Assembly: GCF_053078305.1 (NCBI RefSeq)
Contig: NZ_CP166879.1
Reading direction: 5' to 3' (one strand)
DNA: 64,000 bases
Position numbers and translations under genes: made by a program
Notes under the pieces: generated by a model
The model's input: only the letters and a program-made list of their open reading frames with translations
What the model was told of the DNA's origin: nothing
Databases searched by the model: none
Part shown: positions 1-64,000 of the stretch, piece after piece
How positions within the stretch are numbered: position 1 is the first letter of the stretch
How the letters are laid out: each line of letters starts with the position of its first letter

Positions 1-379
1 AACACCGGCTGTCGGTTTTGCGATGGGCCTCGAACGTCTTGTATTGTTAGTACAGGCCGTTAATCCGGAATTTAAAGCCGATCCTGTTGTCGATATATAC
101 CTGGTGGCTTCAGGTGCTGATACACAATCTGCGGCTATGGCATTAGCTGAGCGTCTGCGTGATGAATTACCGGGCGTGAAATTGATGACCAACCACGGCG
201 GCGGCAACTTTAAGAAACAGTTTGCCCGTGCTGATAAATGGGGTGCCCGCGTTGCTGTGGTGCTGGGTGAGTCTGAAGTGGCTAACGGCACAGCAGTAGT
301 GAAGGATTTGCGCTCTGGTGAGCAAACGGCAGTTGCGCAGGATAGCGTAGCCGCGCATTTGCGCACGTTACTGGGTTAA
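1..379 (+). CDS. hisS: histidine--tRNA ligase, C-terminal part (5' end outside window)
   Basis: Track ORF 23..379 in a frame open from position 2; encodes the HisRS anticodon-binding C-terminus (...[33 protein letters not shown]...); followed by yfgM-bamB-der as in E. coli. Confidence 0.9.
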
Positions 380-396
380 GGAAGGAGAAGGACAGC

Positions 397-1017
397 GTGG
401 AAATTTACGAGAACGAAAACGACCAGGTAGAAGCGGTTAAACGCTTTTTTGCTGAAAATGGCAAAGCACTGGCTGTTGGGGTGATTTTGGGCGTTGGCGC
501 ACTGATTGGCTGGCGCTACTGGAACAGCCATCAGGTTGATTCTGCACGCTCCGCTTCTCTTGCCTATCAAAATGCGGTTACCGCAGTGAGCGAAGGCAAA
601 CCGGATAGCATCCCGGCGGCGGAAAAATTTGCTGCTGAAAATAAAAATACTTATGGTGCGCTGGCTTCTTTGGAACTTGCGCAGCAATTTGTTGACAAAA
701 ATGAACTAGAGAAAGCTGCCGCCCAGTTACAACAGGGGCTGGCAGACACGAGCGATGAAAATCTCAAAGCCGTGATAAATCTGCGTCTTGCTCGCGTTCA
801 GGTACAGCTCAAGCAGGCTGATGCCGCGCTGAAAACCCTTGATACCATCAAAGGTGAAGGGTGGGCTGCCATTGTTGCCGACCTGCGTGGTGAAGCATTG
901 CTGAGCAAAGGTGATAAGCAAGGTGCGCGTAGTGCATGGGAAGCAGGCGTGAAAAGCGATGTTACTCCGGCACTGAGCGAAATGATGCAGATGAAAATTA
1001 ATAATTTGTCCATCTGA
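397..1017 (+). CDS. yfgM: YfgM, inner-membrane ancillary SecYEG translocon subunit (TPR-like)
   Basis: 206 aa ORF with GTG start at 397, N-terminal TM helix, sequence recognised as YfgM; GGAG RBS upstream. Confidence 0.92.
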   Translation: MEIYENENDQVEAVKRFFAENGKALAVGVILGVGALIGWRYWNSHQVDSARSASLAYQNAVTAVSEGKPDSIPAAEKFAAENKNTYGALASLELAQQFVDKNELEKAAAQLQQGLADTSDENLKAVINLRLARVQVQLKQADAALKTLDTIKGEGWAAIVADLRGEALLSKGDKQGARSAWEAGVKSDVTPALSEMMQMKINNLSI

Positions 1018-1027
1018 GAGGGACCCG

Positions 1028-2206
1028 ATGCAATTGCGTAAATTACTGCTGCCAGGACTGCTTTCCGTTACCCTTTTAAGCGGCTGTTCGCTGTTTAACA
1101 GCGAAGAAGATGTGGTAAAGATGTCCCCATTGCCAACCGTTGAAAACCAGTTTACGCCGACCACGGCGTGGAGCACTTCCGTTGGTAGCGGCATTGGCAA
1201 CTTCTATTCCAATCTTCATCCGGCACTGGCGGACAACGTTGTCTATGCAGCGGACCGCGCTGGTTTAGTAAAAGCGCTGAATGCGGATGATGGCAAAGAA
1301 ATCTGGTCTGTCAGCCTGGCCGAGAAAGATGGCTGGTTCTCTAAAGAGCCTGCATTACTTTCTGGCGGTGTGACCGTGTCTGGTGGGCATGTCTACATTG
1401 GCAGCGAAAAGGCGCAGGTTTACGCGCTGAATACCAGCGATGGTACTGTGGCATGGCAAACTAAAGTCGCGGGTGAAGCACTTTCGCGCCCGGTGGTCAG
1501 CGACGGTCTGGTGTTAATCCACACCAGTAACGGTCAGTTACAAGCGCTGAACGAAGCTGACGGCGCTGTCAAATGGACAGTTAACCTCGATATGCCTTCG
1601 CTCTCTTTGCGTGGCGAGTCTGCGCCGGCAACGGCTTTTGGTGCGGCCGTCGTGGGTGGCGATAATGGTCGCGTCAGCGCAGTGCTGATGGAACAGGGCC
1701 AGATGATTTGGCAGCAGCGTATTTCCCAGGCGACCGGTTCTACCGAAATTGACCGTCTGAGCGATGTTGACACGACTCCCGTCGTTGTTAACGGCGTTGT
1801 TTTCGCGCTGGCCTATAATGGTAACCTGACGGCGCTTGATCTGCGCAGTGGTCAGATTATGTGGAAACGCGAACTGGGTTCGGTGAATGATTTCATCGTC
1901 GACGGCAATCGCATCTATCTGGTCGATCAAAATGACCGGGTGATGGCGTTGACCATTGATGGCGGCGTTACGCTGTGGACACAAAGCGATCTGCTGCATC
2001 GCCTGCTGACTTCTCCGGTGCTGTATAATGGCAACCTGGTGGTCGGTGACAGTGAAGGTTATCTGCACTGGATTAACGTCGAAGATGGTCGTTTCGTTGC
2101 CCAGCAAAAAGTTGATAGTTCCGGTTTCCAGACTGAACCGGTTGCCGCTGACGGCAAACTGCTGATCCAGGCAAAAGACGGAACCGTGTACTCTATTACA
2201 CGTTAA
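1028..2206 (+). CDS. bamB: BamB, outer-membrane protein assembly lipoprotein (PQQ beta-propeller)
   Basis: 392 aa ORF, lipobox LLSGCSLF, sequence recognised as BamB/YfgL. Confidence 0.95.
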   Translation: MQLRKLLLPGLLSVTLLSGCSLFNSEEDVVKMSPLPTVENQFTPTTAWSTSVGSGIGNFYSNLHPALADNVVYAADRAGLVKALNADDGKEIWSVSLAEKDGWFSKEPALLSGGVTVSGGHVYIGSEKAQVYALNTSDGTVAWQTKVAGEALSRPVVSDGLVLIHTSNGQLQALNEADGAVKWTVNLDMPSLSLRGESAPATAFGAAVVGGDNGRVSAVLMEQGQMIWQQRISQATGSTEIDRLSDVDTTPVVVNGVVFALAYNGNLTALDLRSGQIMWKRELGSVNDFIVDGNRIYLVDQNDRVMALTIDGGVTLWTQSDLLHRLLTSPVLYNGNLVVGDSEGYLHWINVEDGRFVAQQKVDSSGFQTEPVAADGKLLIQAKDGTVYSITR

Positions 2207-2227
2207 TCGTCTCTGTCGTTCACTTTG

Positions 2228-2264
2228 AAAACGGCTCCTGGACAGGGGCCGTTTTCCTGTTTTT
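2228..2264 (+). terminator. hairpin plus T-run after bamB (possible partial terminator/attenuator before der)
   Basis: aaacggc...ggccgtttt stem followed by cctgttttt. Confidence 0.4.
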
Positions 2265-2323
2265 AACAACGACGCGAATATAGCGTGCGTTGTCTGATGA
2301 TTTATAAAAATGAGGCTTTAAAC

Positions 2324-3796
2324 ATGGTACCTGTGGTCGCGCTTGTCGGGCGCCCTAACGTAGGAAAATCCACGTTATTTAACCGTCTAACTCGCACCCG
2401 AGATGCGCTGGTTGCGGATTTCCCGGGTCTGACTCGTGACCGTAAGTACGGTCGTGCGGAAATTGAAGGCCGTGAGTTTATCTGTATTGATACCGGCGGG
2501 ATTGATGGCACAGAAGACGGTGTAGAAACCCGCATGGCGGAACAGTCGCTGCTGGCGATTGAAGAAGCGGACGTCGTACTGTTTATGGTGGATGCGCGCG
2601 CGGGCCTGATGCCGGCAGATGAAGCGATTGCCAAACATCTGCGCTCCCGTGAAAAACCGACCTTCCTGGTGGCAAACAAAACTGACGGTCTGGATCCCGA
2701 TCAGGCAGTGGTTGATTTCTACTCGCTTGGTTTAGGTGAAATCTACCCGATCGCCGCGTCTCACGGTCGTGGCGTATTAAGTCTGCTGGAGCATGTGCTA
2801 CTGCCGTGGATGGAAGATCTCGCACCGCAAGAGGAAGTCGACGAAGACGCTGAATACTGGGCGCAATTTGAAGCGGAAGAGAACGGCGAAGAAGAAGAGG
2901 AAGACGACTTCGACCCGCAAAGTCTGCCGATCAAACTGGCGATTGTGGGTCGTCCGAACGTAGGTAAGTCTACACTCACTAACCGTATTCTTGGTGAAGA
3001 GCGCGTTGTTGTTTATGACATGCCTGGTACGACGCGTGACAGTATCTACATTCCAATGGAACGCGATGGACGTGAGTATGTGCTCATTGACACCGCTGGC
3101 GTACGTAAACGCGGCAAAATCACCGATGCTGTAGAGAAATTCTCCGTAATCAAAACGTTGCAGGCCATTGAAGACGCCAACGTGGTGATGTTAGTGATTG
3201 ATGCGCGCGAAGGTATTTCCGATCAGGATCTCTCGCTGCTGGGCTTTATTCTCAATAGTGGGCGCTCACTTGTCATTGTGGTGAATAAGTGGGATGGCCT
3301 GAGTCAGGAAGTGAAAGAGCAGGTGAAAGAAACGCTGGACTTCCGTCTGGGCTTTATCGATTTTGCTCGTGTGCACTTTATCTCTGCCTTGCACGGCAGT
3401 GGTGTTGGTAACTTGTTTGAATCAGTACGTGAAGCGTATGACAGCTCCACCCGTCGTGTGGGGACCTCTATGCTGACGCGCATCATGACGATGGCTGTTG
3501 AAGATCACCAACCGCCGCTGGTACGCGGTCGTCGTGTGAAGCTGAAATATGCACACGCCGGTGGTTATAATCCGCCGATTGTGGTGATTCACGGTAATCA
3601 GGTGAAAGACCTGCCTGATTCCTACAAGCGTTACTTGATGAACTACTTCCGCAAATCGCTGGACGTAATGGGATCGCCGATTCGTATTCAGTTCAAAGAA
3701 GGGGAAAACCCGTATGCGAACAAGCGTAACACCCTGACGCCAACCCAGATGCGTAAACGTAAGCGTCTGATGAAGCACATCAAGAAAAATAAATAA
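2324..3796 (+). CDS. der: Der/EngA, ribosome-associated double GTPase
   Basis: Two P-loops (GRPNVGKS twice), KH-like C-terminus; true ATG at 2324 (track ORF begins at an upstream in-frame codon, 2285). Confidence 0.95.
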
Positions 3797-3864
3797 TTAT
3801 CCGTAAGTATTTTATCTGCCATTCCCTCTATGAATGTAGAGGGGTGGCTACCGGAGGAATTCAT

Positions 3865-5477
<1,613 letters not shown>

Positions 5478-5519
5478 TTATTCAGTCGATAGTAACCCGC
5501 CCTTCGGGGATAGCAAGCA

Positions 5520-5570
5520 TTTTTTGCAAAAAGGGGTAGATGCAATCGGTTACGCTCTGTATAATGCCGC
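5520..5570 (+). promoter_or_regulatory. guaBA promoter region with candidate PurR-box-like element
   Basis: TATAAT at 5560..5565 about 44 bp upstream of the guaB ATG; weak -35; atgcaatcggttacgc (5540..5555) matches the 16-bp pur-box palindrome at about 11/16. Confidence 0.45.
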
Positions 5571-5608
5571 GGCAATATTTATTAACCACTCTGGTCGAGA
5601 TATTGCCC

Positions 5609-7075
5609 ATGCTACGTATCGCTAAAGAAGCTCTGACGTTTGACGACGTTCTCCTCGTTCCTGCTCATTCTACTGTTCTGCCGAATACTGCTGACCTCAG
5701 CACCCAGCTGACGAAAACTATTCGTCTGAATATCCCTATGCTTTCCGCAGCAATGGATACCGTAACGGAAGCGCGCCTGGCTATTGCTCTGGCTCAGGAA
5801 GGCGGTATCGGCTTTATCCACAAAAACATGTCCATTGAACGCCAGGCAGAAGAAGTTCGCCGTGTGAAAAAACACGAATCTGGCGTGGTGACTGATCCGC
5901 AGACTGTTCTGCCAACCACGACGCTGCGCGAAGTGAAAGAACTGACCGAGCGTAACGGTTTTGCGGGCTATCCGGTCGTTACCGAAGAAAACGAACTGGT
6001 GGGTATTATCACCGGTCGTGACGTGCGTTTTGTTACCGACCTGAACCAGCCGGTTAGCGTTTACATGACGCCGAAAGAGCGTCTGGTCACCGTGCGTGAA
6101 GGTGAAGCCCGTGAAGTGGTGCTGGCAAAAATGCACGAAAAACGCGTTGAAAAAGCGCTGGTGGTTGATGACGAATTCCACCTGATCGGCATGATCACCG
6201 TGAAAGATTTCCAGAAAGCGGAACGTAAACCGAACGCCTGTAAAGACGAGCAAGGCCGTCTGCGTGTTGGTGCTGCAGTTGGCGCAGGTGCGGGTAACGA
6301 AGAGCGTGTTGACGCGCTGGTTGCCGCTGGCGTTGACGTTCTGCTGATCGACTCCTCCCACGGTCACTCAGAAGGCGTTTTGCAGCGTATCCGTGAAACC
6401 CGTGCTAAATATCCGGATCTGCAAATCATCGGCGGCAACGTGGCAACAGCTGCAGGTGCACGCGCTCTGGCAGAAGCTGGTTGCAGCGCGGTTAAAGTCG
6501 GTATCGGCCCTGGTTCTATCTGTACGACTCGTATCGTTACTGGCGTAGGTGTTCCGCAGATCACTGCCGTTGCTGACGCAGTTGAAGCCCTGGAAGGCAC
6601 CGGTATTCCGGTTATCGCAGATGGTGGTATTCGCTTCTCCGGCGACATCGCCAAAGCTATCGCCGCTGGCGCAAGCGCGGTGATGGTAGGTTCCATGCTG
6701 GCGGGTACTGAAGAATCTCCGGGTGAAATCGAACTCTACCAGGGCCGTTCTTACAAATCTTACCGTGGTATGGGTTCCCTGGGCGCGATGTCCAAAGGTT
6801 CCTCTGACCGTTATTTCCAGAGCGATAACGCTGCCGACAAACTGGTGCCGGAAGGTATCGAAGGTCGCGTAGCTTATAAAGGTCGCCTGAAAGAGATCAT
6901 TCACCAGCAGATGGGCGGCCTGCGCTCCTGTATGGGTTTGACCGGCTGTGGTACTATCGACGAACTGCGTACTAAAGCGGAGTTTGTACGTATCAGCGGT
7001 GCGGGCATTCAGGAAAGCCACGTTCACGACGTGACCATTACTAAAGAGTCCCCGAACTACCGTCTGGGCTCCTGA
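5609..7075 (+). CDS. guaB: IMP dehydrogenase
   Basis: 488 aa from ATG 5609 ([21 protein letters not shown]...), CBS and catalytic GSICTT motif; track ORF is N-extended to 5540. Confidence 0.96.
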
Positions 7076-7082
7076 TTCTCTT

Positions 7083-7103
7083 CGCCCGACTTCATGTCGG
7101 GCG
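7083..7103 (+). other. GC hairpin in guaB-guaA spacer
   Basis: cgcccgac ttcat gtcgggcg inverted repeat followed by atttatatt; possible intra-operon attenuator or RNA processing site. Confidence 0.3.
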
Positions 7104-7143
7104 ATTTATATTATCTGTTTCACTTGCCTCGGAATAAGCGTCA

Positions 7144-8721
7144 ATGACGGAAAACATTCATAAGCATCGCATCCTCATTCTGGACTTCGGTTCTCAGTAC
7201 ACTCAACTGGTTGCGCGCCGCGTGCGTGAGCTGGGTGTTTACTGCGAACTGTGGGCGTGGGATGTGACAGAAGCACAAATTCGTGACTTCAATCCAAGCG
7301 GCATTATTCTTTCCGGCGGCCCGGAAAGTACTACTGAAGAAAACAGTCCGCGTGCGCCGCAGTATGTCTTTGAAGCAGGCGTACCGGTATTCGGCGTTTG
7401 CTATGGCATGCAGACCATGGCAATGCAGTTGGGCGGTCACGTTGAAGCCTCTAACGAACGTGAATTTGGCTACGCGCAGGTTGAAGTCGTAAACGACAGC
7501 GCACTGGTTCGCGGTATCGAAGATGCGCTGACCGCAGACGGTAAACCGCTGCTCGATGTCTGGATGAGCCACGGCGATAAAGTTACCGCTATCCCGTCCG
7601 ACTTCGTCACCGTAGCCAGCACCGAAAGCTGCCCGTTTGCCATTATGGCTAACGAAGAAAAACGCTTCTATGGCGTACAGTTCCACCCGGAAGTGACTCA
7701 CACCCGCCAGGGTATGCGCATGCTGGAGCGTTTTGTGCGTGATATCTGCCAGTGTGAAGCCCTGTGGACGCCAGCGAAAATTATCGACGATGCTGTAGCT
7801 CGCATCCGCGAGCAGGTAGGCGACGATAAAGTCATCCTCGGCCTCTCTGGTGGTGTGGATTCCTCCGTAACCGCAATGCTGCTGCACCGCGCTATCGGTA
7901 AAAACCTGACTTGCGTATTCGTCGACAACGGCCTGCTGCGTCTCAACGAAGCAGAGCAGGTTCTGGATATGTTTGGCGATCACTTTGGTCTTAACATTGT
8001 TCACGTACCGGCAGAAGATCGCTTCCTGTCAGCGCTGGCTGGCGAAAACGATCCGGAAGCAAAACGTAAAATCATCGGTCGCGTTTTCGTTGAAGTATTC
8101 GATGAAGAAGCGCTGAAACTGGAAGACGTGAAGTGGCTGGCACAGGGCACCATCTACCCTGACGTTATCGAATCTGCGGCGTCTGCAACCGGTAAAGCAC
8201 ACGTCATCAAATCTCACCACAACGTGGGCGGCCTGCCGAAAGAGATGAAGATGGGCCTGGTTGAACCGCTGAAAGAGCTGTTCAAAGACGAAGTGCGTAA
8301 GATTGGTCTGGAGCTGGGTCTACCGTACGACATGCTGTACCGTCACCCGTTCCCGGGACCAGGCCTTGGCGTTCGTGTTCTGGGTGAAGTGAAGAAAGAG
8401 TACTGTGACCTGCTGCGCCGTGCTGACGCCATCTTCATTGAAGAACTGCGTAAAGCGGATCTGTACGACAAAGTCAGCCAGGCGTTCACCGTCTTCCTGC
8501 CAGTACGTTCCGTTGGCGTAATGGGCGATGGTCGTAAGTATGACTGGGTTGTCTCTCTGCGTGCTGTCGAAACCATCGACTTTATGACCGCACACTGGGC
8601 GCATCTGCCGTACGATTTCCTCGGTCGCGTTTCCAACCGCATTATCAATGAAGTGAACGGTATTTCCCGCGTGGTGTATGACATCAGCGGCAAGCCGCCA
8701 GCTACCATTGAGTGGGAGTGA
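7144..8721 (+). CDS. guaA: GMP synthase (glutamine-hydrolysing)
   Basis: 525 aa, class-I GATase N-terminus, [10 protein letters not shown]-loop. Confidence 0.96.
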
Positions 8722-8761
8722 GGCTATTATTTAAACTATTGTTTTATTTGATTTAGTGAGT

Positions 8762-8800
8762 GCCATTGATGATATTGACTGCATTATCAATGGCATTTTT
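8762..8800 (+). terminator. AT-rich hairpin plus T-run downstream of guaA
   Basis: gccattgat (8762..8770) pairs with atcaatggc (8786..8794), followed by attttt. Confidence 0.4.
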
Positions 8801-9105
8801 CATGGTATAAGGCCGACGCTGAATCGAAGATATAGCAAATACCATGTGACTGTATCAGCAAATGCCATGGTATCGACAACCGGGGGCATTGCAGCGCTGT
8901 GCTGATGCCATCGATGCCCGCTTTTAGTCAGAACACTCTCTCGACCCAAGCCTCCAGATCCTTAAATATGCGCCAGAGGAGCACCTCGTGATCGAAATTA
9001 TGAACAAGACAGCCGCCGCTCGGAATCGAAGTCTCCATATGGGTGAATAAGGTTTGCGGAAAACACGCTGAGAAAATAGAAAAGCGTCAATGAAGGGACA
9101 TAGCA

Positions 9106-10386
9106 ATGGCGATTAACGGAGTGGACGGTGTTAGCGCAGTCACCGTGGATGAACTACTCAAGCAAGGCCTTCGGATACCGAACTATCAACGCCCATACAG
9201 TTGGGAAGTATCGACCGCTCTACAACTGGTGGATGATCTCAGCGAAGCTCTTCGAGATACCGAAAGAAAAGATATTCCCTATGTTTTGGGTGCAATCATT
9301 CTTCACGATGATGGTGAGTATCTCAATGTAGTCGACGGACAGCAACGTCTGCTGACTTTGCGAATGATTCTTGCGGCCTTAGATCCGATAAATCACCAAA
9401 TTTCGGTGTCTGGTAACAGAGAAACCTCTGTCTCCCTGGTTTGGATAGAGCTTCAAAGGCGCCTGTCGCAGTTGGAAGATAAAAAAGAATTTTTGGATTT
9501 TATCTGTCACAAATGTCAGTTGGTGCGTATTGTGACGGACGATATTGATGAGGCATTCCGTGTCTTTGATTCCCAGAACTATCGCGGCAAACCGCTTGCC
9601 CCTCATGACTTGCTCAAAGCACACCACCTGCGCGAAATGCACGATGAGTCCGCTGCTATGAAAGTGGCTGTCGTTGAGGCTTGGGAAGCCGTAAATGATG
9701 AGGATCTGGACAGGCTTTTTTCTACTTTTTTATACCGGATATCCAAGTGGTCACGAGGAGAAAGCTCGCTCGAATTTGCTATTCGGGACATCGGTATGTT
9801 CAAGGGAATTTCATCACGATCCCACAGATCATTTTCGCCAAATCTGCGATATCACCTTGCAGCACAAGCCGCTATGCCACTTCTAAGTGCATGGGCGGTG
9901 TCCTCGACACATGATGCTCGAAATGCCGGGCGCAGCCGCTTTCAGCTTGATGCCCCGATAATCGCTGGGCGCTCATTTTTCGAGATGGTGGCATTCATGC
10001 TTGACGAATTGAAGATACTGGAAAAAGAGGTTATCGACAAAGGTTTCAAAAACTTTGGCCCATCTCAAAGTCGCTACCGCTACGTGTACGAATTGTTCAT
10101 TGCCGCTCTGCTTTGCTATACAAACAAGTTTGGCGATGAAGATGTGGATGAAGTGCGAAATAGGTTATTCGCATGGGCATATGCCTTGCGGGTCGAGTTA
10201 CTTCGTGTGCAATTTGTATCTGCTGACAACCGAGCTCGAGGTAAAAACGATGCAAATAAATCGCCTTTTGTTTTGCTACGCAACGCGATGACTGGAAGTG
10301 TTGTCCGCAAACTTCCAATAGCAAGTCAGCCATACAACGATAACCACGAAAAGGAACTCATTGCTTTTATCAAGGGGCTGCAATGA
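9106..10386 (+). CDS. DUF262 (ParB/Srx-like NTPase, GmrS-like) protein; accessory gene A
   Basis: 426 aa; IPNYQRPYSW motif and DGQQR (nt 9334..9348); later FRVFDSQNYRGKPL motif; no HNH/His-Me motif seen in the C-terminal ~270 aa; ATG 9106 with GGGA RBS; stop overlaps the next start (ATGA at 10383..10386). Confidence 0.8.
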   Translation: MAINGVDGVSAVTVDELLKQGLRIPNYQRPYSWEVSTALQLVDDLSEALRDTERKDIPYVLGAIILHDDGEYLNVVDGQQRLLTLRMILAALDPINHQISVSGNRETSVSLVWIELQRRLSQLEDKKEFLDFICHKCQLVRIVTDDIDEAFRVFDSQNYRGKPLAPHDLLKAHHLREMHDESAAMKVAVVEAWEAVNDEDLDRLFSTFLYRISKWSRGESSLEFAIRDIGMFKGISSRSHRSFSPNLRYHLAAQAAMPLLSAWAVSSTHDARNAGRSRFQLDAPIIAGRSFFEMVAFMLDELKILEKEVIDKGFKNFGPSQSRYRYVYELFIAALLCYTNKFGDEDVDEVRNRLFAWAYALRVELLRVQFVSADNRARGKNDANKSPFVLLRNAMTGSVVRKLPIASQPYNDNHEKELIAFIKGLQ

Positions 10387-12335
10387 GCAAGAAGGAGTTG
10401 AAACCCGAACTGCTAACAGTAGGCAAGCTATTCACGGACAATTATCTGATTCCTATTTATCAACGGAACTATGCTTGGCGGGCCGAACAGATTGAGCAAC
10501 TTATCAGCGATATTCAAGACTCGGTTGTTGGGGGCCAGGACGACTATTTTCTTGGAAACCTTGTTGTAATCAAGCGGGGTAGAGAGGACGAGTTCGAGGT
10601 CATAGATGGACAACAACGACTTACAACCCTCTATCTGCTTCTGACCTTCCTGGAGCAAGACGGTGAGGGTGGGAAGCCGTCGATTGGCCATGCAGGCCAC
10701 TTGCAATATGAGTCGCGTGCACGGGCAACGGAAGCCCTGCGGCGAGTAGCACAGGAGGCGGCTAAGGGGCACGTCCGACCGCAGGGCTCCACGAGTAATG
10801 CAGATGCTGGCATCCATGAAGGCTACAGCATCATCAATCAGTTCTTCAAACAAAATGAAACCCTTAATTGCTCACGCGAAAAATTCTCCGATTTCTTGCT
10901 AACGAAGGTTACTGTCGTCCGTGCCTCGCTGCCACCCAATACAGATCTCAATCGCTACTTCGAGATCATGAACACTCGTGGGCAGCAACTCAAGCAGGTT
11001 GATATTGTTAAGGCTCGCCTGATGAGCAAGCTGCCCAATCAATATGAACGCGAATGCTTCGCCTGGGTTTGGGATGCCTGTGCTGAGATGGATTCTTATG
11101 TCCAGATGTCTCTGACCCGTGGTGACACCAGTTTGCGAAACAAAGTATTTGGCGATGAATGGTCCTGGCTGGAGGTGACCAGCTTCGCGTCGTTAATGGA
11201 AAGTCGTCCGCAATCCGGCATCAATTCTTCAAGGCAATCCTCCGAAGGGGTATCGTTGTCCTTGGATGAGGCGTTGTCAAAATACGCTAAAGAGATCGAG
11301 TCAAATTCCACTGAAGACGAGGGCAACGAGCGGTTTCGTTCGACTATTGAGTTTCCGGCCTTTCTGCTACACGTTCTAAGAATTATGAAAGGCGATGAGG
11401 TCGAAGACGAAGGCCAGCTTGACGACAAACGCCTCATCAAGTCATTTGACGACGCTGTAAATAATGTACCCGATGCTAAAGCCGATTGGGTGCGTAACTT
11501 TACATTCATGCTCCTCAAGTGCCGCAACCTCTTCGATGGCTTCATTTTGAAGCGTCAATTCACGGCGAACATCGGTGACGATGGCGATTGGTCTCTCCAG
11601 CGATTGAAGAAAGGCGGCGCGGACAAGAAGCCAACCCCGACGTATATCCATGTTTTCTCGGCCAGCAATGGAAACTTAGAGGAGGACGGCGGTGCTGACC
11701 CACATACCCGAGATGTATTGCTGCTTCAGTCCATGCTTCGGATAACCTACACTTCTCCGCGAACGATGCACTGGATTACCAAAGTTCTTCGCTGGCTATC
11801 CGTCAAAGCCCCTCAAGACGCGAAACATGCGGATCTTGCCGATTTGTTGAAGGGGTATGCCCGCAGCAAGGTCAAAGAGACATTCCCCTTTGAGGAAGAT
11901 CAGCAACCACAAGGGTTTGGTATCAGCCGCATCGTCTTTTCGTATCTCGACTATCTTCTGTTGAGCGATTCCTCAAAACGAGATTTCAAATTTCAGTTCA
12001 GAACTTCCATTGAGCACTTTTATCCACAGCATCCGGACAAAGAACAGTCGGGCGCGGTTGTTTCAGGTTCTAGCCTTAACCTGCTTGGCAACCTTGCGCT
12101 CGTAAGCGTCAGCGCGAACTCAAAATTCAGCAATAGCCTTCCCAGAGCGAAGGCCGAAAACTTCAAGGATACGATTGAACTTCAAAGTCCCAAGCTCAAG
12201 AGAATGGCGGAAATCACTCGAAATACAAGCTGGGACGATCAGCAGATAACAGCTCATCATGAAGAGATGGTGACATTGCTTCGTGATGATGTAAGTCTGG
12301 TGGAGGCAAGCGGAAGATCCTACCCGGGGCGTTGA
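10383..12335 (+). CDS. DUF262-DUF1524 protein (GmrSD/SspE/BrxU-family type IV restriction endonuclease-like); accessory gene B
   Basis: 650 aa; N-terminal IPIYQRNYAW plus DGQQR (10605..10619) plus FEIMNTRGQQL; C-terminal His-Me finger motifs SIEHFYPQHP (12009..12038) and NLLGNLALVSVSANSKFSN (about 12072..12128). Confidence 0.85.
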   Translation: MSKKELKPELLTVGKLFTDNYLIPIYQRNYAWRAEQIEQLISDIQDSVVGGQDDYFLGNLVVIKRGREDEFEVIDGQQRLTTLYLLLTFLEQDGEGGKPSIGHAGHLQYESRARATEALRRVAQEAAKGHVRPQGSTSNADAGIHEGYSIINQFFKQNETLNCSREKFSDFLLTKVTVVRASLPPNTDLNRYFEIMNTRGQQLKQVDIVKARLMSKLPNQYERECFAWVWDACAEMDSYVQMSLTRGDTSLRNKVFGDEWSWLEVTSFASLMESRPQSGINSSRQSSEGVSLSLDEALSKYAKEIESNSTEDEGNERFRSTIEFPAFLLHVLRIMKGDEVEDEGQLDDKRLIKSFDDAVNNVPDAKADWVRNFTFMLLKCRNLFDGFILKRQFTANIGDDGDWSLQRLKKGGADKKPTPTYIHVFSASNGNLEEDGGADPHTRDVLLLQSMLRITYTSPRTMHWITKVLRWLSVKAPQDAKHADLADLLKGYARSKVKETFPFEEDQQPQGFGISRIVFSYLDYLLLSDSSKRDFKFQFRTSIEHFYPQHPDKEQSGAVVSGSSLNLLGNLALVSVSANSKFSNSLPRAKAENFKDTIELQSPKLKRMAEITRNTSWDDQQITAHHEEMVTLLRDDVSLVEASGRSYPGR

Positions 12336-12553
12336 CTTCTTTGAATAACCGCTTTTGGACGAATGTCCCTTGTGGAGTGCAAGTTGTCAGTTTAAAAGTG
12401 TTTTGCGTCGGGCGACACGATCAGTACAGCTCCCAGGTTTTTTTACCATGGTATTTTGTGTGGTATCGACATGCAAAGATAATGCTATTTTGTTGATTTT
12501 ATAGTGTTTTAAGGCGGCATTGATCATCGAGTGGGAATAAACCCTGTACATAT

Positions 12554-12594
12554 TGCTGAAGTTTTCTTTTCGGATAAAACTTCAGCAGATTTTC
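12554..12594 (+). terminator. perfect 12-bp-stem hairpin downstream of the accessory operon
   Basis: tgctgaagtttt (12554..12565) is the exact reverse complement of aaaacttcagca (12576..12587), 10-nt loop, then GATTTTC; a T8 run follows at 12622..12629. Confidence 0.45.
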
Positions 12595-12686
12595 ACAGCA
12601 AACCCCTCTTATCTCTGGAGGTTTTTTTTACGCAAATTAAAAACCCATAACTCTCACGAATCATGGGCTTTGTGGTAGAAAGACGA

Positions 12687-13226
12687 TTAATTAAACCAAC
12701 CGTCCGATTTATTCTCTTCTGCTTTACCCACGCTTTTCATCAAATCGCGACCGCCTTCTGTCACATTTCTGTTAGCGTCAGCTTCAGATTGCACGACATC
12801 AGTTTGCGCGGCTTTGTGCTTCAGCTCCTGGTCGATAAACTCGTTCTCTCGCTTAACGCGGGCTTCTTCTTTCGCCAGCGCCAGCTTTTGTTTCTGAATC
12901 TCTAAGCTGCGCAGCTCATCTTCATAACTTTGATCGCGTTTTTTATCCGCGGTGGCTTCGGCGTCCAGTTTATCCTGACGAGCTTTCTTATCCGCTGCTG
13001 CTGCCGCCGCTCTTTTGTTAGCGGCGGCCTGGGCATTTGCGCGACGTTGCTTCTCTTGCTGGATTTCCCTGTTGCGCTCCGCGACCCATTCGTCATGCTG
13101 CCTTTGCTCTTCATTTTTACCTTGCTGTTCCGCTTCTGCGACAGCAGAGAGTTGATCCTGCAATGATGAGGCGATAGCCGGATAGCTTAAGGAGACCAAG
13201 ATGGCGCAAAGAAAAACTTTCTTCAT
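12687..13226 (-). CDS. yfgI: YfgI, secreted coiled-coil protein
   Basis: 179 aa, signal peptide, K/E/Q-rich; recognised as YfgI. Confidence 0.9.
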   Translation of the reverse strand: MKKVFLCAILVSLSYPAIASSLQDQLSAVAEAEQQGKNEEQRQHDEWVAERNREIQQEKQRRANAQAAANKRAAAAAADKKARQDKLDAEATADKKRDQSYEDELRSLEIQKQKLALAKEEARVKRENEFIDQELKHKAAQTDVVQSEADANRNVTEGGRDLMKSVGKAEENKSDGWFN

Positions 13227-13241
13227 GACTCCTCCTGATTA

Positions 13242-13760
13242 TTAGCTCTTTTCAGGACATTTGGTATTTGGCTGAATACGCGTTTCGTTATACGTCGTGG
13301 TAATAACAACGGCTAAACCTGTCGTAAACTGGCACTCTTTACCCACCTGAGTAGAGGTATACACTTTGGTGCCTTCCTTATACGTTAAAGAAACACCTTC
13401 CACTAAGGTTTTATCATTCACCATAGAACCCGCTGCCGCGCCTACAGCTCCGCCGCCAACTGCACCTGCCGTCGTTCCGGAATTGCTGCCAGACCCGACG
13501 TTGTGGCCGATAACACCGCCAGCGACTGCGCCAATAAGCGCGCCGAAGGCTTGTGCGTTCCGTTTATTTTGGGAGTTGTCTACGGCAACTTTTGCGGGAA
13601 GAATGGAAATAATATTAACGGTTTTAGTTTCTTGTTTGGTATTCAGTTGATCGGTTTGATAAACATCGGCGGCATGATCGTCAGCATTTGACTGGCATCC
13701 TGCCAGAGTGAATGACGCTAACATTGCCACAGGCAGAAGACATTTTTTAAATTTCATCAC
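13242..13760 (-). CDS. yfgH: YfgH, glycine-zipper outer-membrane lipoprotein
   Basis: Lipobox LAGCQ, Gly-rich GALIGAVAGGVIGHNVGSG segment; start may be the ATG at 13757 rather than the GTG at 13760. Confidence 0.9.
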   Translation of the reverse strand: MMKFKKCLLPVAMLASFTLAGCQSNADDHAADVYQTDQLNTKQETKTVNIISILPAKVAVDNSQNKRNAQAFGALIGAVAGGVIGHNVGSGSNSGTTAGAVGGGAVGAAAGSMVNDKTLVEGVSLTYKEGTKVYTSTQVGKECQFTTGLAVVITTTYNETRIQPNTKCPEKS

Positions 13761-14059
13761 TATTCCTTGTTATACACATTACGAAAAATAAGACATTTAA
13801 GATCATCAAAAGAGGAAAGTAAATGTATTGCGTATAAAGGGATAGATTAAATTTATTAAAATTCACGTGGGGAATAATTTATGAAAACACATCATTACAA
13901 CATATATATTAATTTTGCAGCCAAACAGGATAAACATCAGTCAGGACAAAGACGTAAAATTTAAGATGAAAGAATATCTGCCGCTTTGATAATTCCAAAG
14001 AGCAAAAGCATCCGACAGCGAAGCGCCGTTATGTTCTGTGAAAGTGGAGAAGGTAACCG

Positions 14060-14251
14060 CTAACGTTGTACCGGTGATTCGACGGAGAGTGTGGATTGCT
14101 GAGCTTCTTTTTTGCTCTGATGGTGCTGCCAGGCACCGACGGACGAGTAGATAAAACGGCCAAAGAAGAAGATAAAGCTGATGAGCAGTACGATACGGGT
14201 CATGCGACTGTTAAATCGGTGTCGTTTTCGCATACTGGTTGCCTGACTCAC
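14060..14251 (-). CDS. yfgG: YfgG, small membrane protein
   Basis: 63 aa from GTG (57 aa from the internal ATG at 14233), one hydrophobic helix; recognised as YfgG. Confidence 0.7.
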   Translation of the reverse strand: MSQATSMRKRHRFNSRMTRIVLLISFIFFFGRFIYSSVGAWQHHQSKKEAQQSTLSVESPVQR

Positions 14252-14461
14252 AAAAGGTTCCTTGAAGTATGTCCCACGCTGTGGACGGTACTTACATTAA
14301 GGCACAACAGGACAAAATGGTCAATTCTTCGTTATGTAAAAAAGCGTCAGTGGATACATATTTTAATGTTATGGAAGTTAATTTAATTATTTACAATGAT
14401 GATGTAATAATGATGAATTAACATGATAAACGTAATAATTCATTAATCAGGGTTATTTTGT

Positions 14462-14475
14462 TTGATATATATCAA
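14462..14475 (+). promoter_or_regulatory. consensus FNR/CRP-family box upstream of pdeF
   Basis: TTGATATATATCAA is a perfect TTGAT-N4-ATCAA palindrome; TAGAAT -10-like hexamer at 14497..14502. Confidence 0.55.
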
Positions 14476-14602
14476 TTGGAACTTTCATATGACACTTAGA
14501 ATCAATGCTCTCTATAGTGATGAATAATCATCATTCGAAGTCAGGTGGGATGCCTGTCTGAATACACCTCCTTCAGGATGTGGGGGATTCTGCTGAGCAT
14601 CT

Positions 14603-16846
14603 ATGAAACTGAATGCAACTTATATAAAAATACGTGATAAATGGTGGGGGCTTCCGCTGTTCCTGCCTTCTTTAATCTTGCCCATTTTCGCCCACATTAA
14701 TACTTTCGCGCATATTTCTTCCGGTGAGGTTTTTCTCTTTTATCTGCCTTTGGCACTGATGATCAGCATGATGATGTTTTTCAGCTGGGCGGCATTGCCA
14801 GGGATCGCCTTAGGGATTTTTGTCCGCAAATATGCAGAGCTTGGTTTTTACGAAACGCTCTCATTAACGGCTAATTTTATTATCATTATCATTCTCTGTT
14901 GGGGCGGTTACAGGGTCTTTACTCCCCGCCGTAACAACGTTTCACATGGTGATACCCGTTTAATTTCCCAGCGTATATTCTGGCAGATTGTGTTTCCTGC
15001 AACGCTGTTTCTGATACTTTTCCAGTTTGCTGCGTTTGTAGGATTACTGGCGAGCAGAGAAAATCTGGTCGGCGTCATGCCTTTTAACCTCGGGACCTTA
15101 ATCAATTATCAGGCCTTACTGGTGGGTAATCTGATCGGTGTCCCGCTGTGCTACTTCATCATTCGGGTAGTGCGAAATCCATTTTATTTACGTAGCTATT
15201 ATTCGCAATTAAAACAGCAGGTTGATGTCAAAGTCACCAAAAAAGAGTTCGCACTCTGGCTACTGGCATTAGGTGCTTTACTGTTGCTGTTATGCATGCC
15301 GTTAAATGAAAAAAGCACAATTTTTAGCACCAATTATACCTTGTCATTATTGCTGCCCCTGATGATGTGGGGAGCGATGCGCTATGGTTATAAGCTGATT
15401 TCGCTGCTCTGGGCGGTCGTGTTGATGATCAGCATCCACAGCTATCAAAATTACATTCCCATTTATCCTGGCTATACCACGCAGCTGACCATAACCTCCT
15501 CCAGTTATCTGGTATTCTCTTTTATTGTCAATTATATGGCTGTACTGGCAACCCGTCAGAGAACGGTAGTCAGACGCATTCAGCGGCTTGCGTATGTGGA
15601 CCCGGTGGTTCATCTGCCAAATGTTCGCGCCCTGAATCGCGCGTTGCGTGATGCCCCCTGGTCTGCGCTTTGTTATTTACGCATCCCTGGCATGGAAATG
15701 CTGGTTAAGAACTATGGCATCATGCTGCGGATTCAATACAAGCAAAAACTTTCTCACTGGCTGTCACCCTTGCTGGAACCGGGTGAAGATGTTTATCAGC
15801 TTTCGGGTAACGATCTCGCGCTGCGACTGAATACAGAATCGCACCAGGAGCGCATTGCCGCACTGGATAGCCATCTCAAGCAATTTCGTTTCTTTTGGGA
15901 TGGCATGCCGATGCAACCGCAGATTGGCGTCAGTTACTGCTATGTGCGCTCGCCAGTGAATCATATCTACCTGCTGCTGGGAGAGCTAAATACGGTCGCC
16001 GAACTTTCCATCGTGACCAACGCCCCGGAAAATATGCAGCGTCGCGGGGCAATGTATTTGCAACGCGAATTGAAAGATAAAGTCGCGATGATGAATCGAC
16101 TACAGCAGGCGCTGGAACACAACCATTTTTTCCTGATGGCCCAGCCGATTACCGGTATGCGTGGTGATGTTTACCATGAAATTCTTCTGCGCATGAAAGG
16201 TGAGAATGATGAACTGATCGGCCCCGATAGCTTCTTGCCGGTCGCGCACGAATTTGGTTTATCGTCGAGTATCGACATGTGGGTCATTGAGCATACGCTG
16301 CAATTTATGGCTGAAAACAGAGCGAAGATGCCCGCTCACCGTTTTGCTATTAATCTGTCTCCAACCTCGGTATGTCAGGCTCGTTTTCCTGTTGAAGTCA
16401 GTCAGTTGCTGGATAAATATCAGATTGAAGCGTGGCAACTTATTTTTGAAGTCACCGAAAGTAATGCTCTGACCAATGTTAAGCAGGCGCAAATCACCTT
16501 GCAGCATCTTCAGGAATTAGGCTGCCAGATTGCGATTGATGATTTCGGCACCGGCTACGCCAGCTATGCGCGGCTTAAAAATGTGAATGCCGATCTGCTT
16601 AAAATTGACGGCAGTTTTATCCGCAATATTGTGTCAAATAGTCTGGATTATCAGATAGTGGCATCGATTTGCCACCTGGCGCGAATGAAGAAAATGCGGG
16701 TAGTGGCAGAGTACGTTGAAAACGAAGAGATCCGCGAGGCGGTGCTCTCTTTGGGGATCGATTATATGCAGGGTTATCTTATTGGTAAGCCGCAGCCGTT
16801 AATTGATACGTTGAATGAAATCGAACCCATTCGCGAAAGTGCCTGA
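14603..16846 (+). CDS. pdeF: c-di-GMP phosphodiesterase PdeF (MASE1 - degenerate GGDEF - EAL)
   Basis: 747 aa, multi-TM N-terminus, C-terminal EAL domain; recognised as YfgF/PdeF. Confidence 0.93.
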   Translation: MKLNATYIKIRDKWWGLPLFLPSLILPIFAHINTFAHISSGEVFLFYLPLALMISMMMFFSWAALPGIALGIFVRKYAELGFYETLSLTANFIIIIILCWGGYRVFTPRRNNVSHGDTRLISQRIFWQIVFPATLFLILFQFAAFVGLLASRENLVGVMPFNLGTLINYQALLVGNLIGVPLCYFIIRVVRNPFYLRSYYSQLKQQVDVKVTKKEFALWLLALGALLLLLCMPLNEKSTIFSTNYTLSLLLPLMMWGAMRYGYKLISLLWAVVLMISIHSYQNYIPIYPGYTTQLTITSSSYLVFSFIVNYMAVLATRQRTVVRRIQRLAYVDPVVHLPNVRALNRALRDAPWSALCYLRIPGMEMLVKNYGIMLRIQYKQKLSHWLSPLLEPGEDVYQLSGNDLALRLNTESHQERIAALDSHLKQFRFFWDGMPMQPQIGVSYCYVRSPVNHIYLLLGELNTVAELSIVTNAPENMQRRGAMYLQRELKDKVAMMNRLQQALEHNHFFLMAQPITGMRGDVYHEILLRMKGENDELIGPDSFLPVAHEFGLSSSIDMWVIEHTLQFMAENRAKMPAHRFAINLSPTSVCQARFPVEVSQLLDKYQIEAWQLIFEVTESNALTNVKQAQITLQHLQELGCQIAIDDFGTGYASYARLKNVNADLLKIDGSFIRNIVSNSLDYQIVASICHLARMKKMRVVAEYVENEEIREAVLSLGIDYMQGYLIGKPQPLIDTLNEIEPIRESA

Positions 16847-16851
16847 ATAAT

Positions 16852-16878
16852 GCGGGCCGACATTTCTCGTCGGCCCGC
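16852..16878. terminator. bidirectional hairpin between convergent pdeF and ppx
   Basis: gcgggccgac (16852..16861) / gtcggcccgc (16869..16878) perfect 10-bp stem, 7-nt loop. Confidence 0.55.
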
Positions 16879-16884
16879 AAAGCA

Positions 16885-20497
<3,613 letters not shown>

Positions 20498-20625
20498 TAC
20501 CACTTTTACTCCGTTTTATTCACGGGACACTGCCTGGATATTATGGCGAGCAATATTGGCAGATGTCCAACTATGCCAGAAAAGGGGGAAAAAAACTGCT
20601 GGAGCTTGCGATTTACAGGTGAATT

Positions 20626-20656
20626 GAAAAACGCCAGCGGCAGAGCTGGCGCTTTA
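20626..20656 (-). terminator. rho-independent terminator after purN
   Basis: Minus strand reads AAAGCGCCAGCUCUGCCGCUGGCGUUUUU. Confidence 0.6.
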
Positions 20657-20667
20657 ACTACGGGGCA

Positions 20668-21305
20668 TTACTCGTCGGCAGCGTAGCCCTGCGGCGGCAG
20701 ACGTTGACCATCCAGCCACGCGGCGTTTTCGTGCATTTTCAGACGACCATCGGCAAACCAGCTAATCACCAGTGGATAAATGGCGTGTTCCTGGGTTTGC
20801 ACGCGGGCGGTGACGTCATCTTCCGTATCACCAGCAAATACCGGGACTTTCGCCTGTAAAATAACCGGGCCACCGTCCAGTTCATCGGTGACGAAATGCA
20901 CCGATGTACCGTGCTCTTCATCACCATTTTCCAGCGCCTGACGATGGGTGTGTAATCCGGGATATTTCGGCAGCAGAGAAGGGTGAATGTTCAGCAAACG
21001 CCCGGCATAGTGGGAGACAAACGCCGGGCTGAGAATGCGCATAAAACCAGCCAGCACGACCACATCGGGTGCGTACATGTCGATTTCATGAATCAACTCC
21101 CGGTCATAGGCTTCACGACTGTCAAACGCGCTGGCGATGAGCGTATGCGTTGCAATACCCGCCTGGCGGGCGCGTTCAAGGCCGAACGCGTCGGCCTTAT
21201 TGCTGAAAACTGCCCGTACGGTGCCTTTAATTTTGTTGGTTTTACAGGCGTCAATAATTGCCTGCAAATTACTTCCGTTGCCGGAAATAAGCACCACAAT
21301 ATTCA

Positions 21306-21306
<1 letters not shown>
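20668..21306 (-). CDS. purN: phosphoribosylglycinamide formyltransferase 1
   Basis: 212 aa, recognised as PurN; overlaps the purM stop. Confidence 0.95.
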
Positions 21307-22361
<1,055 letters not shown>

Positions 22362-22406
22362 TTACTTGCGGTAGAAAAATAAAATTCGGCGCAATTCTAA
22401 CAGGGA

Positions 22407-22422
22407 AAGCAAACGTTTGCGA
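22407..22422 (-). promoter_or_regulatory. PurR operator (pur box) of purMN
   Basis: Minus strand reads TCGCAAACGTTTGCTT, near-perfect ACGCAAACGTTTTCNT-type palindrome, about 70 bp upstream of the purM start. Confidence 0.75.
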
Positions 22423-22597
22423 GACTGCTTTACACAACCTTTTTGCACGTCTTTTCCCCAGGCGCGCGGCGAAAGAAGATTTGTGCCAGGGCAAAGGTTA
22501 GTTTTCGGATGGAATAATCTTCTTTCATAACCATTTGAATATAAAATAACTTTATCTCAAACCGTTATCATTTTGACTAAAGTCAACGAAAATAATA

Positions 22598-22640
22598 TTG
22601 CCGCCTTGAAGAAAGGAGGTATAATCCGTCGATTTTTTTT
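22598..22640 (+). promoter_or_regulatory. upp promoter and T-tract initially-transcribed region
   Basis: -35 TTGCCG (22598..22603), 16-bp spacer, -10 TATAAT (22620..22625), then CCGTCGATTTTTTTTG with T8 at 22633..22640; ATG at 22668. Confidence 0.7.
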
Positions 22641-22667
22641 GTGGCTGCCCCTCAAAGGAGAAAGAGT

Positions 22668-23294
22668 ATGAAGATCGTGGAAGTCAAACACCCACTCGTC
22701 AAACACAAGCTGGGACTGATGCGTGAGCAAGATATCAGCACCAAGCGCTTTCGCGAACTCGCTTCCGAAGTGGGTAGCCTGCTGACTTACGAAGCGACCG
22801 CCGACCTCGAAACGGAAAAAGTAACTATCGAAGGCTGGAACGGCCCGGTAGAAATCGACCAGATCAAAGGTAAGAAAATTACCGTTGTGCCAATTCTGCG
22901 TGCGGGTCTGGGGATGATGGACGGTGTGCTGGAAAACGTTCCGAGCGCGCGCATCAGCGTTGTCGGTATGTACCGTAATGAAGAAACGCTGGAGCCGGTA
23001 CCGTACTTCCAGAAACTGGTTTCTAACATCGATGAGCGTATGGCGCTGATCGTTGACCCAATGCTGGCAACCGGTGGTTCCGTTATCGCGACCATCGACC
23101 TGCTGAAAAAAGCGGGCTGCAGCAGCATCAAAGTTCTGGTGCTGGTAGCTGCACCAGAAGGTATCGCTGCGCTGGAAAAAGCGCATCCGGACGTCGAACT
23201 GTATACCGCATCGATTGACCAGGGACTGAACGAGCACGGATACATTATTCCGGGCCTCGGCGATGCCGGTGACAAAATCTTTGGTACGAAATAA
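22668..23294 (+). CDS. upp: uracil phosphoribosyltransferase
   Basis: 208 aa from ATG 22668 ([21 protein letters not shown]...). Confidence 0.96.
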
Positions 23295-23311
23295 AGAATA
23301 AAAATAATTAA

Positions 23312-23339
23312 AGCCGACTTTAAGAGTCGGCTTTTTTTT
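23312..23339 (+). terminator. rho-independent terminator/attenuator between upp and uraA
   Basis: agccgact ttaag agtcggc followed by T8. Confidence 0.7.
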
Positions 23340-23379
23340 GAGTAAAGCGCCTATAACACATAATACAGAGGATAATACT

Positions 23380-24669
23380 ATGACGCGCCGTGCTATCGGG
23401 GTGAGTGAAAGACCGCCACTTTTACAGACAATCCCGCTTAGTTTGCAACATTTGTTCGCCATGTTTGGTGCAACCGTCCTGGTGCCCGTCTTATTTCATA
23501 TTAACCCGGCGACTGTACTGTTATTTAACGGTATTGGAACGCTGCTGTATCTCTTCATCTGTAAAGGGAAAATTCCGGCTTATCTTGGTTCCAGCTTTGC
23601 CTTTATTTCACCGGTATTGCTGCTGTTGCCGTTGGGGTATGAAGTCGCGCTGGGCGGCTTTATTATGTGCGGCGTGCTGTTTTGCCTGGTTTCTTTTATC
23701 GTGAAGAAAGCGGGGACCGGCTGGCTGGACGTGCTGTTTCCACCTGCGGCAATGGGCGCAATCGTTGCCGTCATCGGTCTGGAGCTGGCGGGCGTAGCTG
23801 CCGGTATGGCGGGTTTACTCCCGGCTGAAGGGCAAACGCCAGACTCCAAAACCATCATCATCTCTATTACCACCCTGGCGGTCACGGTTTTAGGTTCCGT
23901 GCTGTTCCGTGGTTTCCTGGCAATTATCCCGATTTTAATTGGCGTGCTGGTGGGGTACGCGCTCTCTTTCGCAATGGGAATTGTCGATACCACGCCGATT
24001 ATTAATGCTCACTGGTTTGCGCTGCCAACCCTCTATACGCCGCGCTTCGAGTGGTTTGCCATTCTGACTATTCTGCCAGCGGCGTTAGTGGTTATTGCCG
24101 AACACGTAGGGCACCTGGTAGTAACGGCTAATATCGTCAAAAAAGATCTGCTGCGCGATCCAGGTCTGCACCGTTCGATGTTTGCTAACGGCTTGTCGAC
24201 CGTGATTTCCGGCTTCTTTGGCTCCACGCCAAACACCACCTACGGGGAAAACATTGGCGTGATGGCGATCACCCGTGTTTACAGTACCTGGGTTATCGGC
24301 GGGGCGGCGATTTTCGCTATCCTGCTTTCCTGCGTCGGTAAACTGGCTGCCGCTATCCAGATGATCCCATTGCCGGTGATGGGCGGCGTTTCGCTGCTGC
24401 TTTATGGTGTCATCGGTGCTTCCGGTATTCGTGTTTTGATCGAATCGAAAGTGGATTACAACAAAGCACAGAACCTGATCCTGACTTCCGTGATTTTGAT
24501 CATCGGCGTCAGTGGCGCGAAGGTAAACATCGGCGCGGCGGAGTTGAAAGGTATGGCGCTGGCGACCATCGTCGGTATCGGCTTAAGTTTGATTTTCAAA
24601 CTGATCAGTGTGCTGCGCCCTGAAGAAGTGGTGCTGGACGCAGAAGACGCGGATATAACAGACAAATAA
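23380..24669 (+). CDS. uraA: uracil:H+ symporter
   Basis: 429 aa from ATG 23380 ([24 protein letters not shown]...), polytopic NCS2-family sequence. Confidence 0.95.
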
Positions 24670-24676
24670 TGTACCG

Positions 24677-24699
24677 ACCGGGCAGTGTTGCTGCCCGGT
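24677..24699 (+). other. perfect 9-bp-stem hairpin after uraA (no U-tract)
   Basis: accgggcag tgttg ctgcccggt. Confidence 0.35.
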
Positions 24700-24763
24700 T
24701 CAAACATCATGGCATTCTGTGGTAAACTTCTCGCGATTTTGTGAAATCCTGGTTGAGGTATCT

Positions 24764-25465
24764 CTGAACACACCGGCACAGCTCTCTTTGCCACTTTATC
24801 TTCCTGACGACGAAACCTTTGCAAGTTTCTGGCCGGGGGATAACTCCTCTTTACTGGCCGCGCTGCAAAACGTGCTGCGTCAGGAACATAGCGGTTACAT
24901 CTATCTCTGGGCACGCGAAGGCGCGGGGCGCAGCCATCTGCTGCACGCGGCTTGCGCGGAATTGTCGCAGCGTGGCGATGCGGTGGGCTATGTCCCGCTG
25001 GATAAACGCACCTGGTTTGTTCCGGAAGTGCTCGACGGTATGGAGCATTTGTCGCTGGTCTGTATCGACAACATTGAGTGTATTGCAGGCGATGAGTTGT
25101 GGGAGATGGCGATTTTCGATCTCTACAATCGAATTCTGGAATCGGGCAAAACACGGTTGTTGATCACCGGCGATCGTCCACCGCGGCAGTTGAATCTGGG
25201 ATTACCGGATCTCGCGTCGCGACTCGACTGGGGGCAGATCTACAAATTGCAGCCACTTTCTGATGAAGATAAGTTGCAGGCGCTACAGTTACGCGCGCGT
25301 TTGCGTGGTTTTGAACTGCCGGAAGATGTGGGGCGTTTCTTGCTGAAGCGGCTCGACAGAGAAATGCGCACGCTATTTATGACGTTGGATCAGTTGGATC
25401 GTGCGTCGATTACCGCGCAACGTAAATTGACCATTCCGTTTGTGAAAGAAATTCTGAAGTTGTAG
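24764..25465 (+). CDS. hda: Hda, DnaA-inactivating AAA+ protein (RIDA), CUG start
   Basis: Product begins at [21 protein letters not shown]... with no in-frame ATG; the codon before NTPAQ is CTG (24764..24766); Walker A GAGRSHLL. Confidence 0.85.
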
Positions 25466-25478
25466 ATAAGGTGTGTAT

Positions 25479-25576
25479 TGTCGGATGCGGCGCGAACGCC
25501 TTATCCGAACTACGCGAAGTTAATCCATAGTATTCGTAGGCCGGATAAGACGTGGCAAGCGTCGCATCCGGCAATG
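25479..25576. repeat. REP/BIME element (two inverted REP units)
   Basis: tgtcggatgcggcgcgaacgccttatccgaactac and gtaggccggataagacgtggcaagcgtcgcatccggcaatg. Confidence 0.75.
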
Positions 25577-25602
25577 TGCTTCAACTAGCGATGGAGCACA
25601 TC

Positions 25603-25962
25603 TTAACCCACGATTTCCAGTACCTGCTCCGGTGGACGACCAATCCGCGCTTTGCCATTCGCGACCACAATCGGGCGCTCCATCAGCTTCGGATTATCCA
25701 CCATTGCCTGAATTAGCGCCTCTTCGCTAAGCGAACTGTCAGCCAGGTTCAGTTCTTTATAAAGATCCTCTTTCTGGCGCATCAATTCACGGGCGCTATT
25801 CATCCCCAGCATTTTCAGCAAATCGCGCAGCGTTGCCGCATCGGCGGGTGTCTCAAGGTAGAGCACCACTTCTGGCTCCACGCCGTTTTCTTTCAGCAGG
25901 TTCAGCGTTTCCCGGCTCTTTGAACAGCGTGGGTTATGGTAGATTTTTACCTGTTTGGTCAT
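25603..25962 (-). CDS. yfgD: ArsC-family (arsenate reductase-like) protein
   Basis: 119 aa, N-terminal CSKS redox motif. Confidence 0.9.
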   Translation of the reverse strand: MTKQVKIYHNPRCSKSRETLNLLKENGVEPEVVLYLETPADAATLRDLLKMLGMNSARELMRQKEDLYKELNLADSSLSEEALIQAMVDNPKLMERPIVVANGKARIGRPPEQVLEIVG

Positions 25963-25982
25963 TGTTCTTCCTTTAATGCGAA

Positions 25983-27446
25983 TTACATCTTGGTATAAGG
26001 CTTAAAGCGTTCCTGCAGCTGGCGCAACTGGTCGATGCGCGCATCGTAACGCGCTTGTTGCAGGCTGCCTAATTTCACCTGCGAACTGGCGCTACTCAAC
26101 AGCGAAATAGCCTGATCGAGTCGCCCGGCGAGCGCATAACCTTCTGCTCGCGCAGCCAGTTCCTGATCGCGGTTATTTAGCGCGGCTTCCGCCTGTGCCA
26201 GTAAATCCCAGCCGTTACTGTCATCTTTATTATTAAAGGTGTAGCGATTAAGAATATTGGCCGCTTCTTGTGGTTGACCGCCTTGTAGATAAGCGTTCGC
26301 CAGGTTGAGCTGCAACACAGGATTGGTGCGCAAATCGCGGGCATTTTTCAGACGATTGATCGCCTCATTGGCTTTGTTTTGCCCAAGATCGATATCAGTA
26401 GCCAGATCGAGATACCATGCGTTGCCAGGTTCTGCCGCCAGTAACGGTTGCAGCGTTTTACGCGCCTCGTCGTATTTATTGGCTTCCATCGCCTGTAAAG
26501 CACGACCATATTGTGCTGCTCGTTGCTGACGAACGTTTCCTTTCGCCCATTCATCCAGCAAATCACTGGTGAGCTGGTTACGTCCGGAATTATACATCCC
26601 CAGTGTGCGCGCTTTCGCCAGATAGAAATCTTCCGACGACTGCACCACCATCGGGCGCATCTGATTAGCACGGTTGCGGGCATCTGCCAGACGACTTTCC
26701 GGCAACGGGTGAGTCAATAAAATTTCCGGCGGACGCGAGGAGTAACGCGCCTGATCGAGTAATTTTTCGAGGAAGGTCGGCATCGCCTGCGGATCGAATC
26801 CTGAGCGTTGCAGCACCTGAATACCAATGCGGTCCGCTTCCTGTTCATTTTGCTGGGTGAAACTGATCATCCCCTGACGCGTTCCCGCCAGTGTACCGGT
26901 CAGCGCCGCCATCCCCGCCTGCGGACTGGCCATCGCCAGTAAAATAGAACCTAACGCGCCGACCCAGGTCAGCGGCGCGCTGCGCTGCTGATCTTCCATC
27001 GCTCGCGCCAGGTGACGTTGGGTGACGTGGGAGATTTCGTGCGCCATAACTGAAGCCAGTTGACTTTCGTTATCGGAATAACGGAACAGGGCAGAGTGCA
27101 GCACCACGTTGCCGCCAAAGAAAGCAAAGGCGTTAATTTCGTCGTTGTTGATCAGAAAGAAATGAAACGGTGTCTTAACCGAATTGGCATGCGAAACCAG
27201 ACGCATCCCCAGCGAATTAATATATTGCGTTAACAGCGGGTCATTAATTAACGGCGCGCTGCCGCGTAGCTGGCGGACATAATAGTCGCCCATCTGCATT
27301 TCCTGACCAATGGAAAGCGTGCTTCCTGCGGAGGTTCCCATATCCGGCAAGGTGTCTGCGCTGTCGGCAAACGCCGGGGCTACCTGACCAATGGTCATAG
27401 CAGCAATGAGGGTTGCAACCAGGTTTTTTTTCAACTGCCTGAACAT
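25983..27446 (-). CDS. bepA: BepA, periplasmic beta-barrel assembly-enhancing M48 metalloprotease with TPR domain
   Basis: 487 aa, signal peptide, HEISH zinc motif; recognised as YfgC/BepA. Confidence 0.94.
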
Positions 27447-27658
27447 AACCTCTATCCTGTATTTCTGAAGATAGTCATTTGACCGATACTGTGAAATATC
27501 GTTCCCACCGCGCCGCCTTTGAGTGTAACGGCGAAGATTAGCCCACTCAAATGACTTTTCAGTTTCCTGAATCCGTCATAAAAAGCGAAGTCTTTTTTGT
27601 GACATTTCGATACAATTGCGGATCGCAATCCCGCTCTTGAGGTTCAGGGAAGGTCTTT

Positions 27659-28720
27659 ATGCTCGAAATGTTGATGCAATGGTATCGCCGCCGTTTTAGC
27701 GACCCGGAAGCGATTGCCTTGCTGGTTATTTTAGTTGCCGGATTTGGCATTATCTTTTTCTTTAGTGGCCTGCTTGCTCCGTTGCTGGTGGCTATTGTGC
27801 TGGCCTATTTGCTGGAATGGCCAACCGTGCGCCTGCAATCTATTGGCTGCTCCCGCCGCTGGGCGACGTCGATTGTATTGGTGGTTTTCGTCGGTATATT
27901 GCTACTGATGGCGTTCGTGGTACTGCCTATCGCCTGGCAACAGGGCATCTACTTAATCCGCGATATGCCGGGGATGCTCAATAAGCTTTCTGACTTTGCC
28001 GCCACGTTGCCGCGCCGCTATCCGGCGTTAATGGACGCGGGCATTATTGATGCAATGGCCGAAAATATGCGCAGTCGGATGCTGACCATGGGCGATTCGG
28101 TGGTGAAAATTTCCCTCGCCTCGCTGGTCGGTTTGCTGACCATTGCCGTCTATCTGGTGCTGGTGCCATTGATGGTCTTCTTCCTGCTGAAAGACAAAGA
28201 GCAGATGCTGAATGCCGTTCGCCGGGTGCTGCCGCGTAACCGTGGGCTGGCAGGACAGGTGTGGAAGGAGATGAATCAACAAATCACCAACTATATCCGC
28301 GGCAAAGTGCTGGAGATGATCGTGGTGGGGATCGCCACCTGGCTGGGGTTCTTGCTCTTTGGGCTGAACTATTCGCTGCTGCTGGCGGTGCTGGTCGGCT
28401 TCTCGGTACTTATTCCGTACATTGGCGCATTTGTGGTGACCATTCCTGTGGTTGGCGTGGCGCTATTCCAGTTTGGTGCAGGCACGGAATTCTGGAGCTG
28501 CTTCGCAGTGTATCTGATTATTCAGGCGCTGGACGGTAATCTGTTAGTACCGGTGTTGTTCTCCGAAGCGGTTAACCTGCATCCGCTGGTGATTATTTTA
28601 TCGGTGGTGATCTTCGGTGGTTTGTGGGGATTCTGGGGCGTATTCTTCGCCATTCCATTGGCGACGCTGATCAAAGCCGTGATCCACGCCTGGCCCGATG
28701 GTCAAATAGCGCAAGAATAA
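27659..28720 (+). CDS. perM: AI-2E family transporter / permease PerM
   Basis: 353 aa polytopic membrane protein recognised as YfgO/PerM. Confidence 0.9.
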   Translation: MLEMLMQWYRRRFSDPEAIALLVILVAGFGIIFFFSGLLAPLLVAIVLAYLLEWPTVRLQSIGCSRRWATSIVLVVFVGILLLMAFVVLPIAWQQGIYLIRDMPGMLNKLSDFAATLPRRYPALMDAGIIDAMAENMRSRMLTMGDSVVKISLASLVGLLTIAVYLVLVPLMVFFLLKDKEQMLNAVRRVLPRNRGLAGQVWKEMNQQITNYIRGKVLEMIVVGIATWLGFLLFGLNYSLLLAVLVGFSVLIPYIGAFVVTIPVVGVALFQFGAGTEFWSCFAVYLIIQALDGNLLVPVLFSEAVNLHPLVIILSVVIFGGLWGFWGVFFAIPLATLIKAVIHAWPDGQIAQE

Positions 28721-28724
28721 TCTT

Positions 28725-28757
28725 CAGCCCGACGAACTGTTTCGCCGGGCTGATTTT
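28725..28757. terminator. bidirectional terminator between convergent perM and focB
   Basis: cagcccg...cgggctg stem followed by attttt on the plus strand. Confidence 0.55.
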
Positions 28758-29606
28758 TCAGGATTCCTGACGTAAATAAATAGCCCGATAACAAATACTC
28801 ACCAGCACTGCACCGCCGATAATATTACCCAGCATCACCGGGAGCAGATTGGCGGTAATAAAATGGCTGACCGTCAGTGCAGGAAAATTGTCTGCGCTAC
28901 TGTGCGCCAGTTGCCAGAAGGGGCGTGGGGCAAAATGGCGAATGGCAATGGCGAACGGAATCACAAACAAATTGGCGATACAGTGCTCAAAGCCACTGGC
29001 GACAAACAGGGTGATGGGCAAAATCATGGCGACGATTTTGTCGCATAACGAACGCCCGCAATAACTCATCCACAGCGCCAGGCAAACCATCAGATTGCAC
29101 ATAATGCCGAGGCTGACAGATTCAGTAAATGTATGATGCATTTTGCCCTCGGCGCAGTGTAAAACCGCGACTCCCCACATCGCGTTTTCACTCATCACCA
29201 GCCCGGAAAACCAGATTAACAAACTGAAACAGGCAATACCTGCCAGATTACCGCAGGCCACCAGAAGTGCGTTAATCAGCCAAGTTCGCCAACTAATAAC
29301 GCCCCGACTTTTTGCCATCACCGTCATTACCGACGAGGTGAACAGGCTGGTGCCACAAACCGCCAGCAAAATAAAGCCGAGTGTAAAGCAAAGGCCGCCC
29401 ACCAGATGGGTTAATGCCTGTGAAGACGGGGCATCGGCGATAACGGAAAGGTAAAAAGTAAATCCAATCGCCATAAACACGCCAGCGGACATCGCCATTA
29501 AAAAGACCGATACATTGCTGCGGGCAATTTTATGGGCAGCAATCCGTTCAGCGATTGCCGCTTTTCTGGCGCTCAACTGCAAGTCGAAAGAGAGTTTATT
29601 TCTCAT
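28758..29606 (-). CDS. focB: formate channel FocB (FNT family)
   Basis: 282 aa polytopic FNT-family sequence; last gene of the hyf cluster. Confidence 0.92.
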   Translation of the reverse strand: MRNKLSFDLQLSARKAAIAERIAAHKIARSNVSVFLMAMSAGVFMAIGFTFYLSVIADAPSSQALTHLVGGLCFTLGFILLAVCGTSLFTSSVMTVMAKSRGVISWRTWLINALLVACGNLAGIACFSLLIWFSGLVMSENAMWGVAVLHCAEGKMHHTFTESVSLGIMCNLMVCLALWMSYCGRSLCDKIVAMILPITLFVASGFEHCIANLFVIPFAIAIRHFAPRPFWQLAHSSADNFPALTVSHFITANLLPVMLGNIIGGAVLVSICYRAIYLRQES

Positions 29607-29627
29607 GCATACTCCTGCAAAAACAGA

Positions 29628-31640
29628 TTACAACACCTCGCGAACCGAGATCCCCAGACGCTGCATTCGTGACAGCAGCGTGGTGCGCTTCATCCCTAAT
29701 CGTGTCGCCGCGCCACGGGGCCCGGCAACAATGCCATTGGTTTCTCGCAATACCTGAACAATGCGCTGACGTTCTTCTTCGTCATTCTCTGGCGTCGTCG
29801 GGTGCAGCAACTGCGCCATTGAACTGCGAAGCGCTGAATCTTCATTTAGCGTCGGCAGTAAACGGCTTTGTCGGACATTAAGATGTAAATTCAGACTGTT
29901 ACCGCGAGTCAGCAGTACCGCTCGCTCAATCACGTTTTCCAGCTCGCGCACGTTGCCCGGCCAGTCCCACGACATCAACTGGCGTAGCGCCTCGGTTGGG
30001 ATGGCGTCAATTGCGCGATTCATATGGCGCGCCATTTTTTGCGTGAAATGTTTTGCTAAAAGAGGGATATCTTCCGGACGGTCGCGTAGCGGCGGCAATT
30101 CCAGTGGGAAGACATTCAGGCGATAAAAGAGATCGCTGCGAAACTGGCGATCTTCAACCATTTGCCACAAATCACGGTTGGTGGCGGCAATGACTCTGAC
30201 ATTCACCGGGATCGTTCTACTCCCGCCGAGACGCTCAATCTCCCGCTCCTGCAATACGCGCAGCAATTTAGGCTGAAGTTCTAACGGCAGATCGCCAATT
30301 TCATCGAGAAACAACGTGCCGCCATCGGCAATTTCAAAACGACCACGATGGGTATTAATCGCACCAGTAAACGCCCCTTTGTCATGACCGAATAACTCAC
30401 TTTCCAGAAGACTGGCGGGGATGGCAGCGCAGTTGATTTTGACCAGCGGTTTGTCGCGTCGCGGGCTAAGTTGATGGATCGCTCTGGCGATCACCTCTTT
30501 GCCGGTTCCGGTTTCACCGCAAATCAACACCGTACTGTCGCTCTTCGCCACAATATCTACCTGCTGGAGCAGGTCTTCCATTGCCTGGCTTTGATAGATA
30601 ATGTCACCGACGCCCAGATTCGAAAGGAGCTGCTCGCTAAGCTGGTGGTTTTCTTGCTGCAAACTTTCCTGCAAATCGGTCATGCTACGCCAGGCATCGG
30701 CATTGCCAACGGCAATAGCGATGCGATCGGCTATGTGTTGTAGTAGCTGGCAGTTTTCCTCACTAAAGAGAGTGGAAGAGGTATGCGCCAGCAACAATGC
30801 ACCCGGTGTATGGTTGCCAAAGGTAAGCGGTATCAGGAGCGCAGATTCGCAGCCGTTAGATGCAAGTAAGTGTAATAATGGGTCGCGTTGCCAGAGAAAC
30901 AGATCGTCTGCACGGTGCGTCAAGGTCGGTTGTCGGGTTTGTAGCGTTTGTGTCAGCAATACACTGTCGCCAGGCATATTGCGTGGCAGACACGCACAAT
31001 GTGAGGCAGAAAGATCGCTGCACCACAGGCTGAACTTCTCGTTCTTTCGATGATCGCCCAGTACCATACTGACTGAAGCCAGACCGAAAAAATGATGGAT
31101 CTCACGGGCGACGTCAGCGATCAGATCGTCGAGATCAAGATGTGACAGCACTGCATTAGTGATATCCACCAGTACCCGATGATGATCGCGATCTTTCTCC
31201 AGCAAACGCAGCGCCACCTGTTGTTCTTCATCATTGAGCCATGATTGCAGAACCGGGGTGATAATGCGTGCCAGCCAGTTAAACAGTGTGCAATCCTGGG
31301 GAGTAAAACGGCTGCCGTGGGTACGAATAAAGCGTAGCTCCGCCATTCCACTACTGCCGAGAAGGACGGCGTGACGCGAATAATCGACCATCTCGCCCTG
31401 ATACTCTACTGTTGCCGTCACATCGCTGCCATCATCATGGTAGCGGTAATAGAAGTTGCTTTTGAGAACATGCAGTTCAATAAGTTGTACCGGGCTGAAC
31501 GGCGGCGGCAGCGGGATGAAGGCGCGTAATAAAGACGCCTTGCCGTGTTTCTGCGCTAACCGCTCCGCGAGCATTCCGTTTACCGCTTCAATTGTTATTC
31601 CTTGCGGCGGGGCAAACATCGCCTCGTCTGACATAGCCAT
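29628..31640 (-). CDS. hyfR: HyfR, sigma54-dependent transcriptional activator (FhlA-like)
   Basis: GAF N-terminus, AAA+ sigma54-interaction domain ([14 protein letters not shown]), C-terminal HTH; ATG at 31640 chosen (track ORF begins at TTG 31643; another ATG at 31634). Confidence 0.9.
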
Positions 31641-31669
31641 CAACAGTCCTTATTAATGAGAAATCCTTC

Positions 31670-32083
31670 TCACGCAATTTTTCTGGCCATCAGATAGATG
31701 GCCGGTTCCAGCACAATTTCATCCAACAGATGAATGAATTGAATGCTACGCGCCTGCCACGCCGACGTCGCGTCATCTGCCAGTGGCGCGAATGCCCGGG
31801 TCAACAGGGCGGTGTGGCTGGCGTCAATAACAATCTCACCAAAGGTCATCACCCCCAGCATCTTACGTCGGGCTTGCTTCTCTTCGACCTGTGCAAGCCA
31901 ATCTTCGTATTCCGTCTGTGGGCAGCGGAAGGCGACATTCAGACAATCAATCACGCCAACGTGATGACCGATAGCCAACGAGTAATACATTACCTGGGAG
32001 CTGTGTTCCGGCATCTCGTCGCTACTGGCGATAAATTTTTTTCGCAGCGTCCAGAAAACAATTTCCCCGCACTCTTCAGTCAT
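31670..32083 (-). CDS. hyfJ: HyfJ (HycH-like hydrogenase maturation/assembly protein)
   Basis: 137 aa from ATG 32083 ([13 protein letters not shown]...); overlaps the hyfI stop by 8 nt. Confidence 0.88.
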
Positions 32084-32834
32084 GTAACCCCCGGAGTACG
32101 CGAAAGAGTTGCTGAACGATACTATTGAGACGTGGATCGTCGGCATCGCGCAACCAGGTGTTAACCCGATTTCCTGTAGGATCGTCGCTTAAATGGCGCA
32201 GGAGCCGATCGCAAATTTCTCGCCCCTGACGATAGCCCGCCAGCCGCCGCGCTTCTCGCTCAATGGCGATACGCTGTGATGGCGGGATCTGCGGCCACAA
32301 CGGTTGCATAGTCACCCCGGTGGGATCGCGATAATCCACAGCGTGAATCTTCTGTTGCAGCAAACCGAGCGCCACGGCGAAACCGTGAATGGTGGCGGCC
32401 GGTGTTGGCGGGCAGCCGGGGATCCAAACATCAATGGGGACAATGGTGTCGCTGCCGCCCCAGACGCTGTAGAGATCGTGGAAAATACCGCCGCCGACAC
32501 CGCACGCGCCGTAGGAAACACAAATTTTATTATCGGGGGCAGACTCATACGCCCGAAGTGCAGGCATACGCATCGCCCGGGTGACTGCGCCAGTAAATAA
32601 CAAAATATCGGCGTGACGCGGTGATGAAACAACCTTAATGCCAAAACGTTCTGCGTCGAATACTGGTGTGATGGCGGCAAAAATTTCGATTTCACAGGCG
32701 TTGCAGCCGCCGCAATCGACGCGATAAACGTAGGCTGAGCGACGGATATCCTGTAGCAAATGCCGCTTCATCTTTTGCGTTTGCTCGTCCAGCGTGATGG
32801 GCTGGCTGACATGTTGTGTAAGCACTGGACTCAT
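32076..32834 (-). CDS. hyfI: hydrogenase-4 small subunit (HycG/NuoB-like)
   Basis: 252 aa with NuoB-type cysteine ligands (CGGCNAC ... CPGCPP). Confidence 0.93.
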
Positions 32835-33376
32835 AGCTGCTCCTTAGCCACCAGCGGTACATCTGTATCGTCGTTGATCAGCGTCGCGCGTTGTTTGCAC
32901 TCCGGGCAGACGCTCGCTTGCGCCCGCAACATTTCGCGGTTTTGTGGCGCATTTTGTTGCTGTGCCAACAATTCAGCAGCCAGTGCGACGGTTTTTTGCG
33001 GGGCAAACGGGCGTTCGCAACGGCTGCAACGTTGTAGATGGAACGTCGCGCGGGTATAGAGATCGGCTTTATTGGTGACGGTCAGTTCAAAGTTATTGGT
33101 AAGCTGAATGGCTCTGGTCGGGCACACTTCTTCACAACGTCCGCAGTAAATACAACGCCCCAGATAGAGCTGCCAGGTGCGCGAATTTTGCTGGTCGTCG
33201 GTCTGGATAGTCAGCGCATTTGCCGGACAAGCACAGGCGCAGGCACCACAGGCAATACATTGGCTGGGCATCAGGTCCGGTTTCCCGCGAAAGCCTGGGC
33301 TGACCTCCAGTGGCGCGAAGGGATATTTCACCGTCGCGGTTCCGGCGCGCATAATAGTTTTCAGTAACTTCAGCAT
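32831..33376 (-). CDS. hyfH: hydrogenase-4 Fe-S subunit (HycF/NuoI-like, 2x[4Fe-4S])
   Basis: 181 aa with CxxCxxCxxxCP ferredoxin motifs. Confidence 0.93.
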
Positions 33377-33385
33377 CTTCTGTCC

Positions 33386-35101
33386 TTACTTCAGCGGCGA
33401 ACGGTTACGATCAATGCCGTAGCGTTCGATCTCTTTATACGGCACGGTTTTTGACTGGCGCTTGCGCACATCAACCAGCGTCACACGGTCGGTACAGGAG
33501 TAGCAGGGATCAAGGCTACCGATAATCAGCGGTGCGTCAGAAACGGTATTGCCGCGTAGCATGTAACGCAGCACCGGCCAGTTGGCGTAGGTGGCGGCAC
33601 GACAGCGCCAGCGGAACAATTTTTGATTATCACCGAGCATGCTCCAGTGCACGTCTTCACCGCGTGGCGCTTCAACAAAGCCCAGCGCGAATGCGTGAGG
33701 TTTATAGCTAAAGCCTTCGGTCAGCAGTGGGGTATCCGGCATGTTGTCGAGAGCAAATTCCAGCATTGCCAGCGAATCAAACGTCTCTTTGACACGGACC
33801 ATCACGCGGGAGAAAACATCGCCGCCGGTGAAGGTAAACAGTGTTTTTGGAATATTGCCGTAGTCGGCATAGGGGTGATCAAAGCGCAAATCACGGGCAA
33901 AACCACTGCCGCGGATCAGCGGCCCTACATGGCTATATTCACGGGCGATTTGTCGGTCGAGAATGCCAATGCCCTGAGTGCGTTGTTCCATATTCGGCGT
34001 AGCAAGCAGCATCTCTACCAGCTCCGACACGTCGGCGCGCATCTCGCGCACCAGTTTCAGCGTTTGCAGACGTTGCTCTTTGAGAATATCGCGGCGAACA
34101 CCACCAATCAGATTCAGACCGTAGGTTTTACGCGACCCGGTCAGCAATTCCGCCATCGTCATCGACTTTTCCCGCACGCGGAAAAATTGCATAAAGCCGG
34201 TATCAAAACCAACAAAATGGCAGGAGAGGCCAAGATTGAGCAAATGACTGTGTAGCCGTTCGACTTCCAGCAGAATCGAGCGAATGGTATGCGCTCGTTG
34301 CGGCACCTCAATCCCCAGTGCATTTTCAACCGAGTTGGTATAGGCCACACTGTGGGCAAAACCGCAAATCCCACACACGCGGTCCGATAAGAAGGTCACT
34401 TCGTTGTAGCCCATCCGCGTTTCTGCCAGTTTCTCCATGCCGCGATGGACATAAAACAGACGGTAATCAGCATCGACAATTTGCTCGCCATCCACAAACA
34501 AGCGGAAGTGACCCGGTTCATCGGAGGTGATATGCAGCGGGCCGACAGGGATCACCCGCGCATCGCTGTTGCCCTCATTGATAAACGGATACGTTTCGGA
34601 ATCAGTCGTCGGTTCAGGGCGCAGTCGATAATCCATCGCATCTTTGCGCAGCGGATGCATATCTTCCGGCCAGTCATCGGGCAACACCAGGCGACGCTGA
34701 TCCGGCAGGCCAACCGGAATCAGCCCGTACATATCGCGAATTTCTCGCTCGCCCCAGACCGCGGCAGGGACGCGCGGTGTGACTGACGGAAACTCCCGAC
34801 TGTCGGCATCGACCAGCGCCTTCACCACAATCCAGCATTTTTCGGCCCCTTCCATTGAAAGGGCATAATAAACCGCGTAATGACCGTTAAGTGTCCGCTC
34901 GTCGTTGCCAAACAGGACCGGAAGCCAGCCATCATGTTGATAATAAAGATACTGTACAACGTCAGGCAGCAGATTGATTTTCACCGTAATGGTGACCTGT
35001 TCAGGCGTTTGTCGCTCTTCATCCAGCACCGCGCCGGGGAACTGCGTTTTCAGGGCGGCGAGAATCGCTTCGCCACGATTTGACGATGAATTAACGTTCA
35101 C
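33386..35101 (-). CDS. hyfG: hydrogenase-4 large [NiFe] subunit (HycE/NuoCD-like)
   Basis: [12 protein letters not shown]-terminal Ni-ligand motif and [10 protein letters not shown]-terminal motif; no in-frame ATG near the N-terminus, so GTG at 35101 proposed (overlaps the hyfF 3' end); exact start uncertain. Confidence 0.85.
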
Positions 35102-36671
35102 TGTGTTTCTCCGAAACAGATGCGGTGCCTGAAGGCAAAAAATCATGCCAGGTGCTACGTTGTGCAGGCAGATCGTGCGTCCCTGAGAGGACTATAGTGG
35201 AAGCGCCCGCCAGGATCCTGATGACAGGTTGTGGAATATGCGTTCCCATCGCCAGCATCATGACCAGCAGAATCACCATTGGCGAGGTGGTCAACCAGCC
35301 GAGATCACCCCGGTTAACGGCCTGCGGCGGTTTCGCCATTAACACCCGCGCAGCCATCCGTACCAGGCCCGCCAGCACCAGCGTTAACAGCAATAACAGC
35401 AGGACGATAATCAGCAGGTGATTACGTGCCAGTCCGGCGGTAACGGTCATAAATTCGCTAAGAAAAATGTTGAAGGGCGGCATCCCTGCCAGCGCCAGCG
35501 CACCGCCGCCAAACAGCACGGCGGTAAATGGCATGATTTTGAGCATCCCACAGACGACGTTGAGATCGCGCGTGCCGTACTTGAGCAGTACATTGCCGGA
35601 ACCGCAGAACAGCAGCGTTTTTGCCAGACTGTGGTTTAAGGTGTGCAGCAGCGCGGCAAAAATTCCCAGCGGCCCGCCAATGCCTAGCGCCACCGCGACC
35701 AGTCCCATGTTCTCCACGCTGGAGTACGCCAGCAGACGCTTAATGTCCCGCTGTACCAGAATGAAAAATGCCGCCACGGCAACCGACAACATGCCGAAGA
35801 TGAGCAACAACCGGTTGGGGAAATCGCTGCCGATGGCCTGGCAAATAATGATGTAATAGCGAATCAGCACCAACAGCGCGCAGTTCAGCAATACGGCGGA
35901 GAGTAGGGCGCTGACCGGACTCGGCGCTTCACTGTGAGCATCCGGCAGCCAGGCGTGCATGGGAAATAGCCCGGTTTTGGTACCAAAGCCAATTAGCACA
36001 AACACAAAGGCCAACAGCATTAATGTTGGATCAAGCAAGGACGATTGCTTAAGAACCTCGCTCCAGAATATCGCCATTTCTGCCTGCGGCATAAAGCTGG
36101 CGGCGTTGGCGTATACCAGCACGGTACCGAACAGACCAAAAGCGACACCAACAGTACAAATAATGATGTACTTCCATGCTGCTTCCAGCGATGAACGCTG
36201 ACCGTAAATGCCTACCAGAAACGCCGAGCTTAAGGTGGTGGCTTCGATCGCCGCCCACATCACAATCAGGTTATTGCTGGTAACAACCAGCAGCATGGTG
36301 AACAAAAACAGATGGAAGAAACCGTAGTAATCGCACAGCGTAACGGGTGAAAGCTCGCCGTGTGCCACTTCATGACGCATGTAGCCAATCGAGTAAACAC
36401 CGGTGAGAAAGCCAATCACACCAAGAATGGCGAGGAACAAACCGCCCAGACCATCAATATGAAGCCACAGTCCCGCAGCGAATATTTCTCCTGCATCAGC
36501 GGCAGTTTGGACCACCCAGAGTGCCAGAATCAGCAGCAGTGTGATCCCTAAGCTATGTAATACGGTCACCGTGCGAGTCGCAGAGAGCCTCCGTTTCCGG
36601 CAGGCAAAACAGAGCAGCGAAAAAAGCAGCGGCGTGAGCAGGAGTAAAGCGAACATCACAGAATAACTCAT
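35091..36671 (-). CDS. hyfF: hydrogenase-4 membrane subunit (NuoL/M/N antiporter-like)
   Basis: 526 aa polytopic, NuoM/N-like. Confidence 0.92.
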
Positions 36672-36675
36672 CTCA

Positions 36676-37326
36676 TTATCCCTTCAGCGCGGTCAAGTTG
36701 TTCACGTCCAGCGTGCCGTGGGTACGCCATATTTTTCTTGCCAGTAACACCATCACAATGACGGCGAAGATGGCGTCGGTAGCGATACCAATTTCCACCA
36801 GTTCCGGTGCACGCCAGGCTAGAAGCGCCAGCACCAGATGGGAGCCGTTTTCCATCAGGCAGTAACCAAAAATTTGCCGCAGGATATTGCGCTGGCTAAC
36901 AATGCACAGCAGGCCAAGCAGAAAATGACCTAACGCCACCGCCAGCGCAGGTTTCAGCCCGGTAGCCATCGGTAGCTTCACGGGCTGAACGACAAATGCG
37001 CAAAGCAGGACAATTAACGCCGCGAGCAGTGCCATCATTGCCGGACCGAATAACGCTTTTTCCGGGATGTTCTGGGGAATATTTCGTGCAGCGTAAGTCA
37101 TGATTAACGGTACCAGCAGCACTTTGGTGATAAAGGCGCTGGCGGACCAGATCAGCAGTTGCTCTGCGGCGAACAGGCACGAGAGGGTGGCGAAAATAGA
37201 CACCAGCACCAGTGACTGGCAGGCGTAAAATCCGCATGACAGGCGATAGCTTTTGACGCTAATCACAAACAGCGATGTCAGCATCATCAGTCCCGCCAGA
37301 TTATTTACGATCATAGAACCGGTCAT
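36676..37326 (-). CDS. hyfE: hydrogenase-4 membrane subunit HyfE
   Basis: 216 aa hydrophobic protein. Confidence 0.9.
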
Positions 37327-37337
37327 TCATCATCTCC

Positions 37338-38777
37338 TTACTGCAACCAGGTCGCGGCGATTACGCTGGAAATCAGCGACATCACAATCAGTACAATCAG
37401 CACCAGGCGCATTGACCCTGGCAGCGGTGCGGCATCGGCGACGGCCTCGCTCGGTTTGCCGGGGACGACGCGACCAAACCAGCGAATAAACCAGGCGAAA
37501 CTGGCGACCGATTCAATCATCAGCAGAATCATGGCGGGCAGCAGGATCCAGTACTCCACTGACAACGCAAAACCGGCAGCAAACAGCGGGAATTTACTGA
37601 AGAAGCCGTTGAACGGCGGTACGCCGGTAATCGCCAGCGCTGCCACGCAGAAACCCACGCCTGGCAACGGCAGGGTGTGCAATACGCCACGCAGACGCGG
37701 CAACAAGCGCGTGCCGCAGCTGTAACTCAGCGCACCTGCTACAAGGAAAAACAGGCTTTTAGCGAACGCGTGGTTGACGATGTAGGCGATGCTGCCCTCC
37801 AGCGCCAGCCGCGAGCCGAAGATGGAGAGCGACAAGCCGAAGAACATCCAGCCAAGTTGAGTGATGGTCGACCAGGCCAGCAACCGCTTCATATCCTGCT
37901 GTGGCAAATACATCAGAAATCCATAAAGAATGGTGACCAGCGCCATGACCATGCCAACGCCGCCAATCACATGCGGGATATTGCCGCCGTCGATAATGGC
38001 GCGGGCAAAAATGTAAACGCCCACTTTCACCATCGATGCGGCGTGGAGATAGGCGCTGATCGGTGTTGGCGCTTCCATTGCGTCCGGTAGCCACGCTTGC
38101 ATCGGTAGCTGGGCCGATTTCCCCCACGCGGCAAACAGGATGCCGCCATAAACCAGATAACGTGCGTCGCCGTGTAACTCGCTCATCGCGCTAAGCGCAA
38201 ACGTTCCGGTCTGCAAAAACAGCGTGGCGGCGGCAAGATACAACCCCAACGAACCGATATGGGTGATAAGCAACGCTTTTAGTGCTGAACGCTGCGCTTT
38301 ATCGCTCTGGTAATAACTGATCAACGCCCAGGAGCAGCCGCCCGTAATTTCAAAAAACAACAACTGACCGAGCAGCGTCGAGGAGAGTACCAGTCCCGCC
38401 ATCGCGCCGATAAACAACAGCAAAAATGCGTAATAACGATTCGTGCCGTTATGCGGGTGTTCGCGATTTTTATCCGTCAGATAACCCGTGGAGTAGATCG
38501 TGACCAGCAAACCGAGAAACACCACCACAAACAGAATCAGCGTACTCACGCGATCAATGAGCAGGCCAAACAACGCCACATCCCCCACGTTGACCAACGT
38601 CAACGTGACGGCAACTTTATCGGCCTGATAAAACGCGGAGATCAGTGACAACATGCACAGCGTGGTCAGCGCGGCGAACAAAACCCCCCATTCGGCGGCC
38701 CGACGTTGTGGCGAAAACGAAACGACCAGTGCGCCGATAAAAGGCAGCAATAACGTCGTCAGAGCAAGATTTTCCAT
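37338..38777 (-). CDS. hyfD: hydrogenase-4 membrane subunit (NuoM/N antiporter-like)
   Basis: 479 aa polytopic. Confidence 0.92.
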   Translation of the reverse strand: MENLALTTLLLPFIGALVVSFSPQRRAAEWGVLFAALTTLCMLSLISAFYQADKVAVTLTLVNVGDVALFGLLIDRVSTLILFVVVFLGLLVTIYSTGYLTDKNREHPHNGTNRYYAFLLLFIGAMAGLVLSSTLLGQLLFFEITGGCSWALISYYQSDKAQRSALKALLITHIGSLGLYLAAATLFLQTGTFALSAMSELHGDARYLVYGGILFAAWGKSAQLPMQAWLPDAMEAPTPISAYLHAASMVKVGVYIFARAIIDGGNIPHVIGGVGMVMALVTILYGFLMYLPQQDMKRLLAWSTITQLGWMFFGLSLSIFGSRLALEGSIAYIVNHAFAKSLFFLVAGALSYSCGTRLLPRLRGVLHTLPLPGVGFCVAALAITGVPPFNGFFSKFPLFAAGFALSVEYWILLPAMILLMIESVASFAWFIRWFGRVVPGKPSEAVADAAPLPGSMRLVLIVLIVMSLISSVIAATWLQ

Positions 38778-38793
38778 ATTCCGTCAGTGCTCC

Positions 38794-39741
38794 TTACAGA
38801 CCGGTTAACCAGAAGACCCATGCAAGCGCAGCAAGGCTGAAGCCAAGCCAGGTCACATGGTGAATGAGTAAAAAACGCCCGCGTGCCAGCGTGTTTTCTG
38901 CGATAGAGGCCAGAACAAAAATCAGCAAAACCTTGAGCAGCGTAACGACAAGTGAAGTCAGCAGGCAGGCGAGAGAAAGCTCTTGCGCGCGCCCAAAGGG
39001 CAGAAACAGGGCCACAAACAGTGCTGCCATCACGACCTGTTTCAGCCCCAGCCCCCATTTCGCCAGCGCCAGCCCGGCACCGGAATATTCGGTCAGCGGG
39101 CCTTCCTGTAATTCCTGTTCTGCTTCAGCAACATCAAAGGGAATTTTTCCCATCTCAATGAAGCAGGCAAAACCACAGGCCAGTAACGCCAGGACGGTGG
39201 TTAGCGGCGAGTTCCAGCCCGTTGCCAGCGTATTGCTGATCATCTCGATATGCGTGGAACCTGCTATCAGCGCCAATACCAGCAGTGAGAGAATGAGCAT
39301 GGGTTCGACCAGAATGCCGAGCGTCAACTCGCGACTGGCACCGACCCCCGCAAACGGGCTTCCGGTATCCAGCCCGGAAAGAGCAAAGAAAAAACGAAAC
39401 AGGGCAAGAAGATAGATAAGGGTGATCAGATCGCCGCCGCCCGCAAAAGGGGAAACGGTAATAAATAGTGGTAGGGCCATCGCCAGCACCAGCATGCTAC
39501 TGATTAATACCCACGGCATCAGGCGGAACATCAGACCTGAAGATGTCGGCGCAACTTCCTGCCGTTTAAACAGTTTGTGGATATCGCGATAATCCTGCCA
39601 GATCCCCGGTCCGCGGCGGGAGTGCATTCGCGCGCGTATCTGCCGGGAAATACCCGTAAAAAGTGGGGTTAGCATCAGCAGAATCACGGCCTGTGCTAAC
39701 GCAAAAATGACCAGATATCCGTCGCAAAGAGTTTGTCTCAT
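38794..39741 (-). CDS. hyfC: hydrogenase-4 membrane subunit (HycD/NuoH-like)
   Basis: 315 aa from ATG 39741 (MRQTLCDGYLVIF...) with AAGGAA RBS; track ORF is N-extended into hyfB. Confidence 0.9.
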   Translation of the reverse strand: MRQTLCDGYLVIFALAQAVILLMLTPLFTGISRQIRARMHSRRGPGIWQDYRDIHKLFKRQEVAPTSSGLMFRLMPWVLISSMLVLAMALPLFITVSPFAGGGDLITLIYLLALFRFFFALSGLDTGSPFAGVGASRELTLGILVEPMLILSLLVLALIAGSTHIEMISNTLATGWNSPLTTVLALLACGFACFIEMGKIPFDVAEAEQELQEGPLTEYSGAGLALAKWGLGLKQVVMAALFVALFLPFGRAQELSLACLLTSLVVTLLKVLLIFVLASIAENTLARGRFLLIHHVTWLGFSLAALAWVFWLTGL

Positions 39742-39751
39742 GGTGATTTCC

Positions 39752-41770
39752 TTAGACGGCAATAGCGATTAGCAGCACAACCAGTGCGGCGACCACATAC
39801 AGGCAATAGAGACGAAAGTCGCCGCTTTGCAGATGCTGTATTTCTTTGGCCAGCCGTTGGGTGGCGCTCACGATGGGGCGGATCACCCGCTCATCCCAGA
39901 AGGGTTCTGTGCTCTGAGCTCTGGCGGTGACGTGCGCAAGACCTTTATTTAGCCTCAGCGTAGGGTCGAGCTGTTGTCGTAGACGAAATAACGCAGAGAA
40001 GACCACACGCAGCGGCTGCATCACGCCATTGCCTGACGGAGCCATCGCGTTTTCCCAGCTGTAGCCGCATGCCCAGGCATCTCCTGTGCGACGAAACGCT
40101 GCGCGGCGCGAACGACACCACAGCCAGTAAAGGCCAGGCAGTAAAGGCATCGCCAGTAGTAACAGCAACAGTAATGAGGGAGTGACCCGTGTATGAAACG
40201 TGCCGGGTACAAGTGCTATTCCGCTGGCGACAGTGACGGGAGGGGTATTGGTAAAGGCATGGGCAATATGCATTATCTTCGGTGCCAGCCAACTGGCACT
40301 AAGCGCAATTAATACGCAGAGTGCCGCGAGCAGTAGCATGGCGACGATCATCGTATTTGGCACTTCCTGTGCCTCTTCAGCGTGTGTACTGCGCGGCGCA
40401 CCACAGAAAGTAATACCGTACATTTTGACGAAGCACATTACTGCCAGCCCACCAGTGACTGCCAGCATCACCATAGCAATAGGACCCGCAAGTTGTAGCG
40501 CTACGGCTTCCACACGACTTAGTGAGAACAGCGACTGCCAGGTGTACCATTCGCTGATAAAACCATTCAGCGGAGGAAGGGCTGATATCGCGAGGCAACC
40601 AATCAGGCATGCTGCGGCTGTCCACGGCATCCGTTTCGCCAGTGCCCCCATTTTTTCCATGTCGTGGGTATGCAAACGCGAAATAATCGCGCCCGCGCCG
40701 AGAAATAGCAGCCCTTTGAACAGCGCATGGTTGAGCAGATGAAACAGTGCGCCGAGCAGTCCAACCACGGTGAGCAGCGGGTCGTGCAGTGACAGACCGA
40801 CCATCGCCACACCGACTGCCAGCAAAATAATGCCGACGTTTTCGACGGTACTCCAGGCCAGCAGCCGTTTGATATCCTGTTCCGCCAGCGCATACAGCAC
40901 GCCCAGGAGCGCGGAGATTGCGCCGATCGCCATCACCAGAATGCCCCACCACAGAGGCAAACCCGTTTGCGCCAGCAGATCCATCGCTACTTTCAGGATG
41001 CCGAAAATACCGATTTTGACCATTACACCAGACATCAACGCCGAAGCGTGCGATGGTGCGGCAGGGTGAGCGCGCGGCAACCAGCTGTGCAACGGCATCA
41101 TCCCGGCTTTCGCGCCAAAACCGAAAAAGGCCAGCAGGAACACCGCCGACGCCAGCCCCGGAGAAAGTGAAAGCGTGCGGAAACTGGCAAAATCGAGGCT
41201 GCCGCTTTCGCGCCCCATCAGCAAGAAGGCGATCATTATCAGCACCGATCCGGCGTGGGCGATAAAAAAGTAGAGCATGCCAGCGTTGATCGACGTTTTA
41301 TCCTGCCTGGCAATGACCAGAAACCAGGAAGACAGCGACATCATTTCAAACAGCACGATGAACCAAAAAGCGTTGTCCATCACCAGCAGGGCAACCATCG
41401 ATGCGATGAAAATATTCATAAAGAAGCCCATCGCCGCCGCGCCTTTGCCCTCGTATTCGCGCATATAAGTCAATGAATAGAGCGAACAAACCACCACCAG
41501 CAAGGAGATAACCAGCACCATAAATGCCGAGAGGCTATCCATTCGCAGGGTTAAATCGGCAAAGTCAAAAGGGGTGGCAAAACGGGCGACTAAAGTTACG
41601 CCTGCATGTAATTGCGTAATTCCGCTGATGATGCCAATCACGCCGCCCACCAGCGATGTGATGCCGGAAAGCTTAATAGCCAGTCTGTCCAGACCGAGTA
41701 AAAACAGCGAAGCCAGACTGGCAAACAGATAGAGGATCAGCGACCAGGTTAATAATTGCAGGGCATCCAT
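39752..41770 (-). CDS. hyfB: hydrogenase-4 membrane subunit (NuoL-like)
   Basis: 672 aa polytopic; start ATG overlaps the hyfA stop (TAATG). Confidence 0.93.
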   Translation of the reverse strand: MDALQLLTWSLILYLFASLASLFLLGLDRLAIKLSGITSLVGGVIGIISGITQLHAGVTLVARFATPFDFADLTLRMDSLSAFMVLVISLLVVVCSLYSLTYMREYEGKGAAAMGFFMNIFIASMVALLVMDNAFWFIVLFEMMSLSSWFLVIARQDKTSINAGMLYFFIAHAGSVLIMIAFLLMGRESGSLDFASFRTLSLSPGLASAVFLLAFFGFGAKAGMMPLHSWLPRAHPAAPSHASALMSGVMVKIGIFGILKVAMDLLAQTGLPLWWGILVMAIGAISALLGVLYALAEQDIKRLLAWSTVENVGIILLAVGVAMVGLSLHDPLLTVVGLLGALFHLLNHALFKGLLFLGAGAIISRLHTHDMEKMGALAKRMPWTAAACLIGCLAISALPPLNGFISEWYTWQSLFSLSRVEAVALQLAGPIAMVMLAVTGGLAVMCFVKMYGITFCGAPRSTHAEEAQEVPNTMIVAMLLLAALCVLIALSASWLAPKIMHIAHAFTNTPPVTVASGIALVPGTFHTRVTPSLLLLLLLAMPLLPGLYWLWCRSRRAAFRRTGDAWACGYSWENAMAPSGNGVMQPLRVVFSALFRLRQQLDPTLRLNKGLAHVTARAQSTEPFWDERVIRPIVSATQRLAKEIQHLQSGDFRLYCLYVVAALVVLLIAIAV

Positions 41771-42387
41771 TAGCGTTGCTCCTGAGTGAGGGAAAGGGGA
41801 TCCTCCCCGCCATTGGCAAACCAGCTTGCGGCAAGGCGCTGTTTTTCTTTCATCTGACGTTGCAGGCTATCGCCGGTGATCAGCCGTAACGCCTGATTCG
41901 GGCAAGCGCGAACGCAGGCCGGACCTTCTGGCAAGAAATCACACAGGTCGCATTTCACCGCGACGGTCTGGACACCCGGTTCCCAGCGCAGCAAAGCATG
42001 TTGTGTTTGCGCGTTTTCTTCGCCGTCTTTGAGTGAGCCCTCAGCCTGAAAAACATATTGCGCAGGGGCATTCACCGGACGGCTTCCTGAAGCGCTGATT
42101 GCGCCAAATGGGCAGACCACGGCGCAAAGCTTGCAGCCAATACAGAGGCTTTCGTTGAGTTGGATCGCATCATCCCTCTGGGAGATGGCATTGACCGGGC
42201 AGACCTGCAGGCAAGGGGCTTCCTCACAGTGATGACACACGACAGGGGCAGTGAGTGTTGACGTCTTCGCCAGGGCCAGGCGCGGGTGTTGCTGTAAACC
42301 TTGCGTTTTATGCACGTCCGAACAGGCAGCGAGACAGGTATTACATCCTGTACACCACAGTGGTTCGGCCACCACAAAGCGGTTCAT
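41770..42387 (-). CDS. hyfA: hydrogenase-4 ferredoxin-type Fe-S subunit (HycB-like)
   Basis: 205 aa from ATG 42387 (MNRFVVAEPLWCTGCNTC...), four Cys clusters. Confidence 0.92.
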   Translation of the reverse strand: MNRFVVAEPLWCTGCNTCLAACSDVHKTQGLQQHPRLALAKTSTLTAPVVCHHCEEAPCLQVCPVNAISQRDDAIQLNESLCIGCKLCAVVCPFGAISASGSRPVNAPAQYVFQAEGSLKDGEENAQTQHALLRWEPGVQTVAVKCDLCDFLPEGPACVRACPNQALRLITGDSLQRQMKEKQRLAASWFANGGEDPLSLTQEQR

Positions 42388-42428
42388 GTCGGCTCCTTGA
42401 AAATGATATGAAACATTGCATTTCATAA

Positions 42429-42444
42429 TGCATAAAGGATGCCA
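42429..42444 (-). promoter_or_regulatory. sigma54 (-24/-12) promoter of the hyf operon
   Basis: Minus strand reads TGGCATCCTTTATGCA: GG and GC dinucleotides at canonical spacing (consensus TGGCAC-N5-TTGCA), about 40 bp upstream of the hyfA ATG; co-located with hyfR. Confidence 0.7.
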
Positions 42445-42539
42445 GTATGATTAATTTAATATATTCAATAAGTTATGAATTAACTGGATTCTGAGCGGTA
42501 CAAAAATGATGGTCATTAACGTTCAGCAAAAAATGGATT

Positions 42540-42553
42540 CGACACCCGTGTCG
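42540..42553. promoter_or_regulatory. inverted repeat about 100 bp upstream of the hyf sigma54 promoter (candidate enhancer/UAS)
   Basis: cgacac cc gtgtcg perfect 6-bp arms. Confidence 0.35.
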
Positions 42554-42639
42554 CAGGGGAAAGTGAGAATGTGATCTTGGTCACGAGAAGTGAGGTGTGC
42601 TGACCGCAAGCGCAGCCAGCACGGAATGGAGCAAAGTAA

Positions 42640-43110
42640 TCAGGCGTGTTCTTTCAACCAGTTCAGCACAACGTCGTGGTGATTGCTGGTTTTGAAATCG
42701 TCAAAGACATGTTCGATTTTGCCATCAGCGTCAATCAGGAAGCTGATGCGATGAATACCATCGTAGGTTTTGCCCATGAAGGACTTTTCCCCCCAGACGC
42801 CGAATTGCTCGCACACCTGGTGGTCCTCATCAGACAGGAGCGTAAAGTTAAGCAGCTCTTTTTCCGCAAAACGGGAGAGTTTTTCGGGTTTATCGGTGCT
42901 GATACCCAGCACATCAACGCCCGCTTTTTTCAACTCATCCATGTTATCGCGTAAGCCGCAGGCCTGTACGGTACAGCCGGGGGTCATGGCTTTCGGGTAG
43001 AAATAAACCAGAACACGCTGTCCCTGGAAGTCGGTCAAATTAACTTGTTCTCCGTCTTGATCCGGCAAGCTAAATTTCGGTGCGATATCACCGGCTTTCA
43101 GTGGATTCAT
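42640..43110 (-). CDS. bcp: thiol peroxidase Bcp (peroxiredoxin)
   Basis: 156 aa, peroxidatic Cys in PKAMTPGCT motif. Confidence 0.95.
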   Translation of the reverse strand: MNPLKAGDIAPKFSLPDQDGEQVNLTDFQGQRVLVYFYPKAMTPGCTVQACGLRDNMDELKKAGVDVLGISTDKPEKLSRFAEKELLNFTLLSDEDHQVCEQFGVWGEKSFMGKTYDGIHRISFLIDADGKIEHVFDDFKTSNHHDVVLNWLKEHA

Positions 43111-43682
43111 TACTTAACTCCATCCTGTTCATCATGTTGGGAATAATTGACGACGTTAATACTGCCTTGTGCATTGAGTTCTGTACATAGGGCTTTGAAC
43201 GCTTGCTCAATATTTGCTGCGTCCGCAGATGCGGGGCTGTGGGCAGTAATCTGAATATGCAACTGCGCAGCCCGTTCATTTTCAGCAGGTTGCGTGCGCG
43301 ACACCAGCTCCGCAATGTTCATATGATGCGCGTCGAAAAGTGCTGTGAAGCGTTCAATTAAATGCGGGGAGTCTGCCACATCGACCTGAACCCAGACAGA
43401 TGCTGGCATTGGCGGACGCGGACGCGCCGTCGTGCGCTTCATCACGATTAAAAGATCCAGTTCGGCACCTTTCAACGGTAACGTTGATTCAATCAGAGTA
43501 ATGGCATTCCATGAACCGGAAAGCAGCATGATAAACGTGAACTCTTCTCCCAGCATCGCCAGGCGACTGTCTTCAATATTACAGCCGCAACTACTGACAT
43601 GACGGGTGATGGTGTTCACAATTCCAGGGCGATCGGCACCCAACGCAGTGATCACCAGATAATGTTGCGATGACAGTGTCAA
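43110..43682 (-). CDS. gcvR: glycine cleavage system transcriptional repressor GcvR (ACT domains)
   Basis: 190 aa from TTG at 43682 (TLSSQHYLVITALGADRPGIV...), AGGA RBS 9 nt upstream; stop overlaps the bcp start (TAATG). Confidence 0.85.
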   Translation of the reverse strand: MTLSSQHYLVITALGADRPGIVNTITRHVSSCGCNIEDSRLAMLGEEFTFIMLLSGSWNAITLIESTLPLKGAELDLLIVMKRTTARPRPPMPASVWVQVDVADSPHLIERFTALFDAHHMNIAELVSRTQPAENERAAQLHIQITAHSPASADAANIEQAFKALCTELNAQGSINVVNYSQHDEQDGVK

Positions 43683-43827
43683 ACTGGTTATTCCTTTAAG
43701 GGGTGAGTTGTTCTTAAGGAAAGCATAAAAAAAACATGCATACAACAATCAGAACGGTTCTGTCTGCTTGCTTTTAATGCCATACCAAACGTACCATTGA
43801 GACACTTGTTTGCACAGAGGATGGCCC

Positions 43828-44706
43828 ATGTTCACGGGAAGTATTGTCGCGATTGTTACTCCGATGGATGAAAAAGGTAATGTCTGTCGGGCTAGCTTGA
43901 AAAAACTGATTGATTATCATGTCGCCAGCGGTACTTCGGCGATCGTTTCTGTTGGCACCACTGGCGAGTCCGCTACCTTAAATCATGACGAACATGCTGA
44001 TGTGGTGATGATGACGCTGGAGCTGGCTGACGGGCGCATTCCGGTGATTGCCGGGACCGGTGCTAACGCTACTGCGGAAGCCATTAGCCTGACGCAGCGC
44101 TTCAATGACAGTGGTATCGTCGGCTGCCTGACGGTAACCCCTTACTACAATCGTCCGTCGCAAGAAGGTTTGTATCAGCATTTCAAAGCCATCGCTGAGC
44201 ATACTGACCTGCCGCAAATTCTGTATAATGTGCCGTCCCGTACTGGCTGCGATCTGCTCCCGGAAACGGTGGGCCGTCTGGCGAAAGTAAAAAATATTAT
44301 CGGAATCAAAGAGGCAACAGGGAACTTAACGCGTGTAAACCAGATCAAAGAGCTGGTTTCAGATGATTTTGTTCTGCTGAGCGGCGATGATGCGAGCGCG
44401 CTGGACTTCATGCAATTAGGCGGTCATGGGGTTATTTCCGTTACGGCTAACGTCGCAGCGCGTGATATGGCCCAGATGTGCAAACTGGCAGCAGAAGGGC
44501 ATTTTGCCGAGGCACGCGTTATTAATCAGCGTCTGATGCCATTACACAACAAACTATTTGTCGAACCCAATCCAATCCCGGTGAAATGGGCATGTAAGGA
44601 ACTGGGTCTTGTGGCGACCGATACGCTGCGCCTGCCAATGACACCAATCACCGACAGTGGTCGTGAGACGGTCAGAGCGGCGCTTAAGCATGCCGGTTTG
44701 CTGTAA
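43828..44706 (+). CDS. dapA: 4-hydroxy-tetrahydrodipicolinate synthase
   Basis: 292 aa from ATG 43828 ([19 protein letters not shown]...). Confidence 0.96.
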
Positions 44707-44722
44707 AGTTTAGGGAGATTTG

Positions 44723-45757
44723 ATGGCTTACTCTGTTCAAAAGTCGCGCCTGGCAAAGGTTGCGGGTGTTTCGCTTGTTTTATTACTCGCTGCCTGTAGT
44801 TCTGACTCACGCTATAAGCGTCAGGTCAGTGGTGATGAAGCCTACCTGGAAGCGGCACCGCTTGCGGAGCTTCATGCCCCGGCTGGAATGATTTTGCCGG
44901 TGACCTCCGGTGATTATGCAATCCCGGTGACCAACGGTAGTGGTGCTGTCGGTAAGGCGCTGGACATTCGTCCACCAGCCCAGCCGCTGGCACTGGTTTC
45001 TGGCGCGCGTACCCAGTTCACGGGCGATACCGCTTCATTGCTGGTGGAAAATGGTCGTGGCAATACTCTGTGGCCGCAGGTGGTTAGCGTGCTGCAGGCG
45101 AAAAACTACACCATCACCCAACGTGATGATGCCGGTCAGACACTGACCACCGATTGGGTACAATGGAACCGTCTGGACGAAGACGAGCAGTATCGTGGTC
45201 GTTATCAAATCTCTGTTAAGCCGCAGGGTTATCAGCAGGCGGTTACGGTTAAACTGCTGAACCTGGAACAGGCGGGCAAACCGGTTGCAGACGCGGCTTC
45301 CATGCAGCGTTACAGCACGGAGATGATGAACGTTATTTCCGCTGGTCTGGATAAATCTGCCACTGACGCCGCGAACGCTGCGCAAAATCGTGCCTCCACC
45401 ACTATGGACGTACAAAGTGCAGCTGATGACACCGGTTTACCAATGCTGGTCGTACGCGGGCCGTTCAATGTGGTTTGGCAACGTCTGCCAGCGGCGCTGG
45501 AAAAAGTGGGCATGAAAGTGACCGACAGCACCCGTTCGCAGGGTAACATGGCCGTAACTTATAAGCCGCTGTCTGACAGCGACTGGCAGGAACTGGGCGC
45601 GAGCGATCCAGGCCTGGCATCCGGTGACTATAAACTGCAGGTTGGTGATTTAGATAACCGCAGCAGCCTACAGTTCATCGATCCGAAAGGTCATACTCTG
45701 ACTCAGAGTCAGAACGACGCGCTGGTAGCTGTCTTCCAGGCTGCGTTTAGCAAGTAA
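44723..45757 (+). CDS. bamC: BamC (NlpB), outer-membrane protein assembly lipoprotein
   Basis: 344 aa from ATG 44723, lipobox LLAACSS. Confidence 0.95.
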
Positions 45758-45762
45758 AAATA

Positions 45763-45790
45763 CAGGGCTGGAATCATCCGGCCCTTTTTT
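45763..45790 (+). terminator. rho-independent terminator after bamC
   Basis: cagggctgg aatcat ccggccct followed by T6. Confidence 0.65.
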
Positions 45791-45800
45791 CTGATATGAC

Positions 45801-45816
45801 ACGCAAACGTGTGCGT
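45801..45816 (+). promoter_or_regulatory. PurR operator (pur box) upstream of purC
   Basis: ACGCAAACGTGTGCGT, 14/16 palindromic match to the pur-box consensus. Confidence 0.7.
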
Positions 45817-45869
45817 CGGCAGGAAAACGCGATTTTAGCGGTAATTCGCACGAAATTTGTTTGTCGGAC

Positions 45870-45906
<37 letters not shown>

Positions 45907-45969
45907 ACATCCGGCACACCAGACAGCAAAAGATTTTAAAACGTTAATTCACACCCAGGAGTGATAAAG

Positions 45970-46683
45970 ATGCAAAAGCAAGCTGAGTTGTATCGTGGTA
46001 AAGCGAAAACCGTATACAGCACGGAAAACCCGGACCTGTTGGTGCTCGAATTCCGCAATGATACGTCAGCAGGGGATGGCGCGCGCATTGAGCAGTTTGA
46101 TCGCAAAGGTATGGTGAACAACAAGTTCAACTACTTCATTATGAGCAAACTGGCTGAAGCGGGTATCCCGACTCAAATGGAGCGTCTGCTCTCCGATACC
46201 GAATGTCTGGTGAAAAAGCTGGATATGGTACCGGTTGAGTGTGTCGTGCGTAACCGTGCTGCAGGCTCTCTGGTGAAACGTCTTGGAATCGAAGAAGGTA
46301 TTGAGCTGAACCCGCCGCTGTTCGATCTGTTTCTGAAAAACGACGCCATGCACGATCCGATGGTCAACGAATCTTACTGCGAAACCTTTGGCTGGGTAAG
46401 CAAAGAGAACCTGGCGCGTATGAAAGAGCTGACCTACAAAGCGAACGACGTGCTGAAAAAACTGTTCGATGATGCTGGTCTGATTCTGGTCGACTTCAAG
46501 CTGGAATTTGGTCTGTACAAAGGCGAAGTGGTACTGGGTGATGAGTTCTCCCCGGACGGTAGCCGCCTGTGGGACAAAGAAACGCTGGAGAAAATGGACA
46601 AAGACCGTTTCCGCCAGAGCCTCGGTGGCCTGATCGAAGCCTATGAAGCCGTCGCCCGCCGCCTGGGTGTACAGCTGGACTGA
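45970..46683 (+). CDS. purC: SAICAR synthetase
   Basis: 237 aa from ATG 45970 ([17 protein letters not shown]...). Confidence 0.96.
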
Positions 46684-46699
46684 TTTTTCTGTTCATCAT

Positions 46700-46724
46700 C
46701 TTGCCGTGCTGCTGGCACGGCAAG
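46700..46724. other. perfect 10-bp palindrome just downstream of purC
   Basis: cttgccgtgc tgctg gcacggcaag; no adjacent U-tract on either strand. Confidence 0.4.
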
Positions 46725-46850
46725 ACAACCATTCTCGTAAGATGTGCATTGAACGCTCATTCCTCCGCCATTTCATCCCGCTTTCCTGTGGTAATCTTCC
46801 TCTGAACCACCTACGATCATTTCTATAATGAATATATTGTTGAGGTATCT

Positions 46851-47714
46851 ATGCGTTGGCAAGGGCGACGTGAAAGTGACAATGTTGAAGACAGGCGCAA
46901 TAGCTCCGGTGGTCCGTCAATGGGCGGTCCCGGTTTCCGTCTGCCGAGCGGTAAAGGCGGGCTGATTTTACTGATAGTCGTGTTGGTTGCAGGCTACTAT
47001 GGCGTTGATTTAACCGGGTTGATGACCGGGCAGCCGGTTTCTCAACAGCAATCAACGCGGTCAATTAGCCCAAATGAAGACGAAGCCGCAAAATTCACCT
47101 CGGTGATTCTGGCAACCACGGAAGACACCTGGGGACAACAGTTCGAGAAGATGGGTAAGACCTATCAGCAACCGAAGCTGGTCATGTACCGTGGAATGAC
47201 GCGTACCGGATGCGGGGCGGGCCAGTCCATAATGGGGCCGTTCTATTGCCCGGCGGATGGCACGGTTTATATCGATCTCTCCTTCTATGATGACATGAAA
47301 GACAAACTTGGCGCGGATGGCGATTTTGCCCAGGGGTACGTTATCGCCCATGAAGTCGGTCATCATGTGCAGAAACTGTTAGGCATCGAGCCGAAAGTTC
47401 GTCAACTGCAACAAAACGCGACGCAGGCGGAAGTGAACCGCTTATCTGTGCGTATGGAACTCCAGGCCGACTGTTTTGCCGGTGTCTGGGGGCATAGTAT
47501 GCAGCAGCAAGGCGTTCTGGAAACCGGCGATCTGGAAGAGGCGCTGAACGCGGCGCAGGCCATCGGCGATGACCGTTTACAACAGCAAAGTCAGGGGCGA
47601 GTAGTACCAGACAGTTTCACTCATGGCACTTCTCAGCAACGCTACAGCTGGTTTAAACGTGGTTTCGACAGCGGCGATCCGGCACAATGCAATACTTTTG
47701 GTAAAAGCATTTAA
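46851..47714 (+). CDS. ypfJ: YpfJ, putative zinc metallopeptidase-family protein
   Basis: 287 aa, N-terminal TM segment, HEVGHH zinc motif. Confidence 0.9.
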
Positions 47715-47728
47715 CTTCCGGGGCAGGG

Positions 47729-49744
47729 ATGGCTGAACTGACTGCGCTTCACACATTAACAGCGCAAATGAAACGTGAAGGGATCCGCCGCTTGCTGGTG
47801 TTGAGCGGGGAAGAGTGTTGGTGTTTTGATCATGCGCTTAAGTTACGTGATGCCTTACCTGGCGACTGGCTGTGGATTTCGCCGCAGCCAGATGCTGAAA
47901 ACCACTGTTCTCCCTCGGCACTACAAACTTTACTTGGGCGCGAGTTCCGGCATGCGGTATTCGACGCCCGCCACGGCTTTGATGCCGCTGCCTTTGCCGC
48001 ACTTAGCGGAACGTTGAAAGCGGGAAGCTGGCTGGTTTTGTTACTCCCTGTATGGGAAGAGTGGGAAAACCAACCTGATGCCGACTCGCTGCGCTGGAGT
48101 GATTGCCCTGACCCTATTGCGACGCCGCATTTTGTCCAGCATTTCAAACGCGTACTTACGGCGGATAACGACGCTATCCTCTGGCGGCAAAACCAGCCAT
48201 TCTCGTTGGCGCATTTTACTCCCCGTACTGACTGGCACCCCGCGACCGGCGCACCACAACCAGAACAACAGCAACTCTTACAGCAGTTACTGACCATGCC
48301 GCCGGGCGTGGCAGCGGTAACGGCTGCGCGTGGGCGCGGTAAATCGGCGTTGGCAGGGCAACTCATTTCTCGTATTGCGGGCAGTGCGATTGTCACTGCG
48401 CCCGCAAAAGCGGCAACGGATGTACTGGCACAATTTGCGGGCGAGAAGTTTCGCTTTATTGCACCGGATGCCTTGTTAGCCAGCGATGAGCAAGCCGACT
48501 GGCTGGTGGTCGACGAAGCCGCAGCCATACCTGCGCCGTTGTTGCATCAACTGGTATCGCGTTTTCCTCGAACGTTGTTAACCACTACGGTGCAGGGCTA
48601 CGAAGGTACCGGACGTGGTTTTTTGCTGAAATTTTGCGCTCGCTTTCCGCATTTACACCGTTTTGAACTGCAACAGCCGATCCGCTGGGCACAGGGATGC
48701 CCGCTGGAAAAAATGGTTAGTGAGGCACTGGTTTTTAACGATGAAAACTTCACCCATACACCACAAGGCAATATCGTCATTTCCGCATTTGAACAAACGT
48801 TATGGCGAAGCGAGCCAGAAACGCCGTTAAAGGTTTATCAGTTATTGTCTGGTGCGCACTACCGGACTTCGCCGCTGGATTTACGCCGCATGATGGATGC
48901 ACCAGGGCAACATTTTTTACAGGCGGCTGGCGAAAACGAGATTGCCGGAGCGCTGTGGCTGGTGGATGAGGGTGGATTATCTCAACAACTCAGTCAGGCG
49001 GTATGGGCAGGTTTTCGTCGCCCGCGGGGTAATCTGGTGGCCCAGTCGCTGGCGGCGCACGGCAGCAATCCACTGGCGGCGACATTGCGTGGACGGCGGG
49101 TCAGCCGGATAGCAGTTCATCCGGCGCGTCAGCGCGAAGGCGTTGGGCAACAGCTCATTGCCAGCGCTTTGCAATATAGGCCTGGCCTCGACTATCTTTC
49201 GGTGAGTTTTGGTTACACCGGGGAGTTATGGCGTTTCTGGCAACGCTGCGGTTTTGTGCTGGTGCGAATGGGTAATCATCGTGAAGCCAGCAGCGGTTGC
49301 TATACGGCGATGGCGCTGTTACCGATGAGTGATGCGGGTAAACAGCTGGCTGAACGTGAGCATTACCGTTTACGTCGCGATGCGCAAGCTCTCGCGCAGT
49401 GGAATGGCGAAACACTCCCTGTTGATCCACTAAACAATGCCGTCCTTTCTGACGACGACTGGCTTGAACTGGCCGGTTTTGCTTTCGCTCATCGTCCGCT
49501 ATTAACATCGTTAGGTTGCTTATTGCGTCTGCTACAAACCAGTGAACTGGCATTACCGGCGCTGCGTGGGCGTTTACAGAAAAACGTCAGCGACGCGCAG
49601 TTATGTACCACACTTAAACTTTCAGGCCGCAAGATGTTACTGGTCCGTCAGCGGGAAGAGGCCGCACAGGCGCTGTTCGCACTTAATGATGTTCGCACTG
49701 AGCGTCTGCGCGATCGCATAACGCAATGGCAATTTTTTCACTGA
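47729..49744 (+). CDS. tmcA: tRNA(Met) cytidine acetyltransferase
   Basis: 671 aa with ATPase/helicase-like region and GNAT-like C-terminus; recognised as YpfI/TmcA. Confidence 0.93.
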   Translation: MAELTALHTLTAQMKREGIRRLLVLSGEECWCFDHALKLRDALPGDWLWISPQPDAENHCSPSALQTLLGREFRHAVFDARHGFDAAAFAALSGTLKAGSWLVLLLPVWEEWENQPDADSLRWSDCPDPIATPHFVQHFKRVLTADNDAILWRQNQPFSLAHFTPRTDWHPATGAPQPEQQQLLQQLLTMPPGVAAVTAARGRGKSALAGQLISRIAGSAIVTAPAKAATDVLAQFAGEKFRFIAPDALLASDEQADWLVVDEAAAIPAPLLHQLVSRFPRTLLTTTVQGYEGTGRGFLLKFCARFPHLHRFELQQPIRWAQGCPLEKMVSEALVFNDENFTHTPQGNIVISAFEQTLWRSEPETPLKVYQLLSGAHYRTSPLDLRRMMDAPGQHFLQAAGENEIAGALWLVDEGGLSQQLSQAVWAGFRRPRGNLVAQSLAAHGSNPLAATLRGRRVSRIAVHPARQREGVGQQLIASALQYRPGLDYLSVSFGYTGELWRFWQRCGFVLVRMGNHREASSGCYTAMALLPMSDAGKQLAEREHYRLRRDAQALAQWNGETLPVDPLNNAVLSDDDWLELAGFAFAHRPLLTSLGCLLRLLQTSELALPALRGRLQKNVSDAQLCTTLKLSGRKMLLVRQREEAAQALFALNDVRTERLRDRITQWQFFH

Positions 49745-49817
49745 CTCCTTCAATTTTCTCCCATGGTCATTGTGAGTCAGCGGCGTAAAATTAATGACAT
49801 CAGTTAAGGAGTTCGCC

Positions 49818-50516
49818 ATGAAACATGACCATTTTGTTGTTCAAAGCCCGGATAAACCTGCGCAACAGTTGTTACTGCTTTTCCACGGTGTCGGGGATAA
49901 CCCGGTGGCAATGGGGGAAATAGGCAGCTGGTTTGCGCCGCTATTTCCTGATGCGCTGGTGGTGAGTGTCGGTGGCGCGGAGCCGAGCGGTAATCCGGCG
50001 GGGCGTCAGTGGTTTTCGGTGCAGGGTATTACGGAAGATAATCGCCAGGCGCGTGTGGATGCGATCATGCCGACGTTTATTGAAACGGTACGCTACTGGC
50101 AGAAACAGAGCGGAGTAGGGGCTAACGCCACGGCGCTAATTGGTTTCTCACAAGGCGCGATTATGGCGCTGGAGAGCATTAAAGCCGAACCGGGCCTTGC
50201 CTCACGCGTCATTGCCTTTAACGGACGCTATGCGAGCCTGCCGGAAACCGCGTCTACAGCCACGACAATTCACCTGATTCATGGCGGTGAAGATCCGGTT
50301 ATCGATCTGGCGCATGCAGTTGCGGCGCAGGAAGCGTTAATCAGTGCCGGTGGTGACGTGACGCTGGATATCGTGGAGGATTTAGGCCATGCGATCGACA
50401 ATCGCAGTATGCAATTTGCCCTGGATCACTTGCGTTATACCATTCCGAAACATTATTTCGACGAAGCGCTAAGTGGCGGTAAGCCTGGCGATGATGATGT
50501 GATTGAAATGATGTAA
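49818..50516 (+). CDS. ypfH: YpfH esterase (alpha/beta hydrolase)
   Basis: 232 aa from ATG 49818 (MKHDHFVVQSPDKPAQQLLLLFHGVGDNP...), GFSQG nucleophile elbow. Confidence 0.92.
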   Translation: MKHDHFVVQSPDKPAQQLLLLFHGVGDNPVAMGEIGSWFAPLFPDALVVSVGGAEPSGNPAGRQWFSVQGITEDNRQARVDAIMPTFIETVRYWQKQSGVGANATALIGFSQGAIMALESIKAEPGLASRVIAFNGRYASLPETASTATTIHLIHGGEDPVIDLAHAVAAQEALISAGGDVTLDIVEDLGHAIDNRSMQFALDHLRYTIPKHYFDEALSGGKPGDDDVIEMM

Positions 50517-50521
50517 TAATA

Positions 50522-50590
50522 GCCGGGTAGGCCTGATAAGACCGTATCAGGCATCATGGCCGGATGCGGCGTTAACGCCTTATCCGGCCA
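50522..50590. repeat. REP/BIME element
   Basis: gccgggtaggcctgataagaccgtatcaggcatcatggccggatgcggcgttaacgccttatccggcc. Confidence 0.75.
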
Positions 50591-50596
50591 CTTAGC

Positions 50597-50797
50597 TTAC
50601 TTCTTCGGTTGATCCTTTTTCGGCCAGTCGTCGTCATCGTCCCACTTATCGTTGAAATCACGATGCGGGGGAAGCTCCGGCTTGTTGGCGAGAAATTTCT
50701 TATGGTCGACGCGCTTGAGATCTTTAATCACGTTCAGCAGGACGCCTACCAAAAAGACAATCACCAGAATCCACCAATATTTAGCCAGCCAGTCCAT
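50597..50797 (-). CDS. ypfN: YpfN, small membrane protein (UPF0370)
   Basis: 66 aa from ATG 50797 ([23 protein letters not shown]...). Confidence 0.85.
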
Positions 50798-50824
50798 GCT
50801 TATTTCCTCTTGCAGAACCACTCA

Positions 50825-51952
50825 TCACGCGACGAGCTGTTCCATGATACGTTGATACATACGGGCAAGTAGCTGCAGGTCGGCAGCGTTCACACATTCA
50901 TTAATTTTATGAATAGTGGCATTGACCGGCCCGAGTTCCACCACCTGCGCCCCCATGCGAGCAATAAAGCGCCCGTCGGACGTTCCGCCTGTGGTCAGTA
51001 GCTGCGGTTTAATTTCATTATAGTGCTCAACCGCGTTAACGACCGCATCCACCAGTTTACCGCGCGCGGTCAAAAATGGCTGCCCGGAAAGCCACCAATC
51101 CACCGTATAGCGCAGTTGATGTTTTTCAAGCAGGGCAAGCACCTGCGCTTTGATCGTCTCATCAGTCAGTTCGGTGCTGAAGCGGAAGTTAAACTGCACA
51201 AACAGTTCACCCGGAATAACGTTGTTACTGCCCGTTCCCGCCTGAATATTGGCAATCTGCATACTGGTCGCCGGGAAGAATTCATTGCCCTGATCCCACT
51301 CAATAGCCACTAATTCATTAAGGAAAGGTGCTGCGCGATGTACCGGATTGTCAGCCAGATGTGGGTAGGCAACATGCCCCTGAACGCCATGAATGGTTAG
51401 GTTGCAGGTTAACGATCCGCGACGACCATTTTTCACCACATCACCTACCACTTCGATACTCGACGGTTCGCCGACCAGGCAGTAATCGAGACGCTCATTA
51501 CGTGCCATTAACGCTTCGACGACTTTTACCGTACCATTGTGTGCACTGGCTTCTTCATCAGAGGTGATCAGAAATGCCAGTCGCCCCGTATGGTTGGGAT
51601 GTTGTGCGACAAAACGTTCTGCAGCTACCACCATTGCCGCCAGTGAGCCTTTCATATCTGACGCACCGCGCCCGAATAACATGCCGTCACGAATGGTCGG
51701 TTCAAACGGCGGATTGATCCAACGGTCGGCGTCGCCAGGCGGCACCACGTCGGTATGCCCGGCAAAGGCCAATGTTTCACCTTGCCCACGCCATGCCCAA
51801 AAATTCTGCGTATCGGCAAAGTCCATGCGTTCAACGGTAAAACCGATCGCCTGCAAACGTTCAATCAACAAAGCCTGGCATCCTGCGTCATCAGGACTCA
51901 GGGAAGGGCGGCGAATAAGCTGTTGTGTCAGCTCAATAACCGGGCACGACAT
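50825..51952 (-). CDS. dapE: succinyl-diaminopimelate desuccinylase
   Basis: 375 aa M20-family peptidase recognised as DapE. Confidence 0.96.
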
Positions 51953-51955
51953 AGA

Positions 51956-52330
<375 letters not shown>

Positions 52331-52692
52331 TTATGAGAATAAATACTCATTTAAGAGTGAAAACATTTTGCCTGCAAATGATTATCAGGAAATATAACAT
52401 TATCGAAGTATTCAAATTAACAACTATTAAATAATATTAAACATTTTTAACGTAAACATTAAGAATATTCATCTTGTTATCTGTCTGTATTTTAACCAGA
52501 ATTAAATCAGTATTAGATGCCGTATGAATATCTCGAAATGTTGCTGTGTATCACATACAAATCATCACCGCAGGACCATAGTATTTACATAAGGTTTGTC
52601 CCCCGGAGGTAGTCTTCGCAGCAATCGAGTAAATTAGCTTCACCACGGTATATTGTTTCCGTAGAATACCCATAATTATAAGAGAGGTTGTT

Positions 52693-52752
52693 ATGATTGA
52701 ACGTGAACTGGGGAACTGGAAAGACTTTATCGAAGTTATGCTTCGTAAGTAA
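52693..52752 (+). CDS. ypfM: YpfM, 19-aa small protein
   Basis: ATG 52693 preceded by AGAGAGG RBS; encodes MIERELGNWKDFIEVMLRK; too short for the ORF track; recalled as the K-12 ypfM small protein at this position. Confidence 0.6.
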   Translation: MIERELGNWKDFIEVMLRK

Positions 52753-52812
52753 TTCCTGAGACAAAGTACAAACAGCAAGAACCCGCTGAGCAGGTTCTTA
52801 ATCGGAAAGTTG

Positions 52813-52846
52813 AAAAAGGCGACACATTAGCATGTCGCCTTTTTTA
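52813..52846. terminator. bidirectional terminator between ypfM and acrD
   Basis: aaaaggcgacac attagc atgtcgcctttttt. Confidence 0.6.
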
Positions 52847-52850
52847 TTGC

Positions 52851-55800
52851 TTATTCCGGGCGCGGCTTCAGCGGGAAGCGGCGGCGCACCAGCACAAAGA
52901 ACAGCGGCACGAAGTAAATAGCCAGAATAGTGGCTGAAATCATCCCGCCCATTACGCCAGTACCCACCGCATGCTGACCACCGGAACCGGCACCCGTGCT
53001 GGTTGCCATTGGCAATACGCCGAAGATAAATGCCAGCGAGGTCATTAGAATCGGGCGTAAACGCTGACGGCAGGCGTGGAGCGTCGCTTCAAACAGGTCG
53101 TGGCCTTTTTGGTTCATCTCGTTAGCAAACTCGACGATTAGGATGGCGTTTTTCGCCGATAAACCTATGACCGTTAACAGGCCCACCTGGAAGTAAACGT
53201 CGTTTTCCAGCCCGCGCATCCAGGTTGCTAGCAGCGCGCCGATAACCCCCAGCGGCACGACCAGCATTACCGAGAACGGTACCGACCAGCTTTCATACAA
53301 CGCCGCCAGACACAGGAATACCACCAGCAAGGAAATAGCGTACAGCGCCGGAGCCTGCGCGCCGGAAAGCCGCTCCTGATACGACATCGCCGTCCACTCC
53401 AGACCAAAGCCGTTTGGCAACTGCTTCACTAACGATTCCATAATATCCATCGCCGTACCGGTACTGACCCCCGGTGCGGCTTCCCCAACAATCTCAACCG
53501 CAGAATAACCGTTATAGCGTTCCAGACGCGGCGAGCCTGTCTCCCAGCGTGAGGTCGCGAAAGCAGAGAAGGGCACCATGCCGCCATCTTTATTTCGGAC
53601 ATACCAGAGATTAATGTCATCTGGCAGCATGCGATACGGCGCAGCTGCCTGCACATAGACTTTCTTCACGCGACCGCGATCCATAAAGTCATTCACATAG
53701 CTCGAACCCCAGGCGGTTTGCAGTGTGTCGTTAATATCGTCGATAGCAACGCCCAGCGCCTGAGCTTTACGCTGGTCGATATCAATCTGCAACTGCGGAC
53801 TGTCGTCGAGGCCGTTATGGCGCACACGGGTTAGCTCCGGGTTTTCCGCCGCCAGCGCCAGCAACTGGTTACGTGCTGCCATCAGCGCATCGTGACCTGC
53901 TCCAGCGTGGTCCTGCAACTCCATATCAAAACCCGCAGAACTACCAAGACCGCTAATTGCTGGCGGGCTGCTGGCGATAACGCGAGCTTCTTTAATCTTG
54001 TTAAACGCCTTCGTTGCACGCTCGATAATGGCAAATGAGGTGCCGGTCTTACTGTCGCGTTCGCTCCAGTCTTTCAGGCGGATAAACATTCGCGCCACGT
54101 TTTGCCCGTTACCCCCAGGGCCAGAGCCAACAGTGGCAAACACCGACATGATGTTGTCTTTTTCATGGGTGAAGTAATATTTCTCGATTTGCTCAACGAC
54201 TTTCAGGGTCTGTTGTTGGGTTGAACCGCTGGGCAATTGTACCGAGGTAGTAAACATGCCCCGGTCTTCCAGCGGTAAGAACGACGTCGGCAAACGCAGG
54301 AACAGGAACACCATGCCGCCAAGCAGCAGGACATAAATCACAATCCAGCGCAGGCTACGGTGGAGAATTTTCGCCACCCCTTTTTCGTAGCGTTCGGCGT
54401 TGCGGTTAAACATCTGGTTAAACCAGGCAAAAAAGCCTTTTTGCCCGTGATGCTCACCTTTTTTCAGTGGCTTAAGTAGCGTGGCACACAGAGCCGGAGT
54501 GAGGATCATCGCTACCAGTACTGACAGCACCATCGCCGCAACAATGGTAATAGAGAACTGGCGATAGATGGCACCGGTGGTGCCGCCGAAGAAGGCCATT
54601 GGTACAAATACCGCCGAAAGCACCATCGCAATCCCGACCAGTGCCCCCTGGATCTGCCCCATCGATTTACGTGTGGCTTCGCGAGGAGTGAGTCCTTCCT
54701 CACTCATAATACGTTCGACGTTTTCCACCACCACGATGGCGTCATCCACCAGCAGACCGATCGCCAGCACCATCGCGAACATGGTTAAGGTGTTGACGCT
54801 GTAACCGAAGGCGTAAAGTACGGAGAAGGTTCCCATCAACACCACCGGCACGGCGATAGTGGGTATCAGCGTGGCGCGGAAGTTTTGCAGGAACAGATAC
54901 ATAACGAGGAAAACCAGGGCGATAGCTTCCAGCAGCGTTTTCACCACGTCTTCAATGGAGGCTTTAACAAACGAGGTGGTTTCATACGCCACCTTGTATT
55001 CCAGTCCGTGCGGGAAGTACTGCGCCAGCTCGTCGAGACGATTGAGCACCAGCTCCGCTGTCGCCATTTCGTTTGCGCCGGAGGCCAGTTTTACCCCCAG
55101 CCCCGAGGCTGGCTTACCATTGAAGCGGCTAAGATAATCGTATTTCTCCGCCCCCATTTCGACGGTGGCGACATCGCCCAGCCTTACCTCTGAGCCGTCC
55201 TGATTCACCCGCAAGGTGATATCGCGGAACTGTTCTGGTGTTTGCAGCAGTGACTGGGCGTTAATGGTGGCGTTGAGCGCCTGCTTATCGACGGAAGGTG
55301 TACCCCCAAGTTGCCCAACCGCAATCTGCGCGTTCTGTGACTCAATGGCATCAGTGACATCTTTAGCCGTCATCTGGAAACTGTTGAGTTTCGCCGGGTC
55401 CAGCCAGATACGCATGGAATATTGCGAACCATAGGCATCGATATCCCCGACGCCATTCACGCGGCTTAACGGGTCCTGAATATTACTGGCAACATAATCA
55501 GCAATATCCTGTTTATCCATCGAACCATCGGTAGAGACGAAGGCAATGGTCAGAATGTTGGTATCGCCGGTTTTACGCACCGTCACGCCCTGATTTTGCA
55601 CCGCCTGCGGTAACTTTCGCATGGCTGATTGCAGCTGGTTTTGTACTTGCTGCACGGCTTCGTCCGGATCGGTGCCTGCTTTAAAACTTAAAGTGACAGA
55701 TGCCTGACCGGTGCCACTGCTCTGAGATGACATATACATGAGATTATCGAGGCCGGTCATATTTTGCTCGATAACCTGGGTCACGGTGTTTTCCAGCGTC

Positions 55801-55964
55801 TGGGCCGATGCGCCGGGATAGTTAGCGGTCACTCGCACATTCGGTGGCGCGAGATCGGGGTATTGTTCAACGGGCAATGAAAAAATCGCCAGGGTACCTG
55901 TCAGACACAACAGGATTGCCAGCACCCAGGCAAAAATGGGGCGATCAATAAAGAAATTCGCCAT
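52851..55964 (-). CDS. acrD: RND multidrug/aminoglycoside efflux pump AcrD
   Basis: 1037 aa, 12-TM RND transporter recognised as AcrD. Confidence 0.95.
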
Positions 55965-56035
55965 TAAAAGAGGACCTCGTGTTTCTGCGTATCGTTGTAG
56001 GCTTGACTTGCTTCACTGTAGCGGCAAGGTACGAG

Positions 56036-56054
56036 CCAATCGTGGAGAAAAAAA
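56036..56054 (-). promoter_or_regulatory. BaeR box upstream of acrD
   Basis: Minus strand reads TTTTTTCTCCACGATTGGC, matching the BaeR consensus TTTTTCTCCATDATTGGC at all but the central dinucleotide; about 75-90 bp upstream of the acrD ATG. Confidence 0.65.
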
Positions 56055-56127
56055 GGAGTTAATGTAAATTATCATGCCCTTTTATACTGAATCTTAAGTG
56101 CAAGTATTCTTTGGTCAGTAGGAGGCA

Positions 56128-57828
56128 TTACATCAACTGACTTTCCTCACCCTCCGCAGAGCGAAAGCTAATACTCACTAACGTGCCGCCGCCGGAAGGT
56201 TGTGAAAAAGTCAGCGTCCCACCTAGCCGTTCCGCGCGTTCGCGCATGATATTCAGACCATAATGACCTTCGGGTTCTTTCGGTTCACCGATACCAATCC
56301 CGTTATCACGGATATAAACCGTGTGATTGCCGTCCGGCGCGGTGACGCAACTGACGGCGATTTCGCTGGCGTTGGCGTGCTTCATCGCATTCAGCACCGC
56401 TTCGCGAATAATTTGCAACAAATGCACCTGCATTTGCGCATCCAGTGCCAGGGTTGGCAGACGGCAGTCGAGGGTCAGTTTGGCGCTGGTTTGATTTTGT
56501 AACGTATCCAGCATTTCCCTCAACGCGGAGGGGAGATCCGCCTGCTGCAGCGTCAGGCGGAAAGTAGTCAACAGCTCGCGTAACTGCCGATAAGCATCAT
56601 TCAACGCCTGGGAAAAATCGGCCATGATACTTTGTGCGGTGGCGTTATCTTCCGGTATCGAACGCTTCAGTAACGTCAACTGGATACGTAAGTAAGAAAG
56701 TACCTGAGCCAGCGAGTCGTGCAATTCGCGGGCGATGGTTGCACGTTCTTCCATCAACAATAACTGCTGAAAATGCTTCTGCGCCTGATTAAAGTACAAA
56801 CCGCGTCCCAGCATCGACGAAACGCTGTTAAGCAGCGGTTCTGATGATGAAACGTGACTATTTTGCCAGTGCAGTTCGCCGTAAACCGTCTCTTGCATTG
56901 TCACCGGTAAAATCTGCATCGGCAATTCCGGGTTTGGTTGCCCTTCGCTAATCCGCCAGTTTTCACCGACATTTAACTCCAGATATTCAGCCGCTTCATT
57001 GTCGCGAACAATCTGCAAAATATGGCGGAAACAATGCACATCAATCTGGCTGGTGTTCAGCGCCTGCGAACATTGATACAACACCTCCAGACGACGCTTG
57101 GCCTCGTGGAGATCGCGGGTCTTTTCTTCTACTGACGCCTCCAGCGAACGGTACAATTTATGTAGCTCGCTCGACATCTGGTTAAAGGTTTTTGCAAGCA
57201 GGCCAAGCTCATTCGGCAGGCTGGTATCCAGCGGTGGCGAGTCGAACTGTCCGTGTTCAATACGCTGACTGGCGGTAACCAGCTGATTCAGCGGGGCAAC
57301 CACCTGATGGCGTATGCGGCGCAAAGTAAAAAAGACCAGCGTGAAAATACCGATGCCGCCAGCCAGGGAAATCGCCACCACCAGCAGCATTTTGCGTTCA
57401 GCGTAGTGCTGTAAAGCCAGCACGAACAGGTCTATCTGATTAACATAATTATTAATATTGGCCTGATACCACGGCAAATCGCCCTTGCTGAGCCGATTAT
57501 TCATCTCCAGCCAGTTGGCATTCAGATGCGCATAGCGAGTTTTTACTGCTTCTGGCACATACCAGACGTTGAGATTGGTTAATACCGGTGAATGCAGTGC
57601 CTGCTGAAATAACTGGCGATGTGCATTGAGTTGTGGACTGCCACTTTGCAAGTCGTAGCCCAGGCGGTAACTCTGCATACGCAGCGATCCGGCAATATTG
57701 ATAGCCTCAGCGTCGCGCAAACTGCTCGCCAGAGTTAGCAGAGCGATACCCGTGGAAAGAATCGACAGCAGCACAATGTAAAAAAAGGCCCGGGCCAGAC
57801 TGGCCGAGACGGGTCGTTTAACAATCAC
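56128..57828 (-). CDS. narQ: nitrate/nitrite sensor histidine kinase NarQ
   Basis: 566 aa from GTG at 57828 (VIVKRPVSASLARAFFYIV...); P-box, HAMP and HisKA_3 histidine; track ORF begins at an upstream GTG (57843). Confidence 0.92.
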   Translation of the reverse strand: MIVKRPVSASLARAFFYIVLLSILSTGIALLTLASSLRDAEAINIAGSLRMQSYRLGYDLQSGSPQLNAHRQLFQQALHSPVLTNLNVWYVPEAVKTRYAHLNANWLEMNNRLSKGDLPWYQANINNYVNQIDLFVLALQHYAERKMLLVVAISLAGGIGIFTLVFFTLRRIRHQVVAPLNQLVTASQRIEHGQFDSPPLDTSLPNELGLLAKTFNQMSSELHKLYRSLEASVEEKTRDLHEAKRRLEVLYQCSQALNTSQIDVHCFRHILQIVRDNEAAEYLELNVGENWRISEGQPNPELPMQILPVTMQETVYGELHWQNSHVSSSEPLLNSVSSMLGRGLYFNQAQKHFQQLLLMEERATIARELHDSLAQVLSYLRIQLTLLKRSIPEDNATAQSIMADFSQALNDAYRQLRELLTTFRLTLQQADLPSALREMLDTLQNQTSAKLTLDCRLPTLALDAQMQVHLLQIIREAVLNAMKHANASEIAVSCVTAPDGNHTVYIRDNGIGIGEPKEPEGHYGLNIMRERAERLGGTLTFSQPSGGGTLVSISFRSAEGEESQLM

Positions 57829-58033
57829 ACGCGTCTTCTCCACAAAAAATCATTAATGTTCCAGTTCGCTGAAACGCAATTTAGTCAGTGATGGGATTAT
57901 TTGATCTGCCACAGTTTATAGCGAAATAGTTACTTATTCTGGGCACATGAACATTGCCGATTCCCCTGTAAGTCGGGTAATAACAACACTCATATAAAGA
58001 ATAAGGTTTTTACAACCAAAAAAGAAGGTCGTT

Positions 58034-60013
58034 ATGAATCGTTTTATTATGGCCAACAGTCAGCAATGTCTGGGTTGTCATGCTTGTGAAATCGCTTGTG
58101 TCATGGCTCACAATGATGAGCAACATGTCCTGAGCCAACATCATTTTCATCCCCGAATTACGGTTATCAAACATCAGCAGCAACGTAGTGCAGTGACCTG
58201 TCACCATTGTGAAGATGCGCCCTGCGCCCGTAGCTGCCCTAATGGCGCAATCAGCCACGTTGATGACAGCATTCAGGTCAATCAGCAAAAGTGTATTGGC
58301 TGTAAATCCTGCGTGGTGGCCTGTCCGTTTGGTACGATGCAAATCGTCCTGACACCCGTCGCAGCGGGCAAAGTTAAAGCCACGGCGCATAAATGCGACC
58401 TTTGTGCAGGGCGCGAAAATGGTCCTGCCTGTGTCGAGAATTGCCCGGCGGACGCGCTGCAACTGGTCACTGATGCCGCACTCTCCGGCATGGCGAAATC
58501 CCGCCGCTTGCGCACCGCACGTCAGGAACATCAACCGTGGCATGCCAGTACCGCTGCACAAGAAATGCCGGTAATGAGTAAAGTCGAACAAATGCAGGCA
58601 ACGCCCGCGCGTGGCGAGCCGGATAAACTGGCGATTGAAGCGCGAAAAACCGGTTTTGATGAAATTTATCTGCCATTCCGTGCCGATCAGGCACAACGGG
58701 AAGCCTCGCGCTGCCTTAAGTGCGGCGAGCATAGCGTTTGTGAATGGACCTGCCCGCTGCATAACCATATTCCGCAGTGGATTGAACTGGTGAAAGCCGG
58801 AGATATCGACGCCGCCGTCGAGCTTTCTCACCAGACCAACACCCTGCCTGAAATTACCGGGCGCGTTTGCCCGCAAGACCGGCTGTGCGAAGGTGCCTGC
58901 ACCATTCGCGATGAGCACGGCGCGGTAACTATCGGCAACATTGAACGCTACATTTCGGATCAGGCGCTGGCGAAAGGTTGGCGCCCTGACTTAAGCCATG
59001 TCACCAAAGTGGACAAGCGGGTGGCGATTATCGGTGCAGGTCCGGCAGGGCTGGCCTGTGCGGATGTTCTGACCCGCAATGGCGTGGCGGTGACGGTGTA
59101 CGATCGCCATCCAGAAATCGGTGGCTTGCTCACTTTCGGCATTCCTTCTTTCAAACTGGATAAATCCCTGCTGGCACGCCGTCGGGAAATCTTCAGCGCG
59201 ATGGGGATTCACTTCGAACTCAATTGTGAAGTGGGTAAAGATGTCTCTTTGGATTCGCTTTTGGAACAATACGACGCGGTCTTCGTTGGCGTAGGCACTT
59301 ACCGTTCCATGAAAGCGGGTTTACCCAATGAAGATGCGCCGGGCGTTTATGACGCGCTGCCGTTCCTCATCGCCAACACTAAACAGGTGATGGGGCTCGA
59401 AGAGCTACCGGAAGAGCCGTTTATCAATACCGCCGGACTTAACGTCGTGGTACTGGGCGGCGGCGACACCGCGATGGACTGTGTGCGTACTGCGCTGCGC
59501 CACGGCGCGAGTAACGTCACCTGCGCTTATCGTCGTGATGAAGCTAACATGCCAGGCTCGAAGAAAGAGGTGAAGAACGCCCGCGAAGAGGGGGCCAACT
59601 TCGAATTTAACGTCCAGCCGGTGGCGCTTGAGCTGAATGAACAAGGTCACGTCTGCGGGATTCGTTTCCTGCGCACGCGTCTTGGCGAGCCGGATGCCCA
59701 GGGGCGTAGGCGTCCAGTGCCGGTGGAAGGCAGTGAATTTGTCATGCCAGCCGACGCGGTGATTATGGCGTTTGGCTTCAATCCGCACGGGATGCCGTGG
59801 CTGGAGTCGCACGGTGTAACGGTAGACAAATGGGGCCGCATCATCGCGGATGTGGAAAGCCAGTACCGTTACCAGACCACCAATCCGAAAATCTTCGCCG
59901 GTGGCGACGCCGTGCGTGGTGCGGATCTGGTGGTTACCGCAATGGCAGAAGGACGTCATGCGGCACAGGGGATTATTGACTGGCTGGGGGTAAAATCAGT
60001 CAAATCTCACTGA
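58034..60013 (+). CDS. aegA: AegA, Fe-S/FAD oxidoreductase (ferredoxin domains plus GltD-like domain)
   Basis: 659 aa, N-terminal 4Fe-4S cysteine clusters, C-terminal GxGxxG FAD/NAD folds. Confidence 0.93.
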   Translation: MNRFIMANSQQCLGCHACEIACVMAHNDEQHVLSQHHFHPRITVIKHQQQRSAVTCHHCEDAPCARSCPNGAISHVDDSIQVNQQKCIGCKSCVVACPFGTMQIVLTPVAAGKVKATAHKCDLCAGRENGPACVENCPADALQLVTDAALSGMAKSRRLRTARQEHQPWHASTAAQEMPVMSKVEQMQATPARGEPDKLAIEARKTGFDEIYLPFRADQAQREASRCLKCGEHSVCEWTCPLHNHIPQWIELVKAGDIDAAVELSHQTNTLPEITGRVCPQDRLCEGACTIRDEHGAVTIGNIERYISDQALAKGWRPDLSHVTKVDKRVAIIGAGPAGLACADVLTRNGVAVTVYDRHPEIGGLLTFGIPSFKLDKSLLARRREIFSAMGIHFELNCEVGKDVSLDSLLEQYDAVFVGVGTYRSMKAGLPNEDAPGVYDALPFLIANTKQVMGLEELPEEPFINTAGLNVVVLGGGDTAMDCVRTALRHGASNVTCAYRRDEANMPGSKKEVKNAREEGANFEFNVQPVALELNEQGHVCGIRFLRTRLGEPDAQGRRRPVPVEGSEFVMPADAVIMAFGFNPHGMPWLESHGVTVDKWGRIIADVESQYRYQTTNPKIFAGGDAVRGADLVVTAMAEGRHAAQGIIDWLGVKSVKSH

Positions 60014-60080
60014 TAGCCTGCGCAGACAAACCCGACTTCACAGCGTAAGATAATTGTTCATTTCGCGCTGTGGAGTCGGT

Positions 60081-60656
60081 ATGACGCAACAAATCACCCT
60101 CATTAAAGACAAAATTCTCTCCGATAACTATTTCACCCTGCACAACATTACTTACGATCTCACGCGCAAAGATGGCGAAGTTATCCGCCATAAACGTGAA
60201 GTTTACGATCGCGGTAATGGTGCGACGATCCTCCTGTACAACGCGAAGAAAAAGACCGTGGTTCTGATTCGTCAGTTCCGTGTCGCTACCTGGGTTAATG
60301 GCAATGAAAGCGGGCAGCTGATTGAAACCTGCGCCGGGCTGCTGGATAACGACGAACCGGAAGTGTGCATTCGCAAAGAAGCGATTGAAGAGACGGGCTA
60401 TGAAGTGGGTGAAGTGCGAAAATTATTTGAACTGTATATGTCGCCAGGCGGTGTGACTGAGCTAATCCACTTTTTTATCGCCGAATACAGTGACAATCAG
60501 CGCGCTAACGCCGGTGGCGGTGTCGAAGATGAAGATATTGAAGTGCTCGAGCTGCCGTTCAGCCAGGCGCTGGAGATGATCAAAACCGGCGAGATACGTG
60601 ACGGTAAGACGGTGTTATTGCTTAACTATTTGCAAACGTCACATTTAATGGACTGA
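60081..60656 (+). CDS. nudK: GDP-mannose pyrophosphatase NudK (Nudix)
   Basis: 191 aa from ATG 60081, Nudix box (...[24 protein letters not shown]...). Confidence 0.92.
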
Positions 60657-60781
60657 AAAATAACAATAATATTTCGTTGTTTATTGTTGGCTCAATCCGA
60701 CAAATCCGATTGAGCCGCGCTACCTGCGCAACGAAGATACGACTTGTGCTGTTTGTTTGAACTTCTGGGGTCGTACCGTCC

Positions 60782-61825
60782 ATGCGCTATCGCATTTTCC
60801 TTCTCTTTTTTTTCGCTTTGTTGCCGACGTCTTTGGTGTGGGCGGCACCAGCGCAACGGGCGTTTTCCGACTGGCAGGTCACCTGTAATAACCAAAACTT
60901 CTGCGTGGCGCGTAATACGGGCGATCATAATGGACTGGTGATGACCCTGAGCCGCAGCGCCGGGGCGCATACCGATGCCGTTTTACGTATTGAGCGCGGC
61001 GGGTTGAAGTCGCCGGATGCGTCTGAAGGGGAGATAGCGCCACGGCTGCTGTTAGATGGTGAGCCGTTGGCGTTAAGTGGTGACAAGTGGCGGATTTCAC
61101 CATGGTTATTAGTAACCGATGATACGGCAACCATCACCGAGTTTTTGCAGATGATTCAGGAAGGGAAGGCGATCACCTTACGCGACGGCAATCAGACCAT
61201 TTCTCTGAGTGGCTTAAAAGCGGCGTTGTTGTTTATTGATGCTCAGCAAAAGCGCGTTGGCAGTGAAACCGCGTGGATCAAGAAAGGGGACGAACCGCCG
61301 CTCAGCGTACCGCCCGCGCCTGCGCTGAAAGAGGTCGTGGTGGTTAACCCAACGCCGACGCCACTCTCACTCGAAGAACGCAACGATTTGCTGGATTATG
61401 GAAACTGGCGGATGAATGGTCTGCGCTGCTCGCTTGATCCATTGCGTCGTGAGGTGAATGTCACTGCGCTGACTGATGATAAAGCGCTGATGATGATTAG
61501 CTGTGAGGCAGGGGCCTATAACACCATTGATTTGGCATGGATTGTGTCGCGTAAAAAGCCACTAGCCTCGCGTCCGGTTCGGTTGCGTTTGCCGTTCAAC
61601 AACGGGCAGGAGACAAATGAACTGGAACTGATGAACGCAACATTTGATGAGAAATCGCGTGAACTGGTGACCTTAGCGAAAGGGCGCGGATTAAGCGATT
61701 GTGGCATTCAGGCGCGCTGGCGCTTTGACGGTCAGCGTTTTCGCCTGGTGCGTTACGCCGCAGAACCCACCTGCGATAACTGGCATGGGCCAGACGCCTG
61801 GCCCACGTTGTGGATCACCCGTTAA
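60782..61825 (+). CDS. ypfG: YpfG, periplasmic DUF1176-family protein
   Basis: 347 aa with signal peptide, recognised as YpfG. Confidence 0.88.
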   Translation: MRYRIFLLFFFALLPTSLVWAAPAQRAFSDWQVTCNNQNFCVARNTGDHNGLVMTLSRSAGAHTDAVLRIERGGLKSPDASEGEIAPRLLLDGEPLALSGDKWRISPWLLVTDDTATITEFLQMIQEGKAITLRDGNQTISLSGLKAALLFIDAQQKRVGSETAWIKKGDEPPLSVPPAPALKEVVVVNPTPTPLSLEERNDLLDYGNWRMNGLRCSLDPLRREVNVTALTDDKALMMISCEAGAYNTIDLAWIVSRKKPLASRPVRLRLPFNNGQETNELELMNATFDEKSRELVTLAKGRGLSDCGIQARWRFDGQRFRLVRYAAEPTCDNWHGPDAWPTLWITR

Positions 61826-61842
61826 ACAAAATGGCGGGACAT

Positions 61843-61915
61843 GTAGGCCGGATAAGACGCTGTAGGCCGGATAAGACGCGTCAGCGTCGCATCCGGCAAT
61901 CAGCATCCGGCGATC
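61843..61915. repeat. REP cluster (tandem gtaggccggataagacgc units plus inverted REP)
   Basis: gtaggccggataagacgc at 61843..61860 and 61862..61879, then gtcagcgtcgcatccggcaatcagcatccggcg. Confidence 0.75.
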
Positions 61916-61919
61916 ACCA

Positions 61920-63923
61920 TCAGGCACCTTTTACTCCCAGCACCTTATGCGCTTTTGCCACAATATTCTCGGCGGTAAAGCCAAAGAACGGGAACAGCTT
62001 ATCCGCCGGAGCAGATTCCCCGTAACCCGTCATCCCGACAATTGCCCCTTTCAGACCAACATACTTGTACCAGTAATCGGCAATACCTGCTTCCACCGCC
62101 ACGCGAGCCGCAACGTTAGAAGGCAACACCGACTCCCGATATTCCTCATCCTGGGCGTCGAAAATATCGGTCGAGGGCAGGGAAACTACGCGAACATTGC
62201 GACCTTCTCCCGCTAATTTCTCTGCCGCTTGCAGGGTGATTTCCATCTCTGAACCGGTGGCAATCAAAATAATATCTGGCTTACCGCCGCTGTCTTTCAG
62301 CACATAACCGCCACGAGCAATCTCTTTAACCTGATCCGGCGTACGTTCCACCTGGGCCAGATTCTGCCTGGAGAGAATCAGTGCCGTCGGTCCGTTGTGG
62401 CGCTCAACCGCCAGCTTCCAGCCCACCGCCGCTTCCACCTGATCGCACGGTCGCCAGGTGCTGAAATTTGGCGTTAAGCGCAGGCTGGCCAGTTGCTCAA
62501 CAGCCTGGTGCGTCGGACCATCTTCGCCCAGACCAATTGAGTCGTGGGTATAAACCATAATCTGCCGCGCTTTCATCAGTGCCGCCATCCGCGCGGCGTT
62601 ACGGGCGTATTCAACAAACATCAGGAACGTTGCGGTATACGGCACAAAGCCGCCGTGGTGCGCAATGCCGTTGGCGATAGCGGTCATGCCAAATTCACGC
62701 ACCCCGTAGTGAATGTAGTTGCCCGCCGGATCTTCCTTCAGCGAAACAGAACCTTTCCAGATGGTCAGGTTGCTGGGAGCCAGATCCGCTGAACCGCCGA
62801 GCAGCTCCGGTAGCATCGGCCCGTAAGCGTTAAGCGTATTTTGCGAAGCCTTACGGGTAGCGATTTTCGCCGGATTTGCCTGTAACTCATTGATATATTT
62901 CTGAGTCGTTTTCTCCCAGTCCTTCGGTAAACCACCGCTCATCCGACGGATAAACTCTTCTGCCAGTTGCGGATGAGCCTTTTTATAGGCGGCAAACTTC
63001 TCATTCCAGCTCTGCTGCGCTTTTTCGCCTTTTTCGCGGGCATCCCAGGCGTGATAAATCTCTTTAGGGATCTCAAATGGCGGATGGTGCCAGCCCAGTT
63101 TTTGCCGTGCCAGCGCCACTTCTTCTTCCCCCAGCGGTGCGCCGTGCGCCTCTTCCTTACCTGCTTTATTCGGCGATCCAAAGCCAATCACCGTACGGCA
63201 GATAATCAGCGACGGCTTATCTTTCACGCTTTGCGCTTCAAGGATCGCTTCCTTCACCGCCTGCGGATCGTGACCGTCGATTTCATGGATCACATGCCAG
63301 TGATAGGCTTCAAAACGTTTTGCCGTATCGTCGGTAAACCAGCCTTCGGTTTCTCCATCAATCGAAATACCGTTGTGATCGTAAAAACCAATCAGCTTGC
63401 CCAGTCCCAGCGTGCCCGCCAGCGAACAGACTTCATGGGAAATACCTTCCATCAGGCAGCCGTCGCCCATAAACACATAGGTGAAGTGATCGACGATCTC
63501 ATGGTCTGGCTGGTTAAACTGTGCAGCCAGCGTACGTTCCGCTATCGCCAGCCCGACGGCGTTCGCCAAACCTTGTCCAAGAGGACCGGTGGTGGTTTCA
63601 ACTCCGGGCGTATAGCCGATTTCCGGGTGGCCAGGGGTTTTCGAATGCAGTTGACGAAAGTTCTTCAGCTCTTCCAGCGGCAGGTCGTAACCGGTCAGAT
63701 GCAGCAAACTGTAGAGCAGCATCGACGCGTGACCGTTGGAAAGAATAAAGCGGTCGCGATCATACCAGGTTGGGTCGGTAGGGTTATGTTTAAGAAAATC
63801 GTTCCACAGCACTTCGGCAATATCAGCCATGCCCATCGGCGCGCCGGGATGACCAGAATTGGCTTTTTGTACCGCATCCATACTGAGTGCGCGAATCGCA
63901 TTGGCAAGGTCTTTTCGGGACAT
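61920..63923 (-). CDS. tktB: transketolase 2
   Basis: 667 aa from ATG 63923 ([21 protein letters not shown]...); track ORF is N-extended. Confidence 0.96.
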
Positions 63924-63942
63924 ATAACACTCCGTGGCTGGT

Positions 63943-64000
63943 TTATAGTTTGGCGGCAAGAAGATCTTCCAGTTTGCGTTGATCAACGGCGAACAGACGA
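63943..64000 (-). CDS. talA: transaldolase A, C-terminal end (gene continues beyond window)
   Basis: Minus-strand frame reads ...[18 protein letters not shown]-stop with the stop 19 nt upstream of the tktB start, as in the talA-tktB operon; only 18 codons visible. Confidence 0.6.

Follow-up and report, generated by a model that had tools for sequence, protein, structure and literature searches.

GTG and TTG initiation codons of gcvR, purM, narQ, yfgM and hyfG in a 64-kb stretch of the Escherichia coli chromosome

The genes gcvR, purM, narQ, yfgM and hyfG very probably all begin at the non-ATG codons that a first-pass annotation had assigned to them, i.e. TTG for gcvR and GTG for the remaining four, and as initiation codons they are of the common near-cognate kind, in genes that are well known. 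The DNA analysed (the window) comprises 64,000 nucleotides of contig NZ_CP166879.1 (RefSeq assembly GCF_053078305.1). It is E. coli chromosome in reverse orientation to MG1655 and matches approximately 2,579,560-2,639,680 of that genome with 98.5-99.0% identity. A 4-kb probe around the gcvR start, with bamC, dapA, gcvR, bcp and hyfA as the features beneath the match, finds matches in 5,425 of 5,426 complete E. coli genomes. Collinearity with MG1655 and matching annotation identify the five genes, and all five starts are the curated starts of MG1655, codon type included (gcvR, b2479, at 2599906 of NC_000913; purM, b2499; narQ, b2469, at 2585731; yfgM, b2513; hyfG, b2487, at 2608487). The five starts are already known, as all of them stand in the reference annotation. 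MG1655 (NC_000913.3, EcoGene/RefSeq) is another strain, without an insertion of approximately 4 kb between guaA and yfgI and with a hyfG that is internally 16 codons shorter, but it possesses the same five genes with the same start codons. The PGAP starts of NZ_CP048605.1 agree for gcvR, purM, narQ and hyfG (the fetched stretch excludes yfgM); PGAP calls, like most ortholog gene calls, depend on K-12 curation. Across species, start position and start codon are conserved and the upstream frame is not in gcvR (79 of 79 loci), purM (25 of 25), hyfG (12 of 12 sequences) and narQ (6 of 6 species). The positions and strands given in the first-pass annotation therefore stand on the sequence itself, on the MG1655 mapping and on the Shine-Dalgarno (SD) motifs, and for these four genes also on the cross-species comparison.

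For the five genes, all in-frame ATG, GTG and TTG codons between the preceding stop and codon +40 were enumerated, and SD strength was expressed as the pairing of the anti-SD of the 16S rRNA with the 20 bases that precede each codon (dG, kcal/mol). The claimed starts have values between -5.5 and -8.8 kcal/mol, and each of them beats every in-frame rival (Table 1). SD complementarity is present approximately 5-10 nt upstream in all five genes, and all five possess a GTG or TTG in frame before the conserved N-terminus with no better-placed ATG. According to the candidate listing, gcvR, purM, narQ and yfgM contain no in-frame ATG from the preceding stop to the conserved N-terminus. The statement that no well-placed in-frame ATG exists is correct as worded, though it passes over the upstream GTG of narQ and, in hyfG, an ATG at 35146, which lacks an SD, is unconserved and is rejected here.

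Table 1. Initiation codons, rejected candidates and associated features in the window (dG: anti-SD pairing, kcal/mol).
Feature	Position	Strand	dG	Evidence or remark
gcvR initiation codon TTG	43680..43682	(-)	-5.6	sequence; identical to MG1655 b2479 start
gcvR SD core AAGGA	43692..43696	(-)	-5.6	9-nt spacer to TTG
gcvR CDS, 190 aa	43110..43682	(-)		annotation; homolog 1u8s
rejected gcvR TTG TTG (43748, 43745), longest-ORF start	43743..43748	(-)	0.0 (43748), +0.2 (43745)	without SD
purM initiation codon GTG, second of two in-frame GTGs	22341..22343	(-)	-5.5	MG1655 mapping, SD, peptides, Ribo-RET
rejected upstream in-frame purM GTG	22356..22358	(-)	-0.2	
purM CDS, 345 aa	21306..22343	(-)		MG1655 and PGAP annotation
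narQ initiation codon GTG	57826..57828	(-)	-6.4	MG1655 mapping, SD, orthologs
rejected upstream in-frame narQ GTG	57841..57843	(-)	-3.3	weaker SD; E. coli-specific
narQ CDS, 566 aa	56128..57828	(-)		MG1655 and PGAP annotation
yfgM initiation codon GTG	397..399	(+)	-8.8	strongest of the five; single candidate, no rival from stop 343 to codon +28; SD; peptide
yfgM CDS, 206 aa	397..1017	(+)		MG1655 annotation
hyfG initiation codon GTG	35099..35101	(-)	-6.6	MG1655 mapping, SD, conservation
hyfF/hyfG overlap, 11 nt	35091..35101	(-)		hyfF stop TAA 35093-35091
rejected upstream in-frame hyfG ATG	35144..35146	(-)	-1.5	15 codons upstream
hyfG CDS, 571 aa	33386..35101	(-)		16 codons longer than in MG1655
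hda initiation codon CTG	24764..24766	(+)		MG1655 mapping; conserved GAGGT SD
yfgG initiation codon GTG	14249..14251	(-)		MG1655 and PGAP annotation, candidate listing
yfgH annotated start GTG	13758..13760	(-)		ATG 13757 directly follows; doubtful

The TTG at 43682 is almost certainly the start of gcvR. It is followed by ACA CTG TCA TCG CAA CAT TAT (TLSSQHY, the protein continuing as TLSSQHYLVIT), the N-terminus expected from it is (M)TLSSQHYLVITALGADRPGIVNTITR, and no in-frame ATG occurs within the next 40 codons downstream. A GcvR scan of species-representative genomes yielded 80 loci from approximately 25 enterobacterial genera, and all 79 usable loci have TTG opposite the first residue of GcvR. 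The frame in the window is open back to 43751 and the longest-ORF listing begins the gene at TTG 43748, with 212 instead of 190 aa; a true start at this codon, or at TTG 43745 with a product of 211 aa, is exceedingly improbable, however. Neither codon possesses an SD (dG 0.0 and +0.2), and 29 of the 79 loci contain an in-frame stop 7-11 codons upstream of the TTG without any ATG, GTG or TTG in between, which leaves the TTG as the sole possible start before the conserved ACT-domain N-terminus. Among 65 unique gcvR sequences, the five columns of AAGGA and the TTG are invariant; third-position variation and codon periodicity begin past the TTG, and the sequence farther upstream is poorly conserved and has no such periodicity. 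The distant GcvR homolog of Vibrio cholerae with a solved structure (1u8s) likewise lacks the N-terminal extension: its residue 4 aligns to residue 6 of the E. coli protein, hence the two N-termini are of similar length. The UUG start of gcvR was reportedly determined via N-terminal sequencing of a GcvR-LacZ fusion. A promoter and terminator scan at gcvR returned no sigma-70 consensus match in 43600-43900. The gcvR promoter is described as low-level and constitutive in Ghrist & Stauffer 1998 (J Bacteriol 180:1803).

The starts of purM at GTG 22343 and of yfgM at GTG 397 are both as good as certain. In TRAINSPOTTER Table S1 (PMC13245402), b2499 (purM) is represented by two N-terminal peptides, with and without iMet (TDKTSLSYK...), both assigned to the GTG at 2621197-2621199 with Ribo-RET support, and b2513 (yfgM) by the N-terminal peptide MEIYENENDQVEAVKR, assigned to the GTG at 2639281-2639283 with support from Ribo-RET, INRI-seq and REPARATION. 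The same table gives N-terminal Met peptides and Ribo-RET support for rpsT (TTG) and cra (GTG), which are near-cognate E. coli starts like the five and without mechanistic difference from them (PMC13245402). The purM survey, like that of hda, covered loci without hyf in which both genes fall within the fetched flanks, and the purM start is GTG in 25 of 25 such loci. Of the two in-frame GTGs of purM, 22358 and 22343, the second had been proposed as the start, and the peptide and Ribo-RET data and the loci compared bear this out.

In both purM and narQ of E. coli, the upstream GTG (22358 and 57843, respectively) is in frame with the next GTG and no stop lies between them, which would permit initiation at the first GTG or at both, the latter resulting in isoforms that differ by 5 residues. 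This is very improbable for either gene. For purM it is already refuted by the published peptides, which, as far as available, place the N-terminus at the second GTG only, and the first one is lost or blocked by a stop in several genera: loci L043 and L053 carry a stop one codon before the real start, which cuts off the upstream GTG, and no in-frame GTG is listed at the upstream position in L039, L067, L077 and L080. The first GTG of narQ overlaps the beginning of GGAG, the SD of the start at 57828, has the poorer anti-SD pairing of the two (dG -3.3 vs -6.4) and is missing in 5 of 5 other species.

The narQ comparison comprised six species, i.e. the window together with S. enterica, C. koseri, E. 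fergusonii, C. rodentium and Citrobacter sp. R56. The codon aligned to GTG 57828 is GTG in all six, and the position of the upstream GTG is occupied by GCG, TCG, AAG or CAG in the five species other than E. coli; C. koseri and R56 contain no alternative start candidate. In a homolog search, 118 of 120 NarQ ortholog gene calls begin at the residue of GTG 57828, and the NarQ domain set consists of PilJ, HAMP, HisKA_3 and HATPase_c. Alignment and SD pairing make GTG 57828 very likely the correct narQ start, as in the first-pass annotation, which did not mention the second, E. coli-only GTG at 57843. A separate observation concerns E. fergusonii, where an in-frame ATG lies two codons upstream of the conserved GTG (aaATGcgaGTG; locus L087, approximately 595-603) and is used by one deposited NarQ gene call, P0080 (MRVIVKRP...). 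NarQ of this species may thus be slightly longer.

Ribosome profiling and N-terminal peptides had been suggested as a check on all five starts. Published data of this kind confirm purM and yfgM, and neither an experimental N-terminus nor an initiation footprint of gcvR, narQ or hyfG is found among the TRAINSPOTTER matches listed or in the available INRI-seq supplements. At least three of the starts can be regarded as experimentally established, purM and yfgM from published work and gcvR from what is reported of earlier work. The alternative check, alignment to curated orthologues, returned the curated MG1655 start for each of the five genes and conservation across species for gcvR, purM, narQ and hyfG.

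Because these sources hold no experimental HyfG N-terminus, it was fair to rank the hyfG start as the least certain of the five. GTG 35101, which overlaps the end of hyfF as described, is nevertheless probably, and with good confidence, the correct start on the basis of the aligned sequences. The motif GGAGA-N6-GTG is invariant in 12 of 12 sequences (the window and 11 loci from four genera), an alignment in which hyfG of E. coli has 12 nt fewer immediately past GTGAA. HycE of the formate hydrogenlyase complex (7z0s) also supports this start: residue 4 of HycE aligns to residue 7 of HyfG, the N-terminus of HyfG being 3 residues longer. The competing candidate is ATG 35146 inside hyfF, the only ATG in the open hyfG frame and its longest-ORF start, from which HyfG would comprise 586 aa with GTG 35101 as an internal valine; the absence of a HyfG N-terminus from the available experimental sources leaves some room for it. 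This reading is very improbable all the same, as the ATG has no SD (dG -1.5 vs -6.6 for the GTG) and is not conserved, its position being GTG in three Citrobacter loci, ACG in a further one (L010) and unalignable in Kosakonia and Phytobacter. Furthermore, GGAGA-N6-GTG is the sole hyfG start candidate in loci L019 and L027-L029, and HycE has no counterpart of the extra 15 residues. GTG 35101 is therefore retained as the hyfG start.

Apart from its start, hyfG varies in length. It encodes 571 aa in the window and in the PGAP-annotated PapRG-06-5, and 555 aa in MG1655. The 16 codons missing from MG1655 correspond to window positions of approximately 33900-33947 (-), between two short GCCCGTGA direct repeats. 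Since HycE keeps a stretch homologous to these codons, K-12 appears to have an allele with an in-frame deletion, which affects the catalytic subunit of hydrogenase 4. Of 5426 E. coli genomes, 2025 contain the segment in full length; the other genomes may carry the deletion or lack hyf. Many related genomes (L003, L004, L006 and others), among them E. albertii and some representatives of Escherichia, lack the hyf-focB block (window 29600-42400), and where it is absent, hda and purM come to lie within about 7-10 kb of gcvR. The hyf genes, reportedly not expressed in standard growth conditions, adjoin bcp in only 11 of 80 loci.

Initiation at the five codons follows the standard near-cognate mode: an SD located 6-9 nt upstream positions the 30S subunit on the GUG or UUG, and the initiator fMet-tRNA reads this codon despite mispairing with its first base. 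As the codon is decoded by the initiator tRNA, the protein still starts with (f)Met; the published peptides of purM and yfgM, as far as available, show that these proteins begin with Met. Relative to AUG, the initiation rate of GUG and UUG is roughly 10-100%, hence the practical effect of such a codon is a lower translation rate that is fixed in the sequence. For gcvR, we infer that the invariant TTG, as a weak codon, plausibly holds the repressor GcvR at low amounts compared with GcvA, its partner.

Conservation of a start codon is not peculiar to the weak ones. The ATG starts of neighbouring genes, used as a control, are equally strict (dapA, 78 of 78; bcp, 79 of 79; bamC, 76 of 76; purC, 74 of 74), so that conservation of TTG or GTG validates the position of the start and does not in itself demonstrate special selection for a weak codon. 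The UUG of gcvR and the CUG of hda are never AUG in the enterobacterial loci sampled, though one substitution would suffice. Whether the weak codon itself, beyond the start position, is under purifying selection that fixes protein dosage in these two genes is a question on which we are evenly divided. If it is, start-codon identity would be a conserved dosage device for stoichiometric regulators (GcvR with GcvA; Hda with the clamp and DnaA). No new biology follows from the five start codons; their value is one of quality control, in that the earlier start calls prove reliable in this window and that the longest-ORF track overcalls N-termini.

The extent of this overcalling and the overall start codon usage were assessed with 51 CDS starts of MG1655 that lie inside the window and were transferred to its coordinates. 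In 23 of the 51 genes, the longest-ORF track begins farther upstream than the annotation (in gcvR, 212 vs 190 aa), which justifies the caution of the first-pass annotation that ORF-track starts often precede the real ones. The mapped annotation contains 43 ATG, 6 GTG, 1 TTG and 1 CTG start codons, i.e. 8 non-ATG starts in 51 genes (16%). An enrichment of non-ATG starts in the window was considered and rejected, as published genome-wide usage in E. coli is 83% AUG, 14% GUG and 3% UUG (approximately 17% non-AUG).

The list of genes with non-ATG starts was correct in its five members but incomplete, as it missed hda (CTG), yfgG (GTG) and yfgH (GTG). No start codon in the window is as unusual as the CTG of hda. 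It shares with the five starts a non-ATG codon and a strong SD, but CUG is a far weaker and rarer initiation codon than GUG or UUG and reaches 1-2% of AUG initiation. The hda start is CTG in 57 of 57 enterobacterial loci, with the GAGGT SD conserved, and it is described as the first chromosomal CTG start of E. coli (EcoGene 3.0, PMC3531124, with reference to Su'etsugu et al. 2008). The gene is absent from the TRAINSPOTTER matches listed and from the available INRI-seq supplements; yfgG and yfgH are absent from the INRI-seq supplements. In yfgH, an AAGGA motif is located 3 nt from the annotated GTG 13760 and 6 nt from ATG 13757. The annotated GTG is doubtful because this spacing favours the ATG, which may be the true start of the yfgH lipoprotein (MKFKKCLLP...), judging from its sequence context; the K-12 and PGAP calls may thus be one codon too long.

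Two further differences to other E. coli genomes were observed in the window. Positions 1-5447 display the K-12-like order yfgM-bamB-der-yfgJ-xseA in place of the sinH/sinI/adhesin island that adjoins xseA in NZ_CP048605.1, the closest genome by DNA identity (locus L083, 1-7864). The segment 8722-12683 (approximately 4 kb), inserted between guaA and yfgI, has no counterpart in MG1655. It contains two overlapping ORFs at 9106-10386 (+) and 10383-12335 (+), with products of 426 aa (GmrSD_N and DUF7834) and 650 aa (GmrSD_N and GmrSD_C). The best PADLOC matches of these two genes are the models HEC-06, Orf5 and SspE, and together the genes resemble an anti-phage or type IV restriction pair of the DUF262/GmrSD type.

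Follow-up and report, generated by a model that had tools for sequence, protein, structure and literature searches.

The window analysed here, a stretch of 64,000 nt, holds the dapA-bamC-purC-ypfJ-tmcA region of E. coli on its + strand, in which purC and ypfJ were identified from the RefSeq annotation of E. coli DNA with an identical or near-identical sequence. The two genes and the interval between them contain the following features, in order along the + strand.

45970-46683, + strand: purC coding sequence, 237 aa, with its stop codon TGA at 46681-46683 (RefSeq annotation of matching E. coli DNA)
46684-46698, + strand: pyrimidine-rich spacer from the stop codon to the stem, TTTTTCTGTTCATCA (sequence; 1 of 15 positions variable in eight sampled E. 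coli alleles)
46699-46709, + strand: 5' arm of the hairpin, TCTTGCCGTGC (sequence and fold; invariant in the eight sampled E. coli alleles)
46710-46714, + strand: hairpin loop TGCTG, which is AGCTG (K-12) or TACTG in other alleles (allele alignment)
46715-46725, + strand: 3' arm of the hairpin, GCACGGCAAGA (sequence, fold and allele comparison)
46726-46747, + strand: hypervariable patch directly 3' of the stem (8 of 22 positions variable in the eight E. coli alleles)
46727-46731, + strand: published 3' ends of purC mRNA (transferred from MG1655 coordinates)
46747-46824, + strand: C-rich, G-poor tract of 78 nt (C 28, G 9), a candidate rut region (composition)
46782-46796, + strand: conserved motif TTTCCTGTGGTAATC, read as the extended -10 (TG-n-GGTAAT) of a predicted ypfJ promoter (Enterobacteriaceae loci)
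46851-47714, + strand: ypfJ coding sequence, downstream of purC in the same orientation and entered by read-through transcripts (RefSeq annotation; SMRT-Cappable-seq)

An initial annotation of this DNA had drawn attention to a perfect 10-bp palindrome with a TGCTG loop immediately after purC. Reading the sequence places it at exactly 46700-46724, its first base being the 17th past the purC stop codon as that annotation stated. The pairing is indeed perfect, but the length was understated, as the Watson-Crick palindrome comprises 11+11 bp (TCTTGCCGTGC/GCACGGCAAGA, 46699-46725) and begins 16 nt past the stop codon. In RNA, a closing U.G pair extends the stem to 12 pairs around a 3-nt loop. The resulting stem-loop is GC-rich and energetically stable, with a folding free energy of -20.6 kcal/mol (z = -5.6) that was equalled in 0 of 200 shuffles. 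The same annotation noted that neither strand carries a U-run, and this holds for both the + strand tail (CAACCATT, 2 T in 8) and the - strand tail (TGATGAAC). The 3' tail of the hairpin reads CAACCAUU in the window and CAACCGCU in K-12, with 2 and 1 T in 8 respectively, and a U-rich tract of 7-8 nt right after the stem was found in neither. A terminator scan made no call at the purC palindrome and picked up the canonical bamC terminator at 45764-45785, and an Rfam scan of 45500-47200 with E up to 10 gave no match at 46684-46850. The palindrome is more than chance would give: its pattern occurs once in the 64-kb window even when three mismatches are allowed and is present in 0 of 100 shuffles, and the window contains three perfect hairpins of at least 11 bp where dinucleotide shuffles predict 0.17.

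The purC mRNA has been mapped in published K-12 data, which can be placed on the window since the alleles align without gaps. The purC coding sequence occupies 2596905-2597618 on the minus strand of MG1655 and the hairpin 2596889-2596863, such that 2596861 corresponds to 46727 and 2596857-2596859 to 46729-46731. In SMRT-Cappable-seq data from cells grown in M9, the purC transcript runs from a transcription start (TSS) at 2597781 to a termination site (TTS) at 2596861, which is labelled 'novelTTS' and has purC (b2476) as its sole fully covered gene (PMC6131387). Among the 88 reads from this start, 58 end at the TTS, 19 pass it and 8 end within the next 50 bp; the 19 that pass extend by a median of 1077 nt, and the supplement of that study contains purC-ypfJ and dapA-bamC-purC-ypfJ read-through variants (PMC6131387). 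The TRS resource, built from RNAtag-seq and term-seq of MG1655 in LB and minimal medium, places a 'Primary purC' terminus within 2596855-2596865 (peak 2596857-2596859), shows the same hairpin with an energy of -20.1 kcal/mol and puts the 3' UTR at 48 nt (PMC10687069). Together the mapped ends yield a purC 3' UTR of ~44-48 nt. Mapping these ends was the check that the initial annotation had proposed, with read-through and no 3' end at the palindrome as the result that would have spoken against it. In both SMRT-Cappable-seq and TRS the ends sit 2-6 nt past the stem, with 58 of the 88 reads stopping here and 19 reading through. Thus, in K-12 the majority of transcripts from the purC promoter stop 2-6 nt past the stem, and about one in five reads through into ypfJ.

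The purC 3'-end hairpin is therefore already catalogued, in that it is visible at this position in published 3'-end maps. Its coverage varies between resources, as the curated Term-seq 3' ends of Adams et al. 2021 include the bamC terminator and none in purC-ypfJ (PMC7815308). TERMITe is without a purC entry, and text searches pairing purC with ypfJ, tmcA, bicyclomycin or vapBC returned nothing relevant. The regions of Rho termination defined with bicyclomycin by Adams et al. 2021 likewise include none in purC-ypfJ (PMC7815308). That experiment was made in LB, where purC is expected to be repressed by PurR, and it has little power at this locus.

The initial annotation had also suggested looking for further copies of the palindrome. 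A search of 5426 complete E. coli genomes with 79-nt and 30-nt queries found it at exactly one place per genome in 3805 of them. No copies were found on true plasmids; two matching records are labelled as plasmids and are probably mislabelled chromosomes, since at 4.9 Mb they are of chromosome size. Across the 3805 genomes, a 30-mer containing the hairpin is identical in 1653 and carries one mismatch in 2148 and two in 4, which places 3801 within one mismatch. A metagenome scan for the two arms returned 88 stretches, and the matches examined all lie behind an Escherichia purC except for two. These two, on environmental contigs L092 (103-129) and L096 (2663-2689), have the same 10-nt arms (TCTTGCCGTG/CACGGCAAGA) around other loops and within unrelated flanks, and we take them as probable coincidence.

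To describe variation at the site, eight E. coli alleles spanning the identity range of the 79-nt search were aligned together with E. albertii. In the eight E. coli alleles the 22 arm positions are all invariant, and variation affects 2 of the 5 loop positions, 8 of the 22 nt that follow the stem and 2 of the 103 nt that make up the rest of the spacer. The difference between the arms (0/22) and the loop plus 3' flank (10/27) gives a Fisher p of 0.001, which is illustrative as the alleles are not independent. All sampled alleles with a single mismatch differ in the loop (AGCTG or TACTG versus TGCTG), and NCTC9066, the sole two-mismatch genome read, combines the K-12 loop with a G-to-A change that opens no pair except the one closing the loop (C.A). 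In E. albertii, a C-to-T change at the innermost position of the 5' arm makes a U.G pair on the purC sense strand and C.A on the other strand. Since the stem does not vary within Escherichia, where 10 of 11 pairs are the same throughout, no covariation was seen there. Judged by these alleles, E. coli keeps the stem constant, and the hypervariability of 46726-46747 could reflect relaxed constraint or old recombination tracts.

Comparison of ~80 purC loci from Enterobacterales and more distant Gammaproteobacteria extends the picture beyond Escherichia. Most of these loci have, where ypfJ follows co-oriented, a stable hairpin 8-30 nt past the purC stop codon, with energies from -12 to -35 kcal/mol. 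The hairpin sequences are unrelated between genera, as illustrated by Enterobacter (GCCAAAGGATG), Citrobacter (TGAGCCGGCG), Pseudocitrobacter (CAGAGGGTG) and Phytobacter (CAAACCGAAGGG). Their tails differ as well, being U-poor (at most 4 T in 8) in Escherichia, Citrobacter, Enterobacter and relatives and forming a clear U-tract in Klebsiella sp. BIGb0407, Brenneria, Photorhabdus, Shimwellia, Yersinia nurmii and others. Among the 13 alignable hairpins of Enterobacter, Leclercia, Pluralibacter and Pseudocitrobacter, both sides have changed in 6 of 11 pairs, and 88% of cells are paired, compared to 40-52% when the partner column is slid. The covariation score of this set was reached by 0 of 500 shuffles, and all four of its wobble pairs are G.U on the purC sense (+) strand. 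These comparisons indicate that the conserved entity is a structure in the sense RNA and not the DNA sequence. With the structure kept and the sequence not, an operator-type site is ruled out, and the protein-binding palindrome offered by the initial annotation is not supported, as the arm sequence differs completely between genera while pairing is kept.

A further allele of the purC end exists within E. coli itself. About 30% of E. coli (1621 of the 5426 complete genomes) are without the hairpin segment and appear to carry another purC-ypfJ spacer. From split BLAST matches and two genomes that were read (L002, 2179-2960, and L003), this spacer was found to contain a vapBC module: beginning 9 nt past the purC stop codon, ~36 bp (46692-46727) are replaced by ~780 bp that contain, in order, a hairpin, a promoter/operator-like region and vapB-vapC, with homology between the alleles resuming at the vapC stop codon. 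The hypervariable patch at 46726-46747 is also the point where homology with this allele restarts. The hairpin of the vapBC allele stands at the same place and is a different perfect 11-bp one (TTTAGCCGGAG-GGTA-CTCCGGCTAAA, -22.4 kcal/mol). At 72-77% identity, the vapBC part matches modules that are carried for the most part by conjugative plasmids of Escherichia, Salmonella and Shigella, and the hairpin falls outside this homology. As it resembles the purC hairpins of Citrobacter and Pseudescherichia, the vapBC-allele hairpin may predate the other. A hairpin directly following purC is thus common to the two alleles, an arrangement arguing that one is needed there. It is conceivable, if doubtful, that the 36-bp hairpin segment and the hairpin + vapBC segment are two old alternative purC ends swapped by recombination within Escherichia. 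On that view, the K-12-type end would be a replacement whose origin or fixation coincided with loss of the toxin-antitoxin module, and it may release E. coli RNA polymerase even though no U-tract follows. The hairpin/vapBC dimorphism could serve as a natural experiment on what the 3' end of a gene needs.

We interpret the palindrome as a sense-strand RNA hairpin that defines the 3' end of the purC mRNA, with a probability of about 0.9. The options of an RNA stability hairpin or a rho-dependent signal raised in the initial annotation are consistent with the mapped 3' ends, with a constant stem next to a variable loop and flank, and with the compensatory changes in other genera. How the end is made is a separate matter, for which we favor, at somewhat better than even odds, termination downstream of the hairpin followed by trimming back to the stem. 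In this model, RNA polymerase would mostly not be released at the hairpin itself, which we infer because a U-tract is lacking (1-2 U in the 8 nt past the stem). Transcription would proceed into the C-rich, G-poor spacer, where Rho would load and terminate diffusely, and PNPase and RNase II would then trim the tail back to the stem, which would block both exonucleases. The hairpin would thereby set the stability of the purC mRNA and, together with downstream termination, partly insulate the PurR-regulated purC unit from ypfJ-tmcA, which have their own promoters. Such a model explains why purC is largely, and incompletely, insulated from ypfJ-tmcA.

The contribution of Rho to this model is a reasoned guess that draws on the composition of the spacer. 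The C minus G excess of 46747-46824 is in the top 0.1% of all 78-nt windows on either strand of the 64 kb, in a tract that overlaps the ypfJ promoters and whose composition is not specific and could have another cause. In Enterobacter the spacer is not C-rich (C/G about 1.0). Across genera, the U content of the tail shows a weak anticorrelation with spacer C/G (Spearman -0.31, p 0.04, uncorrected for phylogeny), and the corresponding group comparison was not significant. With regard to the promoters, the motif TTTCYTRTGGTAATC upstream of ypfJ is conserved among Enterobacteriaceae loci, and the extended -10 at 46782-46796 lies ~8 nt upstream of the published ypfJ start at MG1655 2596784 (46804), a spacing from which it is predicted to be a ypfJ promoter. 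A second published start is at 2596763 (46825; SMRT-Cappable-seq, PMC6131387).

The main competing account of how the end is made is that the stable hairpin alone acts as a non-canonical intrinsic terminator that releases E. coli RNA polymerase at 46727-46731 with ~65-75% efficiency. In its favor, two thirds of the primary transcripts stop no more than a few nt from the stem, the following 50 bp contain few further ends, and no Rho region is reported at purC-ypfJ in the Adams 2021 list. Moreover, the equivalent hairpin carries a U-tract in other genera, which suggests that true intrinsic terminators were the origin of the site or alternate with it. Against this, the 8-nt tail contains only 1-2 U, whereas a U-rich tract of 7-8 nt is a defining module of intrinsic termination, as summarized by Dar and Sorek 2018 (PMC6061677). 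The mapped ends, 2-6 nt past the stem, are also closer than expected for release within a U-tract. Steady-state 3' ends cannot separate release from trimming, and the 8 of 88 reads ending within 50 bp downstream fit either fast trimming or release at the hairpin itself. On balance, we consider intrinsic release unlikely. A different route to the same 3' end is differential decay, in which purC and ypfJ are co-transcribed, the spacer is cleaved by an endonuclease and exonucleolytic trimming as far as the stem then leaves purC as a stable segment. Elements of this class have reportedly been described in an earlier paper. The hairpin has, by its fold, the properties of an exonuclease barrier, and purC-ypfJ and dapA-bamC-purC-ypfJ transcripts do exist. 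Read-through is nevertheless a minority (19 of 88 reads, with intact 5'-triphosphate ends) and ypfJ has its own transcription starts at 46804 and 46825, leaving differential decay rather improbable as the source of the purC end.

The remaining alternatives place the function of the palindrome in the DNA or deny it a function. A DNA-level palindrome, either the site of a dimeric regulator or a recombination or insertion target tied to the vapBC cassette, would account for the invariance of both arms in E. coli, and the 36-bp segment with the palindrome is exactly what the vapBC-bearing allele lacks. It is hard to reconcile with RNA 3' ends that map at the palindrome, with one copy per genome and none on true plasmids, with other genera that keep the hairpin without the sequence through compensatory and G.U changes, and with vapBC allele junctions that contain neither an inverted nor a direct repeat of the palindrome sequence; we therefore consider it very improbable. 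Still less credible is a chance palindrome without function. The invariance of 10 of 11 pairs within Escherichia, and hence the missing covariation there, is what such an account can draw on, but the shuffle counts given above, the conserved arms next to a hypervariable flank and the published maps in which the mRNA ends at the palindrome all contradict it. Separately, a sigma-54 promoter reading of TGGCAC (46713-46718) was rejected by inspection, as GACAA stands where a -12 TTGCW is expected.

Returning to the RNA hairpin at the purC 3' end, its closest parallel is a class of ends described by Dar and Sorek 2018, in which Rho-dependent transcripts end at steady state just past stable stem-loops without a U-tract (PMC6061677). 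In the account given there, PNPase and RNase II produce these ends by trimming, and the sequence just past them is enriched in C over G and contains rut sites (PMC6061677). The purC hairpin and this class share a stable GC-rich stem-loop directly upstream of a precise 3' end, the absence of a U-rich tail, the absence of an A-tract upstream, and C over G just downstream. Of six class features, the purC hairpin shows four, namely the stable stem-loop, the steady-state 3' end immediately past it, the lack of a U-rich tract and the C-over-G enrichment; the other two that define the class are a rise in read-through under bicyclomycin and a longer 3' tail in pnp or rnb mutants. Compared to the canonical bamC terminator at 45764-45785, the purC hairpin is similar in size and energy, likewise lies a few nt past a stop codon and has its 3' end just after the stem. 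It differs from an intrinsic terminator in having no U-tract and no call in the scan, and in that about 22% of reads pass it. Like the REP/BIME stabilizers of 3' ends, it is an extragenic palindrome downstream of a gene and able to block 3' exonucleases, whereas it is single-copy (3805 genomes) and not a dispersed repeat with a consensus. By inspection, and against what we take to be the REP consensus, it is unlike the REP-like element at 45866-45910. Finally, 'I-shaped' terminators without a U-tract have been proposed for mycobacteria, a proposal that is disputed; these resemble the purC hairpin as hairpins without a U-trail at a gene end and belong to other organisms. The purC hairpin is thus an ordinary 3'-end hairpin without a U-tract, and such hairpins have been described before. 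This result sets the 3' limit of the purC transcription unit and otherwise matters little beyond annotation, while the purC locus is a clean natural illustration of what Dar and Sorek pointed out, with hairpins persisting as the U-tract comes and goes between related genera.

Several other elements in the window were observed in the course of this analysis. A run of T6 comes after the bamC terminator at 45764-45785, whose position agrees with a published 3' end at MG1655 2597797/8. The terminator lies directly upstream of the purC transcription start (2597781, equal to 45807), which in turn falls inside a sequence that we take to be a PurR box (acgcaaacgtgtgcgt, 45801-45816). With the purC start, in this presumed PurR box, coming right after the bamC terminator, terminator and promoter abut. 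The ~163-nt purC 5' UTR contains a REP-like palindrome at 45866-45917, which gives the only Rfam match in the vicinity of the purC hairpin, a weak one to naRNA4 that is sub-threshold at 30.9 bits versus a gathering score of 59.5. Besides the purC hairpin, the perfect hairpins of at least 11 bp are found at 16851-16879 (TGCGGGCCGAC...GTCGGCCCGCA) and at 52813-52844 (AAAAAGGCGACA...TGTCGCCTTTTT). The latter has A5 and T5 flanks and looks like a bidirectional terminator, and the Adams list gives its K-12 version for a 3' end at MG1655 2590726 (PMC7815308).

Follow-up and report, generated by a model that had tools for sequence, protein, structure and literature searches.

The DNA analyzed in this study (the window) is a 64-kb stretch that includes the narQ-acrD locus of Escherichia coli. 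The acrD gene lies on the minus strand at 52851..55964, as judged from the open reading frame and the RefSeq annotation, and encodes a 1037-aa RND aminoglycoside/multidrug efflux permease, a pump that exports aminoglycosides and some β-lactams. The upstream gene, narQ, is on the same strand at 56128..57828 (1701 nt in the K-12 annotation; the ORF spans 56128..57843), with its stop codon at 56128-56130, and the two genes are separated by 163 nt. A Shine-Dalgarno sequence, GAGG, was found by direct reading of the minus strand at 55975..55978, 10 nt before the acrD ATG, and ACGAGGTCC was at least 90% conserved in the MAFFT alignment of acrD promoters described below. A site scan found no terminator-like site between narQ and acrD.

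The acrD box and the published BaeR motif

The sequence of the minus strand at the site is ...AACTCCTTTTTTTCTCCACGATTGGCTCG... by direct reading. A pattern search of the 64-kb window identified within it an 18-nt match to the BaeR motif, TTTTTCTCCACGATTGGC, at 56052..56035 on the minus strand. This box is on the same strand as acrD and upstream of it, with 70 nt between the box and the start codon. It is identical to the box of K-12 MG1655, and the 301 nt around it are 100% identical to the corresponding sequence in many RefSeq E. coli chromosomes, in which narQ and acrD are the annotated neighbors. An earlier note on this DNA had reported a near-consensus BaeR box on the minus strand upstream of acrD, and such a sequence is indeed present: 17 of the 18 positions of TTTTTCTCCACGATTGGC fit TTTTTCTCCATDATTGGC, which is cited in later papers as the BaeR-binding motif of E. 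coli and credited there to Nishino et al. 2005. Two details of that description required correction. The coordinates it gave, 56036-56054, are one base off; the 19-mer TTTTTTCTCCACGATTGGC occupies 56053..56035, and a script check of 56054..56035 on the minus strand returned TTTTTTTCTCCACGATTGGC, with seven T's. The departure from the motif, which had been placed at a central dinucleotide, is a single T to C difference at motif position 11, because the G that follows position 11 is allowed by the D of the motif.

When up to three mismatches to TTTTTCTCCATDATTGGC were allowed, the acrD box was the single match in the 64-kb window, with 0.18 matches expected, and none of 100 dinucleotide-preserving shuffles contained a match with one mismatch or fewer. 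The 9-mer consensus TCTNCANAA, which later papers attribute to Yamamoto 2008 (the spy paper), was rejected as an informative motif; it is too short, with 16 matches versus 16.6 expected in 6.5 kb.

The similarity of the acrD box to the published motif is of limited value as evidence, as became clear when the boxes of the K-12 acrD, mdtA, and spy promoters were extracted from the genome. These boxes, TTTTTCTCCACGATTGGC (acrD, 70 nt to the ATG), TTTTTCTCCCTTATTGGC (mdtA, 53 nt), and TTTTTCTCCATAATTGGC (spy, 138 nt), are identical at 15 of 18 positions and differ only in the central triplet, which is ACG in acrD, CTT in mdtA, and ATA in spy. The bases most frequent in the three boxes at positions 10 and 11 are A and T, and position 12 carries G, T, or A, which is the D of the published motif. 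Because the majority of the three sites reproduces the published motif, the term "near-consensus" is accurate as a description, with its one mismatch to TTTTTCTCCATDATTGGC, and circular as an argument: the acrD site seems to be among the sequences from which the motif was derived rather than an independent match to it. The published 18-mer is, in other words, an E. coli-centered majority of three sites.

Conservation of the acrD promoter

Orthologous promoters were collected by searching a single genome of each species with the protein as guide, which yielded 80 loci with AcrD orthologues of 82–99% identity from genera that include Escherichia, Citrobacter, Salmonella, Enterobacter, Klebsiella, Kosakonia, Kluyvera, Buttiauxella, Cedecea, and Erwinia. 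One truncated locus (L054) was dropped, and the compared set (n = 80) consisted of the remaining 79 loci plus the window. For column counts, seven invariant columns served as the anchor pattern CTCCAYG; an unanchored MAFFT alignment agreed with the anchored counts.

The pattern CTCCAYG was present in 78 of the 80 acrD promoters, and the box was located 68–74 nt upstream of the ATG in nearly all loci. In the MAFFT alignment, a sharp island of conservation extended from approximately 56077 to 56037 and a second island was seen at CCGCTACAGTG; the 5′ 45 nt of the intergenic region were essentially unconserved. Among the 73 non-Escherichia species, the mean information content per position was 1.57 bits in the 18-mer, 1.56 bits in the adjoining upstream 25 nt, and 1.65 bits in the candidate −10 element discussed below, as compared with 0.13 bits in unconserved intergenic DNA.

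Conservation was not uniform within the 18-mer. Columns 56050-56041 were 96–100% conserved, seven of them being the anchor columns, and TTTCTCCACG and TTG were conserved at 85–100%. The first two T's, position 56040 (A or T), and the final GC (56036-56035) were variable. The hexamer ATTGGC that ends all three K-12 boxes was found in only 3 of 78 sequences, so that the GGC end of the published motif is not a conserved feature. The ACG triplet, which holds the "mismatch" to the motif, was invariant among the acrD orthologues. The conserved unit is thus larger than the published 18-mer and, at its 3′ end, looser than the motif implies. Within E. coli, a blastn search with the 55-mer 56026-56080 found an exact copy in 5336 of 5425 records, whereas over the surrounding 301 nt identity was below 99% in 1894 of the 5425. 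We conclude that the acrD box is a genuine cis element, functional in appearance and deeply conserved, that it is not a chance match, and that its spacing is fixed.

Several loci deserve separate mention. The only two without CTCCAYG were L069 (Shimwellia pseudoproteus), which had no recognizable box within 260 nt, and L083 (an uncultured Cedecea sp.), which had the variant ...ATCTTCGTAATTTCCCCACGTTTG.... A third locus, L046 (CACSKA010000009.1), is labeled Chryseobacterium sp. 18061; its AcrD is 88% identical to that of E. coli, and it has a complete enterobacterial acrD promoter module that is nearly identical to that of L060 (Enterobacteriaceae bacterium 89). Because a Bacteroidota label is implausible for such a promoter and such an AcrD, the L046 assembly is likely to be contaminated or mislabeled.

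Phased repeats and a candidate acrD promoter

The conserved region contains three phased elements. The proximal one, TCTCCACGA (56040..56048, minus strand), is the box core and differs from TCTNCANAA at one base. The first base of the middle one, ACTCC (56055..56059, minus strand), is exactly 11 nt upstream of that of the proximal TCTCC. The 11-nt spacing was found in 77 of 78 sequences, giving a direct repeat of the form TCTCC-N6-TCTCC; the middle element itself was TCTCC in 60 sequences, TCTTC in 13, and ACTCC in 2 (n = 78). Direct-orientation half-sites with an 11-nt period constitute an arrangement of the OmpR/PhoB type, in which the E. coli upstream copy is ACTCC, and we infer from this arrangement that the TCTCC repeats are the BaeR contacts. 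The distal element, TTTACATTA (56060..56068, minus strand), starts 20 nt upstream of the proximal TCTCC, and TTTACA was present at exactly that distance in 76 of 78 sequences; TACA (56066-56063) was 100% conserved and the preceding T (56067) 99%. Similar elements were found in K-12 mdtA (GTTTCATAA, 21 nt) and spy (TCTCCATCA, 22 nt), at approximately two helical turns. The distal element is a candidate for a third BaeR half-site.

On the plus strand, the same DNA (56055-56068) has the appearance of a translation signal: GGAG-A7-GGAG precedes TTA, ATG, and TAA, which together resemble a Shine-Dalgarno sequence with a start-stop pair. This pattern is probably the mirror image of the BaeR half-sites.

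Position 56059, the first base of the middle element, is A on the minus strand in E. coli versus T in 99% of the 73 non-Escherichia species. T was also found in three of the four other Escherichia-labeled loci (L004, L006, and L007). The A appears to be fixed in E. coli, because the 55-mer that includes it was exact in nearly all of the E. coli records, as given above. Such a substitution could weaken the upstream BaeR half-site.

In 77 of 78 sequences, a hexamer of the form TAnAGT or TACATT began exactly 14 nt downstream of the box, which puts its first base 27 nt from the C of CTCC. The E. coli hexamer, TACAGT (56015..56020, minus strand), is a candidate −10 element of acrD on the basis of its conservation and spacing. 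TACAGT was the most frequent form (41 sequences), followed by TAGAGT (15), TAAAGT (13), and TACATT (7); the T, A, A, and T of the hexamer were 99–100% conserved, as was G56022 at position −14 (99%). The first 8 nt of the spacer between the box and the hexamer varied while the spacing remained fixed. No −35-like hexamer was found at a spacing of 15–19 nt from this −10 element, and a consensus scan detected no σ70 promoter at that position. The predicted transcription start site would be near 56008. With a start at about that position, the proximal element would lie at approximately −40 to −30, the middle element at −51 to −47, and the distal element at −60 to −52.

The start-site map of Kim et al. 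2012, obtained under non-inducing conditions, contains no start in the narQ-acrD intergenic region. The only start assigned to acrD in that map is inside narQ, 624 nt upstream (K-12 position 2584993 of NC_000913.2), with 3 reads. Basal transcription of acrD may come from read-through or from an internal narQ promoter. Our literature search found no paper that links acrD, BaeR, and a transcription start site. A promoter-like sequence in the intergenic region, TTAAGA-18-GATAAT (56097..56068), was also considered as the regulated promoter and was rejected because its −35 part is unconserved and it is located upstream of the operator.

A CpxR site has been listed for acrD in Table S1 of PMC9600279, which attributes it to Hirakawa et al. 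2005. This site, GTATAAAAGGGCATG (56073..56087, minus strand), is located upstream of the three elements, 4 nt from the distal one, and has four mismatches to GTAAA-N5-GTAAA. It is partly conserved, with the AAA at 56083-56081 conserved at 77–88%. A canonical CpxR tandem box, GTAAA-N5-GTAAA, was looked for throughout 55965-56127 and was absent at two mismatches or fewer.

Probable regulation of acrD by BaeR and relation to known systems

Published work counts acrD among the core members of the BaeSR regulon and describes BaeR as its primary regulator and CpxR as an enhancer whose effect on acrD depends on BaeSR; alterations in baeS raise acrD expression. Direct regulation of acrD by BaeR, or binding of BaeR at acrD, is described in several papers, as judged from secondary sources. 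In Erwinia amylovora, BaeR bound an acrD promoter fragment in gel mobility shift assays (Pletzer and Weingart 2014), and that paper states that BaeR-acrD binding was "already shown in other enterobacteria". A footprint or mutagenesis of the acrD box was not found in the later and secondary literature searched. BaeR-dependent induction and direct BaeR binding are accordingly taken here from published work. The reading in the earlier note, a BaeR box consistent with the known BaeSR induction of acrD, is supported by this regulon membership together with the conservation of the box core, and the site as such is an already described BaeR site, not a new one.

One published result points the other way. 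In a ChIP-exo study of strain MG1655 in 5% ethanol, Choudhary et al. (PMC7657598) found BaeR peaks at spy and mdtA and none at acrD; acrD was also outside the BaeR iModulon, and these authors called its regulation by BaeR indirect. This negative result comes from one growth condition and one tagged strain.

Taken together, these data make it very probable that the site is the BaeR operator of the E. coli acrD promoter; phosphorylated BaeR would bind phased repeats that overlap the −35 region and activate acrD, with CpxR assisting. The proposed mechanism would be as follows. Envelope stress (indole, zinc, copper, tungstate, or flavonoids), or a gain-of-function change in baeS, would cause BaeS to phosphorylate BaeR. 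BaeR, a winged-helix protein of the OmpR/PhoB family, would then bind head-to-tail to TCTCCACGA (56048-56040), to ACTCC (56059-56055), and probably to TTTACATTA (56068-56060). Since the box is followed at 14 nt by TACAGT and a −35 hexamer is absent, the proximal half-site would be at approximately −40 to −30; it would take the place of the −35 element and recruit RNA polymerase, as PhoB does at pho boxes. CpxR bound just upstream, at 56087-56073, would enhance the effect of BaeR. Both the −35-overlapping mode of activation and the layout with three half-sites are predictions from the arrangement of the conserved elements.

A more specific version of this model is that the functional operator is a module of approximately 34 bp, TTTACAyTA / TCTCC / TCTCCACG-wTTG, locked at 14 nt from the −10 element, and that the derived T-to-A change at 56059 weakens cooperative BaeR occupancy in E. 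coli. We regard this version as tentative and, as a whole, rather unlikely. If true, the weakened occupancy would explain both the missing ChIP-exo peak at acrD and the weaker response of acrD than of spy and mdtA in K-12. The missing peak may be related to A56059, and we offer that connection as a hypothesis only.

The principal alternative to a BaeR operator is that in E. coli the box is a relic or binds BaeR only very weakly, and that induction of acrD by BaeSR takes an indirect route, such as CpxR or another regulator. The ChIP-exo and iModulon results would fit such a reading, as would the degenerate middle repeat of E. coli, with A at 56059 in place of the T found in 99% of other species. 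A relic would not, however, be expected to retain its core in 78 of 80 sequences at an exact distance from the −10 element, and 15 of its 18 positions are as in the BaeR-bound spy and mdtA boxes. Since the ChIP-exo evidence is negative only, and direct regulation or binding by BaeR is described in several papers, we consider a relic or weak site improbable.

Somewhat less probable still is that the conserved block of approximately 50 bp chiefly serves another protein, such as CpxR, EvgA, or an unknown factor, and that its resemblance to BaeR sites is secondary. Conservation does reach well 5′ of the 18-mer (GCATGATAATTTACA), 56087-56073 is annotated as a CpxR site, the distal element overlaps a plus-strand GTAAA pentamer (56064-56068), and acrD has been reported to respond to EvgAS. 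Against these points, what acrD has in common with the promoters of spy and mdtA coincides exactly with the 18-mer, the intergenic region contains no canonical CpxR tandem at two mismatches or fewer, and the effect of CpxR on acrD depends on BaeSR according to the literature. A chance similarity in AT-rich DNA, or a narQ terminator or structured RNA, is effectively refuted: the seven consecutive T's might be taken for a terminator tail and the 9-mer TCTNCANAA is no commoner than chance at this locus, but no shuffled sequence matched TTTTTCTCCATDATTGGC at one mismatch or fewer, no terminator-like site was found between narQ and acrD, folding was no better than that of shuffles (z = −0.76), there was no Rfam match at E ≤ 1, and the box is deeply conserved.

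BaeSR-dependent induction of acrD underlies resistance, for example the temocillin resistance that results from alterations in baeS. Confirmation of a textbook-level BaeR site at acrD adds little in itself. The larger conserved unit with its fixed phasing to the −10 element, and its looser 3′ end, should improve searches for BaeR target motifs in other Enterobacteriaceae, and the larger phased unit provides a testable explanation of the conflicting ChIP-exo result.

The BaeR operator proposed here can be compared with three known systems. The first is acrD of E. amylovora, in which the gene and the regulator are orthologous and a similar box is reported by Pletzer and Weingart 2014. There, the box is located at −166 to −148, much farther from the start codon than the 70 nt of E. 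coli. The related species Erwinia mallotivora (L081) carries AATTTCTCCACGATTATC, with TTTACA and TCTTC upstream as elsewhere. In L081 the box is 139 nt from the ATG; in two other loci the module is likewise intact and the distance is long, 198 nt in Kosakonia oryziphila (L056) and 91 nt in Phytobacter diazotrophicus (L063). These longer distances point to insertions in the 5′ untranslated region, and they agree with the position of the E. amylovora box.

The second comparison is with spy and mdtA, the promoters that gave BaeR ChIP-exo peaks where acrD gave none. All three promoters share TTTTTCTCC...ATTGGC, and in each the box has a T-run 5′ of the CTCC core and is oriented in the same way with respect to its gene. 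Each also has a CTCC/TTCT-like repeat 10–11 nt upstream and a TyTnCA-like element at 20–22 nt. In K-12 spy, the BaeR box is followed after 14 nt by a TACACT hexamer (L003, about 950-930, minus strand), the same spacing as that of the candidate acrD −10 element. The spy CpxR site listed in the literature (GTAAAACAATGAAAG, reverse strand) is just downstream of TACACT, and the ATG is 138 nt from the box. Because of these two features, the geometry of spy differs from that of acrD or includes a second promoter. The CpxR site is thus downstream of the BaeR box in spy and upstream of it in acrD.

The third comparison is with pho boxes. Activators of the OmpR/PhoB family, such as PhoB at pho boxes, bind sites that overlap or replace the −35 element. 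The acrD module resembles pho boxes in its direct repeats with a period of 10–11 bp, its missing −35 element, and its fixed distance to the candidate −10 element. The 11-bp direct repeats, the rigid spacing to the −10 element, the G at −14, and the absence of a −35 hexamer are together what would be expected of an OmpR/PhoB-family activator bound in the −35 region. The two systems differ in the distance downstream: the proximal repeat of acrD ends approximately 19 nt from the −10 element, or 14 nt when the TTGGC tail is included, whereas pho boxes are located approximately 10 nt from theirs.
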